Shown: one piece after another, positions 1 through 58,472 of the stretch
Position numbering within the stretch: the stretch's first letter is position 1
Layout of the letters: every line of letters begins with the position of its first letter
NCBI GenBank assembly: GCA_963662665.2
Contig: CAXXJS010000014.1
Coordinates: forward strand, 1 to 58,472
Reading direction: 5' to 3'
Source: Candidatus Latescibacterota bacterium
Lineage (GTDB): Bacteria > Latescibacterota > UBA2968 > GCA-2709665
DNA: 58,472 nt
Made by a program: the position numbers and the translations under genes
The notes under the pieces: generated by a model
What the model saw: the letters and a program-made list of their open reading frames with translations, nothing else
Told to the model about the DNA's origin: nothing
Database searches by the model: none

Positions 1-1023
1 AACCGGGAACACCTGACGGACCGTACCGCCCGGGCGATCGTCGTCAACAGCAAGAACGCAAATGCCTGCACGGGGAACCGGGGGTTGGCCGATGCACGGC
101 AGACGGCGCGCGAGGTGGCGCGTGAACTCGACATCCTCCCGGAAGACGTGCTTGTCAACTCAACGGGTGTGATCGGTGTGCCCCTTCCCGTGGACAAAAT
201 CCGCGCGGGCATACCGGCGGCTGTCCGCGACCTCCGCGACGATGGCTGGAACGACGCCGCTGCCGCAATCATGACCACCGATACGACGCCGAAGCTTGCT
301 TCCGCGCAGATGCGGCTGGACGGGCGCGCCGTCACCATCTGCGGTATCGCGAAGGGGGCCGGTATGATCGCGCCCGACATGGCCACCATGCTCGGGTTTG
401 TCGCAACGGACGCCGCAATGGATCCGGGGCGGCTTGAAACGTGTCTCCGCGCCGCCTCAGACCTGTCTTTCAACTGCATTACAGTTGACGGCGACACGAG
501 TACGAACGACACGGTGCTCCTGCTGGCCAACGGCGAGGCTTGCGAACGCCCGCTCTCCGCCGGCGACCTGGATTCCTTTCAAACGGGACTGAATGCCGTC
601 TGCGCCAGCCTGGCCAGGCAGATCGCCCGTGACGGGGAAGGCGCAACCAAGCTCATCACCATCCGGGTCGCGGGAGCCGCGTCTTCTCGGGAAGCCCGAA
701 CCATCGGCATGTCCGTGGGTAACTCGAACCTCGTCAAGACCGCCGTCTTCGGAAGAGATCCGAACTGGGGTCGTATCCTCTGTGCAATCGGGTACGCGGG
801 CGTTCCTGTTGAACCCGGCAAGATCTCCGTTTCGATGGCCGGCATCCGCATCTTCGGCGACGGAGGCGGGCTGCCATTCGACTCCAGGGAAGCGATACGG
901 GCAATGTCGGGGACGGACGTGGATATCGATATCGACCTGGGCCAGGGTGCGGAAAGCGCCACAATTTACACGTGCGACCTGACCTACGACTACGTCAGGA
1001 TCAACGCCGAATACACCACTTGA
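1..1023 (+). CDS. argJ: Bifunctional ornithine acetyltransferase/N-acetylglutamate synthase (5' end outside window)
   Basis: Frame open from base 1; motifs NANACTG, STGVIG, AKGAGMIAPDMATML, DTSTNDT, DGEGATK, DPNWGRI, INAEYTT. Confidence 0.97.
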   Translation, partial: NREHLTDRTARAIVVNSKNANACTGNRGLADARQTAREVARELDILPEDVLVNSTGVIGVPLPVDKIRAGIPAAVRDLRDDGWNDAAAAIMTTDTTPKLASAQMRLDGRAVTICGIAKGAGMIAPDMATMLGFVATDAAMDPGRLETCLRAASDLSFNCITVDGDTSTNDTVLLLANGEACERPLSAGDLDSFQTGLNAVCASLARQIARDGEGATKLITIRVAGAASSREARTIGMSVGNSNLVKTAVFGRDPNWGRILCAIGYAGVPVEPGKISVSMAGIRIFGDGGGLPFDSREAIRAMSGTDVDIDIDLGQGAESATIYTCDLTYDYVRINAEYTT

Positions 1024-1050
1024 CCCGACGCATTGTCACAACCTGACCAA

Positions 1051-1084
1051 CCGCCCGTCCCGTACGGACGCGGCTTATTTTTTT
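1051..1084 (+). terminator. Probable intrinsic terminator after argJ
   Basis: cgtcc-cgtac-ggacg hairpin followed by a T run. Confidence 0.5.
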
Positions 1085-1117
1085 CCAAAACTGCAGACAT
1101 TGATTTCAACCCGGACC

Positions 1118-2311
1118 ATGGATAAAACCGTTCCTTCGTTTTCCAATCGCGTGCTCAGTGTAAACGAATCACTTACCGTAGCCACCTTTGCCAGGATGGG
1201 TGAACTGCAACGCCGGGGTGTGGATATCATCTCCCTGGTTGCGGGCGAACCCGATTTCGACACCCCGCAAAACATCAAGGACGCCGGTATCCGGGCCATC
1301 GTTAACGGGAACACCAAATACACCGCGCCCGCATCTGGCCTGCCCGAACTCAAACAGGCAATCGCAAGAAAACTTGATAGAGAAAATAACCTGGGCTACG
1401 ACCCATCGCAGATAGTCGTTACCTGTGGCGCCAAGCAGGTGATCTTCGATGCGGTCGTTGCACTGATCAACCCCGGCGACGAGGCGATAATTCCCTCTCC
1501 GTTCTGGGTGAGCTACGCTGATCAGGTCAAACTGATGGGTGGGCGGCCGGTCATTCTGAAAACAGACGAGGAGACGGGTTTTCGGGTCTGCCCCCAAAAG
1601 CTTGCGGATGCCATTACGCCGCGTACCAAGTTCGTACTCCTGAACAGCCCGTGCAATCCAACAGGTGAAGTCTACGCTTCCGATGAGCTGAGCGCCCTGG
1701 CAGACGTCGTCGCTGAGGCCGGTATTTACGTCATCTCGGACGAAATCTACGAAAAAATCGTCTACGACGGCGCCAGGCACGTTTCCATTGCCTCTGTTCA
1801 TCCTGAAGTGAAACGCAGAACGCTGCTTGTAAACGGTTTCTCCAAGGCCTACGCGATGACGGGCTGGCGAGTGGGGTACGGCGCCGGGCCTCCCGACCTG
1901 ATGAAACTGATCGCCAGGGTTCAGAGTCAGGAAACAACCAACACGTGCACGATTTCCCAGTATGCGGCTATCGAAGCGCTTGGCGCCACCCAGGAGAGCG
2001 TGGAAACCATGCGAGCCGCGTTCCAGGAACGCCGCGATCTGATCGTGGGGCGCCTGAACCGCATGCCGGGCGTCTCGTGCCGGATACCCCAGGGCGCGTT
2101 TTACGCCTTCGCGAATGTGTCCGCTCTGTACGACGATCTAATCAGGAACGACGTCGATCTCGCCAATTACCTGCTGGATGAAGCCAAGACGGGATGCGTA
2201 CCCGGCAGCGGCTTCGGTTCCGGCGATCACCTGCGATTCTCATATGCCGCGTCATTACCAAGGATTAACGAGGCGATGGACCGAATCGAGGCCGCCATCG
2301 GGCGAATCTGA
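1118..2311 (+). CDS. aspC: PLP-dependent class I/II (aspartate) aminotransferase
   Basis: GEPDFDTP, NSPCNPTG, SDEIY, SKAYAMTGWRVG (PLP lysine). Confidence 0.9.
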   Translation: MDKTVPSFSNRVLSVNESLTVATFARMGELQRRGVDIISLVAGEPDFDTPQNIKDAGIRAIVNGNTKYTAPASGLPELKQAIARKLDRENNLGYDPSQIVVTCGAKQVIFDAVVALINPGDEAIIPSPFWVSYADQVKLMGGRPVILKTDEETGFRVCPQKLADAITPRTKFVLLNSPCNPTGEVYASDELSALADVVAEAGIYVISDEIYEKIVYDGARHVSIASVHPEVKRRTLLVNGFSKAYAMTGWRVGYGAGPPDLMKLIARVQSQETTNTCTISQYAAIEALGATQESVETMRAAFQERRDLIVGRLNRMPGVSCRIPQGAFYAFANVSALYDDLIRNDVDLANYLLDEAKTGCVPGSGFGSGDHLRFSYAASLPRINEAMDRIEAAIGRI

Positions 2312-2344
2312 ACGCCTGGATCCTGTCGGAAAGGACACCTGACG

Positions 2345-3310
2345 ATGAAGGACAAGAAGAAAATATACCTGGATTTCGAGCGTCCCATTGCGGTACTGGA
2401 TAAAAAAATCGAAGACCTCGAGATCCGCGCCGAAACCGAAAACACCGACGTGTCCGTCGAACTGACCACACTGAAAAAACGGGTTGAAAAGGTGGAGAGG
2501 GAAATCTACTCGGATATGAGCCGGTGGCAGATTTACCAGGTGGCGGGACACCCGCAGCGCCCGCACACGATGGATTACATTCGGTTGATGCTCACCGACT
2601 TTATGGAACTCCATGGAGACCGGACCTACAGAGACGATCCGGCAGTTGTGAGCGGCTTTGCCCGGCTCGACGGACAGCCGTTACTGGTCCTGGGTACGCA
2701 GAAGGGGCGCAATACGCGGGAGAATATTCATCGAAACTTTGGCATGGCGCACCCGGAAGGATACAGAAAGGCACTGCGCGTCATGAAACTCGCCGCGAAA
2801 TTCAAACGCCCCGTCCTCTGTCTGATCGATACGCCCGGGGCTTACCCGGGTATCGGATCGGAGGAACGGAGCGTTTCGGAAGCCATCGCCAGAAATCTTT
2901 TCGAGATGTCCCGGCTTCCGGTTCCCGTCATCGTGGTCATTATCGGCGAGGGGGCAAGCGGCGGCGCACTCGGCATCGGCGTCGGCGACCGAATCCTGAT
3001 GCTGGAAAACGCCTGGTATTCCGTGATCAACCCCCAGTCCTGTTCTCTTATTCTCTGGCGGAATCGCGACAAGAAGGAAGAAGCAGCCGAGGCGCTGAGG
3101 ATCACCGCACCGGACCTGGTCCCTCTTGGGATTGTCGATAGAATAGTACCTGAGCCCTTTGGTGGCGCGCACAGAGACCATGTTACGACAAGTGAAAACC
3201 TGAAGCGTATCCTGCTGGACGAACTTCAGAATCTCACGCGCAGGCGCCCCGACGAGCTTGTCCGCGAGAGGGTCGATAAATTCGGTCGGATGGGGGTGTG
3301 GGACGAGTGA
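2345..3310 (+). CDS. accA: Acetyl-CoA carboxylase carboxyltransferase alpha subunit
   Basis: [43 protein letters not shown]. Confidence 0.97.
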
Positions 3311-3611
3311 TCCGCGCTTGCCGATGGGCGCCCGGATAGTAGATACTCCAGGTTGAAAATTTAGCAAAAAATGGGCCATCGTGTGCCCGTTTTCTTTGGC
3401 CATTATGACTATGAACGCCGAACTTTCAGTAACTTGCTGTTTACGCGGGACGTTCAGCAATTTGACCAAATTTGAGGATAATTGTTGCAGAAACCGGCGA
3501 CAGGGACGCCGCCAGAAACTAAAGAAAAAAAATATCACGTCCAGCCATTTGTGTTTCAATATCTTATGCGTCAGTCACCCGAATTTCAACCTCTTTTTCT
3601 CAGATTACCCC

Positions 3612-3640
3612 TTGACGACATGGCAATCGGACTATATATT
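3612..3640 (+). promoter_or_regulatory. Sigma70-type promoter
   Basis: TTGACG-17nt-TATATT; IHF-like TTTCAATATCTTA at 3554-3566 upstream. Confidence 0.7.
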
Positions 3641-3646
3641 TCAGAA

Positions 3647-4116
3647 CGTATCCGCGAAGAGACTGCTTTCCTGTAAGATGTTGTCTTGGAGCAGGTTACA
3701 ATATCGGACCCGTGCGCCTTTAGGTGGGTTCTCCCGAGGCGAAGAAGCCCGGATTTGGTACAGAACCGGGGAATTACCGCGGTTCGTTTTGATGTTGGGC
3801 CGAAGCCCATAGAACACATACGCGTTTACAGGGTTATTGGGCGTCGGCGGTGCCTCGTTTCGCAAACAGAAAACGATTTTATGGGCGGTATGGACGTTAA
3901 GGGAATACGCTTCGGCACACGATCCAGCCTGGGGGAAGTTGAAAGCAACGGCTCTTTGGTTGGCGGCAGTCTTATTGGGGGAGATAATACTGCCAGCGAG
4001 ACCGATCAGATAGAACTGCTGCTTTTCTTCTTATGCATCGTGGCTCTGTGTCGACACATCGTTCCTGTGCGTCCATCCGCCCATTTTTCTGTTGCCCCAT
4101 GGCATTCCCGCGGATC
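3647..4116 (+). ncRNA. Candidate large structured non-coding RNA (unclassified)
   Basis: Downstream of a strong promoter, no credible ORF. Nested helices 3650-3656/4109-4115, 3865-3873/4085-4093, 3881-3896/4070-4084, 3918-3923/4037-4042, 3944-3955/4012-4023, 3965-3970/3989-3994; local hairpins and a cUUCGg loop. Confidence 0.6.
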
Positions 4117-4265
4117 AATTGGACGGCTCTCGCCGCTTCCAGATTCACCGGACAGTAATTTTCGCGCGTAAGACACGCATAGACCGGTTCCGCACGTTTC
4201 GCGTTCGCGCGTATCCCCGCAACCCACCCGGTAAACCAACCCCGATGACTCTCCCTGCCGCGCCT

Positions 4266-6635
4266 TCACGGCTCCTCAAGCCACCCACGCGCGTCAATAC
4301 CATGCTCATCGATGTGTATCTCTACGGCGCCCATCAGATCGGTCCGGTAAATTGAAATCCCCATCGCCTCGTAGCGCCGGATCACCTCAGGGGAAGGATG
4401 GCGGAATTTGTTCCTGATCCCGCACGAGACCGCGACCAGCTCGGGACGTACGGCGCCCAGAAAGGCGGCCGTGGACGACGTGCGTGATCCGTGGTGAGCG
4501 GCCTTCAGCACCTGGGCGCGAAGCCGGTCCCCCCACCTCAGGAGATCAGAATCGGTCTCATGTTCGATGTCGCCCGTAAGCAGAACGGCGATACCTCTAT
4601 AGGTCAAACTGATCACCACCGAACCGTTATTGAGGCCCAGAGGGGCAGGTCCGTTTCGCGAGACATAATCCGGTGTCGGGTGAAGGACCACGGCGTCAAC
4701 GTCACCAAGTCCCGCGAGCCGGTCCCCTGCCCCCACTGCGGCATAGCGTATGCCCTTATTCCGGATCAGCGTGCGGATCCGACGGGCCGTCCAGGAATCG
4801 TAATGTTGACCGGCGTCCAGGTACCAACCGACCTCTACCCGGTCCAAAAGCGTCACGAATCCGCCGATGTGATCGCTGTGCGGGTGGGAAGCGACGACGG
4901 CGTCGATTCGATTGATCCCCTCCGCCTTCAGAAACGGAATCAGTACGCGTTCCCCCACATCGATGTTCACCGCACGCAAGCCGCCGTCAACCAGCACGGT
5001 CCTCCCATTGGGAAACCTCAGAAAGATTCCGTCGCCCTGTCCCACGTCCAGCACCAGGATGCGCAAGCCCGCGGGCCTCGGCCAGAGATCTGACCACACC
5101 CAGAGATTCGCCACGGACAACGCAATGAAAACAAACCGGCGACCCCACGGTTGCGACCTCGCGCCGGGCAGGATCAGGAGCGCCGCACAGAGATACAGCC
5201 CCATTGCGGTCCATCCGGGCCTTGGTACTTCAACGGCTGCCCATGCCGGCGCGGCGAACCAGCTCGCGGCCATAATGGCGCCCTTCAAGACAATCCAGTT
5301 CGCGCCATTCAACAACGCCGCGACCGAAGACGACAGGTGAAAAATGACTACCCCGATCAGCCCCAGCGCGACGGCAGCCGCCATCAAGGGTACCACAACG
5401 AGATTGGCGATTACCGACACAACCGAGAGTAACCCGAAATAGGTAAGAACCAGAGGCAGTGTGGCCACCTGCGCGGCCACCGAGACCGCCAGCGGTGTCC
5501 ACACCCATTGGCCCACGCCACCGGCACGGCCGGCAGGTAACCACGCCCGTATCGGTCTATAGAGTACAAGTATTCCCGCGGTGGCGGCAAATGAGAGTTG
5601 AAAGCCTACGTCGAACAGGTCCTGCGGCCTGAATATCAAAATAAGAAAGCCTGCCAGGCCGAGTGAATTCAGTCCCTCTCCCTGTGTGTTCCCCAATCGA
5701 CCCCAAATGGTAATCGCGCACATCATGGAGGCCCTGACCACGGACGGCGGCAGACCCGTAACCAGGGCGTAGAGCAGCACGGCGCAAACGGTCGACCATG
5801 CCGTTGTCGTCCTGCCGCATCCGACCGCGCCGAGTCCGAAAAACACCACCGCGGCAATCAGACCCACGTGTAAGCCCGAAACAGCCAGTACGTGGTTGAC
5901 GCCTGCCCGTGTGAACGCCGTACGCACGTCGTCGGGCACACCACGTTTCTCCCCCAGCAATATCCCTTTCAGCAATCCTGCCGGCCCGCCGGACAGATTG
6001 TACGCCACGCCCCGTCGCACGCCCCGGCGCACGGGTAACACCACGTACGTCCACAACCACCCCCCCTTTCCCCTTTGGGTTTCCAGGATCTGTTCGCTCC
6101 TGGAAACGGAACCCATCACGTGGATTCCCTTACGTTCCAGAAAGTCGCGGTAGTCGAACGCACCGGGATTTCTGGCGGGTTGTGGCCGGCGAAGGTGGAA
6201 CCGCGTCACCAGACGGTCGCCGTAGTCCACGTCCGGCCGGAATTTCCGGATCCTGATGAGAACCGTTCCCCGGATCGAATACACCGTGTCACGTACGGTT
6301 ACGCGTTCCGCGGCCAGCCGCAAACGCAACCCGTCTTCCATCCATTCCGGTTCCTCAACGACGCGCCCGTCGAGCAATACCGGATCGTTTCGTCCGGCAA
6401 ACAGGACGATATGGTTTTGAGGCAGATCTTCCATAACGCTTTCGTACCTCATTGCACCCAGAACAATCAAGAGAACGCCGGGCCAGGGCCAGCGACTTTT
6501 CCAACCTGCCGCTGAAACGACCCAGAGTGCGAGGCCGCCGGTCCAAAGAACCCATACAGGCACCGCCCAACGATGTGCCACGAGCACGCCCGTGGCAAAA
6601 AACGCCGCAGATAGCAATGCCGGGCGTCGCGTCAC
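4266..6635 (-). CDS. comEC: DNA internalization competence protein ComEC/Rec2
   Basis: NPGAFDY, HVLAVSGLHVG, GFQLSF, DVGQGD, SHPHSDHIGG, HHGSRTSS, HPSPEV. Confidence 0.96.
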   Translation of the reverse strand: MTRRPALLSAAFFATGVLVAHRWAVPVWVLWTGGLALWVVSAAGWKSRWPWPGVLLIVLGAMRYESVMEDLPQNHIVLFAGRNDPVLLDGRVVEEPEWMEDGLRLRLAAERVTVRDTVYSIRGTVLIRIRKFRPDVDYGDRLVTRFHLRRPQPARNPGAFDYRDFLERKGIHVMGSVSRSEQILETQRGKGGWLWTYVVLPVRRGVRRGVAYNLSGGPAGLLKGILLGEKRGVPDDVRTAFTRAGVNHVLAVSGLHVGLIAAVVFFGLGAVGCGRTTTAWSTVCAVLLYALVTGLPPSVVRASMMCAITIWGRLGNTQGEGLNSLGLAGFLILIFRPQDLFDVGFQLSFAATAGILVLYRPIRAWLPAGRAGGVGQWVWTPLAVSVAAQVATLPLVLTYFGLLSVVSVIANLVVVPLMAAAVALGLIGVVIFHLSSSVAALLNGANWIVLKGAIMAASWFAAPAWAAVEVPRPGWTAMGLYLCAALLILPGARSQPWGRRFVFIALSVANLWVWSDLWPRPAGLRILVLDVGQGDGIFLRFPNGRTVLVDGGLRAVNIDVGERVLIPFLKAEGINRIDAVVASHPHSDHIGGFVTLLDRVEVGWYLDAGQHYDSWTARRIRTLIRNKGIRYAAVGAGDRLAGLGDVDAVVLHPTPDYVSRNGPAPLGLNNGSVVISLTYRGIAVLLTGDIEHETDSDLLRWGDRLRAQVLKAAHHGSRTSSTAAFLGAVRPELVAVSCGIRNKFRHPSPEVIRRYEAMGISIYRTDLMGAVEIHIDEHGIDARGWLEEP

Positions 6636-6810
6636 CGCTCCCTCCGTTTCGCGCCGAGTTCCCTTTACAACACGGCAAATTTCGTGCCGCTCCGGAGGAC
6701 AGGGGGTTTTCCGTTTTTTGCGATTCCATATGGAACGATCCGTTCAATTGATGCTTCGAAAGATTCACGGGCACCCCCGTTCCCCGTGAGAGCGCCGCCC
6801 GAACAATCAA

Positions 6811-6839
6811 TTGACATTCCCCGAAGGAGATGCTATATT
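6811..6839 (+). promoter_or_regulatory. Sigma70-type promoter of the truA operon
   Basis: TTGACA-17nt-TATATT with TG extended -10. Confidence 0.7.
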
Positions 6840-7006
6840 TCGTCAATATTCGAGTGGTCACCGATCCGTTTTTCTTTAAAGAACACCGAATTTGGAAGCC
6901 GCATCCGGCCATCGGGATCGGAGTTTCATTCATAGGGGGCAATTGCCCCGCCAACGTGGGTCCGCATTCCGCGGAGTCGCCACCAATTCAAGCCGATCCA
7001 GCTTTA

Positions 7007-7753
7007 ATGCAACGGAATATTCGGCTCCTGCTGGAATACGACGGTACAGATTTCAAGGGCTGGCAGATTCAGCCCGACCAGCGCACGGTCCAGGGAACTC
7101 TGGAAACCTGTCTGGCCGCACTTATGGGACACCCCGTCCGCGCCATCGGCGCCGGTCGAACGGATGCGGGAGTCCACGCACTGGAGCAGGTGGCCAATTT
7201 CCATACGCCCAATCCACTACCATTGCAGCGAATCGAGGCCGCGCTCAATAGCAGGCTGCCGCCCGATCTGGTCGTTCTGAACACAGACGAAGTTCCGCCT
7301 GCATTTGACGCACGTCGCAGCGCGAGGCGTCGAACATACCTGTACCGCATCGAGTACAGGCGCCGTGCCATCGGCCGTGGGCAGGCCTGGCACCTTCGCA
7401 GCCGGCTGAATATGGACGAAATGCGATCCGCGGCGAGCAGCGCGCTGGGTTATCACGACTTCACGTCGTTCTGCGTCGCTTCGTACGAGAAAACGAACCG
7501 GAACTGCCGCGTCTACGAGTGCATACTCGCCTGTATTGACGACGGCGTCCACGTGGAGATATCGGCCGACCGCTTTCTTCGGTCTATGGTGCGTGGAATT
7601 GTCGGCACCCTGGTTCAGGTGGGAAGAGGCACACGGCGGCCGGACGCGATGAGCACGATACTGGAGGCGCGAAACAGGCAGTGTGCTGGTCCCAACGCCC
7701 CGCCCCAGGGCCTTTTTCTAAAAAGAGTTTCTTACGAAGAACCGGAAGAATAG
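7007..7753 (+). CDS. truA: tRNA pseudouridine(38-40) synthase
   Basis: EYDGTDFKGWQ, AGRTDAGVHA, FLRSMVR, APPQGLFL. Confidence 0.97.
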   Translation: MQRNIRLLLEYDGTDFKGWQIQPDQRTVQGTLETCLAALMGHPVRAIGAGRTDAGVHALEQVANFHTPNPLPLQRIEAALNSRLPPDLVVLNTDEVPPAFDARRSARRRTYLYRIEYRRRAIGRGQAWHLRSRLNMDEMRSAASSALGYHDFTSFCVASYEKTNRNCRVYECILACIDDGVHVEISADRFLRSMVRGIVGTLVQVGRGTRRPDAMSTILEARNRQCAGPNAPPQGLFLKRVSYEEPEE

Positions 7754-7756
7754 GAC

Positions 7757-8902
7757 GTGCGGCGACCGGTCTGGATCGTTATTGAAAGCACCATTGCGGC
7801 ATTGTTACTGGCATTTGTCGCTGAAGATCAACCGGAGGGGGCCTCTCCGTCGTCCGCCGCAGGTCCGGAAATAGACGCCTCCCGAAAAAATGCCATCGTC
7901 CGGGCGGTCGAAAGGGTGGCGCCTTCGGTGGTGGGGGTAACGACCGTTACCCTCGAACGATACAACGTCAGGTACGTGCATCCGTTTTTTGATTTCTTTT
8001 CATATCCCGGAACCGTTCACAAGAAGCGGCCGGGGATCGGATCCGGCGTTGTGATCCGATCCGACGGGTACATACTGACCAACTACCATGTCGTGGAAGG
8101 CGCGCGGGAAATCACCGTCACATTTTCGGATGGCCGGAATTACAAGGTTCAGGACACGCGAAAAGACGTAATGGTCGACCGCAGCGCCGACCTGGCGGTC
8201 ATACGGGTAAACGCGAAGAATCTTACGGTTCCCGAACTGGGAGATTCCGAAGACGTCATCATCGGCGAATGGGCGATCGCCATCGGCAATCCATTCGGCC
8301 TTCAGATCGAAGATCCCGAACCGACCGTCACCGTTGGCGTCGTTAGTGCGGTAAAACGAAATTTGAGGCTGGATCAGGACGACGGTGGGCTTTCTTATAC
8401 CAATATGATCCAGACCGACGCGTCGATCAATCCGGGCAACAGTGGAGGACCGCTGGTCAACGGCGTCGGCCAGGTCATCGGCATCAACACATTCATCATC
8501 ACAAAGAGCGGGGGTTCCCTCGGCATCGGATTCGCACTCCCCATCAATCGCGCAAAAGTAATCGCCGACCGATTGATCGCAGGTGGAGTTCAGGAGTTCT
8601 GGTCCGGTTTCGAGTTGCACCCGGCCCTGACGCGCGGCCTCGCGAACGCGCTGGGGCTATACACGCATCGCGGCGCCCTGATTACGCGCGTTACAGACAG
8701 CAGCCCGGCTTCTCGTGCAAGGCTGAATCCGGGAGACCTGATCATTTCGGTGAACGGCCATGCCGTACGAAGCGCCGACGACGTGCACAGGATTCTGAAA
8801 GACGCCCGTATTGGAGACTCGCTTACAATGAACATCCTGCGAGGCACGCTGAGATTTACAACCCTTCTGCAGCCGGAACAGACGCCTGCCGGGCAACGTT
8901 AG
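7757..8902 (+). CDS. HtrA/DegP-family serine protease with one PDZ domain
   Basis: N-terminal hydrophobic anchor; TNYHVV, DLAV, TDASINPGNSGGPL; C-terminal PDZ. Confidence 0.92.
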   Translation: MRRPVWIVIESTIAALLLAFVAEDQPEGASPSSAAGPEIDASRKNAIVRAVERVAPSVVGVTTVTLERYNVRYVHPFFDFFSYPGTVHKKRPGIGSGVVIRSDGYILTNYHVVEGAREITVTFSDGRNYKVQDTRKDVMVDRSADLAVIRVNAKNLTVPELGDSEDVIIGEWAIAIGNPFGLQIEDPEPTVTVGVVSAVKRNLRLDQDDGGLSYTNMIQTDASINPGNSGGPLVNGVGQVIGINTFIITKSGGSLGIGFALPINRAKVIADRLIAGGVQEFWSGFELHPALTRGLANALGLYTHRGALITRVTDSSPASRARLNPGDLIISVNGHAVRSADDVHRILKDARIGDSLTMNILRGTLRFTTLLQPEQTPAGQR

Positions 8903-8945
8903 ATTTAATAGAGCCGGATTACTCGAATTTCGGAGCCGTTTTGCC

Positions 8946-9662
8946 ATGAGAAAGAGGGCCGCCGTCCCGAGCATGGTAACACTTTGCAACCTCTGCTGTG
9001 GTTTCCTTTCAATCGCTTACGCCATGGACGGGAAGCTGGTCCCGGCGGCCTGGTTAATTGTTATCGCGGGCTTTCTCGATGCCTTCGACGGCAAACTCGC
9101 CCGTCTGATCGATTCGCCCACCGATTTCGGCGTTCAGTTCGACTCGCTGGCCGATGTCTGCTCGTTCGGCGTGGCTCCTGCCGTTCTGATGTTCCAGTAC
9201 TTCCAGGGGCTGCTGGATGCCGTATGGCTGCCGTTTGCAGCCTGCTTTCTGTTCCTTCTGTGCGGCGCACTCCGGCTGGCGCGGTTCAACGTTCAACTCA
9301 AGGGTGACGAAAAGGAAGACTTTGTCGGTCTGCCCATTCCTTCGGCCGCCGGTACGATGGCCGCTTACATCGTCTTTGCGGAACGGGTCTGGCAGAGTAC
9401 CCGGGAACCCCACGTCGCCCTTCTGCTGTGTGTCGTTCTGGGCTTGCTGATGATCAGTCCGTTCGGATATCCCGCCTTTCCCCGATTCAGCATCGAAACC
9501 CGCAGGGACCGCTGGAGACTGTCGCTCGCCATTGCGGCCTTTATCCCGGTTGCGCTTTTCCCGGACGAAGCATTTTTCCCCATCGCGTTCGCATTCTCGA
9601 TCTCCGGCGCCGTCCGGTGGCTGTCGCACCTGATTGTACACAGGGAAGTGGCGGATATCTGA
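8946..9662 (+). CDS. pssA: CDP-diacylglycerol--serine O-phosphatidyltransferase
   Basis: DAFDGKLAR...FGVQFDSLAD motif, ALRLARFN, FVGLPIP. Confidence 0.92.
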   Translation: MRKRAAVPSMVTLCNLCCGFLSIAYAMDGKLVPAAWLIVIAGFLDAFDGKLARLIDSPTDFGVQFDSLADVCSFGVAPAVLMFQYFQGLLDAVWLPFAACFLFLLCGALRLARFNVQLKGDEKEDFVGLPIPSAAGTMAAYIVFAERVWQSTREPHVALLLCVVLGLLMISPFGYPAFPRFSIETRRDRWRLSLAIAAFIPVALFPDEAFFPIAFAFSISGAVRWLSHLIVHREVADI

Positions 9663-9694
9663 ACCTGCCTTGAACCCGAGTGGAGCGGAAGTGG

Positions 9695-9976
9695 ATGAAG
9701 AATAAAAGCGTCGGTCTCCTGATTGTAGCAATCTTCCTGGGCATCCTGGCCAGCCAGGTCTTCGGCGCGGTTCTGAACGTGATTTTCGGCAGTCTCGGCC
9801 TGGAAGACAACATGGTTTCCAAGGTGCTGGTGGATCCGCTGGTCGCCTACGAATTCTACCCGATCCGCCTTAACCTGCTGGTAATGACAGTCACATTCGG
9901 CCTTTCTCTCAATTTTAACGTTCTCAGCCTGATCGGCATCGGAACGGCATACTATTACGTCAAGTATTCTTACTGA
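9695..9976 (+). CDS. Small membrane protein, DUF4321-like
   Basis: Hydrophobic; LNLLVMTVTFGLSLNFNVLSLIG pattern. Confidence 0.7.
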   Translation: MKNKSVGLLIVAIFLGILASQVFGAVLNVIFGSLGLEDNMVSKVLVDPLVAYEFYPIRLNLLVMTVTFGLSLNFNVLSLIGIGTAYYYVKYSY

Positions 9977-10132
9977 TTGACAGTTGTGCCGGGTGAAACA
10001 CGAGGCCGAAACCCGCCCTTGGGCGTTGCGGGTCACATGGACAGCCCCCCGTCCCCGCCGGTTGCGGAGGCATCGCCGTCCGACACCGACGGAAGCGTGG
10101 ACGGCCTTTCTTCATAAAATGTGAGGTGTACC

Positions 10133-10357
10133 ATGCTGGGTGGAATCGGAACATGGGAAATACTCCTGATCTTCCTGGTCATCCTGCTGCTTTTCGGGGC
10201 CAAACGCATTCCGGATATCGCCAAAAGCGTTGGAAAAGGGGTTACGGAATTCAAGAGGGGCCTGCGGGACATCCAGGATGAGATCGAAACCGGAGCGGAT
10301 CCACCCGCCAAGTCCGGCGGCAAGGCAACGGAAACGGAAAAAACCGCCAAACCGTAG
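10133..10357 (+). CDS. tatA: Twin-arginine translocase TatA/TatE
   Basis: MLGGIGTWEILLIFLVILLLFGAKRIPDIAKSVGKGVTEFK; GAGGTG RBS. Confidence 0.95.
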   Translation: MLGGIGTWEILLIFLVILLLFGAKRIPDIAKSVGKGVTEFKRGLRDIQDEIETGADPPAKSGGKATETEKTAKP

Positions 10358-10369
10358 CTGGGAGGCAAA

Positions 10370-11830
10370 GTGGCAGTCTCCGGAAAGCCACTGAACGAAC
10401 GGCCCGCCCACGAACTGACGGCGTCGATACTGTCGGGTGAAATAACATCCCGACAGCTCGTCGATGCCGTTTTTCATTGCATCCGTGCGACGGATCCCGG
10501 GATCAACGCCTACATCACCCTGAACGAGACGGAAGCGCTCCGCAAGGCGGAGGAAGTAGACTCCAGAATATCGGCCGGCGATCCTGTAGGGCCGCTGGCG
10601 GGCATTCCGGTCGCCCTTAAGGACCTGCTTTGCACGCGGGACCTGCTCACCACGGCTGGTTCCCGCATTCTGGAGAATTTCATTCCTCCCTACGACGCGA
10701 CTGCCGTCGCGCGGCTGCGCGAGGCCGACGCGGTTATCGTTGGCAAACTCAACATGGACGAGTTTGCCATGGGTTCCTCCAACGAAAACTCGGCGTACGG
10801 TCCGGTGCGACATCCCCACGATCCCACCCTGGTACCCGGCGGTTCCAGCGGCGCCAGCGCCGCTAGCGTTGCGGCCAATCAGACCGTACTCGCCCTGGGC
10901 ACGGATACGGGCGGCTCCATCCGGCTGCCTGCCTCCTTCTGTGGCGTGGTCGGTCTGAAGCCCACCTACGGTCTGGTCTCCCGTTACGGTCTTGTTGCGT
11001 ACGCGTCCTCACTGGACCAGATCGGTCCCCTTGCACGGAACGTGACGGATACCGCCCTGCTTCTCAACGTCATTGCCGGACATGACCTGCGGGATTCCAC
11101 GTCGGTGGACCTGCCCGTACCAGATTACGGGGCGGGTTTGCATGCCGGCGTCTCCGGCCTGAAAATCGGTCTTCCGACTGGATTTTTCGGTGAGGGACTG
11201 CGCGATGATGTACGGGAATCAATAATCCGAAGTGTTGATATCCTGAAAAACGCCGGAGCGGAGATTCATGAGATCGACCTCCCCGTAGCCTGTCATCCGG
11301 CCTACTCCATAGCCTCCTATTACATCATTGCCACGGGAGAAGCATCCTCGAACCTTTCCCGGTATGACGGCGTCAGGTACGGCATGCGAACCGAAGGCCA
11401 TGACCTGATCGACATGTATTGCCGAACCCGCAGCGCGGGATTCGGCGCGGAGGTCAAACGCCGCATCATGCTCGGCACCTATGCCCTGAGCGCGGGCTAC
11501 TACGATGCGTATTACCTGAAGGCCCAGAAGGCGCGCACCCTTATCAAGCGCGATTTCGACCGTGCTTTCGAAACCTGCGACCTGCTCGCCTCGCCCGTTT
11601 CACCTGCACCGGCTTTCCGTATCGGCGAGAAAATCGATGACCCGCTCCAGATGTACCTCTCCGACATCTACACCGTCTCGGTCAACCTGGCCGGCATTCC
11701 GGGTATCTCGGTCCCCTGCGGCGTGTCGCCAGAGGGATTGCCCATCGGGCTGCAACTCTTGGCGCCGGCCTTCAAAGAAGAGAATCTGCTCAGGTCGGCC
11801 TACGTTGTCGAACAGGAGTCGTCCGGATGA
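10370..11830 (+). CDS. gatA: Asp/Glu-tRNA amidotransferase subunit A
   Basis: Amidase signature [23 protein letters not shown]; [18 protein letters not shown]. Confidence 0.96.
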
Positions 11831-13293
11831 AGTACGAATCCGTTATCGGACTGGAGGTTCATGCCCAGCTTGCCACGCAGACCAAGATTTTTTGCGGTTG
11901 CAGCGTGTCTTACGGCGCCAAGGCCAATTCGCGCACCTGTCCGGTCTGTCTTGGACTGCCCGGCGCGCTGCCGGTGTTGAACCGGGAGGCCGTCGAACAC
12001 ACCATCCGCATCGCGCTGGCGGTCGGCTGCACGGTCCAGGGGCGAAGCCGCTTCCTGAGGAAGAATTATTTCTACCCCGATCTGCCCAAGGGGTATCAGA
12101 TTTCCCAGTTCCAGTCCAACGACGAAATGCCCCTGGCGACGGGCGGCGGAATCGATATCCCAACCGGAAATGCCACGAAGACCGTCCGCCTCATACGCAT
12201 ACACATGGAAGAAGACGCGGGCAAGAGCATCCACGACGAGGCGTTTGTGGCCGCAGGGGAATCGCTGGTTGACGTTAACCGCTGCGGCGTGCCGCTCATT
12301 GAACTCGTGAGCGAACCGGATATCGCTTCTCCGGAAGAAGCATCACAATTCATGTCCCGCCTTCGGCAGATACTGATTTATACGGGGGTTTCGGAAGGGG
12401 ATATGGAAAAGGGGCATATCCGCATTGACGCCAACGTGTCCATCAGGCCGGCCGGCGCGACCGGACTCGGCACCAAGGTCGAAATCAAGAACATGAACTC
12501 AATTCGGAACTGCCGGCGGGCCCTTGAGGCCGAAATCCTCCGGCAGATCGAAACGTCCGAGGCCGGCGGCGAAATCTTGCAGGAGACCCTGCTCTACGAT
12601 CCGGACCGCAACCGGTTGCGCCCCATGCGAGGCAAGGAGTCTTCCGACGACTATCGGTATTTCCCCGAGCCGGACCTCGTTCCTGTCGTCATCGGCCGGG
12701 AATGGATAGATCGGGTACATACCAACGTTCCCGAGTTGCCCGAAGCGAAACGCGATCGTTTCGAATCCGCGTACGCCCTGAGGCCGGACCAGGTCGATAC
12801 CCTGATCGCCGACCGGAAAGTGGCCGACTACTACGAAGCTGCCGTTTCGGCGGGCGCCGACGCCACAACTGCCGCAAACTGGGTTCAGGGCGACGTCCTT
12901 CGCACGCTCAACGAGAGAAAGACAGACATCGATGGACTCAGGGCGACACCGGAACGCCTCGCGGCGCTGCTGAAACTGATCGAAGCCGGCGCCATCAGCG
13001 CGAGCATCGGCAGGACGGTTTTCGCCGAGATGGCCGAGACCGGCGCCGCACCCGAAACCGTCGTGGAACAAAAGGGACTCGCGCAGATCAGCGATTCGGC
13101 CCGGATCGAAGATCTGATTGAAAAACTGATTTCGGAACATTCTGACGCGGCCGACAGATACAGGAGCGGCGACAGAAAGCTTCTGGGGTTCTTTATGGGG
13201 CAGGTCATGAAAGCCACGAGGGGCCAGGCGAACCCGCAAGTGGCGAACCGGCTGTTGCGCGGGAAGCTGGAGGATGGAACCGTTCAGAACTGA
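11827..13293 (+). CDS. gatB: Asp/Glu-tRNA amidotransferase subunit B
   Basis: [51 protein letters not shown]. Confidence 0.97.
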
Positions 13294-13451
13294 TCCGGCC
13301 CCCGCGCGGGACAACCTGGAGACCGCGAGGCGCGTGCTCACGAGAAACCGCCGGGATGCATTCGCCTGTACCCGTCCGTCGCCACCGCCGATTTTTCGGC
13401 GCCACACACTTCCCCGCCCGGCATTGAACGGTTCTTTCAGCGCAAACACCC

Positions 13452-14132
13452 GTGAGCACCTATCTCGTCATCTTCGCCAGGAACCCCGTACCCGGCGCGG
13501 TCAAGACCCGTCTCCATTCCCGCTACACGCCAAAACAGACGGCGGCGATCTACCGCGCATTCATTCTGGATACCGTGAACACCGCGGAGACAGCTGACGC
13601 CCACCGGCGCTGCGTGGCCTTCGATCCACCCGGGGCGGAAGCCGAACTCGCCGATCTTTCCGGGCCGGGTTGGATCCTTTTCCCGCAGGTCTTCGGCGAT
13701 CTGGGCGAACGCATGTACCGAGCCGCCCGCCGCTGCTTCGATCTGGGCGCCGGGCGCGTGGTGATTCTGGGAACCGACGTACCTTCCCTGCCGGCCCGCC
13801 ACGTCGATCGGGCATTCGAACTCCTCGAAGACAAAGAGGTCGTGCTCGGACCCAGCATGGACGGCGGTTATTATCTCCTTGGCCTCGCGAGACCGGTCCG
13901 CGAAATCTTCCATGATATCGCATGGAGTACGCGGCACGTGTTCGCCCAGACGCTTGAAAGGGCCAATTGCATGCATCTCACCGTCGGTGTTCTTCCGGAC
14001 TGGTACGACGTGGACACGCCGGAGCAACTGGACCATCTCATCGACCACACGCGCGAGCACCTCCTGGCGGGTCTCGAGGACCCCATTCCTCACACGCGCG
14101 CCTGCCTGGAATCCATTGGCCGCCTGGAGTAA
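13452..14132 (+). CDS. TIGR04282/DUF2064-type glycosyltransferase-like protein
   Basis: FARNPVPGAVKTRL, GDLGERM, GTDVP, GPSMDGGYYLLG, DVDTPE. Confidence 0.85.
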   Translation: MSTYLVIFARNPVPGAVKTRLHSRYTPKQTAAIYRAFILDTVNTAETADAHRRCVAFDPPGAEAELADLSGPGWILFPQVFGDLGERMYRAARRCFDLGAGRVVILGTDVPSLPARHVDRAFELLEDKEVVLGPSMDGGYYLLGLARPVREIFHDIAWSTRHVFAQTLERANCMHLTVGVLPDWYDVDTPEQLDHLIDHTREHLLAGLEDPIPHTRACLESIGRLE

Positions 14133-14183
14133 CTGAATGGACGGATTTGGCCCACACCAAACCAGCTTCCCAGGGAAAACCGG

Positions 14184-15326
14184 ATGAAGATTGCCCGTAT
14201 CGAACAGTTTTTCCCGCGGCCGCGTACACGGCTGCTGAGAATCACAACCGATAACGGCCTTGAGGGTTGGGGAGAAACCACCCTGGAAGGCAGACCCCGA
14301 AGCACCGAGGCCGCCGTCGGGGAACTCGCAGCCTATCTAACCGGCAAAGACCCACTCCGGATCCAGCACCACTGGCAGCATATCTACCGTTCCGCGTTCT
14401 ACCGGGGAGGCGCCGTTCTGATGACAGCCCTTTCCGGTATCGACCAGGCGCTCTGGGACATCGCGGGGAAGCACCACGGCATGCCCGTGTACCAGTTGTT
14501 TGGCGGGCCGGTCAGGGACCGGATTCGGGTCTATGCCCACTGGGGCATCGGCGGGCTTACGGACGAAGCGCTGGCCGTTTCAAGGCAACGGCTGGACACC
14601 CTCCGGAAAACGGGAGGGTACACGGCGTTCAAAACCGGGCCAGGGGGCAAGTGGCGTGCTCACGAACCTCCCGCCGTCATCGATGAATTCGTCCGCAGGG
14701 CGTTCCTGATGCGGGAGTGGGTCGGGCCCGACGTGGAGCTCTGTTTCGACTTCCATGGAAAGATGACACCCGCCCTGGCGGTTGAGATCTGCCACGAACT
14801 CAAAGGCATGCGCCCGATGTTCGTTGAAGAACCCGTACCACAGGAAAACGTGGATGCCCTCAAACACGTCTCCGACCGGGTTCCATTTCCTATCGCTACC
14901 GGTGAGCGGCTGCTCAGCAGATGGGAATTCCGGCGGATCTTCGAAAACCAGGCCGCGGCCTATATCCAACCGGACCTTTCACACGCCGGAGGCATTACCG
15001 AAACTCTCAAGATCGCCAACATGGCTGAAGTCTACTACATGCACATCATGCCGCATTGCGCCATTGGACCCGTCGCATTCACGTCATGCCTCCACGTCGA
15101 CGCCGCCGTTCCCAACTTTCTGATTCAGGAGCAGGTCGACGCAGGTCTCGGAGACGGACTGCTGATGAATCCGTGGCAAGTGAAAGACGGGCACATCCGG
15201 CTTCCTGTCGAACCCGGCCTCGGGATTGAACTCGACGAACGCGAAGTCCAGAAAAGGAGCGACGACACAGAGGAACTCGGCGGGGAATATTACCACGAGA
15301 CCGACCGGAGCGTGGCCGATTGGTAG
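14184..15326 (+). CDS. dgoD: Galactonate dehydratase (enolase superfamily)
   Basis: GWGE, AFYRGG, SGIDQALWDIAGK, DFHG, EEP, ATGER, QPD, PHC. Confidence 0.85.
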   Translation: MKIARIEQFFPRPRTRLLRITTDNGLEGWGETTLEGRPRSTEAAVGELAAYLTGKDPLRIQHHWQHIYRSAFYRGGAVLMTALSGIDQALWDIAGKHHGMPVYQLFGGPVRDRIRVYAHWGIGGLTDEALAVSRQRLDTLRKTGGYTAFKTGPGGKWRAHEPPAVIDEFVRRAFLMREWVGPDVELCFDFHGKMTPALAVEICHELKGMRPMFVEEPVPQENVDALKHVSDRVPFPIATGERLLSRWEFRRIFENQAAAYIQPDLSHAGGITETLKIANMAEVYYMHIMPHCAIGPVAFTSCLHVDAAVPNFLIQEQVDAGLGDGLLMNPWQVKDGHIRLPVEPGLGIELDEREVQKRSDDTEELGGEYYHETDRSVADW

Positions 15327-15355
15327 GGCGCTCCCGCCGCCCGACCAAAGACGAA

Positions 15356-16654
15356 TCACGCGTCAGCAGACGTCGTGTCGCTGTCTATCCCGCGCCAGTG
15401 CCTGCGAATCGGTACGGGCACCACCGTCGCCTCCCAGTAGTCCCCAGGCAGGTCCTGCCACGGCGCGACGGTCTGGGCGTCCCGATCCCATACGACCTCA
15501 CCTTTACGGAGCGTCAGTTTGCACACAAGACGCTCGGACCCGTCCATGCGTCCCCATCCGCAGTCACGGAAAGAAAACGCACCCTCGAGACGGGCGAGTA
15601 CCGCAACGTCGGCCTCGGCGCCTGCCCCGAGCGTGCCCAGATCCTGCCGGCCGATCGCCTGCGCCGGCGCTGCCGTCGAGCGGTAGATCACTTCCCGCAA
15701 GGGCATTCCCATCATAAGACACTTGGACATCGTGTCGGTCATACTGACCACGGACCCGTGGATATTTCCGGTATGCAGGTCCGTGCTGATCGAGTCCGGC
15801 GGAAACCCGTCCGCCAGGGCAGGCACGCCGTTTCGGTACCAAAAGCTCGCCGCGCCGTGGCCCAGATCGAACCAGACGCCGCGTTCCCTTGCCTTGAACA
15901 TGTAGTCACGAACCCGCCCATTCCCGTCGACCACGGGAAACTGCCGCGCGAAAACGTGCGTGTGGATGTCGCCGCCACGCAGCTTTTTCAGAATCAGATC
16001 CGGATAGGACCGCTCCGGGGGCCGTGGCCAGAAGTCGACCATCACCGGCATCCCGCACAGGTTACCCGCCTCCACCGCCTTCTCGACCGACGCCCATGGG
16101 GGATGGTCGAGGTCAAACGGCTCTCGAGGCCAGTAGTGGGCCGTCTTGATGCCGACAACCACGTCCCTGTGATCCATCGCGGCCGACGCCGCGCCCGCAG
16201 CGTCGAACGTACGGATATCCTGCTCCGAGCTTCCCATCCCCGGCGCCGAGATATTGACATAGGCCAGAATCCGGCAGGTCTTTCTTTCCATCACGGTCTG
16301 CCTGAAATGGGAGATTTCGTCGCACCCCGCCGTCCCGGTATCCACGCAGGTCGTCACCCCGTCGCTCAAAAAGTGCGCATCCGCGTTCAGACTGCCCGTA
16401 AATTTACCGGGCGCCGGGTCCAGCCGACTGTCGTAGGCGTGGACGTGAATGTCCACCAGCCCCGGCGTGACCAGCAGGCCCGCTGCGTCGATGACGTGCG
16501 CCGCCCGTTCTCCGGCGATCCCGTGGGAAACCTCGGCGATCTCTCCGTCGCGAATGCCCACGTCCCGAATTTCGTCCACGCCATTTGCGGGATCAATGAC
16601 GTGCCCGCCCTTGAGCAGCAGATCCAACCGAATATCCTCCGATACCTTTTCCAT
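15356..16654 (-). CDS. Amidohydrolase/deacetylase-family metallohydrolase (dihydroorotase-like)
   Basis: PGLVDIHVH, GVTTCVDTG, GDIHTH, FDLGHG, ISTDLH. Confidence 0.88.
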   Translation of the reverse strand: MEKVSEDIRLDLLLKGGHVIDPANGVDEIRDVGIRDGEIAEVSHGIAGERAAHVIDAAGLLVTPGLVDIHVHAYDSRLDPAPGKFTGSLNADAHFLSDGVTTCVDTGTAGCDEISHFRQTVMERKTCRILAYVNISAPGMGSSEQDIRTFDAAGAASAAMDHRDVVVGIKTAHYWPREPFDLDHPPWASVEKAVEAGNLCGMPVMVDFWPRPPERSYPDLILKKLRGGDIHTHVFARQFPVVDGNGRVRDYMFKARERGVWFDLGHGAASFWYRNGVPALADGFPPDSISTDLHTGNIHGSVVSMTDTMSKCLMMGMPLREVIYRSTAAPAQAIGRQDLGTLGAGAEADVAVLARLEGAFSFRDCGWGRMDGSERLVCKLTLRKGEVVWDRDAQTVAPWQDLPGDYWEATVVPVPIRRHWRGIDSDTTSADA

Positions 16655-17140
16655 TGTACGATGCTCCCTTTGTCAGTCCGTTAATAGAGTCGCTCTGCAG
16701 GCGAGCCCTGGTCTTTGTGGCCGAAGACAAAGCGCGCGACCGCGTCGAATCCGGGATTCGGTGAGGGTGCGCAATGCAGTCATTCGGCCGCAAGTCCCGG
16801 ACGCAGCCCGGATGCACCTCTTCAACGGGCTGTTATGGGTTGAATGACGACTTCGGGCGGTTTGGCGACCGTTGCGTTTCCGACCGCCCTTTCCCCGGCG
16901 GGTCCGGTATGGATTTTGTGGCCGAGGCGCCCGTTGAAATGAAACATGCGTTTTTCGGTTCTGACGGTATGTCCGGTTGTGTATTTATCCGGCATTTATT
17001 CGGCGACTAGGATTTTGATATTGGACCGCCGTATGTTATATTACAGGCGAAAATGCCGATGTTCGCCGGCGTTCGGAGCAACAGCAGGCAGGCATCGGAA
17101 AGGAAGAGACTCCGGCCGGAGACTTTGCCCTGGAGTAACG

Positions 17141-17683
17141 GTGATACGTAAGAAGCACGGACTCAACAAATACCAGAAGCGTGCGTTCAGAATCGGGGAA
17201 GCGCGCGTCAACGGCGAGAACATCGCGAAGCTTATTGAACTCTCCCGCAGCAGCGACGCTGAAGATCGCAAAACCGCCGCCGATTTTCTGTGCCCCTGCC
17301 ACGTCCGCCGCCGCCTTGAGGACGTCTGGCGCGCGCTTTACCGTTTGCTCGAAGACCCCCATCAGGGCGTACGCAAAGCCGCCTGGCATACACTGGAAGA
17401 CGGCGGACGGCCGGACGACCCGGCTCTCGATGCCATTTTCGAACGCGCGTCACAAAACGACCCCGACAAAGGCATACGGCGCCAGGCTGCCGCCTATATG
17501 AGAGTCCGCCGGGAACACGCGGATTTCGTCCAGGAGGCGGCAGCGCGAAACATCTATCCCGATCGCGGCAAATGCGACTTCTGCGGTTCGGCCGATGTAT
17601 TTGTGAAAACCGACTTTGATACCGAAATTCCTGACGGTGGCCAGACGCGTTTCAGTCTCGTCTGCAAGGCTTGCTCCGGCTGA
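17141..17683 (+). CDS. HEAT-repeat protein with CPCH motif and C-terminal zinc ribbon
   Basis: GGAG RBS + GTG; LLEDPHQGVRKAA and DPDKGIRRQAA HEAT repeats; CDFC...CKAC. Confidence 0.7.
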   Translation: MIRKKHGLNKYQKRAFRIGEARVNGENIAKLIELSRSSDAEDRKTAADFLCPCHVRRRLEDVWRALYRLLEDPHQGVRKAAWHTLEDGGRPDDPALDAIFERASQNDPDKGIRRQAAAYMRVRREHADFVQEAAARNIYPDRGKCDFCGSADVFVKTDFDTEIPDGGQTRFSLVCKACSG

Positions 17684-17711
17684 GTCCCCTGTCCATAACA
17701 GTGGAGGAACC

Positions 17712-18503
17712 ATGCAGATCATTGTTCATGACAAAGACGAACTTAAGGATCGCTGGAACGGCCTTCAGAACTTCCTCTTCGACCCGGGGTACTTTCGATT
17801 CGACCTGGCGTTACCCCCCGCAGACGAAATCGTGGACATCCTTCGAAAAGACGGTCAGGCACGGATCAATGTACCCGGCGACATCTCAGAAGATGAGAAA
17901 AAAGCACGGGTTGAGGAATTCAAAACGCTTCCCATCGCCGACGTTGTCGACCGCCCGTTTTCGCTGGCCCACTTCCACCTGCAGAACTTCTACGGCGAGG
18001 GTCAGTTTCTACGGGATTTCCAGGAAAGGGTCATGATTCCGTGGCGTACTTTTCTGGCGTCTGGCGGATTTACCTGGCAACGCTGTTACCCCATCATTTT
18101 CATTTCAGGGAAGCATTGCCACTCCTCCTACCACATGGATACGTCGCACGTCGTGGCCTGGCAGGTCTGGGGCGTAAAATACTTCAATGCATTCAAGGAT
18201 CCCTACAAATATGCACCGCTCCACGACGCCGTCAACAACCGTGAGACACTCCGACGGTCGGACGGTCCGCCTGAACATGACCCGGACGACGTCCTGTCAT
18301 ACAAGATGGTAAAGGGCGACCTGCTCTGGAATCAGTTGCTCACCCCCCATTGGGTGCCGGCGGGCGACAGCGTCGCCGTGAGCGTCAACATCTCGCACGG
18401 CGGCATCGCTTACGACGGACAATTCAGCCCCAACGAGGCGGCCCTGAGAAAACGCTGGAAAACCCATCCCAAAGAAGCATGGCTCGTGGATACACGTTAC
18501 TGA
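17712..18503 (+). CDS. JmjC/cupin-like Fe(II)-dependent protein
   Basis: GGAGG RBS; HMD (HxD), WQVWGVKYF, GDLLW, PHWV distal His. Confidence 0.7.
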   Translation: MQIIVHDKDELKDRWNGLQNFLFDPGYFRFDLALPPADEIVDILRKDGQARINVPGDISEDEKKARVEEFKTLPIADVVDRPFSLAHFHLQNFYGEGQFLRDFQERVMIPWRTFLASGGFTWQRCYPIIFISGKHCHSSYHMDTSHVVAWQVWGVKYFNAFKDPYKYAPLHDAVNNRETLRRSDGPPEHDPDDVLSYKMVKGDLLWNQLLTPHWVPAGDSVAVSVNISHGGIAYDGQFSPNEAALRKRWKTHPKEAWLVDTRY

Positions 18504-18652
18504 CAAAACCGCCGTTCTGTCTATGCACGGCTGCAACCCTGGTCGTTGACAGACCACGTATCTGCCAGGCGGAACCCTGGCCCGGTGTTCAGACGCGGCG
18601 CGAAACTCGGAATGCGATCGGCAACCAGGAATCATTTTATAGTAAATTCCAT

Positions 18653-19483
18653 ATGGCCTACGCAAAACAGGACGCCCATCCGGCTTCAGGATGGCGTCTG
18701 AATCTTCGGAACATCATTTTTACAACAGACACTCGCGCGGGCAAGCGCTTTGGTCTCCTGCTCATTGCCAGCATCATTCTGAGTGTTCTGACAGTGATGC
18801 TGGACAGCATCGACACCGTCCGGGAGACCCACGGCGAACTGCTTTATGGCCTCGAATGGTTCTTTACGCTGATCTTCACCCTTGAATACTTCATGCGGCT
18901 GATCTGCGCCAGCCGCCGATTGAAATATGCAACATCCTTCTTCGGTGTCGTCGACCTGCTCGCCATCGTACCCACCTACATCAGCCTGCTCGTGCCTGGC
19001 AGCCAATATCTCGTGGTCATTCGTATCCTCCGCGTACTGCGTGTATTTCGCGTCCTTAAACTTGTGCAGTACCTGGACGCCGCCCAGATGATGGCCCGGG
19101 CAATCCGCTCAAGCTACCGAAAAGTCGCGGTTTTTGTAATTACCGTTTTGACGACGGTTGTCATCCTTGGCTCGCTGATGTACGTAATTGAAAACCCTGA
19201 AAACGGCTTCACCAGCATTCCCAGAAGCGTCTACTGGGCCGTTGTCACCCTCACCACCGTCGGATACGGCGATATTTCACCCAAAACCGCACCCGGACAA
19301 ATCCTTGCGACCGTTGTGATGTTACTTGGGTACAGCATCATCGCCGTGCCCACGGGCATCCTGTCGGTTGAAATCATCCATGCCGCGAAAGGCCGGTCCG
19401 CCACCCGATTCTGCCCGGGATGCAATGCCGAAATCCGTGAGGCCGATGCGAATTATTGTGGATACTGCGGCACGAAACTATAG
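18653..19483 (+). CDS. Voltage-gated potassium channel (ion transporter)
   Basis: S4 RILRVLRVFRVLK; TVGYGD filter; C-terminal CPGC/CGYC ribbon. Confidence 0.95.
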   Translation: MAYAKQDAHPASGWRLNLRNIIFTTDTRAGKRFGLLLIASIILSVLTVMLDSIDTVRETHGELLYGLEWFFTLIFTLEYFMRLICASRRLKYATSFFGVVDLLAIVPTYISLLVPGSQYLVVIRILRVLRVFRVLKLVQYLDAAQMMARAIRSSYRKVAVFVITVLTTVVILGSLMYVIENPENGFTSIPRSVYWAVVTLTTVGYGDISPKTAPGQILATVVMLLGYSIIAVPTGILSVEIIHAAKGRSATRFCPGCNAEIREADANYCGYCGTKL

Positions 19484-20456
19484 TCCGCCGGTCGTGTTCG
19501 TTCTGGCGATTCTGGCAGTCGTATGTTGCCGACCGGCATCCGGCCCGCCTGAAAAGCGGGAATCCGATCTTTGCGTGCGCGCCGAAACCGCGTTGAAACA
19601 CGGCGACGACGAAAAAGCGATGGCGTTCTACCGTGAAGCCATCGCCGTTCATTCTGAATCCGTGCGGGCACGGCTTGGTCTGGCGGGCATTCTGACGGGA
19701 CGACGACGGTTTGCCGAAGCAACGGAAACCCTGAAGGCTGCTTTTACCTTCGTGTCGAGTTTTCGGGAATGGATGGAATACGCGCGCGCCCTTAGAGACG
19801 CCCGGGCGGACAAAGAGGCCGAGGCTGCCTTTTTCAGAGCGGCCGAAAAAATGCCGGAAAACCCCGGGCCGTCGCTGGAGTTGGCCGGGTTCTATCTCTT
19901 TGCGGGAATCCTCGATAGCGCCGAAACCCATTTTCGGCGCGCAAGATCCCTCGGCGGCGACCGCGGCGCAATTCACGCCGGCCTGGGACGGATTCACTTC
20001 AGCCGAGGCGACCTCGACTCGGCCGCGGCCCGCTTTCGACGGGCTCTGAAGGAATACCCGGAGGATATCGATCTGCTCTGCGATATCGCCCGGAACGAAC
20101 TCCGGAGGAAGCGGCCGAGCCTCGGCCTGCGCCACCTCCGCCGTGCGGTCGCCCTGGATCCCTATCGTCCCCGCACGCGATATCTGCTGGGGCGGGCACT
20201 GCTCGCTCTTGGGCATGAAGCGGACGGCAAAGCGCAACTGGATGTTTTCAAGCGCCAGAGCAGGCTGGCCGCACGCATCCGCTTCCTGGAAGACAGCGCA
20301 GCAAAGAACCCGTCGGCGGAACGCTACCAGGCCCTTTCGCACTTCTATAGTCTGGCCGGCAAGGACAGCCTGGCAGGGGCGTGCCTGCAGAGGGCGACCG
20401 CACTGAATCCTCTGGTTACCGCACCCCGGGAAGCTATTGGAACCGGCCGCTTCTGA
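19446..20456 (+). CDS. Tetratricopeptide-repeat protein, probable lipoprotein (start uncertain)
   Basis: Hydrophobic stretch ending LAVVCC; repeated TPR helices (A...FRRAL..P, YLLGRALL). Confidence 0.7.
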   Translation: MRIIVDTAARNYSPPVVFVLAILAVVCCRPASGPPEKRESDLCVRAETALKHGDDEKAMAFYREAIAVHSESVRARLGLAGILTGRRRFAEATETLKAAFTFVSSFREWMEYARALRDARADKEAEAAFFRAAEKMPENPGPSLELAGFYLFAGILDSAETHFRRARSLGGDRGAIHAGLGRIHFSRGDLDSAAARFRRALKEYPEDIDLLCDIARNELRRKRPSLGLRHLRRAVALDPYRPRTRYLLGRALLALGHEADGKAQLDVFKRQSRLAARIRFLEDSAAKNPSAERYQALSHFYSLAGKDSLAGACLQRATALNPLVTAPREAIGTGRF

Positions 20457-20554
20457 TCTGATCGGTTCCCGGATCTACGCCGGGGGGATTGACGCCTCTT
20501 TTCGCACGCTGAAAGCCGACCGAACTCAACCACGTATAGGGAAATTGGCAATCC

Positions 20555-22564
20555 ATGTCCATGGCATCGAAAAAATCGGCGGAATCTGACGCCGAATCGT
20601 CCTCCGGATCGGATACCGGACAGAATCGGGGCGTTACCGTAAGATCCATCGTCTACGGGCTCTTCCTTTCGGTGGCCATCGGTATACTGGGCGACACGGT
20701 TCGCTACATCCTCCATGCGTCGTTTATGGCATACAGCCATATGCCCATGGGCAACCTGATCCTCAACCTGGTCTCGATCATTCTCTGTTCGGTGCTGGCG
20801 TACAAGTTCGGCCGGCGGTTTTTCTTCTCATCTTCCGAATGGATCACCATCTTCTGCATGGGTTTCATCAGTTCCCTGGGCCCCACCTACGGGATCGCCG
20901 GATACCTCGTGGGAGTTATGGTCGCACCGCACTATTTCGCAACCCAGGAGAACGAATGGGCGAGGTACCTTCACCCCTATCTCCCAAAATGGCTGATACC
21001 CCAGAACGACGGCAATGCAATGGCCTGGTTCTACGAGGGCCTGCCGCAAGGCGCGTCCATTCCGTGGGGTGTCTGGGCCGTGCCGCTGTTCTGGTGGTTC
21101 ACCTTTATTTGCGCGGTCGCCCTGGCCGTATCCTGCCTGTCCATCATTTTCCGCAAGCAGTGGTCCGAACACGAGCGCCTCGTTTTCCCCGCAATGGAAC
21201 CCATTATAGAATTCACCACGAACGCCGGAACGGGCAAACGATGGCTCCCTGAATTCATGAAGGGCAAAGCGTTCTGGGCCGGATTCATGCTCACCACGTT
21301 CGTGTTCGGCTGGAATATGATCGCCTGGTTCTATCCCCAGTTCCCCCGTTTTCCCACGGCTTCGGCCCGCTGGACGTTTTTCTCGCGCGATTTCCCGCCC
21401 GGCTTCTTCTTCTTGAGTACGGTTGTTATCTGCTTTTCGTACTTCGCCAGCCTCGAGATCCTCTTCAGCCTCTGGTTTTTCGATGTTCTGTTCATACTTG
21501 AGGGTGGTATCCTCAGCGGATTCGGCGTATCGGCCATCTCACCCTACTATGGCCGAGGGCGCTACATCTGGCAAACGGCGGGCGGCTTTACGGCCTTTGC
21601 CCTCTGGGCGATGTGGGTCGCGAGACATCACCTGCGCGACGTCGTCCGCAAAGCGCTCAACCCGGATCGACCGACGCCGGACGACAGCAAAGAGCTGCTG
21701 TCGTGCCGGCACGCCGTACTGGGACTTCTGGTCGGTTGCCTTTATATGGCGTTGTGGCTGGGTTGGATCGGCATGCAGGTGAAGGTCATCGTGCTACTCA
21801 TCCTGTGTATGCTGATCGTCTATACCACCGTTGCGAAGATGCTTGCGGACTCGGGCATTGTCTATCTGAACCCGCCCACGTCGGCGTGGGGCCTCGTCTC
21901 CCGGTTTCTGGGCGGCTCCCACACCTTTACCGCCCCCACAAAAATGGCGCTTGGTCTTTCCTCGCGGGCGGTCAATCACTATCGCGGCCTCACCATGGGC
22001 ACGATGGCCCATATCAACCGCCTGGCCGAAAATCTGCCGAACGGCAAACAGCGCCTGTTCGGAGCGGTTTGTGCGGCATTTGTGGTTGGAATGGTCACCT
22101 CCACGCTTTACACCGTGTGGCTCGGCTACACCATTGGCGGCTACAATGTGCAGCCCAACTGGCTTATCATCAGCGCACCCATCGGACAGATACGGGGCAT
22201 CGCAAATTCCATCAAAGCCTTCGACCTCCCGATCGAACGGGTCAACTACTGGTTCTTCCTTGCCGGCGCAGCCTTCATGGCCGTCCTGAATCTGATGCGG
22301 TATCGCTTCGTATGGTGGCCGCTGCATCCGATCGGGTTCGCCCTGTCCGGTACGGCGCTTTCACGGCTCACCAGTGCGACGATCTTCGTCGCGTGGCTGG
22401 TCAAACTGACCATGCTCAAACTTGCCGGCGCCGCCTTCTACCGGAAATCGAGACCCTTCTTTATCGGCATGCTGGTCGGTTACATTCTGTCCGTTGCCGC
22501 GGGCGTTGTCGTGGATGCCGTCTGGTTCCAGCCAGACGGGCACGTGGTGCATAAGTGGTATTAA
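20555..22564 (+). CDS. Polytopic membrane protein, DUF6785/DUF6784-like
   Basis: Many TM segments; IPWGVWAVPL, KQWSEHERLVFP, WWPLHPIGF, WLVK...PFFIGM family motifs. Confidence 0.8.
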   Translation: MSMASKKSAESDAESSSGSDTGQNRGVTVRSIVYGLFLSVAIGILGDTVRYILHASFMAYSHMPMGNLILNLVSIILCSVLAYKFGRRFFFSSSEWITIFCMGFISSLGPTYGIAGYLVGVMVAPHYFATQENEWARYLHPYLPKWLIPQNDGNAMAWFYEGLPQGASIPWGVWAVPLFWWFTFICAVALAVSCLSIIFRKQWSEHERLVFPAMEPIIEFTTNAGTGKRWLPEFMKGKAFWAGFMLTTFVFGWNMIAWFYPQFPRFPTASARWTFFSRDFPPGFFFLSTVVICFSYFASLEILFSLWFFDVLFILEGGILSGFGVSAISPYYGRGRYIWQTAGGFTAFALWAMWVARHHLRDVVRKALNPDRPTPDDSKELLSCRHAVLGLLVGCLYMALWLGWIGMQVKVIVLLILCMLIVYTTVAKMLADSGIVYLNPPTSAWGLVSRFLGGSHTFTAPTKMALGLSSRAVNHYRGLTMGTMAHINRLAENLPNGKQRLFGAVCAAFVVGMVTSTLYTVWLGYTIGGYNVQPNWLIISAPIGQIRGIANSIKAFDLPIERVNYWFFLAGAAFMAVLNLMRYRFVWWPLHPIGFALSGTALSRLTSATIFVAWLVKLTMLKLAGAAFYRKSRPFFIGMLVGYILSVAAGVVVDAVWFQPDGHVVHKWY

Positions 22565-22625
22565 GGTTTCCGGACCGCTGAAAGAACGATGTGATCGAAA
22601 TCCTTATTCTGATGCAGGGATCCTG

Positions 22626-25600
22626 GTGAAAAAAAACAACATCACCCTCGGCCTCGTCATCCTGATTGTCTTTCTCGGATTGACCCTGGTTTCGCCGCAG
22701 GCGCTTACCGACCGGCTGTTCGACTGGTTTAACATCCGGTATCCGGAATTGCCGCCAACCAGGGCTGCAACCGGCCAGCAGAAATTGGCGGACACCATCG
22801 TCGCCCGGATCACGCCGGACGATATCGAATCTCGTCTGCTCCAACTCAGCACCGCGGGTTCACGGGTGGTGGGCTATCCGGGCCACAAGGCCGCATCTCT
22901 CTACATCCAGGAAGAATTCGAACGCGTTGGCCTGGAAAACGTCTCCGTTGAAACCTACGACGTCACGTCGCCGGTAGACAAAGGCGGCAGTCTCCGCATC
23001 GTGGGCGAGCCGGATGTCATCCCAATACATGCGGTCTGGCCCAACCTGGTCCGCACGTCCACGCTGCCAGGGGCCGGACTGAGAGCGCAGCTTATTGACG
23101 CCGGTGACGGCGAATTCGCCGATTTCACCGGCCGGGAACCGGGCGGCAGCGTCGTTCTTATGGACTTCAACTCCTGGAATCGCTGGATGAATGCCTCCAT
23201 GCTGGGCGCCAAGGCAATCATCTTCGTCGCTCCGGACTCCACCACGACGGCGGAGGCAGAGCAGAAATTCTTCCAGGTTCCGATTAACGCGCCTCGCTTC
23301 TGGATCGACAAGCCAGATGGAGAGCGACTCCGCCGGCGCCTTGCCGCGGGGGAACGAATCGAAGTGGAGTTGAAGGCGCGAATGGACTGGGAAACGCACC
23401 CAACCCAAAACATCATTGGCTGGATTACGGGTACGGATCCCCAGCTTCGGGAACGTGTTGTACTCATTGACGCCTATTACGACGCGATGTCCGTCGTCCC
23501 CGCCCTCGCCCCCGGCGCCGAGCAGGCATCCGGTATTGTGGCTCTGCTCGAAATGGCTGAATACTTCCGGGCGCATCCGCCAGCCCACACCGTCCTCTTC
23601 CTGGCCACCTCCGCGCACAATCTCGGTTTTCGCGGCGTCTGCGACTTTCTGGGGAGGCATGCCCGCAAAGAGGAACACTTCGCCGCAATGATGACGGATC
23701 CTATCGACATCCGGCTGTGGATTTCCCTTGAACTTTCATCGCAAACCGACCAGATGGCCGTTTGGAACGGGTCCACCGCGTTCTACTTTCAGCGTTTTTT
23801 TACACCGCTCGGCAAACTTTTCAGCAACCTCGGCGCGGATCTTGCGCCGGCGTTCGGAATGGATGCAAAGCGGTCTCTCGTAGACGGAATCAACCCCCCG
23901 TCGGGCATGAGTTGGAGCATGTTCATTCCCGGTGGAAAAATTAAGACCGATTCGCAAGTCGTGCTCACCGCGGGTATGCCGACAATTGCCTTCGTGACAA
24001 TCAACGACGCGCGATTCAGGGTTGATACGCCCCATGACACCGTGGAACAGGTCAATCTGGCGAACCTGACGAATCAGATCCGGCTGCTTACGGCGGTGCT
24101 AAGCAAGGCCCTTAACGAGCCCGCGTTCCTGCCCGATTACCGGGTCAAGATGAAAGATCGGATGCGCGCCCTGAAGGGGCGCCTCCTCACCTATCCCCGG
24201 CGCAGCATCACGCCGGATCGGCCGCGCAGAGGCGCCATGGCTGTCCTCCGAATGTCCCATGAAAAATCAGTCAAGGGCGTACGTGCGACATTCTACGATC
24301 AGGCCAACGAGAACGGCGAGTTTTACGTTCCCGGCCTCGCGGTTCGCCGGGTTGGCCTGGATGCCTATCACCTGGACCCCGAAAGCGGCGAAATCACCTA
24401 CGCTTCCGATCGCGGGCAGAACGCCCGGATTTACAAACCCGAATTCGGTATGGACTGGTGGATTACCCGCGCCACGCGCATCATGTTTCCCTGTGTTTCA
24501 ACCGACTTCTACGAAACCGTAGATCCTCGTTACCTGACCAAGCTCCCGAATCTAACCATTTACGGCGACGGCAACGTTACGCCACAGGAATATGGCTATA
24601 CGCTGGGTTACGGAACCAACGAGCCGGTCGGCGTCGTCTTTACGCCTCCCGGCGCGAAGCTCAAGCTTTCCATGCACACGCGCGGCATCGGCATCCGCTA
24701 CCTGCTCCTGAACGCAACGGATACGACAAGCGTGGAAGCTGCGCGAAAGAGCGGGTTCGTGGCTGCCACCCACGGTGCAATCACACACACCGCGTACCAG
24801 GCCGCAAAGGACATGTGGATCCTGAATCACGCCAGAATGCGTGAACTTCAGGCCTACGGCATCGAAAACGACCGTCTTGCCGATCTGCACGAACGGGCGA
24901 GAGAACATCTGGATCAGGCGGTCGCGGCCAGGCGGCAACTGCGTTGGGACGATTTCGTGAGGCACTCCCGGGCCGCACTCGGGCTCGAGTCGCGCGCGTA
25001 TCCCGACGTTAAGGGGACGCAGAACGACGTGATCCGCGGCATTATCTTCTTTATGGCCCTGGTTCTTCCGTGTGCTTTCTTTGCCGAACGGCTGATTTTC
25101 ACCGCCGTGGACATCCGATGGCAGATTGTCGGATTCGCGGGCATTTTCGTGTTCATCTGGGTCTTTCTTTCCCTTGTCCACCCGGCATTCGACCTTTCCA
25201 ATCCTTTCGTTATCCTTCTTGCCTTTGTGCTGATGTCGTTAGCCATCTTCGTCATCAGTCTGGTTTTCTCCCGCTTCAACAGCCAGATGCGTAACCTCCG
25301 CACTGAGGCCGCCATTATCCACGACGTCGACGTGGGCCGGATTTCCGCCTCGCTGGCGGCCTTTCAACTTGGTATTGCCAACATGAAGCGGCGCAAGCTC
25401 AGAACGCTGCTCACCTTTTCCACTCTCGTCCTGCTCACCTTCACCGTGTTGTCGTTCACCTCGATCAAGTCCCAGCTCAGCTACCACCAGATCGAACGAG
25501 ACAACCTCGGGACTTACCCCGGAATGCTCATTCGAAGCAAGTACTGGGCGCCGTTGGAGGAGTCCGTACTCGATTACGCCCAGGCCAACTTCGGAAAAGA

Positions 25601-27164
25601 AGCGGTTGTGGCCCCGCGAAGCTGGTACGCATCCAAGGAGAAAAAGGCCATCCAGGTCGTGTCGGACAGCGCATCGGCCAACGCCCTTGGCATTGTCGGG
25701 CTGACCGCGCAGGAGACCGACGTGATCGGCATTCAAAACTCCCTGTCGGCGGGCCGATGGTTCCGTCACGGCGAACGCAACGTTACCGTGTTGCCGCAGG
25801 CAATGGCCGACCTCCTGAAGATCAGCGCGTCCGACGTCGGACAGACTGAAGTACGCCTCTTCGGGGAGCGGTTCAGGGTGGTCGGACTGATTGACGCGGA
25901 ACGCGTGAAAGACCTCGAAGACCTCGACGGCGAGCCACTCACGCCCGCGGATTTTGTCCTGACCGATGAGAACGTGTTTATGCAGATGGCCCAGCAGGAA
26001 AGGCGGGAGAAAGCCGGCCTGGAAGAGACCGACGTCGAAATCATGGAATTCGAACACCTCGACCCGGCAAACGTCATGGTGGTCCCGTACCAGACCCTCA
26101 GGGAAGTCAACAGCCCGCTTCAGGCAGTTGCCGTGCGGTTCACGGATCCATCGGTGGTGAAAGCGCGGGTGGAAGACTTCGTTTCGCGGCTCTCGGTTGT
26201 ACTGTTCGCTGGGATACCGGAAGTCTCGCCGGAGGGAAAGATCGGGCGCATTTCCGTTTCCGTCTACTCGTCGTACGGTCACGCTTCGGCCAAGGGCCTG
26301 AGCAACCTGTTTGTTCCCATCGCCATTGCCGCACTGATCGTGTTGAACACGATGATGGGGTCGGTGTACGAACGATTCCGCGAAATCGGGATTTATTCCT
26401 CGGTCGGCCTGGCGCCCGTACACATCGCGTTCCTGTTCCTCGCCGAGTCCTGCGTGTACGCGGTACTTGGCGCGGTCTCCGGCTATCTGGTCGCACAGGG
26501 GGTGTCCAAGGTCTTGCTCTGGCAGGGGCTTCTGGAGGGGATCACCGTCAACTATTCCTCAATGTCGGCCATGGCCTCCTCCACGCTCGTTATGCTCGTC
26601 GTGATCCTGTCCACCATCTACCCCGCCCGGCGAGCCTCGCAACTGGCGGTTCCGGACATCACGCGGCGCTGGAGGCTCCCCGAGCCGGATGCGGACCGCT
26701 GGCAATTCGAATTTCCGTTTACCATTGCCGGCAACGAAGTCCTGGGGCTGTTTACTTTTCTCACCCGATACTTCGACTTTCACACGGAAAGCTCGATGGG
26801 TACCTTCTTTACACACGGGGCGAACCTTTCCACGTATGACGCGGGTGGGGACCGCGGGTATCGGATTGACACGACCATCTGGCTGGCGCCTTTCGACCTT
26901 GGAGTCAGCCAAACCATCCGCCTGTCGTCCACGCCAACGGACGTCATCGGAATCCACGCCCTGGAAATCACCATTGACCGGTTATCCGGCGACCTGGCCT
27001 CATGGAAACGATGCAACCAGCGCTTTATGAACCAGATCCGAAAACAGTTTCTTATCTGGCGTACCATCCCGGAAGAAAGCCAGCGTCAATACAGGGACGA
27101 CGGCGATGAACTGATCATCAGGGGCAACACGGCCTCTCCGCAATCCGTCGGGGGGAACGCCTGA
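22626..27164 (+). CDS. Giant M28-peptidase-like/PA domain + FtsX/MacB-type permease fusion (~1510 aa)
   Basis: N-terminal anchor; SRVVGYPG, NIIGWITG, DAYYD..PGAEQASG; TM bundle; NMKRRKLRTLLT; SVYERFREIGIYSSVG FtsX motif. Confidence 0.85.
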   Translation: MKKNNITLGLVILIVFLGLTLVSPQALTDRLFDWFNIRYPELPPTRAATGQQKLADTIVARITPDDIESRLLQLSTAGSRVVGYPGHKAASLYIQEEFERVGLENVSVETYDVTSPVDKGGSLRIVGEPDVIPIHAVWPNLVRTSTLPGAGLRAQLIDAGDGEFADFTGREPGGSVVLMDFNSWNRWMNASMLGAKAIIFVAPDSTTTAEAEQKFFQVPINAPRFWIDKPDGERLRRRLAAGERIEVELKARMDWETHPTQNIIGWITGTDPQLRERVVLIDAYYDAMSVVPALAPGAEQASGIVALLEMAEYFRAHPPAHTVLFLATSAHNLGFRGVCDFLGRHARKEEHFAAMMTDPIDIRLWISLELSSQTDQMAVWNGSTAFYFQRFFTPLGKLFSNLGADLAPAFGMDAKRSLVDGINPPSGMSWSMFIPGGKIKTDSQVVLTAGMPTIAFVTINDARFRVDTPHDTVEQVNLANLTNQIRLLTAVLSKALNEPAFLPDYRVKMKDRMRALKGRLLTYPRRSITPDRPRRGAMAVLRMSHEKSVKGVRATFYDQANENGEFYVPGLAVRRVGLDAYHLDPESGEITYASDRGQNARIYKPEFGMDWWITRATRIMFPCVSTDFYETVDPRYLTKLPNLTIYGDGNVTPQEYGYTLGYGTNEPVGVVFTPPGAKLKLSMHTRGIGIRYLLLNATDTTSVEAARKSGFVAATHGAITHTAYQAAKDMWILNHARMRELQAYGIENDRLADLHERAREHLDQAVAARRQLRWDDFVRHSRAALGLESRAYPDVKGTQNDVIRGIIFFMALVLPCAFFAERLIFTAVDIRWQIVGFAGIFVFIWVFLSLVHPAFDLSNPFVILLAFVLMSLAIFVISLVFSRFNSQMRNLRTEAAIIHDVDVGRISASLAAFQLGIANMKRRKLRTLLTFSTLVLLTFTVLSFTSIKSQLSYHQIERDNLGTYPGMLIRSKYWAPLEESVLDYAQANFGKEAVVAPRSWYASKEKKAIQVVSDSASANALGIVGLTAQETDVIGIQNSLSAGRWFRHGERNVTVLPQAMADLLKISASDVGQTEVRLFGERFRVVGLIDAERVKDLEDLDGEPLTPADFVLTDENVFMQMAQQERREKAGLEETDVEIMEFEHLDPANVMVVPYQTLREVNSPLQAVAVRFTDPSVVKARVEDFVSRLSVVLFAGIPEVSPEGKIGRISVSVYSSYGHASAKGLSNLFVPIAIAALIVLNTMMGSVYERFREIGIYSSVGLAPVHIAFLFLAESCVYAVLGAVSGYLVAQGVSKVLLWQGLLEGITVNYSSMSAMASSTLVMLVVILSTIYPARRASQLAVPDITRRWRLPEPDADRWQFEFPFTIAGNEVLGLFTFLTRYFDFHTESSMGTFFTHGANLSTYDAGGDRGYRIDTTIWLAPFDLGVSQTIRLSSTPTDVIGIHALEITIDRLSGDLASWKRCNQRFMNQIRKQFLIWRTIPEESQRQYRDDGDELIIRGNTASPQSVGGNA

Positions 27165-27256
27165 TGCGTACACGGTCCACCCTTCCCTGCCGGTCAACCC
27201 CCTCACCCGCCGACCCGGCGCAAACCTGCAACTGCCGGCAATTGGAGCGTTGATCG

Positions 27257-28573
27257 GTGCCACTGGGGAGACACATTCTGGTGGACCTTTACGGGTCTCC
27301 CGCATCGGTACTGGACGACGTGATCCGCATAGAAGCAAGCATGGTTCGTGCGGCTCGCGCGTCGAACGCCACGGTCATCAACACTTCCTTCCACCGCTTC
27401 TCTCCCCACGGCGTCTCCGGCGTGGTCGTCATCCACGAGAGCCACCTGTCCATCCACACCTGGCCAGAACATGGTTTCGCCGCCATCGACGTGTTCACCT
27501 GCGGCGACACGATCAACCCCTGGCAAGCGTACGAATCGCTTAAATCCGACCTGGGCGCGGCTCACGGCACAACCCGTGAAATCGACCGGGGACAACTCAA
27601 TGCCACGGCTCAGGCCCACGCTGGGCCATCGCAGACAGCGACGGAAGCGCCTCCCGCGCAAATCCGCAACCTCTGGTTCACCAGGAGAGACGAACACATC
27701 GCACTCTCGCTCAGACACGCGGGAGCACTATTTCAACACCAGTCGCCCCATCAGAAGATTGAAGTCCTTGACACCTACGGATACGGCAGGATGCTGGTGA
27801 TCGACGGGGACGTTTCGTTCACGGAACACGACGAGCACATCTACCACGAGATGATCGTCCACGTGCCAATGCAGACCCATCCACACGCGAAGCGGGCTCT
27901 TGTCATCGGAGGAGGCGACGGCGGGGCCGTGAGGGAATTAATGCGCTACGAGCGGATCGAACAGGTCGTCGTCGTTGAACTCGACGCCGAGGTTATTGGC
28001 GCCTGCAGGCAGTACTTTCCGGCCCTTGCGCCGGCCTTCAAAGATCCCAGACTCTCGCTACATATCGCTGACGGTTTCGCCTTTATAAAATCCTGTCCCG
28101 CCGAATCGTTCGATCTCGTCATTGTCGACGTCGCAAACCCCTCCGGCCGGTCCCCGCAACTCTTTTCGGAGCCGTTCTACCGTTGCGCTCGGGACATACT
28201 CCGCTACGAGGGCGTGATGGTTGCGCAAACCGAACCACCCGCGCTCAACAGCCGGACCTTCGCATCAATATACAGGCGCCAGGAGTCGGTTTTCGGTCCG
28301 GAAAACGTACACTGTTACCTCGCCTGCATTTCGACGTATACGACCGGCCTGCTCAGCTTTTCCTATGCCGCAAAGCGATGCGGGGACCCGCACAGCCCCC
28401 TCGATCCGGTGAATGCCCGCCGATTCTCTGAAGCTCACGGTCTGCAATACTACAACGACGAAATACACCGTGCAGCTTTTGTCCTTCCCGCCTTTATCAG
28501 ACGTCTTTTGCATGACGAAACGCCCACGCGGGCGTGTTCCAATCCACAGGATCCGGGCGTGAACGTCACGTAA
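27257..28573 (+). CDS. speD-speE: S-adenosylmethionine decarboxylase-spermidine synthase fusion
   Basis: [22 protein letters not shown] pyruvoyl site; [23 protein letters not shown]. Confidence 0.92.
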
Positions 28574-28762
28574 TATCGCGAGCGTCGAAGCCGGCTTCCG
28601 GTGAACGGCCGTTCTTGTGCAACCTGGCCGCCGCCCGATCCCTGCGACGATACGACGCGGGTTCGTTAACTTTCCGGTTGACAATGACCGTGCTCGACCG
28701 TAGCTTCTGCGACTATCGCGATCTCCAATTCGTTTCTGAGGAGAGAAAGGAAGAAAACGATC

Positions 28763-29308
28763 ATGGCAGACGGCCGACCCGCAACGTTCGGCCCGGCTGA
28801 CGCCCCGGCCGGCAGAGTCGGATTCGGCAGGCGGTTCGGGGCATTAATAGTCGATCTGATCATTATTTCGACCATTACATGGATCGTCAGATCCGTCACG
28901 GGCGAGGACGAAAGCGTTCACGGATCCGGATTACACGATCTGTCCAGCCTGGCGCAGGTTGTGGCCGGTGTTGGTCTCGCCGTAGCGCTCGTTCAGCTCC
29001 TTTACTGGTTGATCGAAGGCCTCACCGGTGCGTCCCCGGGAAAGATGATTCTAAAGATTAGAATTGGCGAAGCCGGCGGCACTCCGGCCGCCCCGGCCAC
29101 GCTCCTGCTTCGCATGGTTATCAAGCAGATCAACGTCGTTGCGGCATTCCTGGTCGCGCTTACGGGAAGTCACCTGTTGGCGTGGGTGGGACTGGCTGGC
29201 GGTTTCATCGTCGCGATTGGATGCTTCCTCGCCCTCGGCGCCGCGAGACAGGCGCTTCACGACAGAATTGTCCAGACCGCCGTGTTTTATGCGGGAACCC
29301 GTGCCTGA
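28763..29308 (+). CDS. RDD-family membrane protein
   Basis: GFGRRFGALIVD, GASPGKM, QALHDRIVQT. Confidence 0.88.
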   Translation: MADGRPATFGPADAPAGRVGFGRRFGALIVDLIIISTITWIVRSVTGEDESVHGSGLHDLSSLAQVVAGVGLAVALVQLLYWLIEGLTGASPGKMILKIRIGEAGGTPAAPATLLLRMVIKQINVVAAFLVALTGSHLLAWVGLAGGFIVAIGCFLALGAARQALHDRIVQTAVFYAGTRA

Positions 29309-29371
29309 ACCGTTTCTCGATTTCGAAATTCTCCCTGAGCGGTGTGTTCATGGGAGAATTTTCTATACTCT

Positions 29372-30145
29372 ATGGGAACATCCGGCGAATTGAGGTGCGT
29401 CGGGAAAGACCGCCCGCCGCAGACGCATACGGTCGATACCCTCAGCAGCGACCTGAGAAACCTCGGAATCGAATCGGGCGACACCCTCTTCATACACTCA
29501 TCGTTCAAGAGCCTCGGACGGGTCGACGGCGGTGCGTCCACGGTCGTGCGGGCCCTGGAGAATGCGACGAATCCCGATGGCCTCATCCTGATGCCCTCGT
29601 TCAATCTCCTGGAGGATACCCGGCGGCGCGCTGAGACGTGGAACCCGAACACGACCCCCTCGACCGTGGGCTGGCTCACCGAATTTTTCCGCGCCATGCC
29701 CGGAACGTATCGCTCGGATCACTATTCCCACTCCGTTGCCGCCCGCGGCAGAAACGCCCGGACGTTCGTTGCCGGCCATCGTGACAGAAAAGGGCGTTCT
29801 TCTCCGTGGGACCGCGATCCGTGGGGGAAAACCTACGGCGACAATTCCCCCATGGTCCGTGCGTACGCGGGCGGCGGCAAACTGCTCATGCTGGGGGTGA
29901 CGTACGAGACCTCCACCTTTATTCATCTTGTTGAAGTCATCTGCTGGCACCGGCGCCTCGAGAATGAACCCCACGCCGGATATGCCTGGATCAACAGGAT
30001 GGCGCTTGGCGCGTTCTGGGACAAAAACGGACGGCTCAACCGGGGCCGCGTCGGCAATTCCCGGGCCAGGCTTTTTTCCATTGAAACCTATGTCGATTCC
30101 CTCGTTGCCGAATTTGAGCGCGCGCCCGAGACCTACATGAAGTGA
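29372..30145 (+). CDS. AAC(3)-family N-acetyltransferase
   Basis: GDTLFIHSSFKSLG, LMPSF, RSDHYSHS, TFIHLVE. Confidence 0.85.
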   Translation: MGTSGELRCVGKDRPPQTHTVDTLSSDLRNLGIESGDTLFIHSSFKSLGRVDGGASTVVRALENATNPDGLILMPSFNLLEDTRRRAETWNPNTTPSTVGWLTEFFRAMPGTYRSDHYSHSVAARGRNARTFVAGHRDRKGRSSPWDRDPWGKTYGDNSPMVRAYAGGGKLLMLGVTYETSTFIHLVEVICWHRRLENEPHAGYAWINRMALGAFWDKNGRLNRGRVGNSRARLFSIETYVDSLVAEFERAPETYMK

Positions 30146-30358
30146 CCGGTCTCTTCAATGAAGAGCGCTTCCTCGGCTTTTTCGTGCGGTTGCGTAAGCA
30201 GGCGTAAGATCCGACCATAACAGGCGTACGGGATTCGGCCGGGCCGAAACGGATGAGCCCCGCCAGAGCAGGCCGACGGCCCCGACGGGTTCGAGATCCT
30301 GAAACCGCGGCGGGGCCCGCTGAAATTCAACGGAAATCGGCACAGGAAGGAGGTCGTC

Positions 30359-30607
30359 GTGACGCCTGTACAGGCCGCATCGCTGATCAACGCACTGGAA
30401 ACCCTCATGGACGCCATCGCGAAAAAGGCGCCGATCGGGGACCACCTGGTTCAACTGTCCACGCTCCAACGAGAACTTTCGCACGTCGCGTCCCCGCAGC
30501 TGAATCATTTTCTGCAGAACAGAAGCTATACAAAGGCGCTTGAATACCTCCGGAACGGTGTGGTCATTGAGGACCCCCGCCGCCCCGACTGCGACGACGA
30601 CGTATAG
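30359..30607 (+). CDS. Small hypothetical protein
   Basis: AGGAGG RBS + GTG; helical, LNHFLQNRSYTKALEYL. Confidence 0.65.
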   Translation: MTPVQAASLINALETLMDAIAKKAPIGDHLVQLSTLQRELSHVASPQLNHFLQNRSYTKALEYLRNGVVIEDPRRPDCDDDV

Positions 30608-30696
30608 TCGCACGTATGCACCGCGGGACTTCCCCGGATCCATTTTACATCCCCGGGATCCGAGCCTTCCATTACGCAACGCAGAAAGGTGTTGCT

Positions 30697-31464
30697 ATGG
30701 TAAAGAGTATCCGCCAACGCGCGCTGGACCGCAAAGTCCTGGCAGGTACGTTCCTGAACCTGGGTTCCGCCGTCACGGCCGAAATCGCCGGCAAGAGTGG
30801 TCTCGACTGGGTTCTGATCGACATCGAACACGGCGCCTCAGACCTGGAAACCCTGCGTGTACAGCTTCAGGTCGTGTCCGGTACGCCGGCTGTGCCCATT
30901 GTGCGTATTGCGGCAAACGAACCCCCCCGGTTCAAGCGTGTGCTGGATATGGGCGCGTCGGGCGTTATGGTACCGTACGTGAGCACCGTGGCCGAAGCCC
31001 GGCAGGCGGTGGCATCGAGCCGCTATCCCCCGCGGGGCATTCGCGGCGTTGCCAAGTTGAACCGGGGCAGCGAGTTCGGCCGGGATTTCGATGAGTATTT
31101 CGAAAGGTCCCACGACCTCCTGCTCACCGTTGTACAGATCGAAACTCCGGAGGCCGTGAACGGCATCGACGATATCGCCTCGGTAGACGGCGTGGACGTC
31201 CTGTTTATCGGACCCCTCGACCTCAGCGTCAACCTGGGGATTCCGCAGCAATTCGACCATCCGAGGTTTCTGGACGCCAGGGCCAGGGTCTCGGAAGCCG
31301 CGAGACGAGCGGGCAAGGCCGCGGGAATCCTGCTGCTGGATCCGGGTCACGTCGACCCCGCGGTCCGGGACGGGTTTACGTTTATTGCGCTTGGGTCCGA
31401 CGGCGGCCAGATCGCAGCCGGCATGCAGAACGTCTCGGCGGCATTCGACCCCCACAGGGCGTAG
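30697..31464 (+). CDS. HpcH/HpaI-family aldolase
   Basis: DWVLIDIEHG, YPPRGIRG, QIET, LFIGPLDLS. Confidence 0.92.
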   Translation: MVKSIRQRALDRKVLAGTFLNLGSAVTAEIAGKSGLDWVLIDIEHGASDLETLRVQLQVVSGTPAVPIVRIAANEPPRFKRVLDMGASGVMVPYVSTVAEARQAVASSRYPPRGIRGVAKLNRGSEFGRDFDEYFERSHDLLLTVVQIETPEAVNGIDDIASVDGVDVLFIGPLDLSVNLGIPQQFDHPRFLDARARVSEAARRAGKAAGILLLDPGHVDPAVRDGFTFIALGSDGGQIAAGMQNVSAAFDPHRA

Positions 31465-31523
31465 CGGCAAAGCGCCACGGCCCTGCGGTGAACCGGCCGG
31501 CACGGGCGTGGAGAACGTTAATT

Positions 31524-32474
31524 ATGAGCGACAGCGGCGCGCTGCGGGAATCGATGAACGCGAGAGGGGTTTACGTCTTTGTGATGACACCCATGGAGAC
31601 GGCCCTGAATCGGCAGGGCAGATACCGGATCGATACGGTTGGCCTGGAGAAGAACGCGCGTTACTTTTCGGGGATCGACGGCCGTAAGACCCTGGTAATC
31701 TGCGGCGGCTCGGGCGAATTCTACGCCCTTTCGCCCTCCGAAGTCAGAGATCTCGCCGCCGCCGCGGTTTCGGGCGCCCGGGGAAAGTGCCAAATTGTGT
31801 GCGGTATCGGCTGGAGCACGAAAAAAGCCGTGTCAATGGCGGAAAACGCGCAGGACGCGGGCTGCGACGCCTTGCTCGTGATGCCGCACGACCCGGTCGT
31901 CGCCCGGGGAGAAACGGCGATCTGGCGCCATCATCGTTCAATCGCAAAAGCCGTTGATATTGGTATAATCCCCTTTCGCGCGCCCCGGCAGCTACTTTCA
32001 ATAGATCTTGTGAAGCGTTTTTCCGACCTCGAGAAGGTCGTCGCCATCAAGGAGGAGAGCAACGCCGTCGACTGGGTGCGTACCGGTTGCCTTGTCACGG
32101 GAAACGCCGTGCCCATCATCACCGGGGGCGGTGAGAATATGGCGCCCTACTACTATCTCGCGGGCGCCAGGGGATTCACTACGGGAATGGCCAACCTCAC
32201 CCTGCCAATGTCAATTGATATGCACAACGCCTGTATTCGAAGGCGCTGGAATGCAGCCATGGATCTCCGCGACTTCTTCGAGCCCATGGCCGCCCTGAGG
32301 GGTGAACTCGGCACCCCCATGTTGAAGGCGGGGCTGGAATTGATGGGCCTTGCCGGCGGACCCATGAGAGACGCGCAACAAGCGCAATCAACCGGAACCC
32401 CTTCACGCGACATTCTCCCGGCAAGGGACCGGGCCAGGGTCCGAAACCTGTTAAAGAAAACGGGGGTGCTCTGA
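31524..32474 (+). CDS. DHDPS-family lyase (5-dehydro-4-deoxyglucarate dehydratase-like)
   Basis: GGSGEFYALS, ALLVMP, VAIKE Schiff-base lysine. Confidence 0.8.
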   Translation: MSDSGALRESMNARGVYVFVMTPMETALNRQGRYRIDTVGLEKNARYFSGIDGRKTLVICGGSGEFYALSPSEVRDLAAAAVSGARGKCQIVCGIGWSTKKAVSMAENAQDAGCDALLVMPHDPVVARGETAIWRHHRSIAKAVDIGIIPFRAPRQLLSIDLVKRFSDLEKVVAIKEESNAVDWVRTGCLVTGNAVPIITGGGENMAPYYYLAGARGFTTGMANLTLPMSIDMHNACIRRRWNAAMDLRDFFEPMAALRGELGTPMLKAGLELMGLAGGPMRDAQQAQSTGTPSRDILPARDRARVRNLLKKTGVL

Positions 32475-32551
32475 ACGCACCCCCATTCGGTTCCCTCATT
32501 CCGTGTTAGGGATTATCGACCCGCATTATTGCGATCATCCACCGTCAGTGC

Positions 32552-33823
32552 CTACCCCGACCCCGATCCTGACGTGGACAGATTACCTTCCCCGTCGAAG
32601 TTCATTTCCACCGGTTCACCAGAAACCTCTACCTCCGGCAACGCTGAGAGCTCCGGGAGCATCGGCTCGGATGCCCAGAGATGTTCCAGTTCCAGCGTCG
32701 AGCGTATCCGCATCACCCTCGCGCCGCAGTTTCCGCGGTATCCCAACACGCCAAGCGCGATCTCAATTGCCTCCCGGTCGCTTTCGCCCACGATAGGAAT
32801 ATTCCCGCGATTCAGGAACGTTGTGGTAATGGCGTTGGCATACGTGGCCGTAAAGTCGATATTATCCACAAGCCGGCGGGTCGTCACGTCGGCCAGTCCG
32901 ATTCCATTGGCGTTGCCATGCGTCTCTTTCGTCAGATCGAGCGCAACGACGCGTTCGATGCTGGGAGAATCCGGTTCCTCGATGCCCGGCAGCCATATCC
33001 GTCCTATGATATTGGGGTCCATTCCCGTCCCGCTGATATTCTTGCCAATCCGGTCCACAATCAGGAGATCGATGTGTTGGACGGGCAACCCGGGCATCAA
33101 CTCCCGTGCCTCATCCAGCAGGCCCGGTTCAGTCGCCGCCAACTCGTCCGGCTCCACGGCAACCACCCTCGCCGTCTGCTCGTAAGCGTTTTCCAGAATG
33201 GCCACCCCAAGCGCGATGGGGGCCTCCTGAAGGATTATCCGCCCCCAGGCCGGTATCATTTGCGGCAATCCGGCCGCGCCCATCGAATGTGCCAGCGTGG
33301 CGCCTCTGTGCGACCCCAGCCCGATGGTCATCATTTTCATCAGGCCACTCTCAAACGGACCGCGAAACGACGTATGCGGCTTGATCCGATTTACCAGCAC
33401 CACCGCGTCGGCCTTTTTTGCCAATCGGTTCAGCACAACAGGAATGCCGTCGGCGGTTTCTCCTACCTGTACCACTTCCATTGTGGCGTGGACGGGCGCT
33501 CCCATCGTGGATTCGTCAATGCCGTACGAGGCGAGAATCGCTTTCTGCCCGTTGGCCGTTGCCCCGCCGTGACTGCCCATCGACGCCAGAATAAACGGGT
33601 TTCCCCCGAGTTCCCGGACACAGTCCACGACCGTCCGCGTCAACTGCGCGATCCGGTGAATGCCCCTGCTGCCGGCTGTAATCGCGACCCGTTCACCGCG
33701 GGAAATACGTTTGCCCAGCGATGAATTCAATACGCACCGGCGCGTCTGCGCGACGGGGTCGTCCAGGCGCTCCGGGTCAAACGTCTGCCGCAACGGAAAC
33801 ATCCGGGGAAGATCCATCTCCAT
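32552..33823 (-). CDS. Lactate-racemase N-terminal-like (DUF2088/DUF362-type) protein
   Basis: VAITAGSRGI, MGSHGGAT, NRIKPHT, GKNISGTGMDPN, HGNANGIG. Confidence 0.8.
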   Translation of the reverse strand: MEMDLPRMFPLRQTFDPERLDDPVAQTRRCVLNSSLGKRISRGERVAITAGSRGIHRIAQLTRTVVDCVRELGGNPFILASMGSHGGATANGQKAILASYGIDESTMGAPVHATMEVVQVGETADGIPVVLNRLAKKADAVVLVNRIKPHTSFRGPFESGLMKMMTIGLGSHRGATLAHSMGAAGLPQMIPAWGRIILQEAPIALGVAILENAYEQTARVVAVEPDELAATEPGLLDEARELMPGLPVQHIDLLIVDRIGKNISGTGMDPNIIGRIWLPGIEEPDSPSIERVVALDLTKETHGNANGIGLADVTTRRLVDNIDFTATYANAITTTFLNRGNIPIVGESDREAIEIALGVLGYRGNCGARVMRIRSTLELEHLWASEPMLPELSALPEVEVSGEPVEMNFDGEGNLSTSGSGSG

Positions 33824-33842
33824 CCTTTTCCATCAGGTCGAC

Positions 33843-34691
33843 CTACGATAACCGGAACACCGATTCCGCGTTTCCGGCCGTGATGCGTTGACAGGCATCT
33901 TTTGAAAGATCGGCCTTCCGGATATAATCCAGCATCGGCGGGGTGCCTACGATGGAACACGCCGGCGACGGCCGGGTGTGGATGGTGTCCGTGGCGAACA
34001 TCAACCGATGCTTCCAACGCTTCAGAAAACGCAACCCGAATGCGGCGTCTCGTGTGATGGCGTTATAGCCCGACTGCGCCGAGAGGTCGGCATACAGATT
34101 CGTGTATTTCCGAAACAGCGTATCCAGACGCCCGCCGGGCGCCACCGGCCCCTCCGGATAGCGCTCGCCCTGCCCGACCTCCCCTGAGATTTCCCGCCAG
34201 AAGTATTGCGCGTGGCCTACCCACTTTACATTCCGGTAGGTCTTCACCATCCGCTCGAAACCCGGCAATCCCGTGTCGTCCCGGTTGATCCAGTGGTCTA
34301 TATGCATGACGATGGCCACTCCCAGCCGGTCGCACGCCTCGTACACGCGCCGTTGCATCGGATCGTCCACCGGGAGCCCGCACAGGTTCTCGCCGTATCC
34401 CACGCATCCAAGGTCCATATAGTGCTCGAGGATCGGGTAGGGATTGAATTTGCCGGGGTACCGATGCCTCGGATCCACGGCGCAAAGCGGCAGCAACCGG
34501 TCCCGGTGCGGCCGGGTGAGCCTCAGCAACTCTTTCGTCGTCATGTAGAAGTCGAGCTCTTCAGGCACCTCCACCGCCATCACAATTCCCTTCTCGATCC
34601 CGTGACGGTCCATCCAGCGCAACAGCATGGCGGGAGTGAGGCCCGGGTCTTCCAGCACAAGTTGCCCCAGATGCAGGTGTGTGTCGATCAT
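33843..34691 (-). CDS. Amidohydrolase_2-family protein (paralog B)
   Basis: IDTHLH, GYGE, NLYADLSA, LMFATD. Confidence 0.88.
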   Translation of the reverse strand: MIDTHLHLGQLVLEDPGLTPAMLLRWMDRHGIEKGIVMAVEVPEELDFYMTTKELLRLTRPHRDRLLPLCAVDPRHRYPGKFNPYPILEHYMDLGCVGYGENLCGLPVDDPMQRRVYEACDRLGVAIVMHIDHWINRDDTGLPGFERMVKTYRNVKWVGHAQYFWREISGEVGQGERYPEGPVAPGGRLDTLFRKYTNLYADLSAQSGYNAITRDAAFGLRFLKRWKHRLMFATDTIHTRPSPACSIVGTPPMLDYIRKADLSKDACQRITAGNAESVFRLS

Positions 34692-34743
34692 GTTCTGCTC
34701 CCTCGCATGCACGGGCAGGATTTCTCAGACCCGAAGTGTCCGC

Positions 34744-35565
34744 TCAGAGCCGGAACACCTTTTCGGCATTGGTCCGTGTGATTCGTTCGAACGCGTCTTT
34801 TGAAAGCGGCGCGCTCTTGATATAGTCGACAATTGGCGTTTCCTGCCCTACCCGCAGGTAGTCGGTGGCGAACAGCAACCGGTGTTTCCAACGTTTCAGG
34901 AACGACAGACCGAATTCGGGGTCCCGGGTAATGGCCCCGTACCCGGAGCCCGCGGAAAGGTCCGCGTAAAGATTGCGGTACTCTCTGAAGAGCGCTTCAA
35001 CCCTGCCACCCGGCGCCACTCTACCATTGGGATACCCCACCGCGGAATCCACGTCTCCCGATATCTCGCGCCAGAAGTGGGGAGAATGCCCGATGAAATT
35101 CACGTTCCGGTAGGTCTTCAGCATGCGTTCAAACCCGGTAAGCCCGGGCTTGTCCCGATTAATCCAGGAATCGAAGTGCATTACGATGGCAATGTTCAAC
35201 CGGTCGCACGCCTCGTAGACGCGTTCCTGCATCGGATCGTCCACCGGCAGACCGCACAGATTCTCACCGTATCCGACACAACCCTGATCCATGTAACTCG
35301 CTATGATCGGGTACGGCTGAAACCGGCCGGGGTACCGGTGACGGGGGTCCACGGCGCAAAGAGGATTCAGCCGGTCGCGATGCGGGCGCGTCATTTTCAG
35401 CAGTTCCTTCGTCGTCACGAAGAAATCCAGCTCCTCAGGCACCTCCACCGCCATCACCACCGCCTTTTCGATTCCCTGCCGGTCCATCCAGCGAAGGAGT
35501 TTCGCCGGCGTCAATCCCGGATTGTCGAACAGGAGTTGTCCCAGATGAACATGCGTGTCGATCAT
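34744..35565 (-). CDS. Amidohydrolase_2-family protein (paralog A)
   Basis: IDTHVH, GYGE, NLYADLSAGSG, LLFATDY. Confidence 0.88.
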   Translation of the reverse strand: MIDTHVHLGQLLFDNPGLTPAKLLRWMDRQGIEKAVVMAVEVPEELDFFVTTKELLKMTRPHRDRLNPLCAVDPRHRYPGRFQPYPIIASYMDQGCVGYGENLCGLPVDDPMQERVYEACDRLNIAIVMHFDSWINRDKPGLTGFERMLKTYRNVNFIGHSPHFWREISGDVDSAVGYPNGRVAPGGRVEALFREYRNLYADLSAGSGYGAITRDPEFGLSFLKRWKHRLLFATDYLRVGQETPIVDYIKSAPLSKDAFERITRTNAEKVFRL

Positions 35566-35655
35566 TTCACTCTCTCCGACTCAGTGTTTGGCCCGTGAAA
35601 CAGTTGCCATTCTTCCGCCTGTCTCGCTACCGCGTTTTTCAGATTTTCGGCCGGC

Positions 35656-36804
35656 CTACCCGCCTTTCGAACCCCTACGCAGCGTGTCCATGATCAAAAG
35701 CGAAATCGACTGAACGGTCTCGTCGAGATCAGCATTTTCGAATGACGGCACACCGGCAATGTCGCCAACGTCTAGAATGTGCTGCTGGATTTTCATGATC
35801 TGGTCCAGGGACTTGATGTACCGGTGCCGTGTGCGACCGGCGGCGTGCTTCCCCCGGCTCTCAAACCGATCCGTAAATTGCTGTAAATCGGTAAGAAACA
35901 GATTCAGATGGATAAATAGCGCCTTTCCGGAAAACCCTTCCAGTTCCAGCAGGTCGGGCATCAGATGAACGCCGTCGACGATCAGGCTTACGTTTTCGTC
36001 GATCGCCCGCGCAATGGTCGCGCGCACGCCGACGGATACGCGGGCCGCCTGTTCGCGAAAACCGTAGATAACGGGATCGGGCGCCTCGTCGGCAGGCACG
36101 GGGATCGCCTCCCACGCCGCGTATGACGAGACCTGTAATTCGGGCATGAGTTCGGACGAGATCATCAGTCGCATCACCTGCCGGATCTCGTCGGTCGACG
36201 CCACCCGCGAAACCCGCAGCAGATTGGCGAGCGCCACGCCCACCGTTGTCTTGCCGACGCCCGTTCCCCCGCCGATCAGCACGATCAGGGGCAATGTCTG
36301 CTCGCCTTTTCGAAACCGGTTCCAGATGCCGTACCGCTCCGCGAACGCGTCGCCTGAGTCGATGCGGAGCATGTTCAGCGTCGCTTTCAGGATATCGTCG
36401 CGGTTTACCACCGTCCTGTTGTTCCGGATGAAATCGCCCTCGATTCGCTCGGCGATACGGTAGGCCTGGCTTTCGTCGACCCCGGTAATCGCCAGGGAGT
36501 CGGAGAGATGATCTTTCGAGAACGGCCGCGTGCCCAGGTCGTCTTCAACCAGAATCTGCCTGGATCGCGGCGCCCAGAAAACACCGTCTCCCACCGGCCG
36601 GTCGGCGAAAAGCTCACGGGCATGCGTATGTACCAGATCGATCATTTTGCCGGCGGGTACTTTTTTCTGTTTCTGGATGGAACTTCTGACCCGGTCCGCG
36701 ACCTGATATGCCTCCCGGAAAGAGAATCCCTGCTCCAGCAGATAGTGCGTGAGCATTCCTCTCAGGAACGGAATGCGCCTGCCGCTATCTACAATGATGG
36801 CCAC
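35656..36804 (-). CDS. 2-phosphoglycerate kinase-like P-loop kinase with two N-terminal ATP-cone domains
   Basis: PFLRGML and PFSKDHL cone-like starts; GGGTGVGKTT; STDEIRQVMR; IVDGVHL. Confidence 0.8.
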   Translation of the reverse strand: MAIIVDSGRRIPFLRGMLTHYLLEQGFSFREAYQVADRVRSSIQKQKKVPAGKMIDLVHTHARELFADRPVGDGVFWAPRSRQILVEDDLGTRPFSKDHLSDSLAITGVDESQAYRIAERIEGDFIRNNRTVVNRDDILKATLNMLRIDSGDAFAERYGIWNRFRKGEQTLPLIVLIGGGTGVGKTTVGVALANLLRVSRVASTDEIRQVMRLMISSELMPELQVSSYAAWEAIPVPADEAPDPVIYGFREQAARVSVGVRATIARAIDENVSLIVDGVHLMPDLLELEGFSGKALFIHLNLFLTDLQQFTDRFESRGKHAAGRTRHRYIKSLDQIMKIQQHILDVGDIAGVPSFENADLDETVQSISLLIMDTLRRGSKGG

Positions 36805-36988
36805 CGTAGCCCCCCGAGACGCCGCGTTTGAAACTTGCGATCCGAATTAAAAAAACCGTGCCGACGAGGACGACCCACGCGATAGAATTAGGCCGGTCGG
36901 CGAACGGAAGTCAACCGAAAATACACGCGACCGGCTCACCGCCTCCATCTCCCCGATTATCTACCGTAACCTCCTGTTGCCAAGCATA

Positions 36989-38128
36989 TTACGCCCGTAC
37001 CGGTATGAGATTCAACGGATACTCGGACAGCGTTTCCACGCCCGTGGTCGTAATCACGAACGTATTCTCAAGACGGATTCCCGCGCGCAGGTCGCTGCTG
37101 TATGCCCCCGGCTCGCAGGAAAACACGTCGCCAACTTCAAAGATCGCGTCCCGGTCGCGGTTGATGTCCGGCGTCTCATGGGGCCGCAACCCCACGCCGT
37201 GGCCGCCGTGATGAATCAACCCGGAACCGGCAAGATGGGCGTGTTCGCGAATGCGTGCGTCAATCTCTTTCCACAGTTCGGTTGCGCTTCCGCCCGGCCG
37301 GACCAACCGTGGAATTTCCTCCAGGATTCCGGCAAGGTGTTCGTAGACCGACATCTGCAGGTCCGTGGGCTGTCCGCCCACCGCGAACGTACGCGCCAGG
37401 TCCGACCAGTACCCGCGATAGGTGGACTGGGCGTCGATGATGTAGAGCTCGCCAGCCTCGATCTTTCGATCCCTCGCGGTCCCGCCGATGACGCCGGCCT
37501 GATAGTCTCCCCCGTGATAGACCACCTCTCCCGCGGCGCTCATGGCCGCCTGCTGCGCCTCGGCCAGCACATCCAGTTCATTCACCCCCGGCTCGATCAG
37601 TTCCTGAGCCCGCGTATATGCCGCCAGATCGACTTCGACACTCTTCCGCAACAGCGCCAGTTCGTCGGGATCCTTACGTTTGTGCAGCTCTTCCAGCAGA
37701 TTATCTACCGGCGCCCAGGTATCCGGTGACAGCCTGGCGTCCACCGTCTCCGCCAGCAGTCTGTCAAGGCCCTCCTGTTGCCACCCGATGCGGCTGACCG
37801 CCCTCACGCCGCTCAATCTTGACGACACCGCCTGGTCGAGCTGGCGGACGGGATCGGGGTTCATGGTGCTCATGATGTGCCATTCGTAGGTGATCCTGTC
37901 GTCCACCAGCGCCTCGCCGTCCTCCGTATGGGCCGCCAGCCAAGAGCCGCCGTCCGTCTCGAAAAACAGGAAAGCCGGGAAATAGAACGCCGGATAACCA
38001 GACAGCAACAATCCCGTCAGATAGTAGATTTCGATATGATCCGTAAGTACGACGGCGTCGATTCCATCTGCGTCCAGTTTCACGCGAAACCTGGTCTGCC
38101 GGTCCTTGCAGCCTTCCGCTGTCAACAT
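36989..38128 (-). CDS. Xaa-Pro peptidase (M24)
   Basis: IDAQ..GYWSDLART, HHGGHGVG..HE, EPG, GIRLEN. Confidence 0.88.
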   Translation of the reverse strand: MLTAEGCKDRQTRFRVKLDADGIDAVVLTDHIEIYYLTGLLLSGYPAFYFPAFLFFETDGGSWLAAHTEDGEALVDDRITYEWHIMSTMNPDPVRQLDQAVSSRLSGVRAVSRIGWQQEGLDRLLAETVDARLSPDTWAPVDNLLEELHKRKDPDELALLRKSVEVDLAAYTRAQELIEPGVNELDVLAEAQQAAMSAAGEVVYHGGDYQAGVIGGTARDRKIEAGELYIIDAQSTYRGYWSDLARTFAVGGQPTDLQMSVYEHLAGILEEIPRLVRPGGSATELWKEIDARIREHAHLAGSGLIHHGGHGVGLRPHETPDINRDRDAIFEVGDVFSCEPGAYSSDLRAGIRLENTFVITTTGVETLSEYPLNLIPVRA

Positions 38129-38364
38129 GAAAAGGTACTCCTTTCCCTAGCGTTCTGTCCGGGAAATGGATTGCCGCATGGGTACATATTTCGGAGACCC
38201 GATACCTCGCCTGCAGGGCACCTATTTCAACGGACTGTCAGCCGGTTTGTTTTGCTGTTCAGAATTCCGTTTCTGTCGTATGATAACAGGACCGGAGGCG
38301 GCCAGTCAAGCGAATTGGCGGTCAGTGGTTCCAATTCGGGCTCAATAAAACTGAAAGGAACGCT

Positions 38365-39399
38365 ATGGCATCTCTTCGTGCCGGTGTGGTGGGCGCCGGT
38401 AGTATCTCCCGCAGGCACATCAACGCGTGGCAGGCCCATCCCAACGTGGACCTGACCTGCATCGCGGACATCAGCGAGCAGGCCGTGAACAGCCGTGCGG
38501 ATGAATTCGGCATCCGTAACCGATACACCAGCCATTCGGACATGTTCAGTAACAAAAAACCGGACATCCTCAGCATTTGTACGTGGATGAATACCCACGC
38601 GGAGATCGCCGTTTCCGCGGCGGAGGCCGGAATCGCCGGCATCCTGTGCGAAAAGCCGCTGGCCGGCAGTCTGGAGGCAGTGGACCGCATTATCGACGCC
38701 GCAAACAGAAACGGAACGCGCGTCGCCGTGGGGCACCATCACCGGTTTCGCGGCGCCTGCGAGAACGGACGGGAAATGGTGCTGGGCGGCGCGGTCGGGC
38801 AACCCGTACTCTTTCACGGCAACACGTCCGGCGGCCTGCTCAACAACGGCACGCACTTTGTGGACATCGGCCGCTACCTGATGGACGATCCGACGCCTGC
38901 CTGGGCGATCGGCCAGGTGGTCCGGCACACCGACCGGCACGAACGACACGACCCCATCGAAGATCTGTGTACGGGAGTCGTTGCGCTGGATAACGGCGCG
39001 CGCATCCTGATCGAGAGCGATATGCCGGAACCGGCGCCGCCGGACGGCGCGATGACGCTGCAGGGAACCGAAGGCACGCTGGTCGTCACTTCCAAAGGCG
39101 CGCGATTGCTCAATGACGCGGGGTGCCAGGAGGTGGACGCCGCACAGGACACGGACGTGGGTGTCGCACAGGCCGCGGAACTCGTGGACTGGATGGAGGG
39201 CCGCGTGAACGAGCACCGCAACGCCATCCGGAAGAACCGCGGGGTCATCGAAATCCTCATGGGCATCTACGAATCCGCCCGAATCCGCGATACGGTCACC
39301 TTTCCGCTCGCATCCGGACCCTCCCCCCTGCATCGAATGATCGACGACGGCGACCTGCCCGTGACCGTGCCCGGGAAGTATGATATACGGATAAGATAA
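38365..39399 (+). CDS. Gfo/Idh/MocA oxidoreductase
   Basis: GVVGAGSI, CEKPL, NGTHFVD. Confidence 0.92.
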   Translation: MASLRAGVVGAGSISRRHINAWQAHPNVDLTCIADISEQAVNSRADEFGIRNRYTSHSDMFSNKKPDILSICTWMNTHAEIAVSAAEAGIAGILCEKPLAGSLEAVDRIIDAANRNGTRVAVGHHHRFRGACENGREMVLGGAVGQPVLFHGNTSGGLLNNGTHFVDIGRYLMDDPTPAWAIGQVVRHTDRHERHDPIEDLCTGVVALDNGARILIESDMPEPAPPDGAMTLQGTEGTLVVTSKGARLLNDAGCQEVDAAQDTDVGVAQAAELVDWMEGRVNEHRNAIRKNRGVIEILMGIYESARIRDTVTFPLASGPSPLHRMIDDGDLPVTVPGKYDIRIR

Positions 39400-39400
39400 C

Positions 39401-39439
39401 AACCGGACCAGGATTGAACAGGATTACAGACCGATTAAA
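39401..39439 (+). repeat. Degenerate direct repeat, copy 1 (copy 2 at 43528-43577)
   Basis: aaccggaccaggattga...caggat...ccgattaaa in both. Confidence 0.7.
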
Positions 39440-39542
39440 CAGAATTGAAACCAATCCAAAGACTGTAGTTGATGTGATGTCTCGAAAAGCATGACAGGTA
39501 GTGAGGTATGGCGAAATGGTCAGACCCCGAGTTCACAGCCTG

Positions 39543-42289
39543 ATGAAGTCGTTTTCGCTGGCGATATGCGTCGTTGTATTGCTCTGCCAGCCGAGTGTGA
39601 TTACCGCTTCGCCGGTGCAGGCTGACAGCATGCATTTCTGCGCGGTGTTTGACTACGAGCAGTGGCTGCGGGACAACCCTCCGTCGGCCGGCAAGATGGC
39701 AGCGGACCTGGATGTCGGGGAACCGCGGACGGTGCGGATGATCTACTTCCTGCCGAACGACGAGCCTCTTCGTCAGGAAGTGATTGCTTTGATGAAAGTC
39801 AGGATTCGGGAGGTTCAGAGCTTCTATGCCGAGCAGATGGAGGCGCATGGCCACGGGAACAGAACCTTCCGCATCGAAAACGATGCCTTGGGAGAGCCGT
39901 TGGTGCATCGCGTCGACGGTCAACATCCCGGAAGCTACTATCACGAACCTCTTGTGATTAGAGATGAGATTCGGAGGTTCGATCTCCGGGAGAACCTCTA
40001 CTTCATCGTCGTCGACGCTGACTTCAGTCAAATAGCAGGAGTCGGATCACGGTACAACAAGAAGGGTGGCTTTGCGTTGGTAGGAGCAAGTGTGCCCTTT
40101 ACTACGGCAGCCCACGAACTGGGCCATGCCTTCGGCTTGGGTCACGACTTCCGCGATGATGCGTACATCATGTCGTTTGGTCCGGGACGGGATCGGTTAT
40201 CGGCATGCGCTGCCGAGTTTCTTGCCATCCATCCCTATTTCAATCCCGACAGTCCAATTCATGAGACACTGCCACCGACCGTCGAACTCATATCGCCGCG
40301 TGCCTATCCGGCAGGCTCGGAGAGCGTCTCCATTCGACTCAAAGTCGGCGATTCGGATGGGCTTCACCAGGTGATTCTCTACGCTTCTTCGAGGGACTTA
40401 TTCGTTGGTGCCAGGGGATTTCCCGAAGTCAAGGCGTGTCGCGGGTTGTCCGGCGAGAGGGATGTAGTCGTCGAATTCGAGTACGATGGCAGTATTCCCT
40501 CTTCCTCTTTCTCAAGTCTCTCCGATCCGATTGTGCATCCGATCAGGGTCAGGGTCGTTGATACCGGGGGAGACGAGAACTGGAAGGATTTCATACTTTC
40601 AGAGATCTCATCGTACCACATTGCCACCTTGGAAGGGCATTCGGATGGGGTCCGGGCGATGGCGGTTTCTCCCGATGGGGACATTCTGGCTTCCGGGGCG
40701 TCAACTCCTGACGGGGGAAGAGATACCACGGTCAGGCTGTGGGACGTGGCGAGCCGGAAAGAGATCGCCAGGCTCAAAGGGCATTCGAGTGGAGTCACCT
40801 CCGTAGCGTTTTCGCGTGGCAGCGCCCTCCTGGCTTCCGGGTCGAGAGACGGCACGATTCTGCTGTGGGACGTCCCGAGCCGCACCGCAATCGGCAGCCT
40901 TAGAGGGCATAGGCATGGGGCCTGGGCGGTGTCGTTTTCGCCCGACGGTGCCCTCTTGGCTTCGGGAGCGTCGGACTTCACGGTCAGATTGTGGGACGTG
41001 ACGAGCCGCACAGAGATCGGCATCCTGAAGGAGCATTCGTTTTGGGTCACTTCGGTGTCGTTTTCGCCTAACGGTGCCCTTCTGGCAACGGGGTCGTACG
41101 ATGGCGTAGAACTGTGGGACATGGCGAGCCGTACAGAAATCGGCATCCTGTCCAGGGATGGGGTCAGTTCCGTGGGGTTTTCCCGGGATGGAACCCTCCT
41201 GGCAACGGGAATGCTCGATGATACGGTCAGATTGTGGGACGTGGCGAACCGTAAGGAGGTGGGCATCCAAAGTGGTCATACGGATGATGTCCGTTCGGTG
41301 GGGTTTTCGCGGGACGGGACCCTCCTGGCTTCCGGGTCCGAAGACGGAATGGTCATACTGTGGGATGTATTGACAGGGAGAAAAATCGTCGCTTTCCCGG
41401 GTACGGGTCGGGTCCGTTCGGTGGTGTTCTTGGGCGACGATGCCACGCTCGCTTCCGGGTCAGACGACGGCGATATCGCACTGTGGGATGTCTCCCAGTG
41501 GACGGGCCCCCGTCCCTCGGCCTTGGAGACCATCTCCGGCGACGGTCAGCAGGGCGTGTCCGGGGAGCCGCTGGCCCACCCCTTGATCGTGGAAGTGCGG
41601 GATCAGGACGGGAATCCGCTGCCGGGCGCGGCCGTCACCTTCACGGTCACCGCCGGCGAGGGCAAGCTCAGCGGGCGGTCCGTCACAACCGATGCCGACG
41701 GCCGCGCCACCACGATCCTGACCTTGGGGCGTCAGCCGGGTGCCAACACAGTGGTCGCCACCGTGGAAAGACTGGAGCCGGTGGCCTTCACCGCCACCGG
41801 AGTGGCCATTCCCCGGACGCTGAAGAAGCTCTCGGGCGATGAGAGGGAAGGACCGGTGGGGTACCGCCTTGAGCGAGCCCTTCGTGGTCGAAGTGCGGGA
41901 TCAGAACGGCGAAGCTCTCGCCGGGGTCGAGGTCACCTTTGCGATCACCACCGGCGAGGGCACCCTCTCAGTGACCGGCGCCACCACCGATGTCGACGGC
42001 CCGCGCCGCCACCACGCTCACGCTGGACAGCACTCCTGGGACAAATGCCGCGACGGCCACCGTGGCCGGCCTGGACCCGGTGACCTTCACCGCCACCGCC
42101 GAAGCGACCCCCGACTTCGACGGCGACGGGACCGTCGATTTTTCCGACTTTCTGCATTTCGCGTCGCAGTTCGGGTTGAGCAAGGGCGACGAGGGTTTTG
42201 ACGCTCGATTCGATCTGGACGGAAACGGCTCCATTGGGTTTTCGGATTTTCTGATTTTCGCCGGCGCTTTCGGATCGGGCGACTCATAA
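39543..42289 (+). CDS. Secreted metzincin protease - WD40 propeller - Ig-like - dockerin/EF-hand protein, two apparent frameshifts
   Basis: Signal peptide; HELGHAFGLGH; ~7 WD40 repeats; ISGDGQ..VEVRDQ Ig modules; DFDGDGTVDFSDF/DLDGNGSIGFSDF; +1 shifts near 41860 and 42000. Confidence 0.85.
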
Positions 42290-42317
42290 TTCAAACACAA
42301 ACAGCCGAGGAATTGCC

Positions 42318-43544
42318 ATGACCAACAATCGATGTATTCCCGTCGTCACCGTCGGGCAATCCGGGGCGGATATCGTCGGCGGCGACAACAGGGCGCTGCA
42401 GGCGGCTGTGGACTATATCGCGGGTCTGGGCGGCGGGACGGTAGAAATTCGCGCGGGAACCTACACGATGCGGGACTCGCTGCATTTGAGGAACGGTGTC
42501 ACCGTCCGCGGACAGGGCAACGAGTCCATCCTGCTTAAGGCCGATGCCGTGGAGAGTCCGCTTGTCCTGGACGGGGATTATGGCGAAGAACAGATCACCG
42601 TTGCCTCCCCCACCGGGTTCGCACCGGGCTACGGGGTCAGCGTTACGGACGACAACTCGGGCGGATTTCACACCGTCGTCTGCACGTTGATCTGGGCGGA
42701 TGGAAACACATTTGGCGCCGGCAAGCCCATGCTGGGCGATTACCTCGTCTCCCGAAACGCCCGTGCGGCAACCACGTTTCCGGTCATCAGCGGATACGGC
42801 GTCGAAGGCGCGGAGATCGAAAACCTGACGATTCAGGGCAACAGGAAAAACAACCCGTACCTCAACGGATGCAGGGGCGCGGGCATCTTCCTGTACCGCA
42901 GCCATGGGACAAAGATTGTCGGTTGTACGATCGAAGACTACAACGGCGACGGCATAAGTTTCCAGCAAAGTAACGATGTGTCCGTGGAAGACTGCGTCTG
43001 CAGCGGGAATACCCACCTGGGTCTGCACCCCGGGAGCGGAAGCGGGTCGCCAACGATACGAAACTGCCGGTCGACCGGGAACGGGCGCATCGGTCTGTTT
43101 CTCTGCTGGCGGGTCAGGAACGGACGGTTTGAAAACAACGCACTCCTGGACAACGGCGAGACCGGAATTTCCATCGGCCACAAGGACACCGACAACACCT
43201 TTATTAACAACCGTGCCATGGGGAACGGAAACGAAGGCGTGCTGTTCCGAGACGAATCCGAACCGATGGCGGGGCACCGGAATTACTTTGAGCGGAACGA
43301 AATACTGAACAACGGAACCGGAACCGACGGCTGCGGCATCCGCATCCTGGGCGAGACCCGCGACCTGACCTTCATCAACAACCGCATTGGCAATGCGCCA
43401 AAGGGCCAACAGCACATCGGTATCCTGATCGGAGAAAATGCGGATCGTATCGAACTCAGGGACAATGACTTATCCGGAAACATTGACCGAGAAATCAAAG
43501 ACCGTCGTGAGGTGATAAAACACCAGGAACCGGACCAGGATTGA
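42318..43544 (+). CDS. Right-handed parallel beta-helix protein (pectate-lyase superfamily)
   Basis: GAGG RBS; ALQAAVD..GGGTV..GTY; Asn-ladder repeats. Confidence 0.85.
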   Translation: MTNNRCIPVVTVGQSGADIVGGDNRALQAAVDYIAGLGGGTVEIRAGTYTMRDSLHLRNGVTVRGQGNESILLKADAVESPLVLDGDYGEEQITVASPTGFAPGYGVSVTDDNSGGFHTVVCTLIWADGNTFGAGKPMLGDYLVSRNARAATTFPVISGYGVEGAEIENLTIQGNRKNNPYLNGCRGAGIFLYRSHGTKIVGCTIEDYNGDGISFQQSNDVSVEDCVCSGNTHLGLHPGSGSGSPTIRNCRSTGNGRIGLFLCWRVRNGRFENNALLDNGETGISIGHKDTDNTFINNRAMGNGNEGVLFRDESEPMAGHRNYFERNEILNNGTGTDGCGIRILGETRDLTFINNRIGNAPKGQQHIGILIGENADRIELRDNDLSGNIDREIKDRREVIKHQEPDQD

Positions 43545-43816
43545 CCGCGATTGATCAGGATAAAAGGCCGATTAAAAACCGGGAAAAACTCTGATTGGCG
43601 TCCTTGCGAAGAATATGGCCCGTGGGTTGAAGCACGTATCATCGCATGAATTTATGTGTCTCGATGGCATCTTCTCATGAACTCCCACCAACGCCAGGTG
43701 TTTCAGCGCAGACGCGTTTTGCCCTACTCACCTACAACGATTGAATTTGACTACGTAATCCGGATGCAATTCGTATGTGCCAGGGCCTCTATCTTGACCT
43801 CGGAATGGAGATTAAC

Positions 43817-44182
43817 ATGAGACGATATCTGGTTCTGGTTGTTCTACTTGCAGCGATTGCTCCGGGTGATTGTGTGGCATCGGGTAACCCTGTCAAGACC
43901 AAGGGGTCGATAGAAGAATTCAGATTGTACACAAAATGCCTGGGTGTCATTCTCGTGGTTGAGCACCGGTCCGACGACGGGAGAAAAACCGGACTCAGAC
44001 GGGAGGAGATTATCGCTGCCGTCGAAGCCAGATTGCGCGCCGCCGGCCTGTATCAATCCGGTTATTTCGGGTTTCTCAAGGGGTCCGCGGTTTTCTTCCC
44101 ACATTTATATGTGGATGTCAATGTAAAAGGAGACGAGTTCAGCGTTCTCGCGGGAAAGTCACACCGGAGACGAATTCAATAG
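43817..44182 (+). CDS. Hypothetical exported protein, probably C-terminally truncated
   Basis: GGAG RBS; signal peptide MRRYLVLVVLLAAIA. Confidence 0.5.
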   Translation: MRRYLVLVVLLAAIAPGDCVASGNPVKTKGSIEEFRLYTKCLGVILVVEHRSDDGRKTGLRREEIIAAVEARLRAAGLYQSGYFGFLKGSAVFFPHLYVDVNVKGDEFSVLAGKSHRRRIQ

Positions 44183-44266
44183 CCTATGTGCTTATAGCCT
44201 GGTATCTGGCCGAAGCAGTCACCACACTCTCGAATCGAATAGAAATCATTCTAGGGTGAATGAGTT

Positions 44267-45406
44267 ATGAGTTTCCAATTTTTCTACATCGCCTGTCTCC
44301 TCTCGCTGTCCCTCTCCTGTTCCAAGTCCCAGGACCCGATCGCCAACGATGCGATAAGAATCGGTTTCCTGGTCTCCGGCGATCGTTCCTCATATGCAGA
44401 CGCGGCCATGTTGGCTGTAGACGAGATCAACACGAATGGTGGACTGCTCGACAGAACAGTCGAACTGGTAACACGAACCGATATTGAGGATGCCTCAGTA
44501 GCGGTCCAGGCCGCTCAACTGATGACCCAGAATGATCGGGTCTTCGCGATCCTCGGCCCCAACCGCTCAACCCACGCGGTTCAGGTCGGGCCGGTTGCTC
44601 AGCGGGCACACATACCTATGATAACGACCGCGGCCACGAACCCGAACGTGACCCGGGCGGGTGACTACGTATTTATGGCAGCGTTTTCTGATCAGTTCCA
44701 GGGCGCGGTTCTCGCCCGTTTTGCGTGGGAAGATTTGGGTAAGTCTGTAGCGGCGGTCCTGACCCTGGAGGGTGATGTATATACTGAAGGCATTTCAATG
44801 TTCTTTGTTTCCCATTTCACGGAGCTCGGCGGGACGGTCGTCGCAAACGAGGTTTTCTCTGCTGGCGATACCACCTTTACAGAACAGCTTGGGCGGATCT
44901 CCGAGGCCGAACCGGATGTATTCTTTATTTCGGGCCTGGTCTCGGATATGACCCACGTGGTCCGGGAAACGAGAACTGCTCCCGTGCTGAACGCCCAGGG
45001 CACACCTGTAGTCTTCCTGGGCGCTGACGCTTGGGACAATCCGTTGTTTCTGGATGCGGTACCGGCCGAGGTCGAAGGAAGTTTCTTTAGCGGACACTTC
45101 TCCGCGGAGTCAACCGAACCTGGCGCGAGGATGTTCGTAGAGGCGTACGTGGCCGCATACCAACGTACCCCCAGCGGTGGGGATGCGGTCAGCTATGACG
45201 CTGTTCGGCTGCTCTCCGAAGCCGTAGAACGGGCCCGTAGTTTTGAGGGAGAGGTGGTCCGGAACCAGCTAACGGCAACGCGAGATTACCGGGGAGCGAC
45301 TCAGATCGCGCGGTATAATGAAAACCGACATCCGACCAAGAGTGCGGTGATATTGACTATTCGGGATGGGGAGAGAAGGTTCTTCAAGGAGGTTGGGGCG
45401 CAATGA
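44267..45406 (+). CDS. LivK-type ABC substrate-binding lipoprotein (no permease nearby)
   Basis: LSLSC lipobox; AVDEINTNGGLL; GDYVF; YDAV. Confidence 0.9.
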   Translation: MSFQFFYIACLLSLSLSCSKSQDPIANDAIRIGFLVSGDRSSYADAAMLAVDEINTNGGLLDRTVELVTRTDIEDASVAVQAAQLMTQNDRVFAILGPNRSTHAVQVGPVAQRAHIPMITTAATNPNVTRAGDYVFMAAFSDQFQGAVLARFAWEDLGKSVAAVLTLEGDVYTEGISMFFVSHFTELGGTVVANEVFSAGDTTFTEQLGRISEAEPDVFFISGLVSDMTHVVRETRTAPVLNAQGTPVVFLGADAWDNPLFLDAVPAEVEGSFFSGHFSAESTEPGARMFVEAYVAAYQRTPSGGDAVSYDAVRLLSEAVERARSFEGEVVRNQLTATRDYRGATQIARYNENRHPTKSAVILTIRDGERRFFKEVGAQ

Positions 45407-45560
45407 AGGCGTAGAGAAAGACCAGGACAAAGTGTTCGCGTAACCCAACAGGGCCCATGGGCTATTACTCGATTACCTAAATTGTCCAGCGGCTCGCCGA
45501 CGACGTGCCATCCGCGACTTTATCGATGATACAATCGTAATTCGGACGAATACTGAAACG

Positions 45561-45645
45561 ATCTTCGACTGGCCTGATTAAACCGATCCTGCAGTGGCCG
45601 CATTAGGCCGATCCTGCAATGGTCAAATATCGGCGATCATCAACA
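45561..45645 (-). mobile_element. IS21-family terminal repeat array (type A)
   Basis: Ends CAACA; tandem GATCGGCC.AAT..GGCCA units matching 47850, 48936 and 56714 ends. Confidence 0.75.
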
Positions 45646-45826
45646 TGAACAACGAGGTCAACGGAGACGGACCCGACAGTTGCGGCATCCGCATCCTGGG
45701 TGAAACCCGCGACCGGCCCTTCGTCGACAACCGCATAGGCAATTCACCGAAGCGCAGGCAGAAAATCGGAATCCTTATCGGTGACAAGGCTGGGAATAGC
45801 GAACTCAGGGACAATGACTTATCCGG
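45646..45826 (+). pseudogene. Diverged 3' fragment of the beta-helix gene (paralog of ~43307-43477)
   Basis: CGIRILGETRD...NRIGN...IGILIG...ELRDNDLSG in both. Confidence 0.85.
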
Positions 45827-46000
45827 TGTCAACACCGGTTTTGTTTTTGACAGATGCACCGGTTTAAAATTGGACACAATAGACTGGATGGTGACTGGCT
45901 CGAGTGCCAGCAGGTTGGTGCGGATGCGTCGCTCGAAGCGCTCGTCGCGTTCGCGTGCGAGCATGTCCGCGACGATCTCGACGGGCGGGAAATGCGTCAA
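45827..46000 (-). mobile_element. IS21-family end (type B) with istB N-terminal remnant
   Basis: TGTCAACACCGGTTTT..CACCGGTTTAAAATTGGACA; minus strand VADMLARERDERFERRIRTNL resembles IstB N-terminus. Confidence 0.65.
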
Positions 46001-46041
46001 GTAAGAATGTCCACGACTCACCCACGCAGGGCTTGGCACTT

Positions 46042-46485
46042 CTATAGGCCCAACAGCCAGGCCCACACGATAGCGGGAATCAATTCGGACGCACGTTCGT
46101 ACTCTGGTAATAATGCCGCCTCAAACATCGGATCGTTGGCTCCGCGTGTGCGCGCATCAAAACGGATCGGTGCTACATTCCAATTCTCCATACCTGCATC
46201 CATAGGAGGCGGGCCTTGCATAAGACCACCCATCAGCCTGCGCATTCCGTGGTCGTACTGATGCTCTACCACATGCAGTTGCCATCCCTTTCCTACTCCG
46301 TCAAAAACCTCGGCAGGTACTCCCATAAACCGCCCTGATGCTATGGCATCGCGCAGGATCGGTCGCAAGCGCTCAATCACTTCCGCATCTACTTCGCTCT
46401 TTGCAATTTTGCGTGAGGGCCTCGGGATAATTCTAAACAGATGTTGTCCTGGTTTGAACGCTTCCCGATCACGATTTTGTCGCAT
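46042..46485 (-). CDS. Hypothetical protein
   Basis: ATG immediately after the Ldh-fragment stop; 147 aa; no recognised motif. Confidence 0.55.
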   Translation of the reverse strand: MRQNRDREAFKPGQHLFRIIPRPSRKIAKSEVDAEVIERLRPILRDAIASGRFMGVPAEVFDGVGKGWQLHVVEHQYDHGMRRLMGGLMQGPPPMDAGMENWNVAPIRFDARTRGANDPMFEAALLPEYERASELIPAIVWAWLLGL

Positions 46486-46488
46486 CGT

Positions 46489-47055
46489 CTATACCCCCTC
46501 CCCCACTCCCGCCAAATCCACCCGAAATTCCGTTCCGATTTCGCATGCCATCTGCCACGACCTTTCGTCCACCTCAATGCCCTCTGATTCGCGGCGTTCG
46601 GCGGTCCTGAACTCCGGTTCACCCGGAGCGAGGATCTCATCGAACCCCGGCGCGAGGCGGCTGGATTTCACGTGGCGCATCAGCCCTTCCACTTCGTCGT
46701 AGAACGTTTCCAGATCCGTGAAGTGTTCGATATCGTAAGCATTGATTAATACGCCGTTGCTGTTCATCTCCCGGTCCCCCGCCGCGCAGCCCTGGCCGCT
46801 CAGCGCCCCGCCCAGCAATTCGACCATGATGCTCAGCCCGTATCCCTTGTGACCCGCGTCACCCCCTAACGGCAATATGGCCCCCGGCGGATCGTCCTTG
46901 AAGTCGTTCGGCTCCGTGGTGGGCTCACCGTGCCCGTCGATGAGCCATCCTTTCGGCACCTTGACGCCCTGGTTGATCGCCAACCTGATCTTGCCCTCTG
47001 CCACGACCGACGTGGTCATGTCCACCAGGATCGGATTTGCGTTCCGCCGCGGCGC
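46489..47055 (-). pseudogene. Ldh_2-family (malate/lactate) oxidoreductase, 3' fragment copy 1
   Basis: ILVDMTTSVVAEGK, LPLGG..GHKGYGL, ILAPGEPE; 5' half absent. Confidence 0.85.
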
Positions 47056-47106
47056 AGTAGATCGGCAGATTGCAACAGGTCCGGACTGAAGAGTTGATCT
47101 AATTCA

Positions 47107-47143
47107 AACAGGACAACGCACTACAATAGTGCGTTGTCCTGTT
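47107..47143. terminator. Perfect 17-bp inverted repeat downstream of rpn
   Basis: aacaggacaacgcacta-caa-tagtgcgttgtcctgtt. Confidence 0.65.
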
Positions 47144-47180
47144 GTCTCATTCCCCGCGAAGGGTATTCAGCGAATGGGTT

Positions 47181-47771
47181 TCAGGACTGTTCCCGATCCA
47201 ACAATTGCCCGAATTCCTCCGGACTGGATACCTGGACCGCCGTGCGAAGCAACGCTTTAAGGCGTTGGACGTTGTCAATCGTCTCAATGCGAGCAGTCAG
47301 AAGATGCGGCGCAGGGAGACCGAATCGAGTCTCCAGTACGGCGAGGATACTCTCCCGTAGCCCTTGCTCAACGCCTTTTTCGATCCCTTGTTCAATGCCT
47401 TGTTCGATGCCCTCTCGGGTAAGGTATTGTGCAAAGGATGATTCGCGTATGAGGTCCATCATGCCCTCCTTCGAGACAATATCTGAAATGGTTTCCGGCG
47501 CGTACACCAACCCGCTCAGCAGCGACATACCGGCCAGGTAGTCGGCTTTTGCCGGCATAGCCATTGACCGCGCATTAGCCGTGTGCATACAGTGGCGCAA
47601 CCATGCCCGTGAAGTCATCCCTTGTGGCGGCCTCATCAAGGGAGCAAAGGCGATCAGCCCCGCGTGTCCTGCATCGAGAATCTCTTGACCCTGCAATTCA
47701 CTCAGCCGAGTCACTCTGTACTGCACATGGACACGATGGACGGGATGCCAGAGGGAGGCGGACGGCTCCAC
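47181..47771 (-). pseudogene. Rpn-family (recombination-promoting nuclease) C-terminal half
   Basis: GLIAFAPLM, RESSFAQYL, GIEQGIEQGIEKGVEQG, LETRFG; nuclease N-terminus missing. Confidence 0.75.
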
Positions 47772-47849
47772 GCAAACAAGATACGGGATCGGCGTGGGAA
47801 GTCAATTGCATCCCCAAGAGTTTTGGGAAATCCGTAAACCGGGGCTGCG

Positions 47850-48936
47850 GTTAGTGATCGCCCATATGCGGCCACCGCAGGATCGTCTTAATCAGGCCAG
47901 TTGAAGATCGACCCAATCGGGCCACTTGGTTACAATTTGGGTCTCGGACTTCCGATTGACGTCTCTACCTTCTCGCTGTCTCCCCGACAGTCCGGAGGGA
48001 AGGACATGGAAAACCGGAGGATCGAGATGTATCAGCATCGCCAGGTATTGACGCGTATATGGACGGCGTGATGGTTCGTTAATAAGGAACAGAAGCTCAC
48101 GCTCTTTTGTTTTCCAGCTATTGCTTCACGAGAACCGGCACGACGAGCGCGATGACGTGCTTGCACAGAGAAGCCAAACGTAACAACTGAACGGGAGCCA
48201 TCATCCGTGATGACGGCTCCCGTCTTTTCTGTCGTCGTAACCATGGTAGCGGAGGTGTTCGAGCGACTACTCTCCTGCAGACGCAGCGTTGATTTGCGTC
48301 CTTTAGAGTCGTCGAAATTCAGACCTGCGATTGGTCAGGTTAACGACTGACAAACGAAATGCACCGGGAAAATGGAAATTTTCATTAAAAAATCAACGAA
48401 ATCAGCGAAAAATTCAACACAAGTTCATTAAAAATATGTTATATTTAATATTAAGAGATGCGATGAAGTTCACGGAAATGAATCTCCGTCCAAAGCATAC
48501 CAAACCGAAATCGTCGCTAAAGCCCACACTGCCCAGGTGACGGCGCTATTGCCTGTTCCAATCCACGCTTCGCAAATATCGCATCAACAGTTCCAACCCC
48601 GCATACGAGGTGAGGCCTTCACCGGGGAATTCCATCTTCAAATTGTCGTTGACACGCGCGTGCAAATCCGCTTTCTTTCGTCTCACTGTACGTGGCCTTT
48701 CGTTTTGGGTGAAAAGGGTCGTTTGTCGCTTCCCAATATACCCAAATGGAAGGCCTTTTCCTATTGAAAAATAAAGACTTATTCGCATCTATGCTTAGTC
48801 TTCAATACCCGAAATTCATCTACGTAATTTTCGCATTGAGGCTAATTACATGCCCCTTCCGAAACCTCAATATCGCCACTTCCAGGTGGCTCCATTATGC
48901 CGATCATGGGTGGCCTGATTAGGGCGATCCGTGACA
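47850..48936 (+). mobile_element. Internally deleted IS21-family element (left end, istA stub 48006-48071, right end) with foreign filler
   Basis: MENRRIEMYQHRQVLTR istA start with GGAGG RBS; inverted end ...GGCCTGATTAGGGCGATCCGTGACA. Confidence 0.7.
48495..48842 (-). mobile_element. IS1380-family transposase 5' remnant
   Basis: EFPGEGLTSYAGLELL then in-frame stop and truncation. Confidence 0.65.
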
Positions 48937-49113
48937 GAAATCGCGCCCCATTTCCAAGAATAGTACGTGCAGAAGCCATGAATTCATTATCGCATATAAT
49001 CGCTAAAGCCAATAAAGATCAGCCTTGATTCGTCGTTTTTCGGGGACGTTAATTCGAGCCCGATAAGTGTTCGTGCACCAGACGAATATTGAAGAACAGG
49101 TGGAGGATAAAGA

Positions 49114-49743
49114 GTGAGGTTGCAGCTTATTTTCTTCATATTGCTTAGTTTATTTTGGTTAAAGGCCGAGGTTGAAGCTGATAACCACTGGCGACTTACA
49201 AAGGATCACTCGCCATTTTCAGGAATGGATGTGCTGACCATTCGTGGCCGAATACACCATGCGTATAGTTCCTGGTACGATTCTCCCGCACCAGGCGATT
49301 CGCTCTATTGCGTCTTGTTGATTTCTCCCACCATGATTGCTATCGATTATCCGTTGGAACGGCTTCCTCGCTGGGATAGGTCAAGTACTTTTCAGCAAGA
49401 TGTTGTGGTCAAATTCAGGGGGAAGGATAGACGTCCTAAATTAGTAGGTGTGTTTCCCAAGTCTTTTTGCGAGGTCTTCGATGATCGTAATCTCTTGTTG
49501 ATGATGCCAAAGGATCGACCCACCTTAATATGGGCGTTATTTCAGGATGAATTCCGCTCAGCCCAGGTATATTTGCAAACTTTACCCAAGCGGAAGGTCG
49601 GGCGACATCCAATGGAACTCGTAAAGGATCTTGATTTCGAACACTTTCAATTCAACCTTACGGGTTCCGGGAAAGCCATAAGAAAGTTATTTGAGGTCAC
49701 CAATACCGATACGACGATCTACACTTCTGTTGATTGGAGGTAG
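49114..49743 (+). CDS. Hypothetical exported protein
   Basis: GGAGG RBS; signal peptide. Confidence 0.65.
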   Translation: MRLQLIFFILLSLFWLKAEVEADNHWRLTKDHSPFSGMDVLTIRGRIHHAYSSWYDSPAPGDSLYCVLLISPTMIAIDYPLERLPRWDRSSTFQQDVVVKFRGKDRRPKLVGVFPKSFCEVFDDRNLLLMMPKDRPTLIWALFQDEFRSAQVYLQTLPKRKVGRHPMELVKDLDFEHFQFNLTGSGKAIRKLFEVTNTDTTIYTSVDWR

Positions 49744-49745
49744 CT

Positions 49746-50513
49746 ATGATTCTCCTTCTAATAGGTACGCTATCCGCTTATGCACAGGTGGGTCATATAG
49801 CCATTGGTACTGCGCCAGAACCAGGTATTATCGGTCGCGTGATTGTCGATTTTCACGAAGCTGGAGAATTCAAGGTATTTGAGTCACCTACATCAGAACA
49901 TTCGGTGTTGGAATCAGATGGTAAAATTGTGCGTTGGTATGGGAATAGTCTGTGCAAGTTTGGTTATTCGGGCAATTGTTCCAGGTTATTTTATCTAAAA
50001 CAACACATGGCGGGTGATGCTTCTCTCTGGTTGCCTTATTTTAAGGAATTGGTGGTGGATGGGCAAACCTGGTATCTCATCAATTGGTTTACCCCACCTT
50101 CACGTGATAGTCGTCACATCGGACTCAATTTTGGTTGGGTTTCGGAAGCGCATTTCCCCAAAGCACAGACACTCCAAGAGATTGTTGAAGCACACGAGGG
50201 CATGTTTTGTCTTACCAGGAAATTGGATTATCCGCTATTCTATAGCGAATTAGACGGGGAGCCCAGGGAACTCGCGGCGGATCCAAAGGTTGTGTGTAAT
50301 GCCTGGGACTTGATGGAAAAGGGGTTAGAGAATAAGATAGACGTCCAAGAGTTCGTCACATTTCAGGGGGTCGAATATGTAAAGGTGAAGATGGATATTT
50401 TTATCTGTGATCCACTAAAGAACAACCCAGAGCCGGTCTCCTTCGAAGGATATATCAAGTTCTGGGGTGAGGATTCACGATCGAATATTTGGGTGTGTTA
50501 TATGGGTTGTTGA
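49746..50513 (+). CDS. Hypothetical exported protein
   Basis: GGAGG RBS; signal peptide ending AYA; C-terminal CYMGC. Confidence 0.65.
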   Translation: MILLLIGTLSAYAQVGHIAIGTAPEPGIIGRVIVDFHEAGEFKVFESPTSEHSVLESDGKIVRWYGNSLCKFGYSGNCSRLFYLKQHMAGDASLWLPYFKELVVDGQTWYLINWFTPPSRDSRHIGLNFGWVSEAHFPKAQTLQEIVEAHEGMFCLTRKLDYPLFYSELDGEPRELAADPKVVCNAWDLMEKGLENKIDVQEFVTFQGVEYVKVKMDIFICDPLKNNPEPVSFEGYIKFWGEDSRSNIWVCYMGC

Positions 50514-50709
50514 ACATTGTGGTGGACCGTGAACTGCAGTTCAGATCTGATAATCCGGCTCTTCTCCAATTATCGCCAATATCCTAATTTGGTAGGTTTT
50601 AATGAAATCCGTCTAAATTGCCGGTTTCCAGATGTTTATGACCGCCCAGATGCGGTCTGGACACCGGCTGTGAATTCTGCATACGAATGCGGTTAATTTT
50701 AGGTTTAGT

Positions 50710-50738
50710 TTGACAAGCGCAAAAAATCACACTATAAG
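50710..50738 (+). promoter_or_regulatory. Sigma70-type promoter
   Basis: TTGACA-17nt-TATAAG. Confidence 0.6.
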
Positions 50739-50791
50739 TTGGATGAGGCCAGACGTCATTGATGAAACAGACACTCGACAGAGGATAGGCA

Positions 50792-51274
50792 ATGTCGCGT
50801 CCCAAGACTCTTGAAACGCTCATGGATGAGTTAAAACGCCGATTTGAGGACTACGAGGCAGTTGGTATGCGTGTTCGCCTGAACACATGGAGATTGGGAG
50901 AATCCCTAAACGAACTCAAAACAGCAACATCGGGACCAATCTTCGTGGGTGTGTTGCAAAGCACTGGAATAGAGGAACGTGTCGCCAGAAACGTGATTGA
51001 TTTCTACCTGCAACACCCCGGTTTGGATTTCGCTGAGAACCTTGACGAAGAAGACGATCAAGCAGTACTGGTAGTCAAACGTCTGTCTCGAGCGATTGAT
51101 GATGCTAATGCTCAAACTGACCGCCTTCGAGAAGAGTTAAAGGAAGAGAAAACAAAAAACGCGGCGGATCTACGCCGAATCAAATCACTCGAAAAAGCAG
51201 TCACGGAGTTGTCGATGGCTAACGGCAAATTGCACGGTACCATTGATGAGCTACGACAGGAAACGCGGGTGTAG
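50792..51274 (+). CDS. Phage-like coiled-coil protein, DUF3102-like N-terminus
   Basis: WRLGESLNELK...F...L...GIEERVARNVI pattern; C-terminal heptads. Confidence 0.55.
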   Translation: MSRPKTLETLMDELKRRFEDYEAVGMRVRLNTWRLGESLNELKTATSGPIFVGVLQSTGIEERVARNVIDFYLQHPGLDFAENLDEEDDQAVLVVKRLSRAIDDANAQTDRLREELKEEKTKNAADLRRIKSLEKAVTELSMANGKLHGTIDELRQETRV

Positions 51275-51377
51275 ACGACCTCCTTCAGCTCGTGCTTGGG
51301 AGACAATCTGGTCATCGCCGTTAACCGGATCAAGCCAATGCGGAATTACCTCAACCTGTCTTGGAGACGCTAATCAC

Positions 51378-52817
51378 ATGTCGCTAGATTTCAATGTCAT
51401 AGACGTCGAGACAGCTAACGCTGATCGTGCAAGTATCTGTCAGATTGGTATCGTCCACGTACGGGAGGGAGTAATCACAGATCACTGGCAGTCACTCGTC
51501 AATCCGAACGCCTGGTTTGATCCTCTCAATGTTTCAATTCACGGAATCAATGCGAAGGATGTGAAGAATAGTCCATCCTTGTCCGACATCGGTAGAGAAT
51601 TGTACTGCCTGAGCGGGTCCATACTTATCAGCCACACCTCATTTGATCGTGTCGCCATTGAACGCGCATTGGAGAAGCATAATCTTGAACCCCTACGCGT
51701 CACTTGGCTTGACAGTGCAAGAATTGTCCGTCGTGCATGGCCCGAACAATATGGAAAAAGTGGTTGGGGGCTCAAGAAGGTCGCCACAGACCTTGATATT
51801 GTCTTTAATCACCATGATGCATTGGACGATGCAAAGGCAGCAGCTGAGATTGTATTGAGGGCTTGCACAGCTACCGAGACAGGAATTGCAGATTGGCTGC
51901 ATCTAGTTAAACGACCGATTTTTCAGCCATCTGACAGGGCCGTTTCTTCTAGGCCGGAGGCTAATCCGGATGGTTCTCTGTATGGTGAGACAACATTGTT
52001 CACAGGTGAATTAAGTGTTTCTCGAAGTGATGCCCGCGAACTTGCGGCACAGGCCGGTTGCAATGTGGTCGATAATGCCACCAAGAAGGTCACAATGTTA
52101 GTTGTAGGGACTCAGGACGGACACAAATTAAAAGGATATGAAAAGAGTTCGAAACACCGGAGAATTGAAGAATTGATTAGCAAAGGAGAAGACATCGATA
52201 TTCTTTCGGAGTCCGATTTCTTCGTACTCCTGGGTATAGACAGATCGGAAATAGCCGCCAGCGCGAAGTCACCTCGGCCGAGCGCAAAGAAGAAAAAAGG
52301 CGGGGCCGAGTTTGGTGTTGTATTTTCGCTTGGTCCAGCGAGCACATTTGAAGAAAACGAACGTGAATATGATGTCGATATCTACGAAGATGCGAGTATA
52401 CCCTACGCTGAAATTGTAACATACGTAGATGCGGCGACTCACTACCTCAAAAACCTCGATGGATGCAGCATGAATGACCCAATTATCTTGGCAAAGGAAT
52501 CTGCGTGTGAAAAGGAGTCAAGCCGTATAGAGGTTTATTGCAAAGAAAATACAATTGGCTACCTCCCGAAGAACCTTGCAAGAAAAGTCGGACCACATTT
52601 GGACGCGGATGGGACGTATGAAGCATTTCTTGAGGATGACTGGGAGGACTTCGAGGAAGACGATGCTGATCAGAACAACGTTGGATTAATTATTCGGATC
52701 AACTTGGATGTGATGCCGGATGAATTGGTGAAGGAAGGGCGAAAGGTGGAACCACCCACCGAGGAGGCGTTAGAGGCCCTAAGGAAAGTGATTGAAGATT
52801 TGGAAGCTGGCCGCTAG
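51378..52817 (+). CDS. DEDDh 3'-5' exonuclease - BRCT - HIRAN-like fusion
   Basis: IDVETAN, HHDALDDA; FTGEL..SR..A..AG BRCT; IEVY...IGYLPKNLA HIRAN-like. Confidence 0.8.
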   Translation: MSLDFNVIDVETANADRASICQIGIVHVREGVITDHWQSLVNPNAWFDPLNVSIHGINAKDVKNSPSLSDIGRELYCLSGSILISHTSFDRVAIERALEKHNLEPLRVTWLDSARIVRRAWPEQYGKSGWGLKKVATDLDIVFNHHDALDDAKAAAEIVLRACTATETGIADWLHLVKRPIFQPSDRAVSSRPEANPDGSLYGETTLFTGELSVSRSDARELAAQAGCNVVDNATKKVTMLVVGTQDGHKLKGYEKSSKHRRIEELISKGEDIDILSESDFFVLLGIDRSEIAASAKSPRPSAKKKKGGAEFGVVFSLGPASTFEENEREYDVDIYEDASIPYAEIVTYVDAATHYLKNLDGCSMNDPIILAKESACEKESSRIEVYCKENTIGYLPKNLARKVGPHLDADGTYEAFLEDDWEDFEEDDADQNNVGLIIRINLDVMPDELVKEGRKVEPPTEEALEALRKVIEDLEAGR

Positions 52818-53176
52818 CCGCAACGGTCGATGTGCTCTAACTCGGGGCCCGTTGTTATCCTGTACTGCGGAACATGGGTGGAATGAGGGGTACTAAGAGT
52901 TGGAAAGGAATCGTCCGGGAGGTCAGAATCATGGAAGAGCCATTTCATTTTCCAATTGACACGTCTCGACGTTGCTACTTGGTCTGCCAAGCGCGCACAG
53001 CACCCCGGATTTCTTGAGTGCCTGTTGTACGCTGCGGTCTTCTGACCGCACAAGGAGCGTCTCATGCCGTTCTGTTCTATACGTAACTCTGTTTAAAGTG
53101 TCCAGTTCTGAACTGGAGGATCTGTCAAAAACACAATCGCCGTGATCCCGAAGGCATCCACAGCAAAGGAATCCAA

Positions 53177-54853
53177 ATGCCTGCAACTTTAGAAGCAAAA
53201 GAACGGAAGCTCATGGATGTCTTCGATGATAGGTACACATTTAATATCCCGCCATATCAGCGTCCCTATGCTTGGACGACGGAACAGACTAGCGAATTAC
53301 TCGACGACCTCTTGTACGCAATTCGCGGGGTCGAATCGGTGGATAAATCTCCACCGTATTTCCTTGGCAGCATCGTTGTTATAAAGAAAAAGGAATCTTC
53401 GGTGGCAGAGGTAGTTGATGGGCAGCAGCGCTTGACGACCCTTACTATATTGCTCTGTGTGTTGCGTGAACTTGCTGAAGATAAACAGACAAAGGATGAA
53501 CTGGATGCATTCGTCTGGCAGAAAGGAAGCAGGATAAAAGGCACCGCGCCCGTCTTTCGCGTTACTCTTCGAGAGCGCGATAGCGATTTTTTCCGAAAAA
53601 ATGTACAGACGCCGGGTAAACTATCGAATTTCGTTGAAAGAGATGTCACGAAATGGGCAGACAGTCAGCAGCGGATATTTGAGAACACGAAGCAGCTTTG
53701 GCAGGAACTCCGAAGTTGTACTCGAGAGGAACGAGACGTTCTCGCGATGTTTATCACTCAACGGTGCTATGTCGTAATTGTTTCGACATCCGACCAGAAT
53801 TCGGCCTACCGTATCTTTTATGTAATGAATGACAGAGGGCTGGACTTGTCCCCAACAGATATCTTGAAGGCTGAGATAATTGGGGCCATGGATGACCGAG
53901 TCCGTTTGAAATACACGGAAGTTTGGGAGGACATCGAGGACGACGTTGGTCGTGACAAATTCAGAGATCTCTTTACGCACATACGGATGATATATGTGAA
54001 GGAAAAGGCACGTGGAGAACTAAGCGAAGAGTTTCGTAATGGTGTATTGAATCACGTGAAGAACGGGGATTTTGTGGACGAAGTACTCACTCTATATGCT
54101 GATGTCTATAAGACAGTAGTTGGAATGGATGAAGAAAGTAGGGCCAATGCCAACGACGTCAACCAATACCTTCAATATCTGGGGCGACTTGACAACTTTG
54201 ATTGGATTCCACCCGCAATGGCATTTTTTAGTAAGGATCCAAGCGAGATTGAAAAACTCCAGTTCGTTCGTGCCCTAGAACGTCTAGCTTATGGGATGTT
54301 TATTCTGCGGCTGAATATCAATAAACGCATAAGTAGATATGCGCGGATTCTTGTGGCCATAGAGGGAGAGGAGGATCTGTACGTGGAATCGGGACCGTTC
54401 GATTTTTCCTCTGTTGAGAGGAAGGAGATACTGCAAATATTGGACGGCCCCGTGTTCTCGCTACCGCGAGTACCCAGACCACTTCTACTTCGGCTCGACA
54501 GCCTACTGGCCGACGTCGGCGCAAGATATGATTACCCGACAATTACTATTGAGCACGTGCTTCCACAAAATCCGGCCATAGATTCTGAATGGGTTACAGT
54601 GTTTCACGATGAAGAGGAACGTGAGCAATGGACACACCGGCTCGGAAATCTGGTCTTGCTGTCTCGGCGGAAGAATTCACAGGCACAAAACTACGAGTTT
54701 GAACGTAAGAAAAGGGACTATTTCCAAACTCGTGTTGCGCCATTCGCCATTACCGTAGAGGTGGTCAATCAATCAAAATGGACACCGGCTGTCATTGAAC
54801 AGCGTCAGAAAATGCTTATTGACTTACTGAGGGTTGAATGGCGTTTGGATTGA
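53177..54853 (+). CDS. DUF262 + DUF1524 protein (GmrSD-type modification-dependent restriction)
   Basis: IPPYQRPYAW, VDGQQRLTT, MNDRGLDLS, IEHVLPQ, LGNLVLL..N. Confidence 0.9.
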   Translation: MPATLEAKERKLMDVFDDRYTFNIPPYQRPYAWTTEQTSELLDDLLYAIRGVESVDKSPPYFLGSIVVIKKKESSVAEVVDGQQRLTTLTILLCVLRELAEDKQTKDELDAFVWQKGSRIKGTAPVFRVTLRERDSDFFRKNVQTPGKLSNFVERDVTKWADSQQRIFENTKQLWQELRSCTREERDVLAMFITQRCYVVIVSTSDQNSAYRIFYVMNDRGLDLSPTDILKAEIIGAMDDRVRLKYTEVWEDIEDDVGRDKFRDLFTHIRMIYVKEKARGELSEEFRNGVLNHVKNGDFVDEVLTLYADVYKTVVGMDEESRANANDVNQYLQYLGRLDNFDWIPPAMAFFSKDPSEIEKLQFVRALERLAYGMFILRLNINKRISRYARILVAIEGEEDLYVESGPFDFSSVERKEILQILDGPVFSLPRVPRPLLLRLDSLLADVGARYDYPTITIEHVLPQNPAIDSEWVTVFHDEEEREQWTHRLGNLVLLSRRKNSQAQNYEFERKKRDYFQTRVAPFAITVEVVNQSKWTPAVIEQRQKMLIDLLRVEWRLD

Positions 54854-54932
54854 TGCTCTGCCCGCCTTTATTTACCCCTACGTGCCACTATAGAGTGAGA
54901 AAACTTCCCCTCCAGTATTCAATTGACCTTGG

Positions 54933-55265
54933 TTATGGGTTCTGCGATTCCCATTCGGCCAATGCTTCACGGGCATTGTCTGCTGAACTAACAGTCGGAA
55001 GCGATAAGTACTGAGGGGTTTTTCTGATCTCGTTATATATTCTCCTGTGCATCACGAGCTCCCTCAGCGTGCCTGACTCCGGCGAAATCAGGGTTCTGCC
55101 GGCGGTTCCCGTGATAGGTGCCCGACTTTCCCGCCACAGGGTCGGAAAAGATGCGAACAACCGTAAGGCTGTCGTTATCAATGTAGGCGGAGAAAAGCTC
55201 TCTTGCTTCTTGACTGAGCTCATAAAATGTGACCGCGATCTCAATGTCCAACTCGGTGTTGCCAA
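54933..55265 (-). pseudogene. Internal fragment of OLD-family ATP-dependent endonuclease, frameshifted
   Basis: IEIAVTFYEL...LTVVRIF...KSGTYHG...PDFAGVR, continuing YNEIR..YLSLP in a second frame. Confidence 0.5.
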
Positions 55266-55645
55266 AACAAAAGCCAAGCAACAGACCAGTCTCTGCCTTG
55301 AGGGTGGTGGAACATGTAATGCTCAATTCCGGTAGGGCTGTACGAAAGAATTTGAGTAATATCTTCGTTGGGACTTGGTACTTTAATCAACTTCGCGCCA
55401 CCCTCAACATGAGATTTCGGAATGCCAGTATTGTCATCGCCTCTGGCATCCAGTACATACAGATCAAACTCTTCCCCTTTTGAGACCAACCAAAACCTCC
55501 CATTCGGGATATTGCTCTTTACCCAACGACCCTTATTCTCTGAGGCAGCTGGCCAAGGGTGAAAATAACCCCACCCGTTAGAACTCCCACATTCTATTAT
55601 TGCAAATCCCTTTTCTTCTGCAATCACCGATCCTGCCAGAAACAA
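55241..55645 (-). CDS. Hypothetical protein fragment
   Basis: Protein-like composition; ends fused to neighbouring fragment. Confidence 0.35.
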   Translation of the reverse strand: MFLAGSVIAEEKGFAIIECGSSNGWGYFHPWPAASENKGRWVKSNIPNGRFWLVSKGEEFDLYVLDARGDDNTGIPKSHVEGGAKLIKVPSPNEDITQILSYSPTGIEHYMFHHPQGRDWSVAWLLFWQHRVGH

Positions 55646-55943
55646 GACCCAAATCGGAATTCCGGGTTCCAGCGTGTCGCTCGATGATGAGGACCTCGCG
55701 CAAATTCTGCAGGTTCCTTCCTCGTGAACTCGGTTGGCGTCGTCAGTCCAACCCTACCCGGACAAGGTCGCGTCGTGGAGACGTCAGTAGCATGGACGGA
55801 ATGAATTTATTTATTTTAACATCGCTCAATCCCTTTGAGAATCTGGTCAAGTTTTTTTCTTGGCTGAATTAGGCCGTGACGACTACGACGAGAGTGTCAC
55901 CCAATACGAGGCATCCTGCAGCTTTATAATATGGGCAAGTGTT

Positions 55944-56174
55944 TCAGTTGCCGTTATCGTCGAGGATCTTTGACGCGAATTCTCTAAGCTCTTCTGACTG
56001 GATTGAAAGTTTTATCTCATCCTCCCGCCCTTTGAACGTACCGTGTAATATCAGGCATGTTACACCGGCTTCCCAGAGAATTTCGGCGTATGTTATAGAT
56101 TCAACTTTGAAAGTATCTCCAATATGTACCTGTAATTCACTGTCGGATTCCTTGATACGGATCTTTTTTCGCAT
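55944..56174 (-). CDS. Small hypothetical protein
   Basis: GGAGG RBS + ATG; 76 aa. Confidence 0.6.
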   Translation of the reverse strand: MRKKIRIKESDSELQVHIGDTFKVESITYAEILWEAGVTCLILHGTFKGREDEIKLSIQSEELREFASKILDDNGN

Positions 56175-56349
56175 TTTTAATCCTCCGAAGTTGAGTCGAC
56201 AAAGGGGTAAACGAAACTATCGGACCCTTTTAATAGGTGAGGTGGATTGATCTATTAAAAGAGACGTGCATCGAATGAAATAAGTCGGCATTAGTGCCGG
56301 AGGGAGCCGTGCCAATTGGGGAAGATGAACATTGACGCATTCTGTGAAC

Positions 56350-56713
56350 TCAACTCTCCCCCACTCCCGCCAAATCCACCCCAAATTCCGCTCCGATTTC
56401 GCAGACGGTTTCCCACGTCCGGTCGTCCACCTCGATCCCCTCATCGGCCCGGATGCGCGCGGTGCGGAACTCCGGTTCGCCGGGGGCGAGGATTTCATTG
56501 AATCCCGGTGCGAGGCGGCTGGATTTCACGTGGCGCACCAACCCCTCCACCTCGTCGTAGAACGTTTCCATATCCGTGAAGTGTTCAATATCGTACGCAT
56601 TGATCAACACGCCGTTGCTGATCATCTCCCGGTCCCCCGCCGCGCTACCCCTGGCCGCTGAGCGCCCCGCCCAGTAATTCGACCATAATGCTCAATCCAA
56701 ATCCTTTGTGACC
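56350..56713 (-). pseudogene. Ldh_2-family oxidoreductase, 3' fragment copy 2 (frameshifted, cut by IS21 end)
   Basis: GHKGFGLSIM...SNGVLINAYDIEHFTD...ILAPGEPE; homologous to 46489-46855. Confidence 0.85.
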
Positions 56714-56960
56714 TGTTAATGATCGCCAATATGGGACCAATGCGGGATCGGCCTAATCAGGCCACCTGGGATGCGATTGAGGTTACGGACTTTCCGGCAA
56801 CGCATCTGCCTTCTGAGTGTCTCCCCGACAATCAGGAGGGAAGAACATGGCAAACCGGAGGTTTGAGATGTTTCAGTATCGCCAGGTATTGACGCGTATG
56901 CGGTTGGGCGATTCGGATCGTGCGATCACCCGTCAGGGTTGATGGGTCGGCAGAAGGCCT
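56714..56960 (+). mobile_element. IS21-family left end with truncated istA (ATG 56847)
   Basis: TGTTAATGATCGCC end; MANRRFEMFQYRQVLTRMRLGDSDRAI. Confidence 0.8.
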
Positions 56961-57287
56961 GCGCTTGAAGGCAAATATGAAAAGTGGGTTCGTTTGACGA
57001 ATCAGCCTCAGGTATTTCCTCATGCATCGAGAGCACCCCATATTGAAATTTCTTGAATAGTCCCATAGGAGACAGATCAAAATGTGTTTCGTGGTATGTG
57101 ATTGACCTCGGGAATTCACTAATGCTTTTTCATCAATCATCACAATCTATCCTCTCGCCCCTTGACGCAACGTTCAGGATCTACATGTTGATCAGCCATA
57201 AGACGCTCTGTTCCGGAAGCGACTGACTCAGGACCCGGCGCTGGCGTTCACACCTAAATCATGATCCAAGTCCCATCACTAATTTCA

Positions 57288-57327
57288 AAGCCCAGGGTTG
57301 ATGGAACCCCGGGCTTATTTTTTCTTT
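57288..57327. terminator. Intrinsic terminator, possibly bidirectional
   Basis: aagccc-a-gggtt-gatgg-aaccc-c-gggctt then long T tract on + strand. Confidence 0.75.
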
Positions 57328-57335
57328 ATTCTGTT

Positions 57336-57551
57336 TCACGAATAATATCTGTGAGTCGTTTTCGGTATCCCGTGTTTTCGCCGAGGGTTCTTGCAATCCT
57401 CTTTTTCACACATAAACCCCGGGCGGGCCGGCTTGTATGAACAATCACGGCACTTGTGAAATATGTTGGCCGTGAGATCCGAGAAACTGCGATCTATACA
57501 GATAACACGAAGCAGGTAGCGGCAGACGTACCATCTAAATGGAGCAGCCAT
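57336..57551 (-). CDS. Small Cys/His-rich putative zinc-binding protein, paralog A (71 aa)
   Basis: AGGAGG RBS, own promoter, homology to 57932-58168. Confidence 0.85.
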   Translation of the reverse strand: MAAPFRWYVCRYLLRVICIDRSFSDLTANIFHKCRDCSYKPARPGFMCEKEDCKNPRRKHGIPKTTHRYYS

Positions 57552-57575
57552 CTGATGCCTCCTTTGTGTGTTTCT

Positions 57576-57604
57576 ATCTTATGTCATTCCAGAGTAGATG
57601 TCAA
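57576..57604 (-). promoter_or_regulatory. Sigma70 promoter of paralog A
   Basis: TTGACA-17nt-TAAGAT. Confidence 0.75.
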
Positions 57605-57651
57605 GCTGTCTCCTTCCCGGGAAGTTCCTCCACCATTTCTATCTCCTGAGG

Positions 57652-57708
57652 TGTCAACACTGGTTTTGTTTTTGACAAAAGCACCGGTTTGAAATTGGAC
57701 ACAATAGA
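57652..57708 (+). mobile_element. IS21-family end (type B), second copy
   Basis: Near-identical to 45827-45883. Confidence 0.7.
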
Positions 57709-57878
57709 CAGGAAGATTAGTCAAACGGTTTGCAGGCCATGAGGGATGGCTTGAGGCGTCCAGCGTGTTAGCCCGATGATACGACGCTCGCGGAGGTTCC
57801 GCAGGATTCCTTCCCTGCGGCCTCAGTCAGCATGGTCGGGCCTATCCTGCCGGGCAACGGTCAACGCATTATGGACTA

Positions 57879-57907
57879 TTGACTTCCCTAGAACTATTGC
57901 TTAATAT
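57879..57907 (+). promoter_or_regulatory. Sigma70 promoter of paralog B
   Basis: TTGACT-17nt-TAATAT. Confidence 0.7.
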
Positions 57908-57931
57908 TTGATTAGACAAAGGGGGTATCCG

Positions 57932-58168
57932 ATGAATCATCAATTCAAGTGGTGGTGCTGTAGGTATCTGTTGCGGGTCATTTTCGTCCGGGACAATAGA
58001 GCCACAAAGAACAGGCCTAACCCAGCTCTCATTGTCCACCGGTGCAGGGATCTGAAATATCGGCCCGACAGACCTGATATGACCTGCGATAAGGAAGATT
58101 GCGAGAACTGCCGTCGGAAACACGGCCGGCCGCGGACTGTTTTGCATTATTTGACTGAGGGCGCGTAG
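57932..58168 (+). CDS. Small Cys/His-rich putative zinc-binding protein, paralog B (78 aa)
   Basis: AAAGGGGGT RBS, own promoter, homology to 57336-57551. Confidence 0.85.
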   Translation: MNHQFKWWCCRYLLRVIFVRDNRATKNRPNPALIVHRCRDLKYRPDRPDMTCDKEDCENCRRKHGRPRTVLHYLTEGA

Positions 58169-58192
58169 CATCGATTAGCGGAATTAAGAGAT

Positions 58193-58225
58193 AAGCCCAG
58201 GGCGATCGAACCGCTCTGGGCTTTT
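58193..58225 (+). terminator. Intrinsic terminator of paralog B
   Basis: aagcccag-g-gcg-atcgaac-cgc-t-ctgggctt-tt. Confidence 0.75.
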
Positions 58226-58472
58226 GATAATATGCGTGACAATCTGAGAATACATAGGGTGTCCGGATTCTGGAGATCTTCAGGTCAAAGTGGATCAATC
58301 ATCGCGATTATGCCTGCCCTGACTGGGAGGATCCGCGACCGGGGATGATCTTTCTTGAGTCAAGCGCCACAAAGACAACCGGACTCCATACTTGGGAAGG
58401 CCTACGCACCACCCATTTCGCCCGTGAATTCCAGTGACTGTTGTCTCCTACATCGATTCTTGACCTCATCTC

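Follow-up and report, generated by a model that had tools for sequence, protein, structure and literature searches.

What is encoded in the 955-bp gap between accA and comEC in this Candidatus Latescibacterota bacterium? The window, meaning the whole stretch of 58,472 nucleotides analyzed here, carries the gene for the alpha subunit of acetyl-CoA carboxylase carboxyltransferase, accA, at 2345–3310 on the + strand (Pfam ACCA PF03255, E 7e-138) as the upstream neighbor, and a comEC-like gene at 4266–6635 on the − strand (Pfam Competence PF03772, DUF4131 and Lactamase_B) as the convergent downstream neighbor. A preliminary description had noted the 955-bp gap between these two genes, which was confirmed, and had proposed that it holds an independently transcribed large noncoding RNA of a possibly undescribed class. 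This core proposal is supported by conservation, by covariation, and by negative results in Rfam and coding searches. The RNA gene occupies window positions 3612–4088 on the + strand. Its parts, in order, are a promoter close to consensus, a 5′ leader of 231 nt and a rod of 210 nt that ends in a U-run. It very probably represents a real noncoding RNA of a new family.

Promoter, leader and limits of the RNA gene

The sigma-70-type promoter TTGACG-17-TATATT (3612–3640, + strand) was found as proposed. It matches the consensus at 10 of 12 positions and lies within the invariant segment TATATATT. Both its −35 and −10 hexamers are invariant in all 15 members of the genus, designated g1, the 15 genomes of which include that of the window; g labels denote genus-level groups throughout. 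A T/A-rich block directly 5′ of the −35 hexamer (3594–3611, + strand) is mostly conserved in the same 15 members and may function as an UP-like element. Five promoter-like sites were counted in the region, against 0.8 expected. Beyond the genus, the motif TTGAC[TG]-N17-T[AT]TATATT precedes the rod at 20 of 21 representative loci, covering 10 of 11 genus-level groups. As predicted from the −10 hexamer, transcription would start near 3647. Downstream of accA, a terminator-like hairpin on the + strand (3367–3397) is composed of an A-run, a GGGC/GCCC stem (3373–3376 and 3385–3388) and a T-run (3390–3397), and judging from its sequence would separate accA from the RNA gene. This hairpin was read off the sequence together with a repeat arm, and is unlisted by the terminator scan, which needs at least five stem pairs.

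The 5′ leader, or 5′ domain (3647–3877, + strand), varies between lineages. Its identity to the congeners is 64%, versus 85% for the rod, and its folding z-score of −1.08, with 29 of 200 shuffles as good, places its stability at chance level; compensatory changes were nonetheless found in three helices within the genus. The 5′ half had been described as a string of hairpins, of which GAACCG/CGGTTC is present and conserved in the genus. The promoter-to-rod distance ranges from 94 to 605 nt across genus-level groups, and the 5′ part is therefore variable. Leaders elsewhere measure about 58 to 570 nt and cannot be aligned between genera.

The 3′ limit of the RNA was revised. The U-run at 4084–4088 (+ strand) lies directly 3′ of the G+C-rich closing stem of the rod, and conservation in the 14 congeners ends here. 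The preliminary description had extended an RNA of about 450–470 nt to position 4116. A large RNA was indeed found, but because all 14 congeners stop aligning at about 4088, its extent is taken as about 3647 to about 4088, or approximately 445 nt. A closing pairing between the two ends had also been proposed, and ATCCGCG (3650) and CGCGGAT (4109) are present in the window; the 3′ arm, however, falls past the point where the 14 congeners cease to align, and in the congeners the 5′ arm ATCCGCG pairs locally instead. The U-run is likely the 3′ end of the RNA or an intrinsic terminator. Other genera have a separate terminator hairpin 3′ of the rod.

Could the transcript encode a small protein? A frame of 161 codons (3686–4171) is open in the window, and a shorter frame in the core (3837–4013) reads as a hydrophobic stretch, such that a small-protein mRNA or a dual-function RNA might be considered. 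Codon-level conservation of the longer frame, named beforehand as evidence against a noncoding RNA, was not found: all 14 congeners have TGA at window positions 3920–3922, where the window has CGA. Stops interrupt all six frames of all 15 genus sequences, indels of 1, 3 and 5 nt occur, and the 161-aa ORF has no Pfam family match. In the core, a stretch of about 75 nt shows no variation at any of the three codon positions, the stop that ends the short frame is not kept (TAG versus CAG), and the frames differ from genus to genus. A coding function is thus the least probable of the explanations weighed here.

Distribution and fold of the rod

The rod was found by covariance model in 51 of 53 genomes of one Candidatus Latescibacterota order. 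Model R2 gave one full-length match in each of 49 genomes (18 of 18 in f1, 30 of 30 in f2, and the genome of the window), and the RNA is also carried by genomes G017 and G048. One genome of the order has two near-identical RNA loci. The two order genomes without a match, both of genus g5 (0 of 2), have the locus unassembled, and their result is no evidence of loss because accA is cut off by the end of one assembly and gives no match in the other. The R2 search for the rod found no match in 102 genomes from the rest of the phylum. AccA was found in all five genomes examined from the sister family f3, with neither rod nor comEC downstream of it at the syntenic place in any of them; in four of the five, at most a short spacer precedes an opposite-strand ORF, and in the fifth a same-strand ORF follows. 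A terminator-like hairpin follows accA in three of the four short-spacer genomes. A BLAST match in genome G021 lies inside an ORF and was dismissed as chance.

The gene order aminotransferase, accA, RNA, comEC, truA is constant across the order. The RNA almost always lies between accA and convergent comEC, with accA upstream in most genera and comEC downstream across the order. In g2, accA was not found upstream of the rod within the locus examined, and the RNA is nonetheless kept. Both promoter and rod are retained in all 14 congeners. Nucleotide identity to the window was 85% for the rod and 92% for the rod core, compared with 84% for accA, 78% for comEC and 27% for the downstream spacer; within the genus, the mean column identity of the rod is 92%.

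The fixed place beside accA and comEC across the order would also suit a cis element, that is, a 3′ UTR or terminator of accA, an antisense or terminator element of comEC, or an element acting at the DNA level, for example a repeat or a palindrome bound by protein. Moreover, both strands fold well (z = −4.40 and −4.26). This explanation is nevertheless given very low probability. A conserved promoter belonging to the element itself lies 300 nt past accA, with the terminator-like hairpin before it; the RNA ends 177 nt short of the comEC stop codon, across a spacer that is not conserved; and the RNA is kept in g2 without an accA found upstream. Transcription as a + strand RNA is argued by the asymmetry of the model score (228 bits on the + strand versus 26 bits on the − strand) and by the excess of G–U cells over A–C cells in the alignment (197 versus 73). 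Since the element is single copy, it is not a repeat. A repeat or mobile element was likewise rejected on its one place in the window's genome, its single match per genome in the 49 genomes, and its fixed synteny.

The rod itself (3878–4089, + strand; 228 bits with R1 and 181 bits with R2) is an imperfect hairpin of about 210 nt and constitutes the core of the family. Rod length ranges from 173 to 215 nt across genera, and among the folds listed, one long hairpin is the fold of each rod. The nested 3′ rod described earlier was borne out: ATGGGCGG (3881) with CCGCCCAT (4077), CACGAT with ATCGTG, the arm beginning with AGCAACGG, and GGCAGT with ACTGCC all pair. Two parts of that description were not sustained. 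The outermost helix, AACAGAAAA/TTTTCTGTT, extends into unconserved sequence, and the bases assigned to the side hairpins gcUUCGgc and TGTG-TCGA-CACA pair across the rod instead, with an A–U to G–C exchange in five of 15 sequences. When compared with shuffled sequences, the rod alone gave z = −5.44, with none of 200 shuffles as good.

Covariation in relatives, which the preliminary description had asked for, was found to be heavy in the stems. In the model-fitted alignments, 84.7–86.8% of paired cells can pair, versus 38–51% with slid partners, and compensatory changes were found in 62 and 65 of 71 rod pairs. A plain MAFFT alignment of the genus gave a concordant result, with 96.1% of cells pairing versus 36–48% in controls, and 14 pairs with compensatory changes versus 3–6 in controls. 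Across genera, plain MAFFT with RNAalifold recovered only 19 pairs, located in the apical helix and in a portion of the closing stem. For the helices in between, the support therefore comes from model-fitted alignments and from folds of single sequences.

Contigs from RNA libraries of relatives cover window positions 3880–4050 in four of four libraries, from four studies; such contigs may hold DNA and are blind to RNA ends. One rod-core contig has a depth of 661, versus 2.9 for the comEC contig in the same run, although depth is a poor measure of abundance. The 5′ domain of the relatives is too diverged for contig mapping, and the uncovered parts of the window carry no conclusion.

Conserved loops and their candidate partners

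The single-stranded elements of the rod are unequally conserved. No element of the family is better conserved than the apical loop motif GGGGGAGAT (3977–3985, + strand), which is unchanged in 28 of 28 rods and in all 15 genus members; within the apical loop, GGGGGAGAU is invariant in the same 28 rods, which represent 11 genus-level groups. The 12-mer of the apical loop has a single occurrence in the genome. In the central internal loop, the 5′ strand (3927–3932, + strand) has the sequence GCCTGG, with a G-run after it; the genus consensus leaves this strand unpaired, and its length across genera is 0–8 nt. On the 3′ strand of the apical arm, an asymmetric bulge (4004–4011, + strand) is unpaired in the consensus, and an ACCGA-like motif 5′ of it is partly conserved across genera. 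The central bulge of the 3′ strand, ATGCATCG (4033–4040, + strand), is also unpaired in the consensus and holds the self-complementary ATGCAT (4033–4038). Its UGCAUC is nearly invariant across genera.

Which partner would account for an invariant G-rich apical loop? One explanation is a translation-directed RNA, in which G-rich loops resembling Shine–Dalgarno (SD) sequences (GGGGGAG at the apex and, in most genera, GGAGG or GGGGG in the center) pair either with C-rich mRNA leaders or with 16S rRNA at its anti-SD end, and the abundant rod titrates 30S subunits or regulates targets by base pairing. Besides the invariant GGGGGAGAU, this explanation draws on the central 5′ strand, which is AGGAGG in g6, GGGGGAGG in g2 and g4, and GGGAGG in g3 and g11. 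The usual 16S 3′-end motif is found in the genome, and by a crude count SD-like words precede 28% of putative starts, versus a background of 13.5%. However, g7, g8 and g9 lack the central G-run, which has become GGAAAAA in one g6 species, and the apical G-rich copy alone is universal. Complements of at least 12 nt to the apical loop elsewhere in the genome amount to at most one 12-nt site, on contig C25, and the apical 9-mer is not enriched (22 sites versus about 37 expected). To our knowledge, no ribosome-sponge RNA is known in bacteria. Direct action on translation is accordingly considered unlikely.

The bulge on the 3′ strand raises the possibility of a self-assembling architectural RNA, in which rods pair via the self-complementary (G)AUGCAU(C), and the 5′ domain offers C-rich motifs as docking sites for the G-rich loops, giving an RNA-only or RNA-rich assembly. 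With wobble pairs counted, the bulge hexamer is self-complementary in 27 of 28 rods, including a double change from AUGCAU to GUGCAC in three g6 species, and many rods have 8-nt palindromes (GAUGCAUC, GGUGCACC). The 5′ domains of most genera contain UCCCCC or CCUCC, complementary to the G-rich loops, and f2 genera have, close to the 5′ end, a UAUCUC that is the complement of the apical GAGAUA. A precedent exists in the homo-oligomeric ornate bacterial RNAs, as described in the available part of the source (bioRxiv 10.1101/2024.12.08.627333). However, the palindrome is broken in one g3 species (AUACGU) and in one g1 species (UCGCAU), and its changes represent few independent events. Duplexes between loop and 5′ domain were better than mononucleotide shuffles at the 5% level in only five of 20 loci, and the C-rich motif is not conserved within g1. 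A protein site could give the same conservation of the bulge. Assembly of rods with one another is regarded as improbable, on a par with direct action on translation.

GGA-containing G-rich loop motifs, repeated in the apical loop, the central loop and the 5′ domain, are also a feature shared with the CsrB/RsmZ sponges. Unlike the setting of those sponges, most carriers of this RNA have no CsrA gene. The gene (PF02599) was found in only 12 of 53 order genomes, and in none of the 15 g1, 21 g6, two g2 and two g3 genomes, all genomes of g1 and g6 being carriers of the RNA. A CsrA sponge was rejected on this count.

Relation to 6S RNA and other known families

Does the rod belong to a known family? 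No Rfam family matched in the window at the gathering score, and none matched in 19 loci at E up to 0.1. The absence of RNase P, tmRNA and SRP signatures from the RNA, stated in the preliminary description, agrees with the finding of these RNAs elsewhere: RNase P RNA on contig C50 (259 bits) and tmRNA on contig C37 (209 bits) of the window's genome, and large SRP RNA at other loci in four of four congeners tested (174–179 bits). An identity with any of the three was rejected on the same grounds. The large bacterial SRP RNA does resemble the present RNA in its rod-like form and in the conservation of its internal and apical loops, but the true SRP RNA lies elsewhere in the congeners and the window has no SRP model match. 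Among the large, highly conserved, taxon-restricted noncoding RNAs of bacteria, with functions that are unknown or only emerging, are OLE, ROOL, GOLLD, raiA and HEARO. The present RNA is similar to these in being long (about 300–800 nt across genera), highly conserved, taxon-restricted, probably abundant and non-cis-regulatory, with a possible self-association motif. Its core is a simple unbranched rod, in contrast with their multi-junction, ornate architectures. Models of these five RNAs and of Ms1 are part of Rfam 15, and the search with Rfam 15 gave no match to any of them. In the literature searched, no paper on noncoding RNA of Latescibacterota was found.

The closest comparison is with 6S RNA, to which the preliminary description had already likened the rod. 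In the available text of one source, 6S RNA is described as a rod of roughly 180–210 nt, with a closing stem that has small bulges and an apical stem with a terminal loop, while in canonical 6S RNA the template for pRNA is a large 5′ central bulge, which contains the pRNA start site and lies opposite a hairpin-forming 3′ strand; strong synteny and high abundance are given there as 6S traits (PMC8414754). The rod shares this layout in being 173–215 nt long and unbranched, with covarying folds. It is similar to 6S RNA (RF00013) in hairpin size, in the succession of closing stem, central loop and apical stem, in being single copy with its own strong promoter, and in conserved synteny, and its abundance may be high as well; in addition, these genomes yield no other detectable candidate for a 6S RNA. 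The differences concern the central region, the apical loop and the transcript. In the structures predicted by MFE folding, the central loop has only 0–8 nt on its 5′ strand, and 0–1 nt in g8 and g9, where a large bulge would be expected for 6S RNA, and the conserved central element is instead a 3′-strand bulge of 7–11 nt. The apical loop is invariant, and the predicted primary transcript of the rod begins with a leader that is 58 to about 570 nt long. We know of no 6S RNA in which the apical loop is the most conserved part.

Model searches agree with these differences. No 6S, 6S-Flavo or Ms1 model matched at E up to 10 in window positions 3300–4300 or in the g6 and g8 homologues. RF00013 was found neither in the window's genome, nor in five near-complete congeners, nor in 48 order genomes sampled. 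In the phylum it gave sub-threshold matches only, in six of 151 genomes from two small-genome families, and R2 did not match at these loci. Since this 6S model of Rfam is unsuccessful in most of the phylum as well, the silence of RF00013 here is unspecific. The identity of the RNA leans against strict 6S membership because there is neither a model match nor a large 5′ central bulge.

A looser relation is illustrated by Ms1 of Actinobacteria, described in the available parts of two sources as a lineage-restricted RNA that is larger than 6S RNA, structurally 6S-like, missed by 6S models and found via synteny, and that binds the RNA polymerase core (PMC9130861, PMC4191392). The present RNA is like Ms1, as far as those parts describe it, in being lineage-restricted, larger than 6S RNA, 6S-like in structure and missed by 6S models. 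It differs in having no sequence or model similarity to Ms1 and in belonging to a different phylum, and RNA polymerase is here only a candidate partner.

Our best guess is that this is a trans-acting, abundant and structured noncoding RNA, housekeeping-like in one Candidatus Latescibacterota order, and possibly a 6S/Ms1-like decoy or scaffold, though it lacks the large 5′ central bulge of the 6S type. The rod would be the working part, the variable 5′ leader would be an accessory or precursor part, and the closing stem with its U-run would terminate the RNA near 4088. The conserved single-stranded elements, approximately 19–20 bp apart on a DNA-like helix, may be offered to a partner common to the order. 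Titration by the rod, as a decoy or scaffold, of a protein machine that is universal is the reading to which we lean slightly. RNA polymerase, as with 6S RNA or Ms1, is the leading candidate for the specific partner, which we name tentatively. The novelty here lies in the RNA family, and the mechanism may be old. Also possible, if doubtful, is a new class of abundant housekeeping RNA that is not a diverged 6S RNA, in which the rods self-assemble or capture the translation machinery and the 5′ domain (58 to about 570 nt) modulates this activity.

What does the RNA mean for these bacteria? Very few RNAs are kept throughout a bacterial order at a single genomic site, with a consensus promoter and with a core that surpasses the adjacent essential gene in conservation, and the known RNAs that are so conserved (rRNA, tRNA, RNase P, SRP, tmRNA and 6S) each define a central cell function. 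Model R2 is provided for genome annotation and as a marker for the order. The rod is short and well defined, and its synthesis and tests for partners in vitro are feasible though the organisms are uncultured. The RNA would be either the missing polymerase regulator of the 6S/Ms1 type in Latescibacterota, in an unusual form, or an undescribed kind of housekeeping RNA. If the latter reading is true, one order of an uncultured phylum would possess a central RNA machine that model bacteria do not have in any form.

A transcribed, structured RNA between accA and comEC

Positions 3612–4088 (+ strand) of the window are a real, independently transcribed, structured noncoding RNA gene whose family is absent from Rfam 15. 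The preliminary description had proposed such an RNA, possibly of an undescribed class, in a 955-bp intergenic gap and behind a near-consensus promoter, and this is borne out by the promoter, the covarying rod (the conserved imperfect 3' hairpin, 3878–4089, +) and the lack of an Rfam family. The gap is bounded by accA (2345–3310, +; Pfam ACCA at E 7e-138) on one side and by a convergent gene of comEC type (4266–6635, −; Pfam Competence, DUF4131 and Lactamase_B) on the other. The promoter, TTGACG-17-TATATT at 3612–3640 (+), matched 10 of 12 positions in the promoter scan, which found five promoter-like sites in 3200–4400 where 0.8 were expected, and both hexamers are invariant in a 15-sequence genus alignment. 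TTGGCG-17-GATAAT was also picked up inside the rod gene (3960–3988), GATAAT being part of the invariant apical motif; an internal promoter there is unlikely, since the −35-like hexamer is not retained in other genera. No terminator was found in 3200–4400 by the scan's own rule of at least five stem pairs. A hairpin after accA (3367–3397; GGGC/GCCC, with an A-run and a T-run on either side), unlisted because of that rule, looks, as read from the sequence, like the accA terminator, of bidirectional type.

The RNA-gene DNA is single-copy in the window's genome and was located by BLAST, at 74–80% identity, in all 14 congeneric genomes, with matches stopping at ~4088 in every congener but one, which reaches ~4170; the genus alignment diverges past GCCCATTTT. 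An additional 30-nt match in another genus sits within an ORF and was attributed to chance. Identity to the window is 84% for accA, 62% for the spacer upstream of the promoter, 78% for the promoter, 64% for the 5' domain (3647–3877, +; start predicted), 85% for the rod, 92% for its core (3920–4050), 27% for the spacer downstream of the rod and 78% for comEC. A coding reading of the 161-aa ORF was rejected: CGA at 3920–3922 is TGA in 14 of 14 congeners, every frame is interrupted in at least one orthologue, and the ORF matches no Pfam family.

Of 21 representative loci, 20 have the promoter pattern TTGAC[TG]-N17-T[AT]TATATT ahead of the rod, at −94 in the main part of genus-level group g6, −203 to −257 in a g6 subgroup, −266 in the window, −322 to −382 in g9, g10, g8, g3 and g11, −423 in g4, and −555 or −605 in g2. 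Because this distance varies, the 5' part is ~58 to 570 nt long; it is not alignable between families, and the whole RNA is estimated by arithmetic at ~300–800 nt across genera. A separate terminator hairpin lies 3' of the rod outside g1 (the window's genus) and g3. Contigs from RNA libraries of relatives cover 3880–4050 in four of four runs (four studies), and in one run the rod contig had a depth of 661 versus 2.9 for the comEC contig; these hint at high expression but do not prove it, because contigs do not show ends or strand and the libraries possibly contain DNA.

Structure of the rod

Positions 3647–4120 gave folding z-scores of −4.40 (+ strand) and −4.26 (− strand), a signal that belongs to the 3' part. 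Taken separately, 3878–4092 folded better than shuffled sequence (z = −5.44; 0/200 shuffles equally good) and 3647–3877 did not (z = −1.08; 29/200). RNAalifold on the genus alignment predicted 107 pairs, which make up an unbranched rod at 3881–4084 and a small number of helices in the 5' part. A closing helix (3650/4109) and an outermost rod helix (3865/4085) had been proposed, and both rely on sequence past the conserved end; two supposed side hairpins instead form pairs across the rod, with an A-U to G-C swap at one of them in five of the 15 sequences.

The expected covariation was found. In the plain MAFFT alignment of the genus, 96.1% of cells were paired versus 36–48% with partners slid, with compensatory changes at 14 pairs versus 3–6. 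In two alignments fitted to the models, the paired fraction of cells was 86.8% and 84.7% versus 38–51% slid, compensatory changes occurred at 62 and 65 of 71 pairs, the observed values were reached by 0/500 shuffles, and G-U cells numbered 197 versus 73 A-C cells. Independently of the models, every rod alone was one long hairpin among the folds listed. From a plain MAFFT alignment of 29 rods no more than 19 pairs emerged, in the apical helix and a portion of the closing stem, and 16 of these had compensatory changes; the middle helices are therefore less independently supported.

In 28 rods from 11 genus-level groups, GGGGGAGAU of the apical loop never changes and UGCAUC, in the central bulge of the 3' strand, hardly does. 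Across genera, the central loop has a 5' strand of 0–8 nt. In locus L145 (g9), a second copy of the apical-loop motif, GGAGAUAAUAC, was observed in a 5'-proximal hairpin ~290 nt upstream of the rod, paired with UAUCUCC; other genera of family f2 have UAUCUC at the same place. The rod's G-rich loops resemble Shine-Dalgarno sequences and could target C-rich RNAs or the 3' end of 16S rRNA; against this, not every genus has the central G-rich copy, and a search of the window's genome turned up no long complementary target. The hexamer at 4033–4038 is AUGCAU in 16 of the 28 rods, GUGCAU in 6, GUGCAC in 3, and AUGUAU, AUGCGU and AUACGU in one each, and is therefore self-complementary, wobble counted, in 27 of them; in one member of the genus it is UCGCAU. 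RNA–RNA contacts are suggested by this bulge in combination with the C-rich or UAUCUC motifs that 5' domains carry, although the statistics for these are weak.

Distribution within one order of Latescibacterota

R1, a covariance model of the rod, scored 228 bits on the + strand of the window versus 26 on the − strand, with full-length matches in three further genera of the family (65–95 bits) and weak ones in a sister family. A further model, R2, constructed from 27 rods, gave exactly one match per genome in 49 genomes (18/18 of family f1, 30/30 of f2 and the window's own) and none in 102 genomes from 12 other families of the phylum. Counting G017 and G048, the rod is present in 51 of the order's 53 genomes; in the other two (g5) the locus is unassembled, one contig ending inside accA and the other assembly having no accA match. 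The RNA is universal in this order. The gene order aminotransferase, accA, RNA, comEC (convergent), truA is constant across it; in g2, accA was not found upstream of the rod within the stored locus, and the sister family f3 has neither a rod nor comEC downstream of accA.

Assemblies tend to break at, or miss, conserved stable-RNA loci (the end of G018:C211, G021, G000); the g5 contig G018:C211 stops next to the expected place of the RNA. G048 carries two near-identical accA–RNA loci (L079, L114) ~50 kb apart across the ends of one chromosome record, which could be a true duplication, two strains or a circularisation overlap.

An exact-pattern scan for the apical motif over 185,579 species genomes returned 44 loci, 32 with a full rod by R1: 27 labelled Candidatus Latescibacterota/Latescibacteria, three Gemmatimonadota MAGs and two other bacteria. 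The other 12 comprise one Latescibacterota locus cut at an edge and 11 chance matches in unrelated taxa. The three MAG rods (L099, L109, L117) scored 232–250 bits within the order aminotransferase, accA, RNA, comEC, both as in the window's genus, so their Gemmatimonadota label looks doubtful.

Known RNA families and a candidate role

No known class was recovered: the 4227 models of Rfam 15 gave no match at gathering score over the whole window and only noise at E up to 10 on 3300–4300, and homologues in other genera gave no match at E up to 0.1 (19 loci) and only terminator-type noise at E up to 10 (g6 and g8). Identity with RNase P RNA, tmRNA or SRP RNA was rejected: the first two lie on other contigs of the window's genome, and SRP RNA, which did not turn up in this assembly (92% complete), lies away from the rod locus in near-complete congeners (large form 4/4, small-form model 5/5), at 76–86 kb. 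No mention of the family was found in the literature searched. The Rfam 6S model had no match in the window's genome, five congeners or 48 sampled genomes of the order, and in 151 genomes of the phylum it scored just six times, each time below threshold and in one of two other families. These six (L132–L137; f9 and f12) are full-length at 22.7–43.2 bits (cut-off 46.4), in small genomes of 0.8–2.6 Mb, and may be the true 6S RNAs of those lineages.

CsrA was rejected as a partner, because only 12 of the 53 genomes encode it and no genome of g1, g2, g3 or g6 does. The rod would instead be a candidate polymerase decoy of the 6S/Ms1 type. Consistent with such a role (6S traits as excerpted from PMC8414754, Ms1 traits as excerpted from PMC9130861 and PMC4191392) are its size, rod shape, strong promoter, fixed synteny and apparent abundance, and also the empty 6S slot in these genomes. 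Points against this role are that, unlike 6S, the rod matches no family model, shows no sizeable 5' central bulge in its predicted folds and has an invariant apical loop. Its partner must be something common to every member of the order; RNA polymerase is the leading, if tentative, candidate, and as for function, the best guess is that the RNA serves some universal machine as decoy or scaffold.

What the first reader, a model, noticed from the sequence alone, without database searches (positions are those of the whole stretch)
57288..58225. Divergent pair of self-contained mini-cassettes encoding an unknown small Cys/His protein family
Seen: 71- and 78-aa paralogs share F.W..CRYLLRVI...H.CRD..Y.P.RP...C.KEDC.N.RRKHG.P.T (4 Cys, 2 His, basic). 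Each has a near-consensus sigma70 promoter, a short leader with a strong RBS, and a homologous terminator (ATAAGCCC.GGG...CTGGGCTTT) whose inner stem differs but still pairs. An IS21 end lies between them. Inference: a selected, mobile, highly expressed zinc-binding microprotein module (nucleic-acid binder, toxin, or defence/anti-defence factor) of no family I recognise.
Basis: partly seen in the sequence, partly recalled or inferred. Interest (0 to 1): 0.75.

Follow-up and report, generated by a model that had tools for sequence, protein, structure and literature searches.

The report
Orphan four-cysteine microprotein gene pair
Two small neighbouring genes encode members of a previously undescribed family of tiny, mostly basic, four-cysteine proteins found only in one genus of sponge-associated bacteria; they are real and under selection, but their function is unknown and they are not shown to be mobile.

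Summary
Window 57339-57551(-) and 57932-58165(+) encode 71- and 78-aa paralogs (47% identity, E 1e-22). Each has its own sigma70-like promoter, consensus Shine-Dalgarno sequence and 12-bp hairpin. IS21-family debris lies between them.

The genes are real. Orthologs show dN/dS of 0.07-0.24, and the signals recur across the family.

The family is an orphan. Pfam, NCBIfam, PHROGs, PADLOC, PDB sequences and fold searches gave no match. There are only 25 clusters among 5.8 billion proteins, none named. Six-frame profile hits occur in 11 of 168 genomes of the phylum, all in one genus, with 1-5 copies each and at least 13 subtypes.

Twelve columns are invariant, including four Cys (C-x23-28-C-x13-C-x4-C).

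"Mobile cassette" is not supported. Each subtype sits at its own syntenic site, no repeats bound the cassettes, and the 78-aa gene stands alone in seven other genomes. The genes do lie in IS21-littered flexible regions far more often than chance predicts.

Expression is predicted from the signals. The only data are metatranscriptome contigs from one study.

Best guess (about 0.4): an intracellular Cys4 metal-binding microprotein that binds nucleic acid or the transcription machinery.

The parts
57288..57316 (-). Hairpin after the 71-aa gene (12-bp stem, 5-nt loop, tail UUUGAAA); terminator-like
   Evidence: -20.6 kcal/mol, z -4.67, 0/200 shuffles as good. Not flagged by the strict terminator rule because the T tail is short.
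57336..57551 (-). A71: 71-aa Cys4 microprotein gene, stop included; the only member of its subtype (at most 68% identity to any other member)
   Evidence: pI 9.61, net charge +9, 6 Cys
57558..57564 (-). Shine-Dalgarno AAGGAGG, 6 nt before the ATG of A71
   Evidence: sequence; strong SD in 26 of 31 family copies against 51 of 600 control long ORFs
57576..57604 (-). Sigma70-like promoter of A71, TTGACA-17-TAAGAT
   Evidence: 10 of 12
57650..57725 (+). Solo remnant of an IS21-family right terminal repeat. The outer end TGTCAACAC is at 57652; the element's interior would lie to the right but is deleted.
   Evidence: The same repeat abuts an IstB_IS21 gene (Pfam 8.5e-63) in L060.
57726..57860 (+). 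Internal fragment of an IS21 istA transposase gene (pseudogene piece)
   Evidence: 82-83% identical to part of the 433-aa rve-domain ORF on contig C38
57879..57907 (+). Sigma70-like promoter of B78, TTGACT-17-TAATAT
   Evidence: 9 of 12; conserved in the orthologs
57919..57925 (+). Shine-Dalgarno AAGGGGG, 6 nt before the ATG of B78
   Evidence: sequence
57932..58168 (+). B78: 78-aa Cys4 microprotein gene, stop included; the subtype with orthologs in 7 other genomes
   Evidence: dN/dS 0.07-0.24 in 28 ortholog pairs; pI 9.74, net charge +9
58193..58223 (+). Hairpin after the 78-aa gene (12-bp stem, 7-nt loop, tail UUUUGAUAA overlapping the stem); terminator-like
   Evidence: -22.1 kcal/mol, z -4.84, 0/200 shuffles as good. 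Not flagged's strict rule.
56714..56968 (+). IS21-family left end plus the first ~31 codons of istA. It is truncated, and it cuts off the Ldh_2 fragment to its left.
   Evidence: 94% identical to C38:4059-4195, next to the full istA-like ORF
56348..56713 (-). 3' fragment of a malate/L-lactate dehydrogenase (Ldh_2) gene; a second copy of 46498-46854

Best explanation
The two ORFs are genuine, separately transcribed genes of a genus-restricted orphan family of 70-78-aa proteins. I propose that the protein folds around one metal centre held by the four invariant cysteines (Zn(Cys)4, or possibly an iron-sulfur cluster). I further propose that it acts inside the cell by binding nucleic acid or a component of the transcription or translation machinery, as a small regulator or modulator. 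The family has diversified by duplication within the genus into at least 13 subtypes. Each subtype is inherited vertically at its own site in IS-rich, flexible parts of the chromosome. In this genome, IS21-driven rearrangement has brought two subtypes back to back.

Shown: gene reality, purifying selection, expression signals, taxonomic restriction, invariant residues, IS21 debris and synteny.

Inferred: metal binding, intracellular location, nucleic-acid or machinery binding, and a regulatory role.
For: Gene reality:
- dN/dS is 0.07-0.24 in 28 pairs of B78 orthologs and 0.07-0.81 in the 21 pairs of the other groups that gave an estimate.
- The sense frame is intact in 8 of 8 orthologs. The antisense frame has stops in 2 of 8.

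Autonomous units:
- Strong SD in 26 of 31 distinct copies against 51 of 600 control ORFs.
- Sigma70 match of at least 9/12 in 13 of 31 against 37 of 600.
- Hairpins with z about -4.7.

Metal site: 12 invariant columns in 40 sequences, including C10, C34, C48 and C53 together with F5, W7, D36, Y39, N55, G61 and P63 in A71 numbering.

Intracellular and nucleic-acid-like character:
- No N-terminal signal-like hydrophobic stretch, by reading the sequences.
- Median pI 9.25 and median net charge +7; both window proteins are +9. GRAVY is -0.68.
- An R/K cluster (NPRRKHG.PK) follows the last Cys.

No partner gene: neighbours differ between subtypes.

Restriction: 11 of 168 genomes of the phylum have a match, all in one genus. 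There are 25 of 45 candidates among 5.8 billion proteins.

Vertical inheritance: synteny within subtypes.
Against: - No structural support. AlphaFold2 gave mean pLDDT 63.2 and 58.3. The best Foldseek E was 1.7 and the best VIA Z was 2.5.
- The Cys spacing has no CxxC knuckles typical of zinc ribbons.
- Basic charge is not universal: the family pI range is 6.05-9.98 and net charge runs from -1 to +12.
- 4 of 14 genomes of the genus have no copy (95-100% complete), so the family is dispensable.
- No binding or expression experiment exists. The RNA-library contigs extend about 260 nt upstream of the predicted promoter and may include DNA.
Confidence: 0.4

Rival explanations
1. A defence or counter-defence accessory factor: a small protein acting with or against phage-defence systems, carried in defence islands.
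For: - The window pair lies at the end of a lower-GC stretch (0.46-0.50 against a genome value of 0.588). That stretch holds a GmrSD-type nuclease (PADLOC Orf5, 1.8e-174) and a DEDDh exonuclease (PDC-S48, 1.3e-27).
- One distant copy follows a type I R-M methylase gene (L055). A WYL-HTH regulator lies between the two copies in L045.
- Distribution is patchy (10 of 14 genomes of the genus), and the family has diversified fast into 13 subtypes.
Against: - No PADLOC or PHROG hit for the proteins themselves.
- Most subtypes sit between ordinary metabolic or signalling genes.
- Selection within subtypes is purifying, not an arms-race pattern.
Confidence: 0.15
2. A mobile mini-cassette: promoter, gene and terminator move as a unit, on their own or carried by IS21.
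For: - DNA similarity to 5 of 7 other genomes starts and stops almost exactly at 57867 and 58226.
- 8 of 14 IS21 right-end repeats in five genomes lie within 4 kb of a family gene, against 0.066 expected (P 6e-16, kin not independent). Left-end copies cluster there too.
- A71 is flanked by IS21 remnants on both sides.
Against: - No direct or inverted repeats bound either cassette.
- The two IS21 remnants around A71 are not the two ends of one element: both have their interior to the right.
- Each subtype keeps its own syntenic neighbours across genomes.
- Genomes without B78 lack the whole surrounding segment, not just the cassette.
- Sharp similarity edges are expected wherever a selected gene sits in fast-drifting spacer DNA.
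Confidence: 0.1
3. A cationic, tryptophan-rich toxic or antimicrobial peptide (leaderless-bacteriocin-like), or a host-directed effector.
For: - Cationic, aromatic N-terminus FKWWCCRYLLRVI.
- Strong stand-alone expression signals.
- Lineage-specific and multi-copy.
- The bacteria are known only as MAGs from sponge metagenomes (record titles; run labels).
Against: - No neighbouring immunity, transporter or secretion genes recur.
- The protein is hydrophilic overall (GRAVY -0.68).
- Four invariant Cys in a cytoplasmic protein point to a metal site rather than disulfides.
Confidence: 0.1
4. Not genes at all: chance ORFs or conserved non-coding DNA in IS debris.
For: The ORFs are short, lie amid IS fragments, and an antisense frame is open in 6 of 8 orthologs.
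Against: - dN/dS is far below 1.
- 12 columns are invariant across 40 sequences that differ by up to 75%.
- The SD sequence is conserved at a fixed distance from the ATG.
- Gene callers of several sources predicted the same proteins.
Confidence: 0.02

Closest known systems
WhiB-like (Wbl) proteins of Actinobacteria
   Same: Both are small, lineage-restricted and present as several paralogs per genome. Both have four invariant Cys and positively charged residues after the last Cys, with no recognisable DNA-binding domain. Wbls act through the primary sigma factor (PMC6282962, passages read; PMC13013590, abstract in the listing).
   Different: - WhiB1 has its Cys at positions 9, 37, 40 and 46, followed by a G[V/I]WGG turn, and is helical. 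This family has C-x23-28-C-x13-C-x4-C, no such turn, and is predicted beta-rich at low confidence.
- No Pfam hit of any kind at E up to 10.
- The phylum is different.
Small one-domain zinc-finger proteins of haloarchaea (e.g. Brz)
   Same: Stand-alone proteins under about 80 aa whose main feature is a Cys-based metal motif. Brz regulates transcription of a neighbouring gene (PMC2253796, abstract in the listing).
   Different: - Those carry CPXCG-type paired knuckles. The motif name comes from the search term and title listing; its details are recalled.
- This family has no CxxC pair among its invariant Cys.
- No sequence similarity was detected.
Ribosomal protein bL36
   Same: A tiny basic protein with a metal site and a tail that looks alike by eye (C..NP.HKQRQG against C.NPRRKHG).
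   Different: - Profile-profile comparison gave probability 0.55% over 5 columns.
- Every genome searched already has one canonical bL36 (26 of 26).
- Rejected.
IS21-family insertion sequence (applies to the DNA between and beside the genes, not to the proteins)
   Same: The terminal repeat begins with TGT and carries internal direct repeats. It lies next to an IstB_IS21 gene in full copies, and the element has an rve-domain IstA-like ORF.
   Different: In the window only remnants survive: about 75 bp of the right end, about 135 bp of internal istA, and about 255 bp of the left end. No intact element is present.

Membership tests
Wbl (WhiB-like) family | Four invariant Cys spaced as in WhiB1 (C9, C37, C40, C46, i.e. 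...C-x2-C-x5-C) | tested here: not met
   Four invariant Cys are present, but the spacing is C-x23-28-C-x13-C-x4-C. The Wbl spacing comes from PMC6282962.
Wbl (WhiB-like) family | G[V/I]WGG motif after the last Cys | tested here: not met
   Absent from all 40 aligned sequences. The motif comes from PMC6282962.
Wbl (WhiB-like) family | Match to the Pfam family model | tested here: not met
   0 Pfam families of any kind at E up to 10 for both proteins.
Ribosomal protein bL36 (PF00444) | Sequence or profile similarity to bL36 | tested here: not met
   hhalign of A2 against A4 gave probability 0.55%, E 0.11, 5 columns. No Pfam hit.
Any solved structure or known fold | Sequence or fold match to a PDB entry | tested here: inconclusive
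   - Profile against PDB sequences: 0 hits at E up to 10.
- Foldseek best E 1.7.
- VIA wide best Z 2.5.
- The models are of low confidence (pLDDT 63 and 58), so a known fold is not excluded.
Known anti-phage defence proteins (PADLOC) and phage protein families (PHROGs) | Profile match | tested here: not met
   0 families at E up to 0.01 in PADLOC and at E up to 10 in PHROGs.
Zn(Cys)4 metalloprotein (generic) | Four conserved ligand residues | tested here: met
   C10, C34, C48 and C53 (A71 numbering) are invariant in 40 of 40 sequences.
Zn(Cys)4 metalloprotein (generic) | Bound metal, and its identity | not testable with these tools
   Needs metal analysis and spectroscopy of purified protein.
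IS21 family (the intergenic repeat 57650-57725) | Terminal repeat adjacent to istB in full copies; istA with a DDE/rve core | tested here: met
   - The repeat boundary is sharp at TGTCAAC in 12 oriented copies.
- IstB_IS21 at 8.5e-63 ends about 40 bp from the repeat in L060.
- rve at 2.5e-09 in the 433-aa ORF of C38.
Mobile gene cassette (integron-like or MITE-like) | Bounding recombination sites or terminal repeats, and filled/empty site pairs | tested here: not met
   - No repeats bound 57288-57604 or 57867-58226.
- There is no clean empty site: genomes without B78 lack the whole segment.

The most novel reading that the evidence does not exclude
The family is a new class of lineage-specific, metal-cluster-bearing transcription modulators. 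It would be a functional counterpart of the actinobacterial Wbl proteins, invented independently in one genus of uncultured sponge symbionts. Its paralogs would each tune a different regulon, and its genes would be preferred landing sites or partners of an IS21-family element.
Probability: 0.1. Interest if true: 0.7.

Novelty: new variant of a known kind. Interest (0 to 1): 0.4.

Why it matters
Small proteins are under-annotated. Here a whole family has escaped naming, although gene callers predicted its members in public MAGs: 33 matches, two of them broken (one truncated, one with an internal stop), in 11 genomes of one genus of sponge-associated bacteria. The family has clear selection, invariant residues and strong expression signals. 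If it proves to be a metal-dependent regulator, it would add an independent example of lineage-specific Cys4 microprotein regulators. It would also give a handle on gene control in an uncultured symbiont group. The tight co-location with IS21 debris may point to a target preference of that element. As it stands, this is a well-documented orphan family, not a new mechanism.

Tried and rejected
- Family and structure look-ups. Pfam, NCBIfam, PHROGs and PADLOC returned no family for either protein. A PDB sequence profile gave 0 hits. The ESM Atlas gave no usable hit for B78 or for the L018 copy.
- Structure. Two AlphaFold2 runs with 30- and 40-row alignments reached only pLDDT 63.2 and 58.3. Foldseek on the PDB gave a best E of 1.7, and VIA-align wide gave 3 of 48,161 chains at Z of at least 2, the best being 2.5. 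Nothing usable came of it, and no claim of a new fold is made.
- bL36 resemblance. Rejected by hhalign.
- HNH-like reading of C..C/N..RRKHG. Considered by eye. There was no Pfam hit of any kind, and the D-H catalytic pair (recalled) is absent.
- Hairpin as a genome-wide repeat. Only 25 CCCNGGG-armed hairpins exist in 4.86 Mb, of mixed sequence, so this is not a REP family.
- Known RNAs. Only one sub-threshold Rfam match (snoZ188, E 0.23) and no tRNA.
- Conserved partner gene. None found across 23 loci.
- Empty-site search. Four genomes of the genus without the family, plus one (G009) that has the family but no 78-aa subtype, showed no clean excision site.
- Hybrid promoter from the IS21 end. 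The terminal TTGACA faces A71, but no -10 follows at 16-18 nt (read).
- Sequencing runs. No RNA-library contig covered A71. DNA runs X1 and X5 hold the same arrangement at 100% identity, but they may be the source samples.
- The search of earlier findings returned nothing.
- Two hits were set aside. P0017 is a low-complexity repeat protein. P0015 (900 aa) looks like a gene call that runs from a family fragment into a downstream signal-peptide protein.
Full report
**1. The observation**

The window is a whole contig (G000:C14, 58,472 bp), and the finding lies at its right end. Both ORFs are present. A71 is at 57339-57551 on the minus strand and encodes 71 aa. B78 is at 57932-58165 on the plus strand and encodes 78 aa. 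They are clear paralogs, with 35 of 75 residues identical and E 1e-22.

The consensus scan finds TTGACA-17-TAAGAT (10/12) upstream of A71 and TTGACT-17-TAATAT (9/12) upstream of B78. It found six promoter-like sites in 56500-58472 against 2.4 +/- 1.4 in shuffles. AAGGAGG and AAGGGGG lie 6 nt before the two ATGs.

Each gene is followed by a 12-bp GC-rich hairpin, at -20.6 and -22.1 kcal/mol with z of -4.67 and -4.84. In each case 0 of 200 shuffles folded as well. The tool's stricter terminator rule did not flag them because their T tails are short. They are therefore terminator-like, not proven terminators.

**2. Are they genes?**

Yes.
- Eight orthologs of B78 give dN/dS of 0.07-0.24 in all 28 pairs.
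- The other ortholog groups give 0.07-0.81 in the 21 pairs with an estimate. Three pairs of very distant members are saturated.
- The sense frame is open in 8 of 8 orthologs. The fully overlapping antisense frame has stops in 2 of 8.
- Among 31 distinct copies, 26 have a strong Shine-Dalgarno sequence, against 51 of 600 control ORFs of at least 300 aa in the same genome.
- 13 of 31 have a sigma70 match of at least 9/12, against 37 of 600. My rule misses the frequent TTGACA-17-TAATGT type.
- 24 of 31 have a downstream hairpin of -15 kcal/mol or better, against 108 of 200. This last difference is weak in a 59% GC genome.
- No known RNA family or tRNA lies in the region.

**3. The family**

No known family matches. 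Pfam, NCBIfam and PHROGs gave nothing at E up to 10, and PADLOC gave nothing at E up to 0.01. A family profile finds no PDB sequence at E up to 10.

The family is very small in public data:
- In 5.8 billion clustered proteins, a single-sequence search found 13 of 13 candidates and a profile search found 25 of 45. None has a name or a Pfam domain.
- An exhaustive phmmer run over 1.84 billion representatives found 7 hits. One is a low-complexity artefact. One is a 900-aa gene call that appears to run from a family fragment into the next gene.

Taxonomic spread:
- A six-frame profile search of 168 genomes of the phylum found matches in 11.
- All 11 are in the window's genus: 10 of 14 other genomes plus G000. 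Outside the genus the count is 0 of 153.
- There are 33 matching places in all, 1-5 per genome. One copy is truncated and one carries an internal TGA.
- The four genomes of the genus without a copy are 95-100% complete.
- Public records holding the 78-aa type are MAGs labelled Candidatus Latescibacterota or Gemmatimonadota. Several runs that hold part of the stretch are labelled sponge metagenome. General background on sponge-associated Latescibacterota was seen only as a search listing.

At 75% identity, the 31 distinct sequences fall into 13 subtypes. A71 is a singleton, at most 68% identical to any other member.

**4. The protein**

In 40 aligned sequences, 12 columns are invariant. In A71 numbering they are M1, F5, W7, C10, C34, D36, Y39, C48, C53, N55, G61 and P63.

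The window proteins have pI 9.6-9.7 and net charge +9. The family median is pI 9.25, but the range is 6.05-9.98, so the most distant members are not basic.

AlphaFold2 gave only low-confidence, beta-rich models (pLDDT 63.2 and 58.3). Fold searches gave nothing (best Foldseek E 1.7, best VIA Z 2.5). The ESM Atlas gave nothing either. I therefore make no statement about the fold.

**5. Surroundings and the mobility claim**

*The intergenic DNA.* The DNA between the genes is IS21-family debris.
- 57650-57725 is a repeat with a sharp outer boundary at TGTCAAC. In full copies elsewhere it lies about 40 bp from the end of an IstB_IS21 gene (Pfam 8.5e-63).
- 57726-57860 is an internal piece of istA. 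It is 82-83% identical to a 433-aa rve-domain ORF on contig C38.
- To the left of A71, 56714-56968 is an IS21 left end with the first codons of istA. It cuts off an Ldh_2 gene fragment at 56348-56713.
- The two remnants around A71 both have their interior to the right, so they are not the two ends of one element.

*Boundaries.* No repeats bound either cassette.

*Synteny.*
- In seven other genomes the 78-aa gene stands alone, with no partner within 8 kb.
- It lies in a partly syntenic, IS-scrambled neighbourhood of a beta-helix protein, Ldh_2 and sigma54 activators.
- Other subtypes each keep their own neighbours across genomes. L044 and L047 share five gene clusters, and L052 and L057 share eight.
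- Across subtypes the neighbours are unrelated: phosphatase, methyltransferase, molybdoenzyme, PPIase, sensor kinases, LRR proteins, a type I methylase and a WYL regulator.

*Empty sites.* The genomes searched that lack the 78-aa gene lack the whole surrounding segment rather than the cassette alone.

*What the sharp edges mean.* The sharp edges of DNA similarity at 57867 and 58226 are what a selected gene in drifting spacer DNA would show. So 'self-contained' is right, and 'mobile' is not supported.

*The IS21 association.* 8 of 14 copies of the IS21 right-end repeat in five genomes lie within 4 kb of a family gene, where 0.066 are expected (P about 6e-16 under uniform placement; related genomes are not independent). 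Left-end copies cluster in the same places. One family copy in G009 is cut by the IS end. The insertion points differ between genomes for orthologous genes. Whether this reflects a target preference, a shared habitat in flexible regions or past IS-mediated movement is left open (notebook).

*Composition.* The last 10 kb of the contig are lower in GC (0.46-0.50 against 0.588). They hold a GmrSD-type nuclease and a DEDDh exonuclease that match defence models.

**6. Expression**

Only contigs could be laid. In two metatranscriptome libraries from one study, a contig about 92% identical covers 57657-58175 in one library and 57657-58226 in the other, at word depths of 100.6 and 80.6. These are the highest depths among the contigs laid from those runs.

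This is a weak hint that an ortholog of B78 is transcribed, for two reasons:
- The contigs begin in the IS21 repeat, about 260 nt upstream of the predicted promoter.
- DNA carry-over cannot be excluded.

Nothing covers A71 in those libraries (see Tried and rejected).

**7. Mechanism and comparison**

The best-supported reading is a cytoplasmic microprotein folded around a Cys4 metal centre. Its aromatic (F5, W7, Y39) and basic residues would contact nucleic acid or a protein of the expression machinery. Only the sequence features are shown; the rest is inference, which I put at about 0.4.

*Closest analogy in behaviour: the Wbl family.* Wbls are small, restricted to one lineage and present as several paralogs. 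They have four invariant Cys holding a [4Fe-4S] cluster and basic residues after the last Cys, with no classical DNA-binding domain, and they act through the primary sigma factor (PMC6282962, passages read; PMC13013590, abstract only). Membership fails on Cys spacing, on the G[V/I]WGG motif and on the Pfam model.

*Haloarchaeal one-domain zinc-finger proteins such as Brz* (PMC2253796, abstract only) are a second analogy, without sequence similarity.

*A resemblance to bL36* was tested and rejected.

*Rivals.* Defence or counter-defence factor (0.15), mobile cassette (0.1), cationic toxin or effector (0.1), not a gene (0.02).

**8. Verdict**

This is a real, well-delimited, selected orphan family. 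I found no description of it. It matched none of the Pfam, NCBIfam, PHROGs or PADLOC libraries, no source gives it a name, and the three literature searches I ran were not aimed at this family and turned up nothing on it. Supplementary files of papers were closed and could hold gene lists I did not see.

It is a new variant of a known kind, the small Cys4 metal-binding protein. It is not a new mechanism, and it is not shown to be mobile. Interest is moderate at 0.4: the function is open, the organisms are uncultured, and the decisive tests are ordinary biochemistry.

Noticed in passing
window 48001-57300: A lower-GC stretch (0.46-0.50 against a genome value of 0.588). It carries a GmrSD-type nuclease (53177-54853, PADLOC Orf5 1.8e-174), a DEDDh/RNase_T-BRCT-HIRAN protein (51243-52817, PDC-S48 1.3e-27) and several ORFs with no family. 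It looks like an acquired defence islet.
   Followed up: partly
window 56348-56713 and 46498-46854: The 3' part of an Ldh_2 gene is present twice at 85-89% identity. The right-hand copy ends exactly at an IS21 left end, and the left-hand copy belongs to a split Ldh_2 reading frame (46489-47025).
   Followed up: partly
window 53089-53139, 45825-45888, 57650-57713: Three copies of the IS21 right-end repeat lie on this contig. The one at 53089-53139 is inverted and weaker (73-78%). The segments they bracket (45.8-53.1 kb and 53.1-57.7 kb) were not resolved into elements.
   Followed up: no
L059 (G009:C1:2584541-2585805): A family copy is interrupted after about 46 codons by an IS21 right end that still has istB-like sequence behind it.
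   Followed up: partly
L045 (G009:C1:3426909-3442669): A second case of two family genes close together (7001-7213 on the plus strand and 8561-8770 on the minus strand, convergent). A WYL-HTH regulator gene lies between them.
   Followed up: no
P0015 (900 aa) and window 39501-42083: A public gene call fuses the C-terminal 45 residues of a family member in frame to a signal-peptide, WD40-repeat protein. The window has an 860-aa WD40 protein 15 kb upstream. Whether the two are orthologs was not checked.
   Followed up: no
L009 7660-7757 and 11559-11687: Two short repeats of about 98 and about 128 bp near the 78-aa gene recur at dozens of sites in genomes of the genus, in a MITE-like way.
   Followed up: no
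G004:C110:10669-10884: One distant family copy has an in-frame TGA in the six-frame match. It may be a pseudogene or an alignment that runs past the stop.
   Followed up: no
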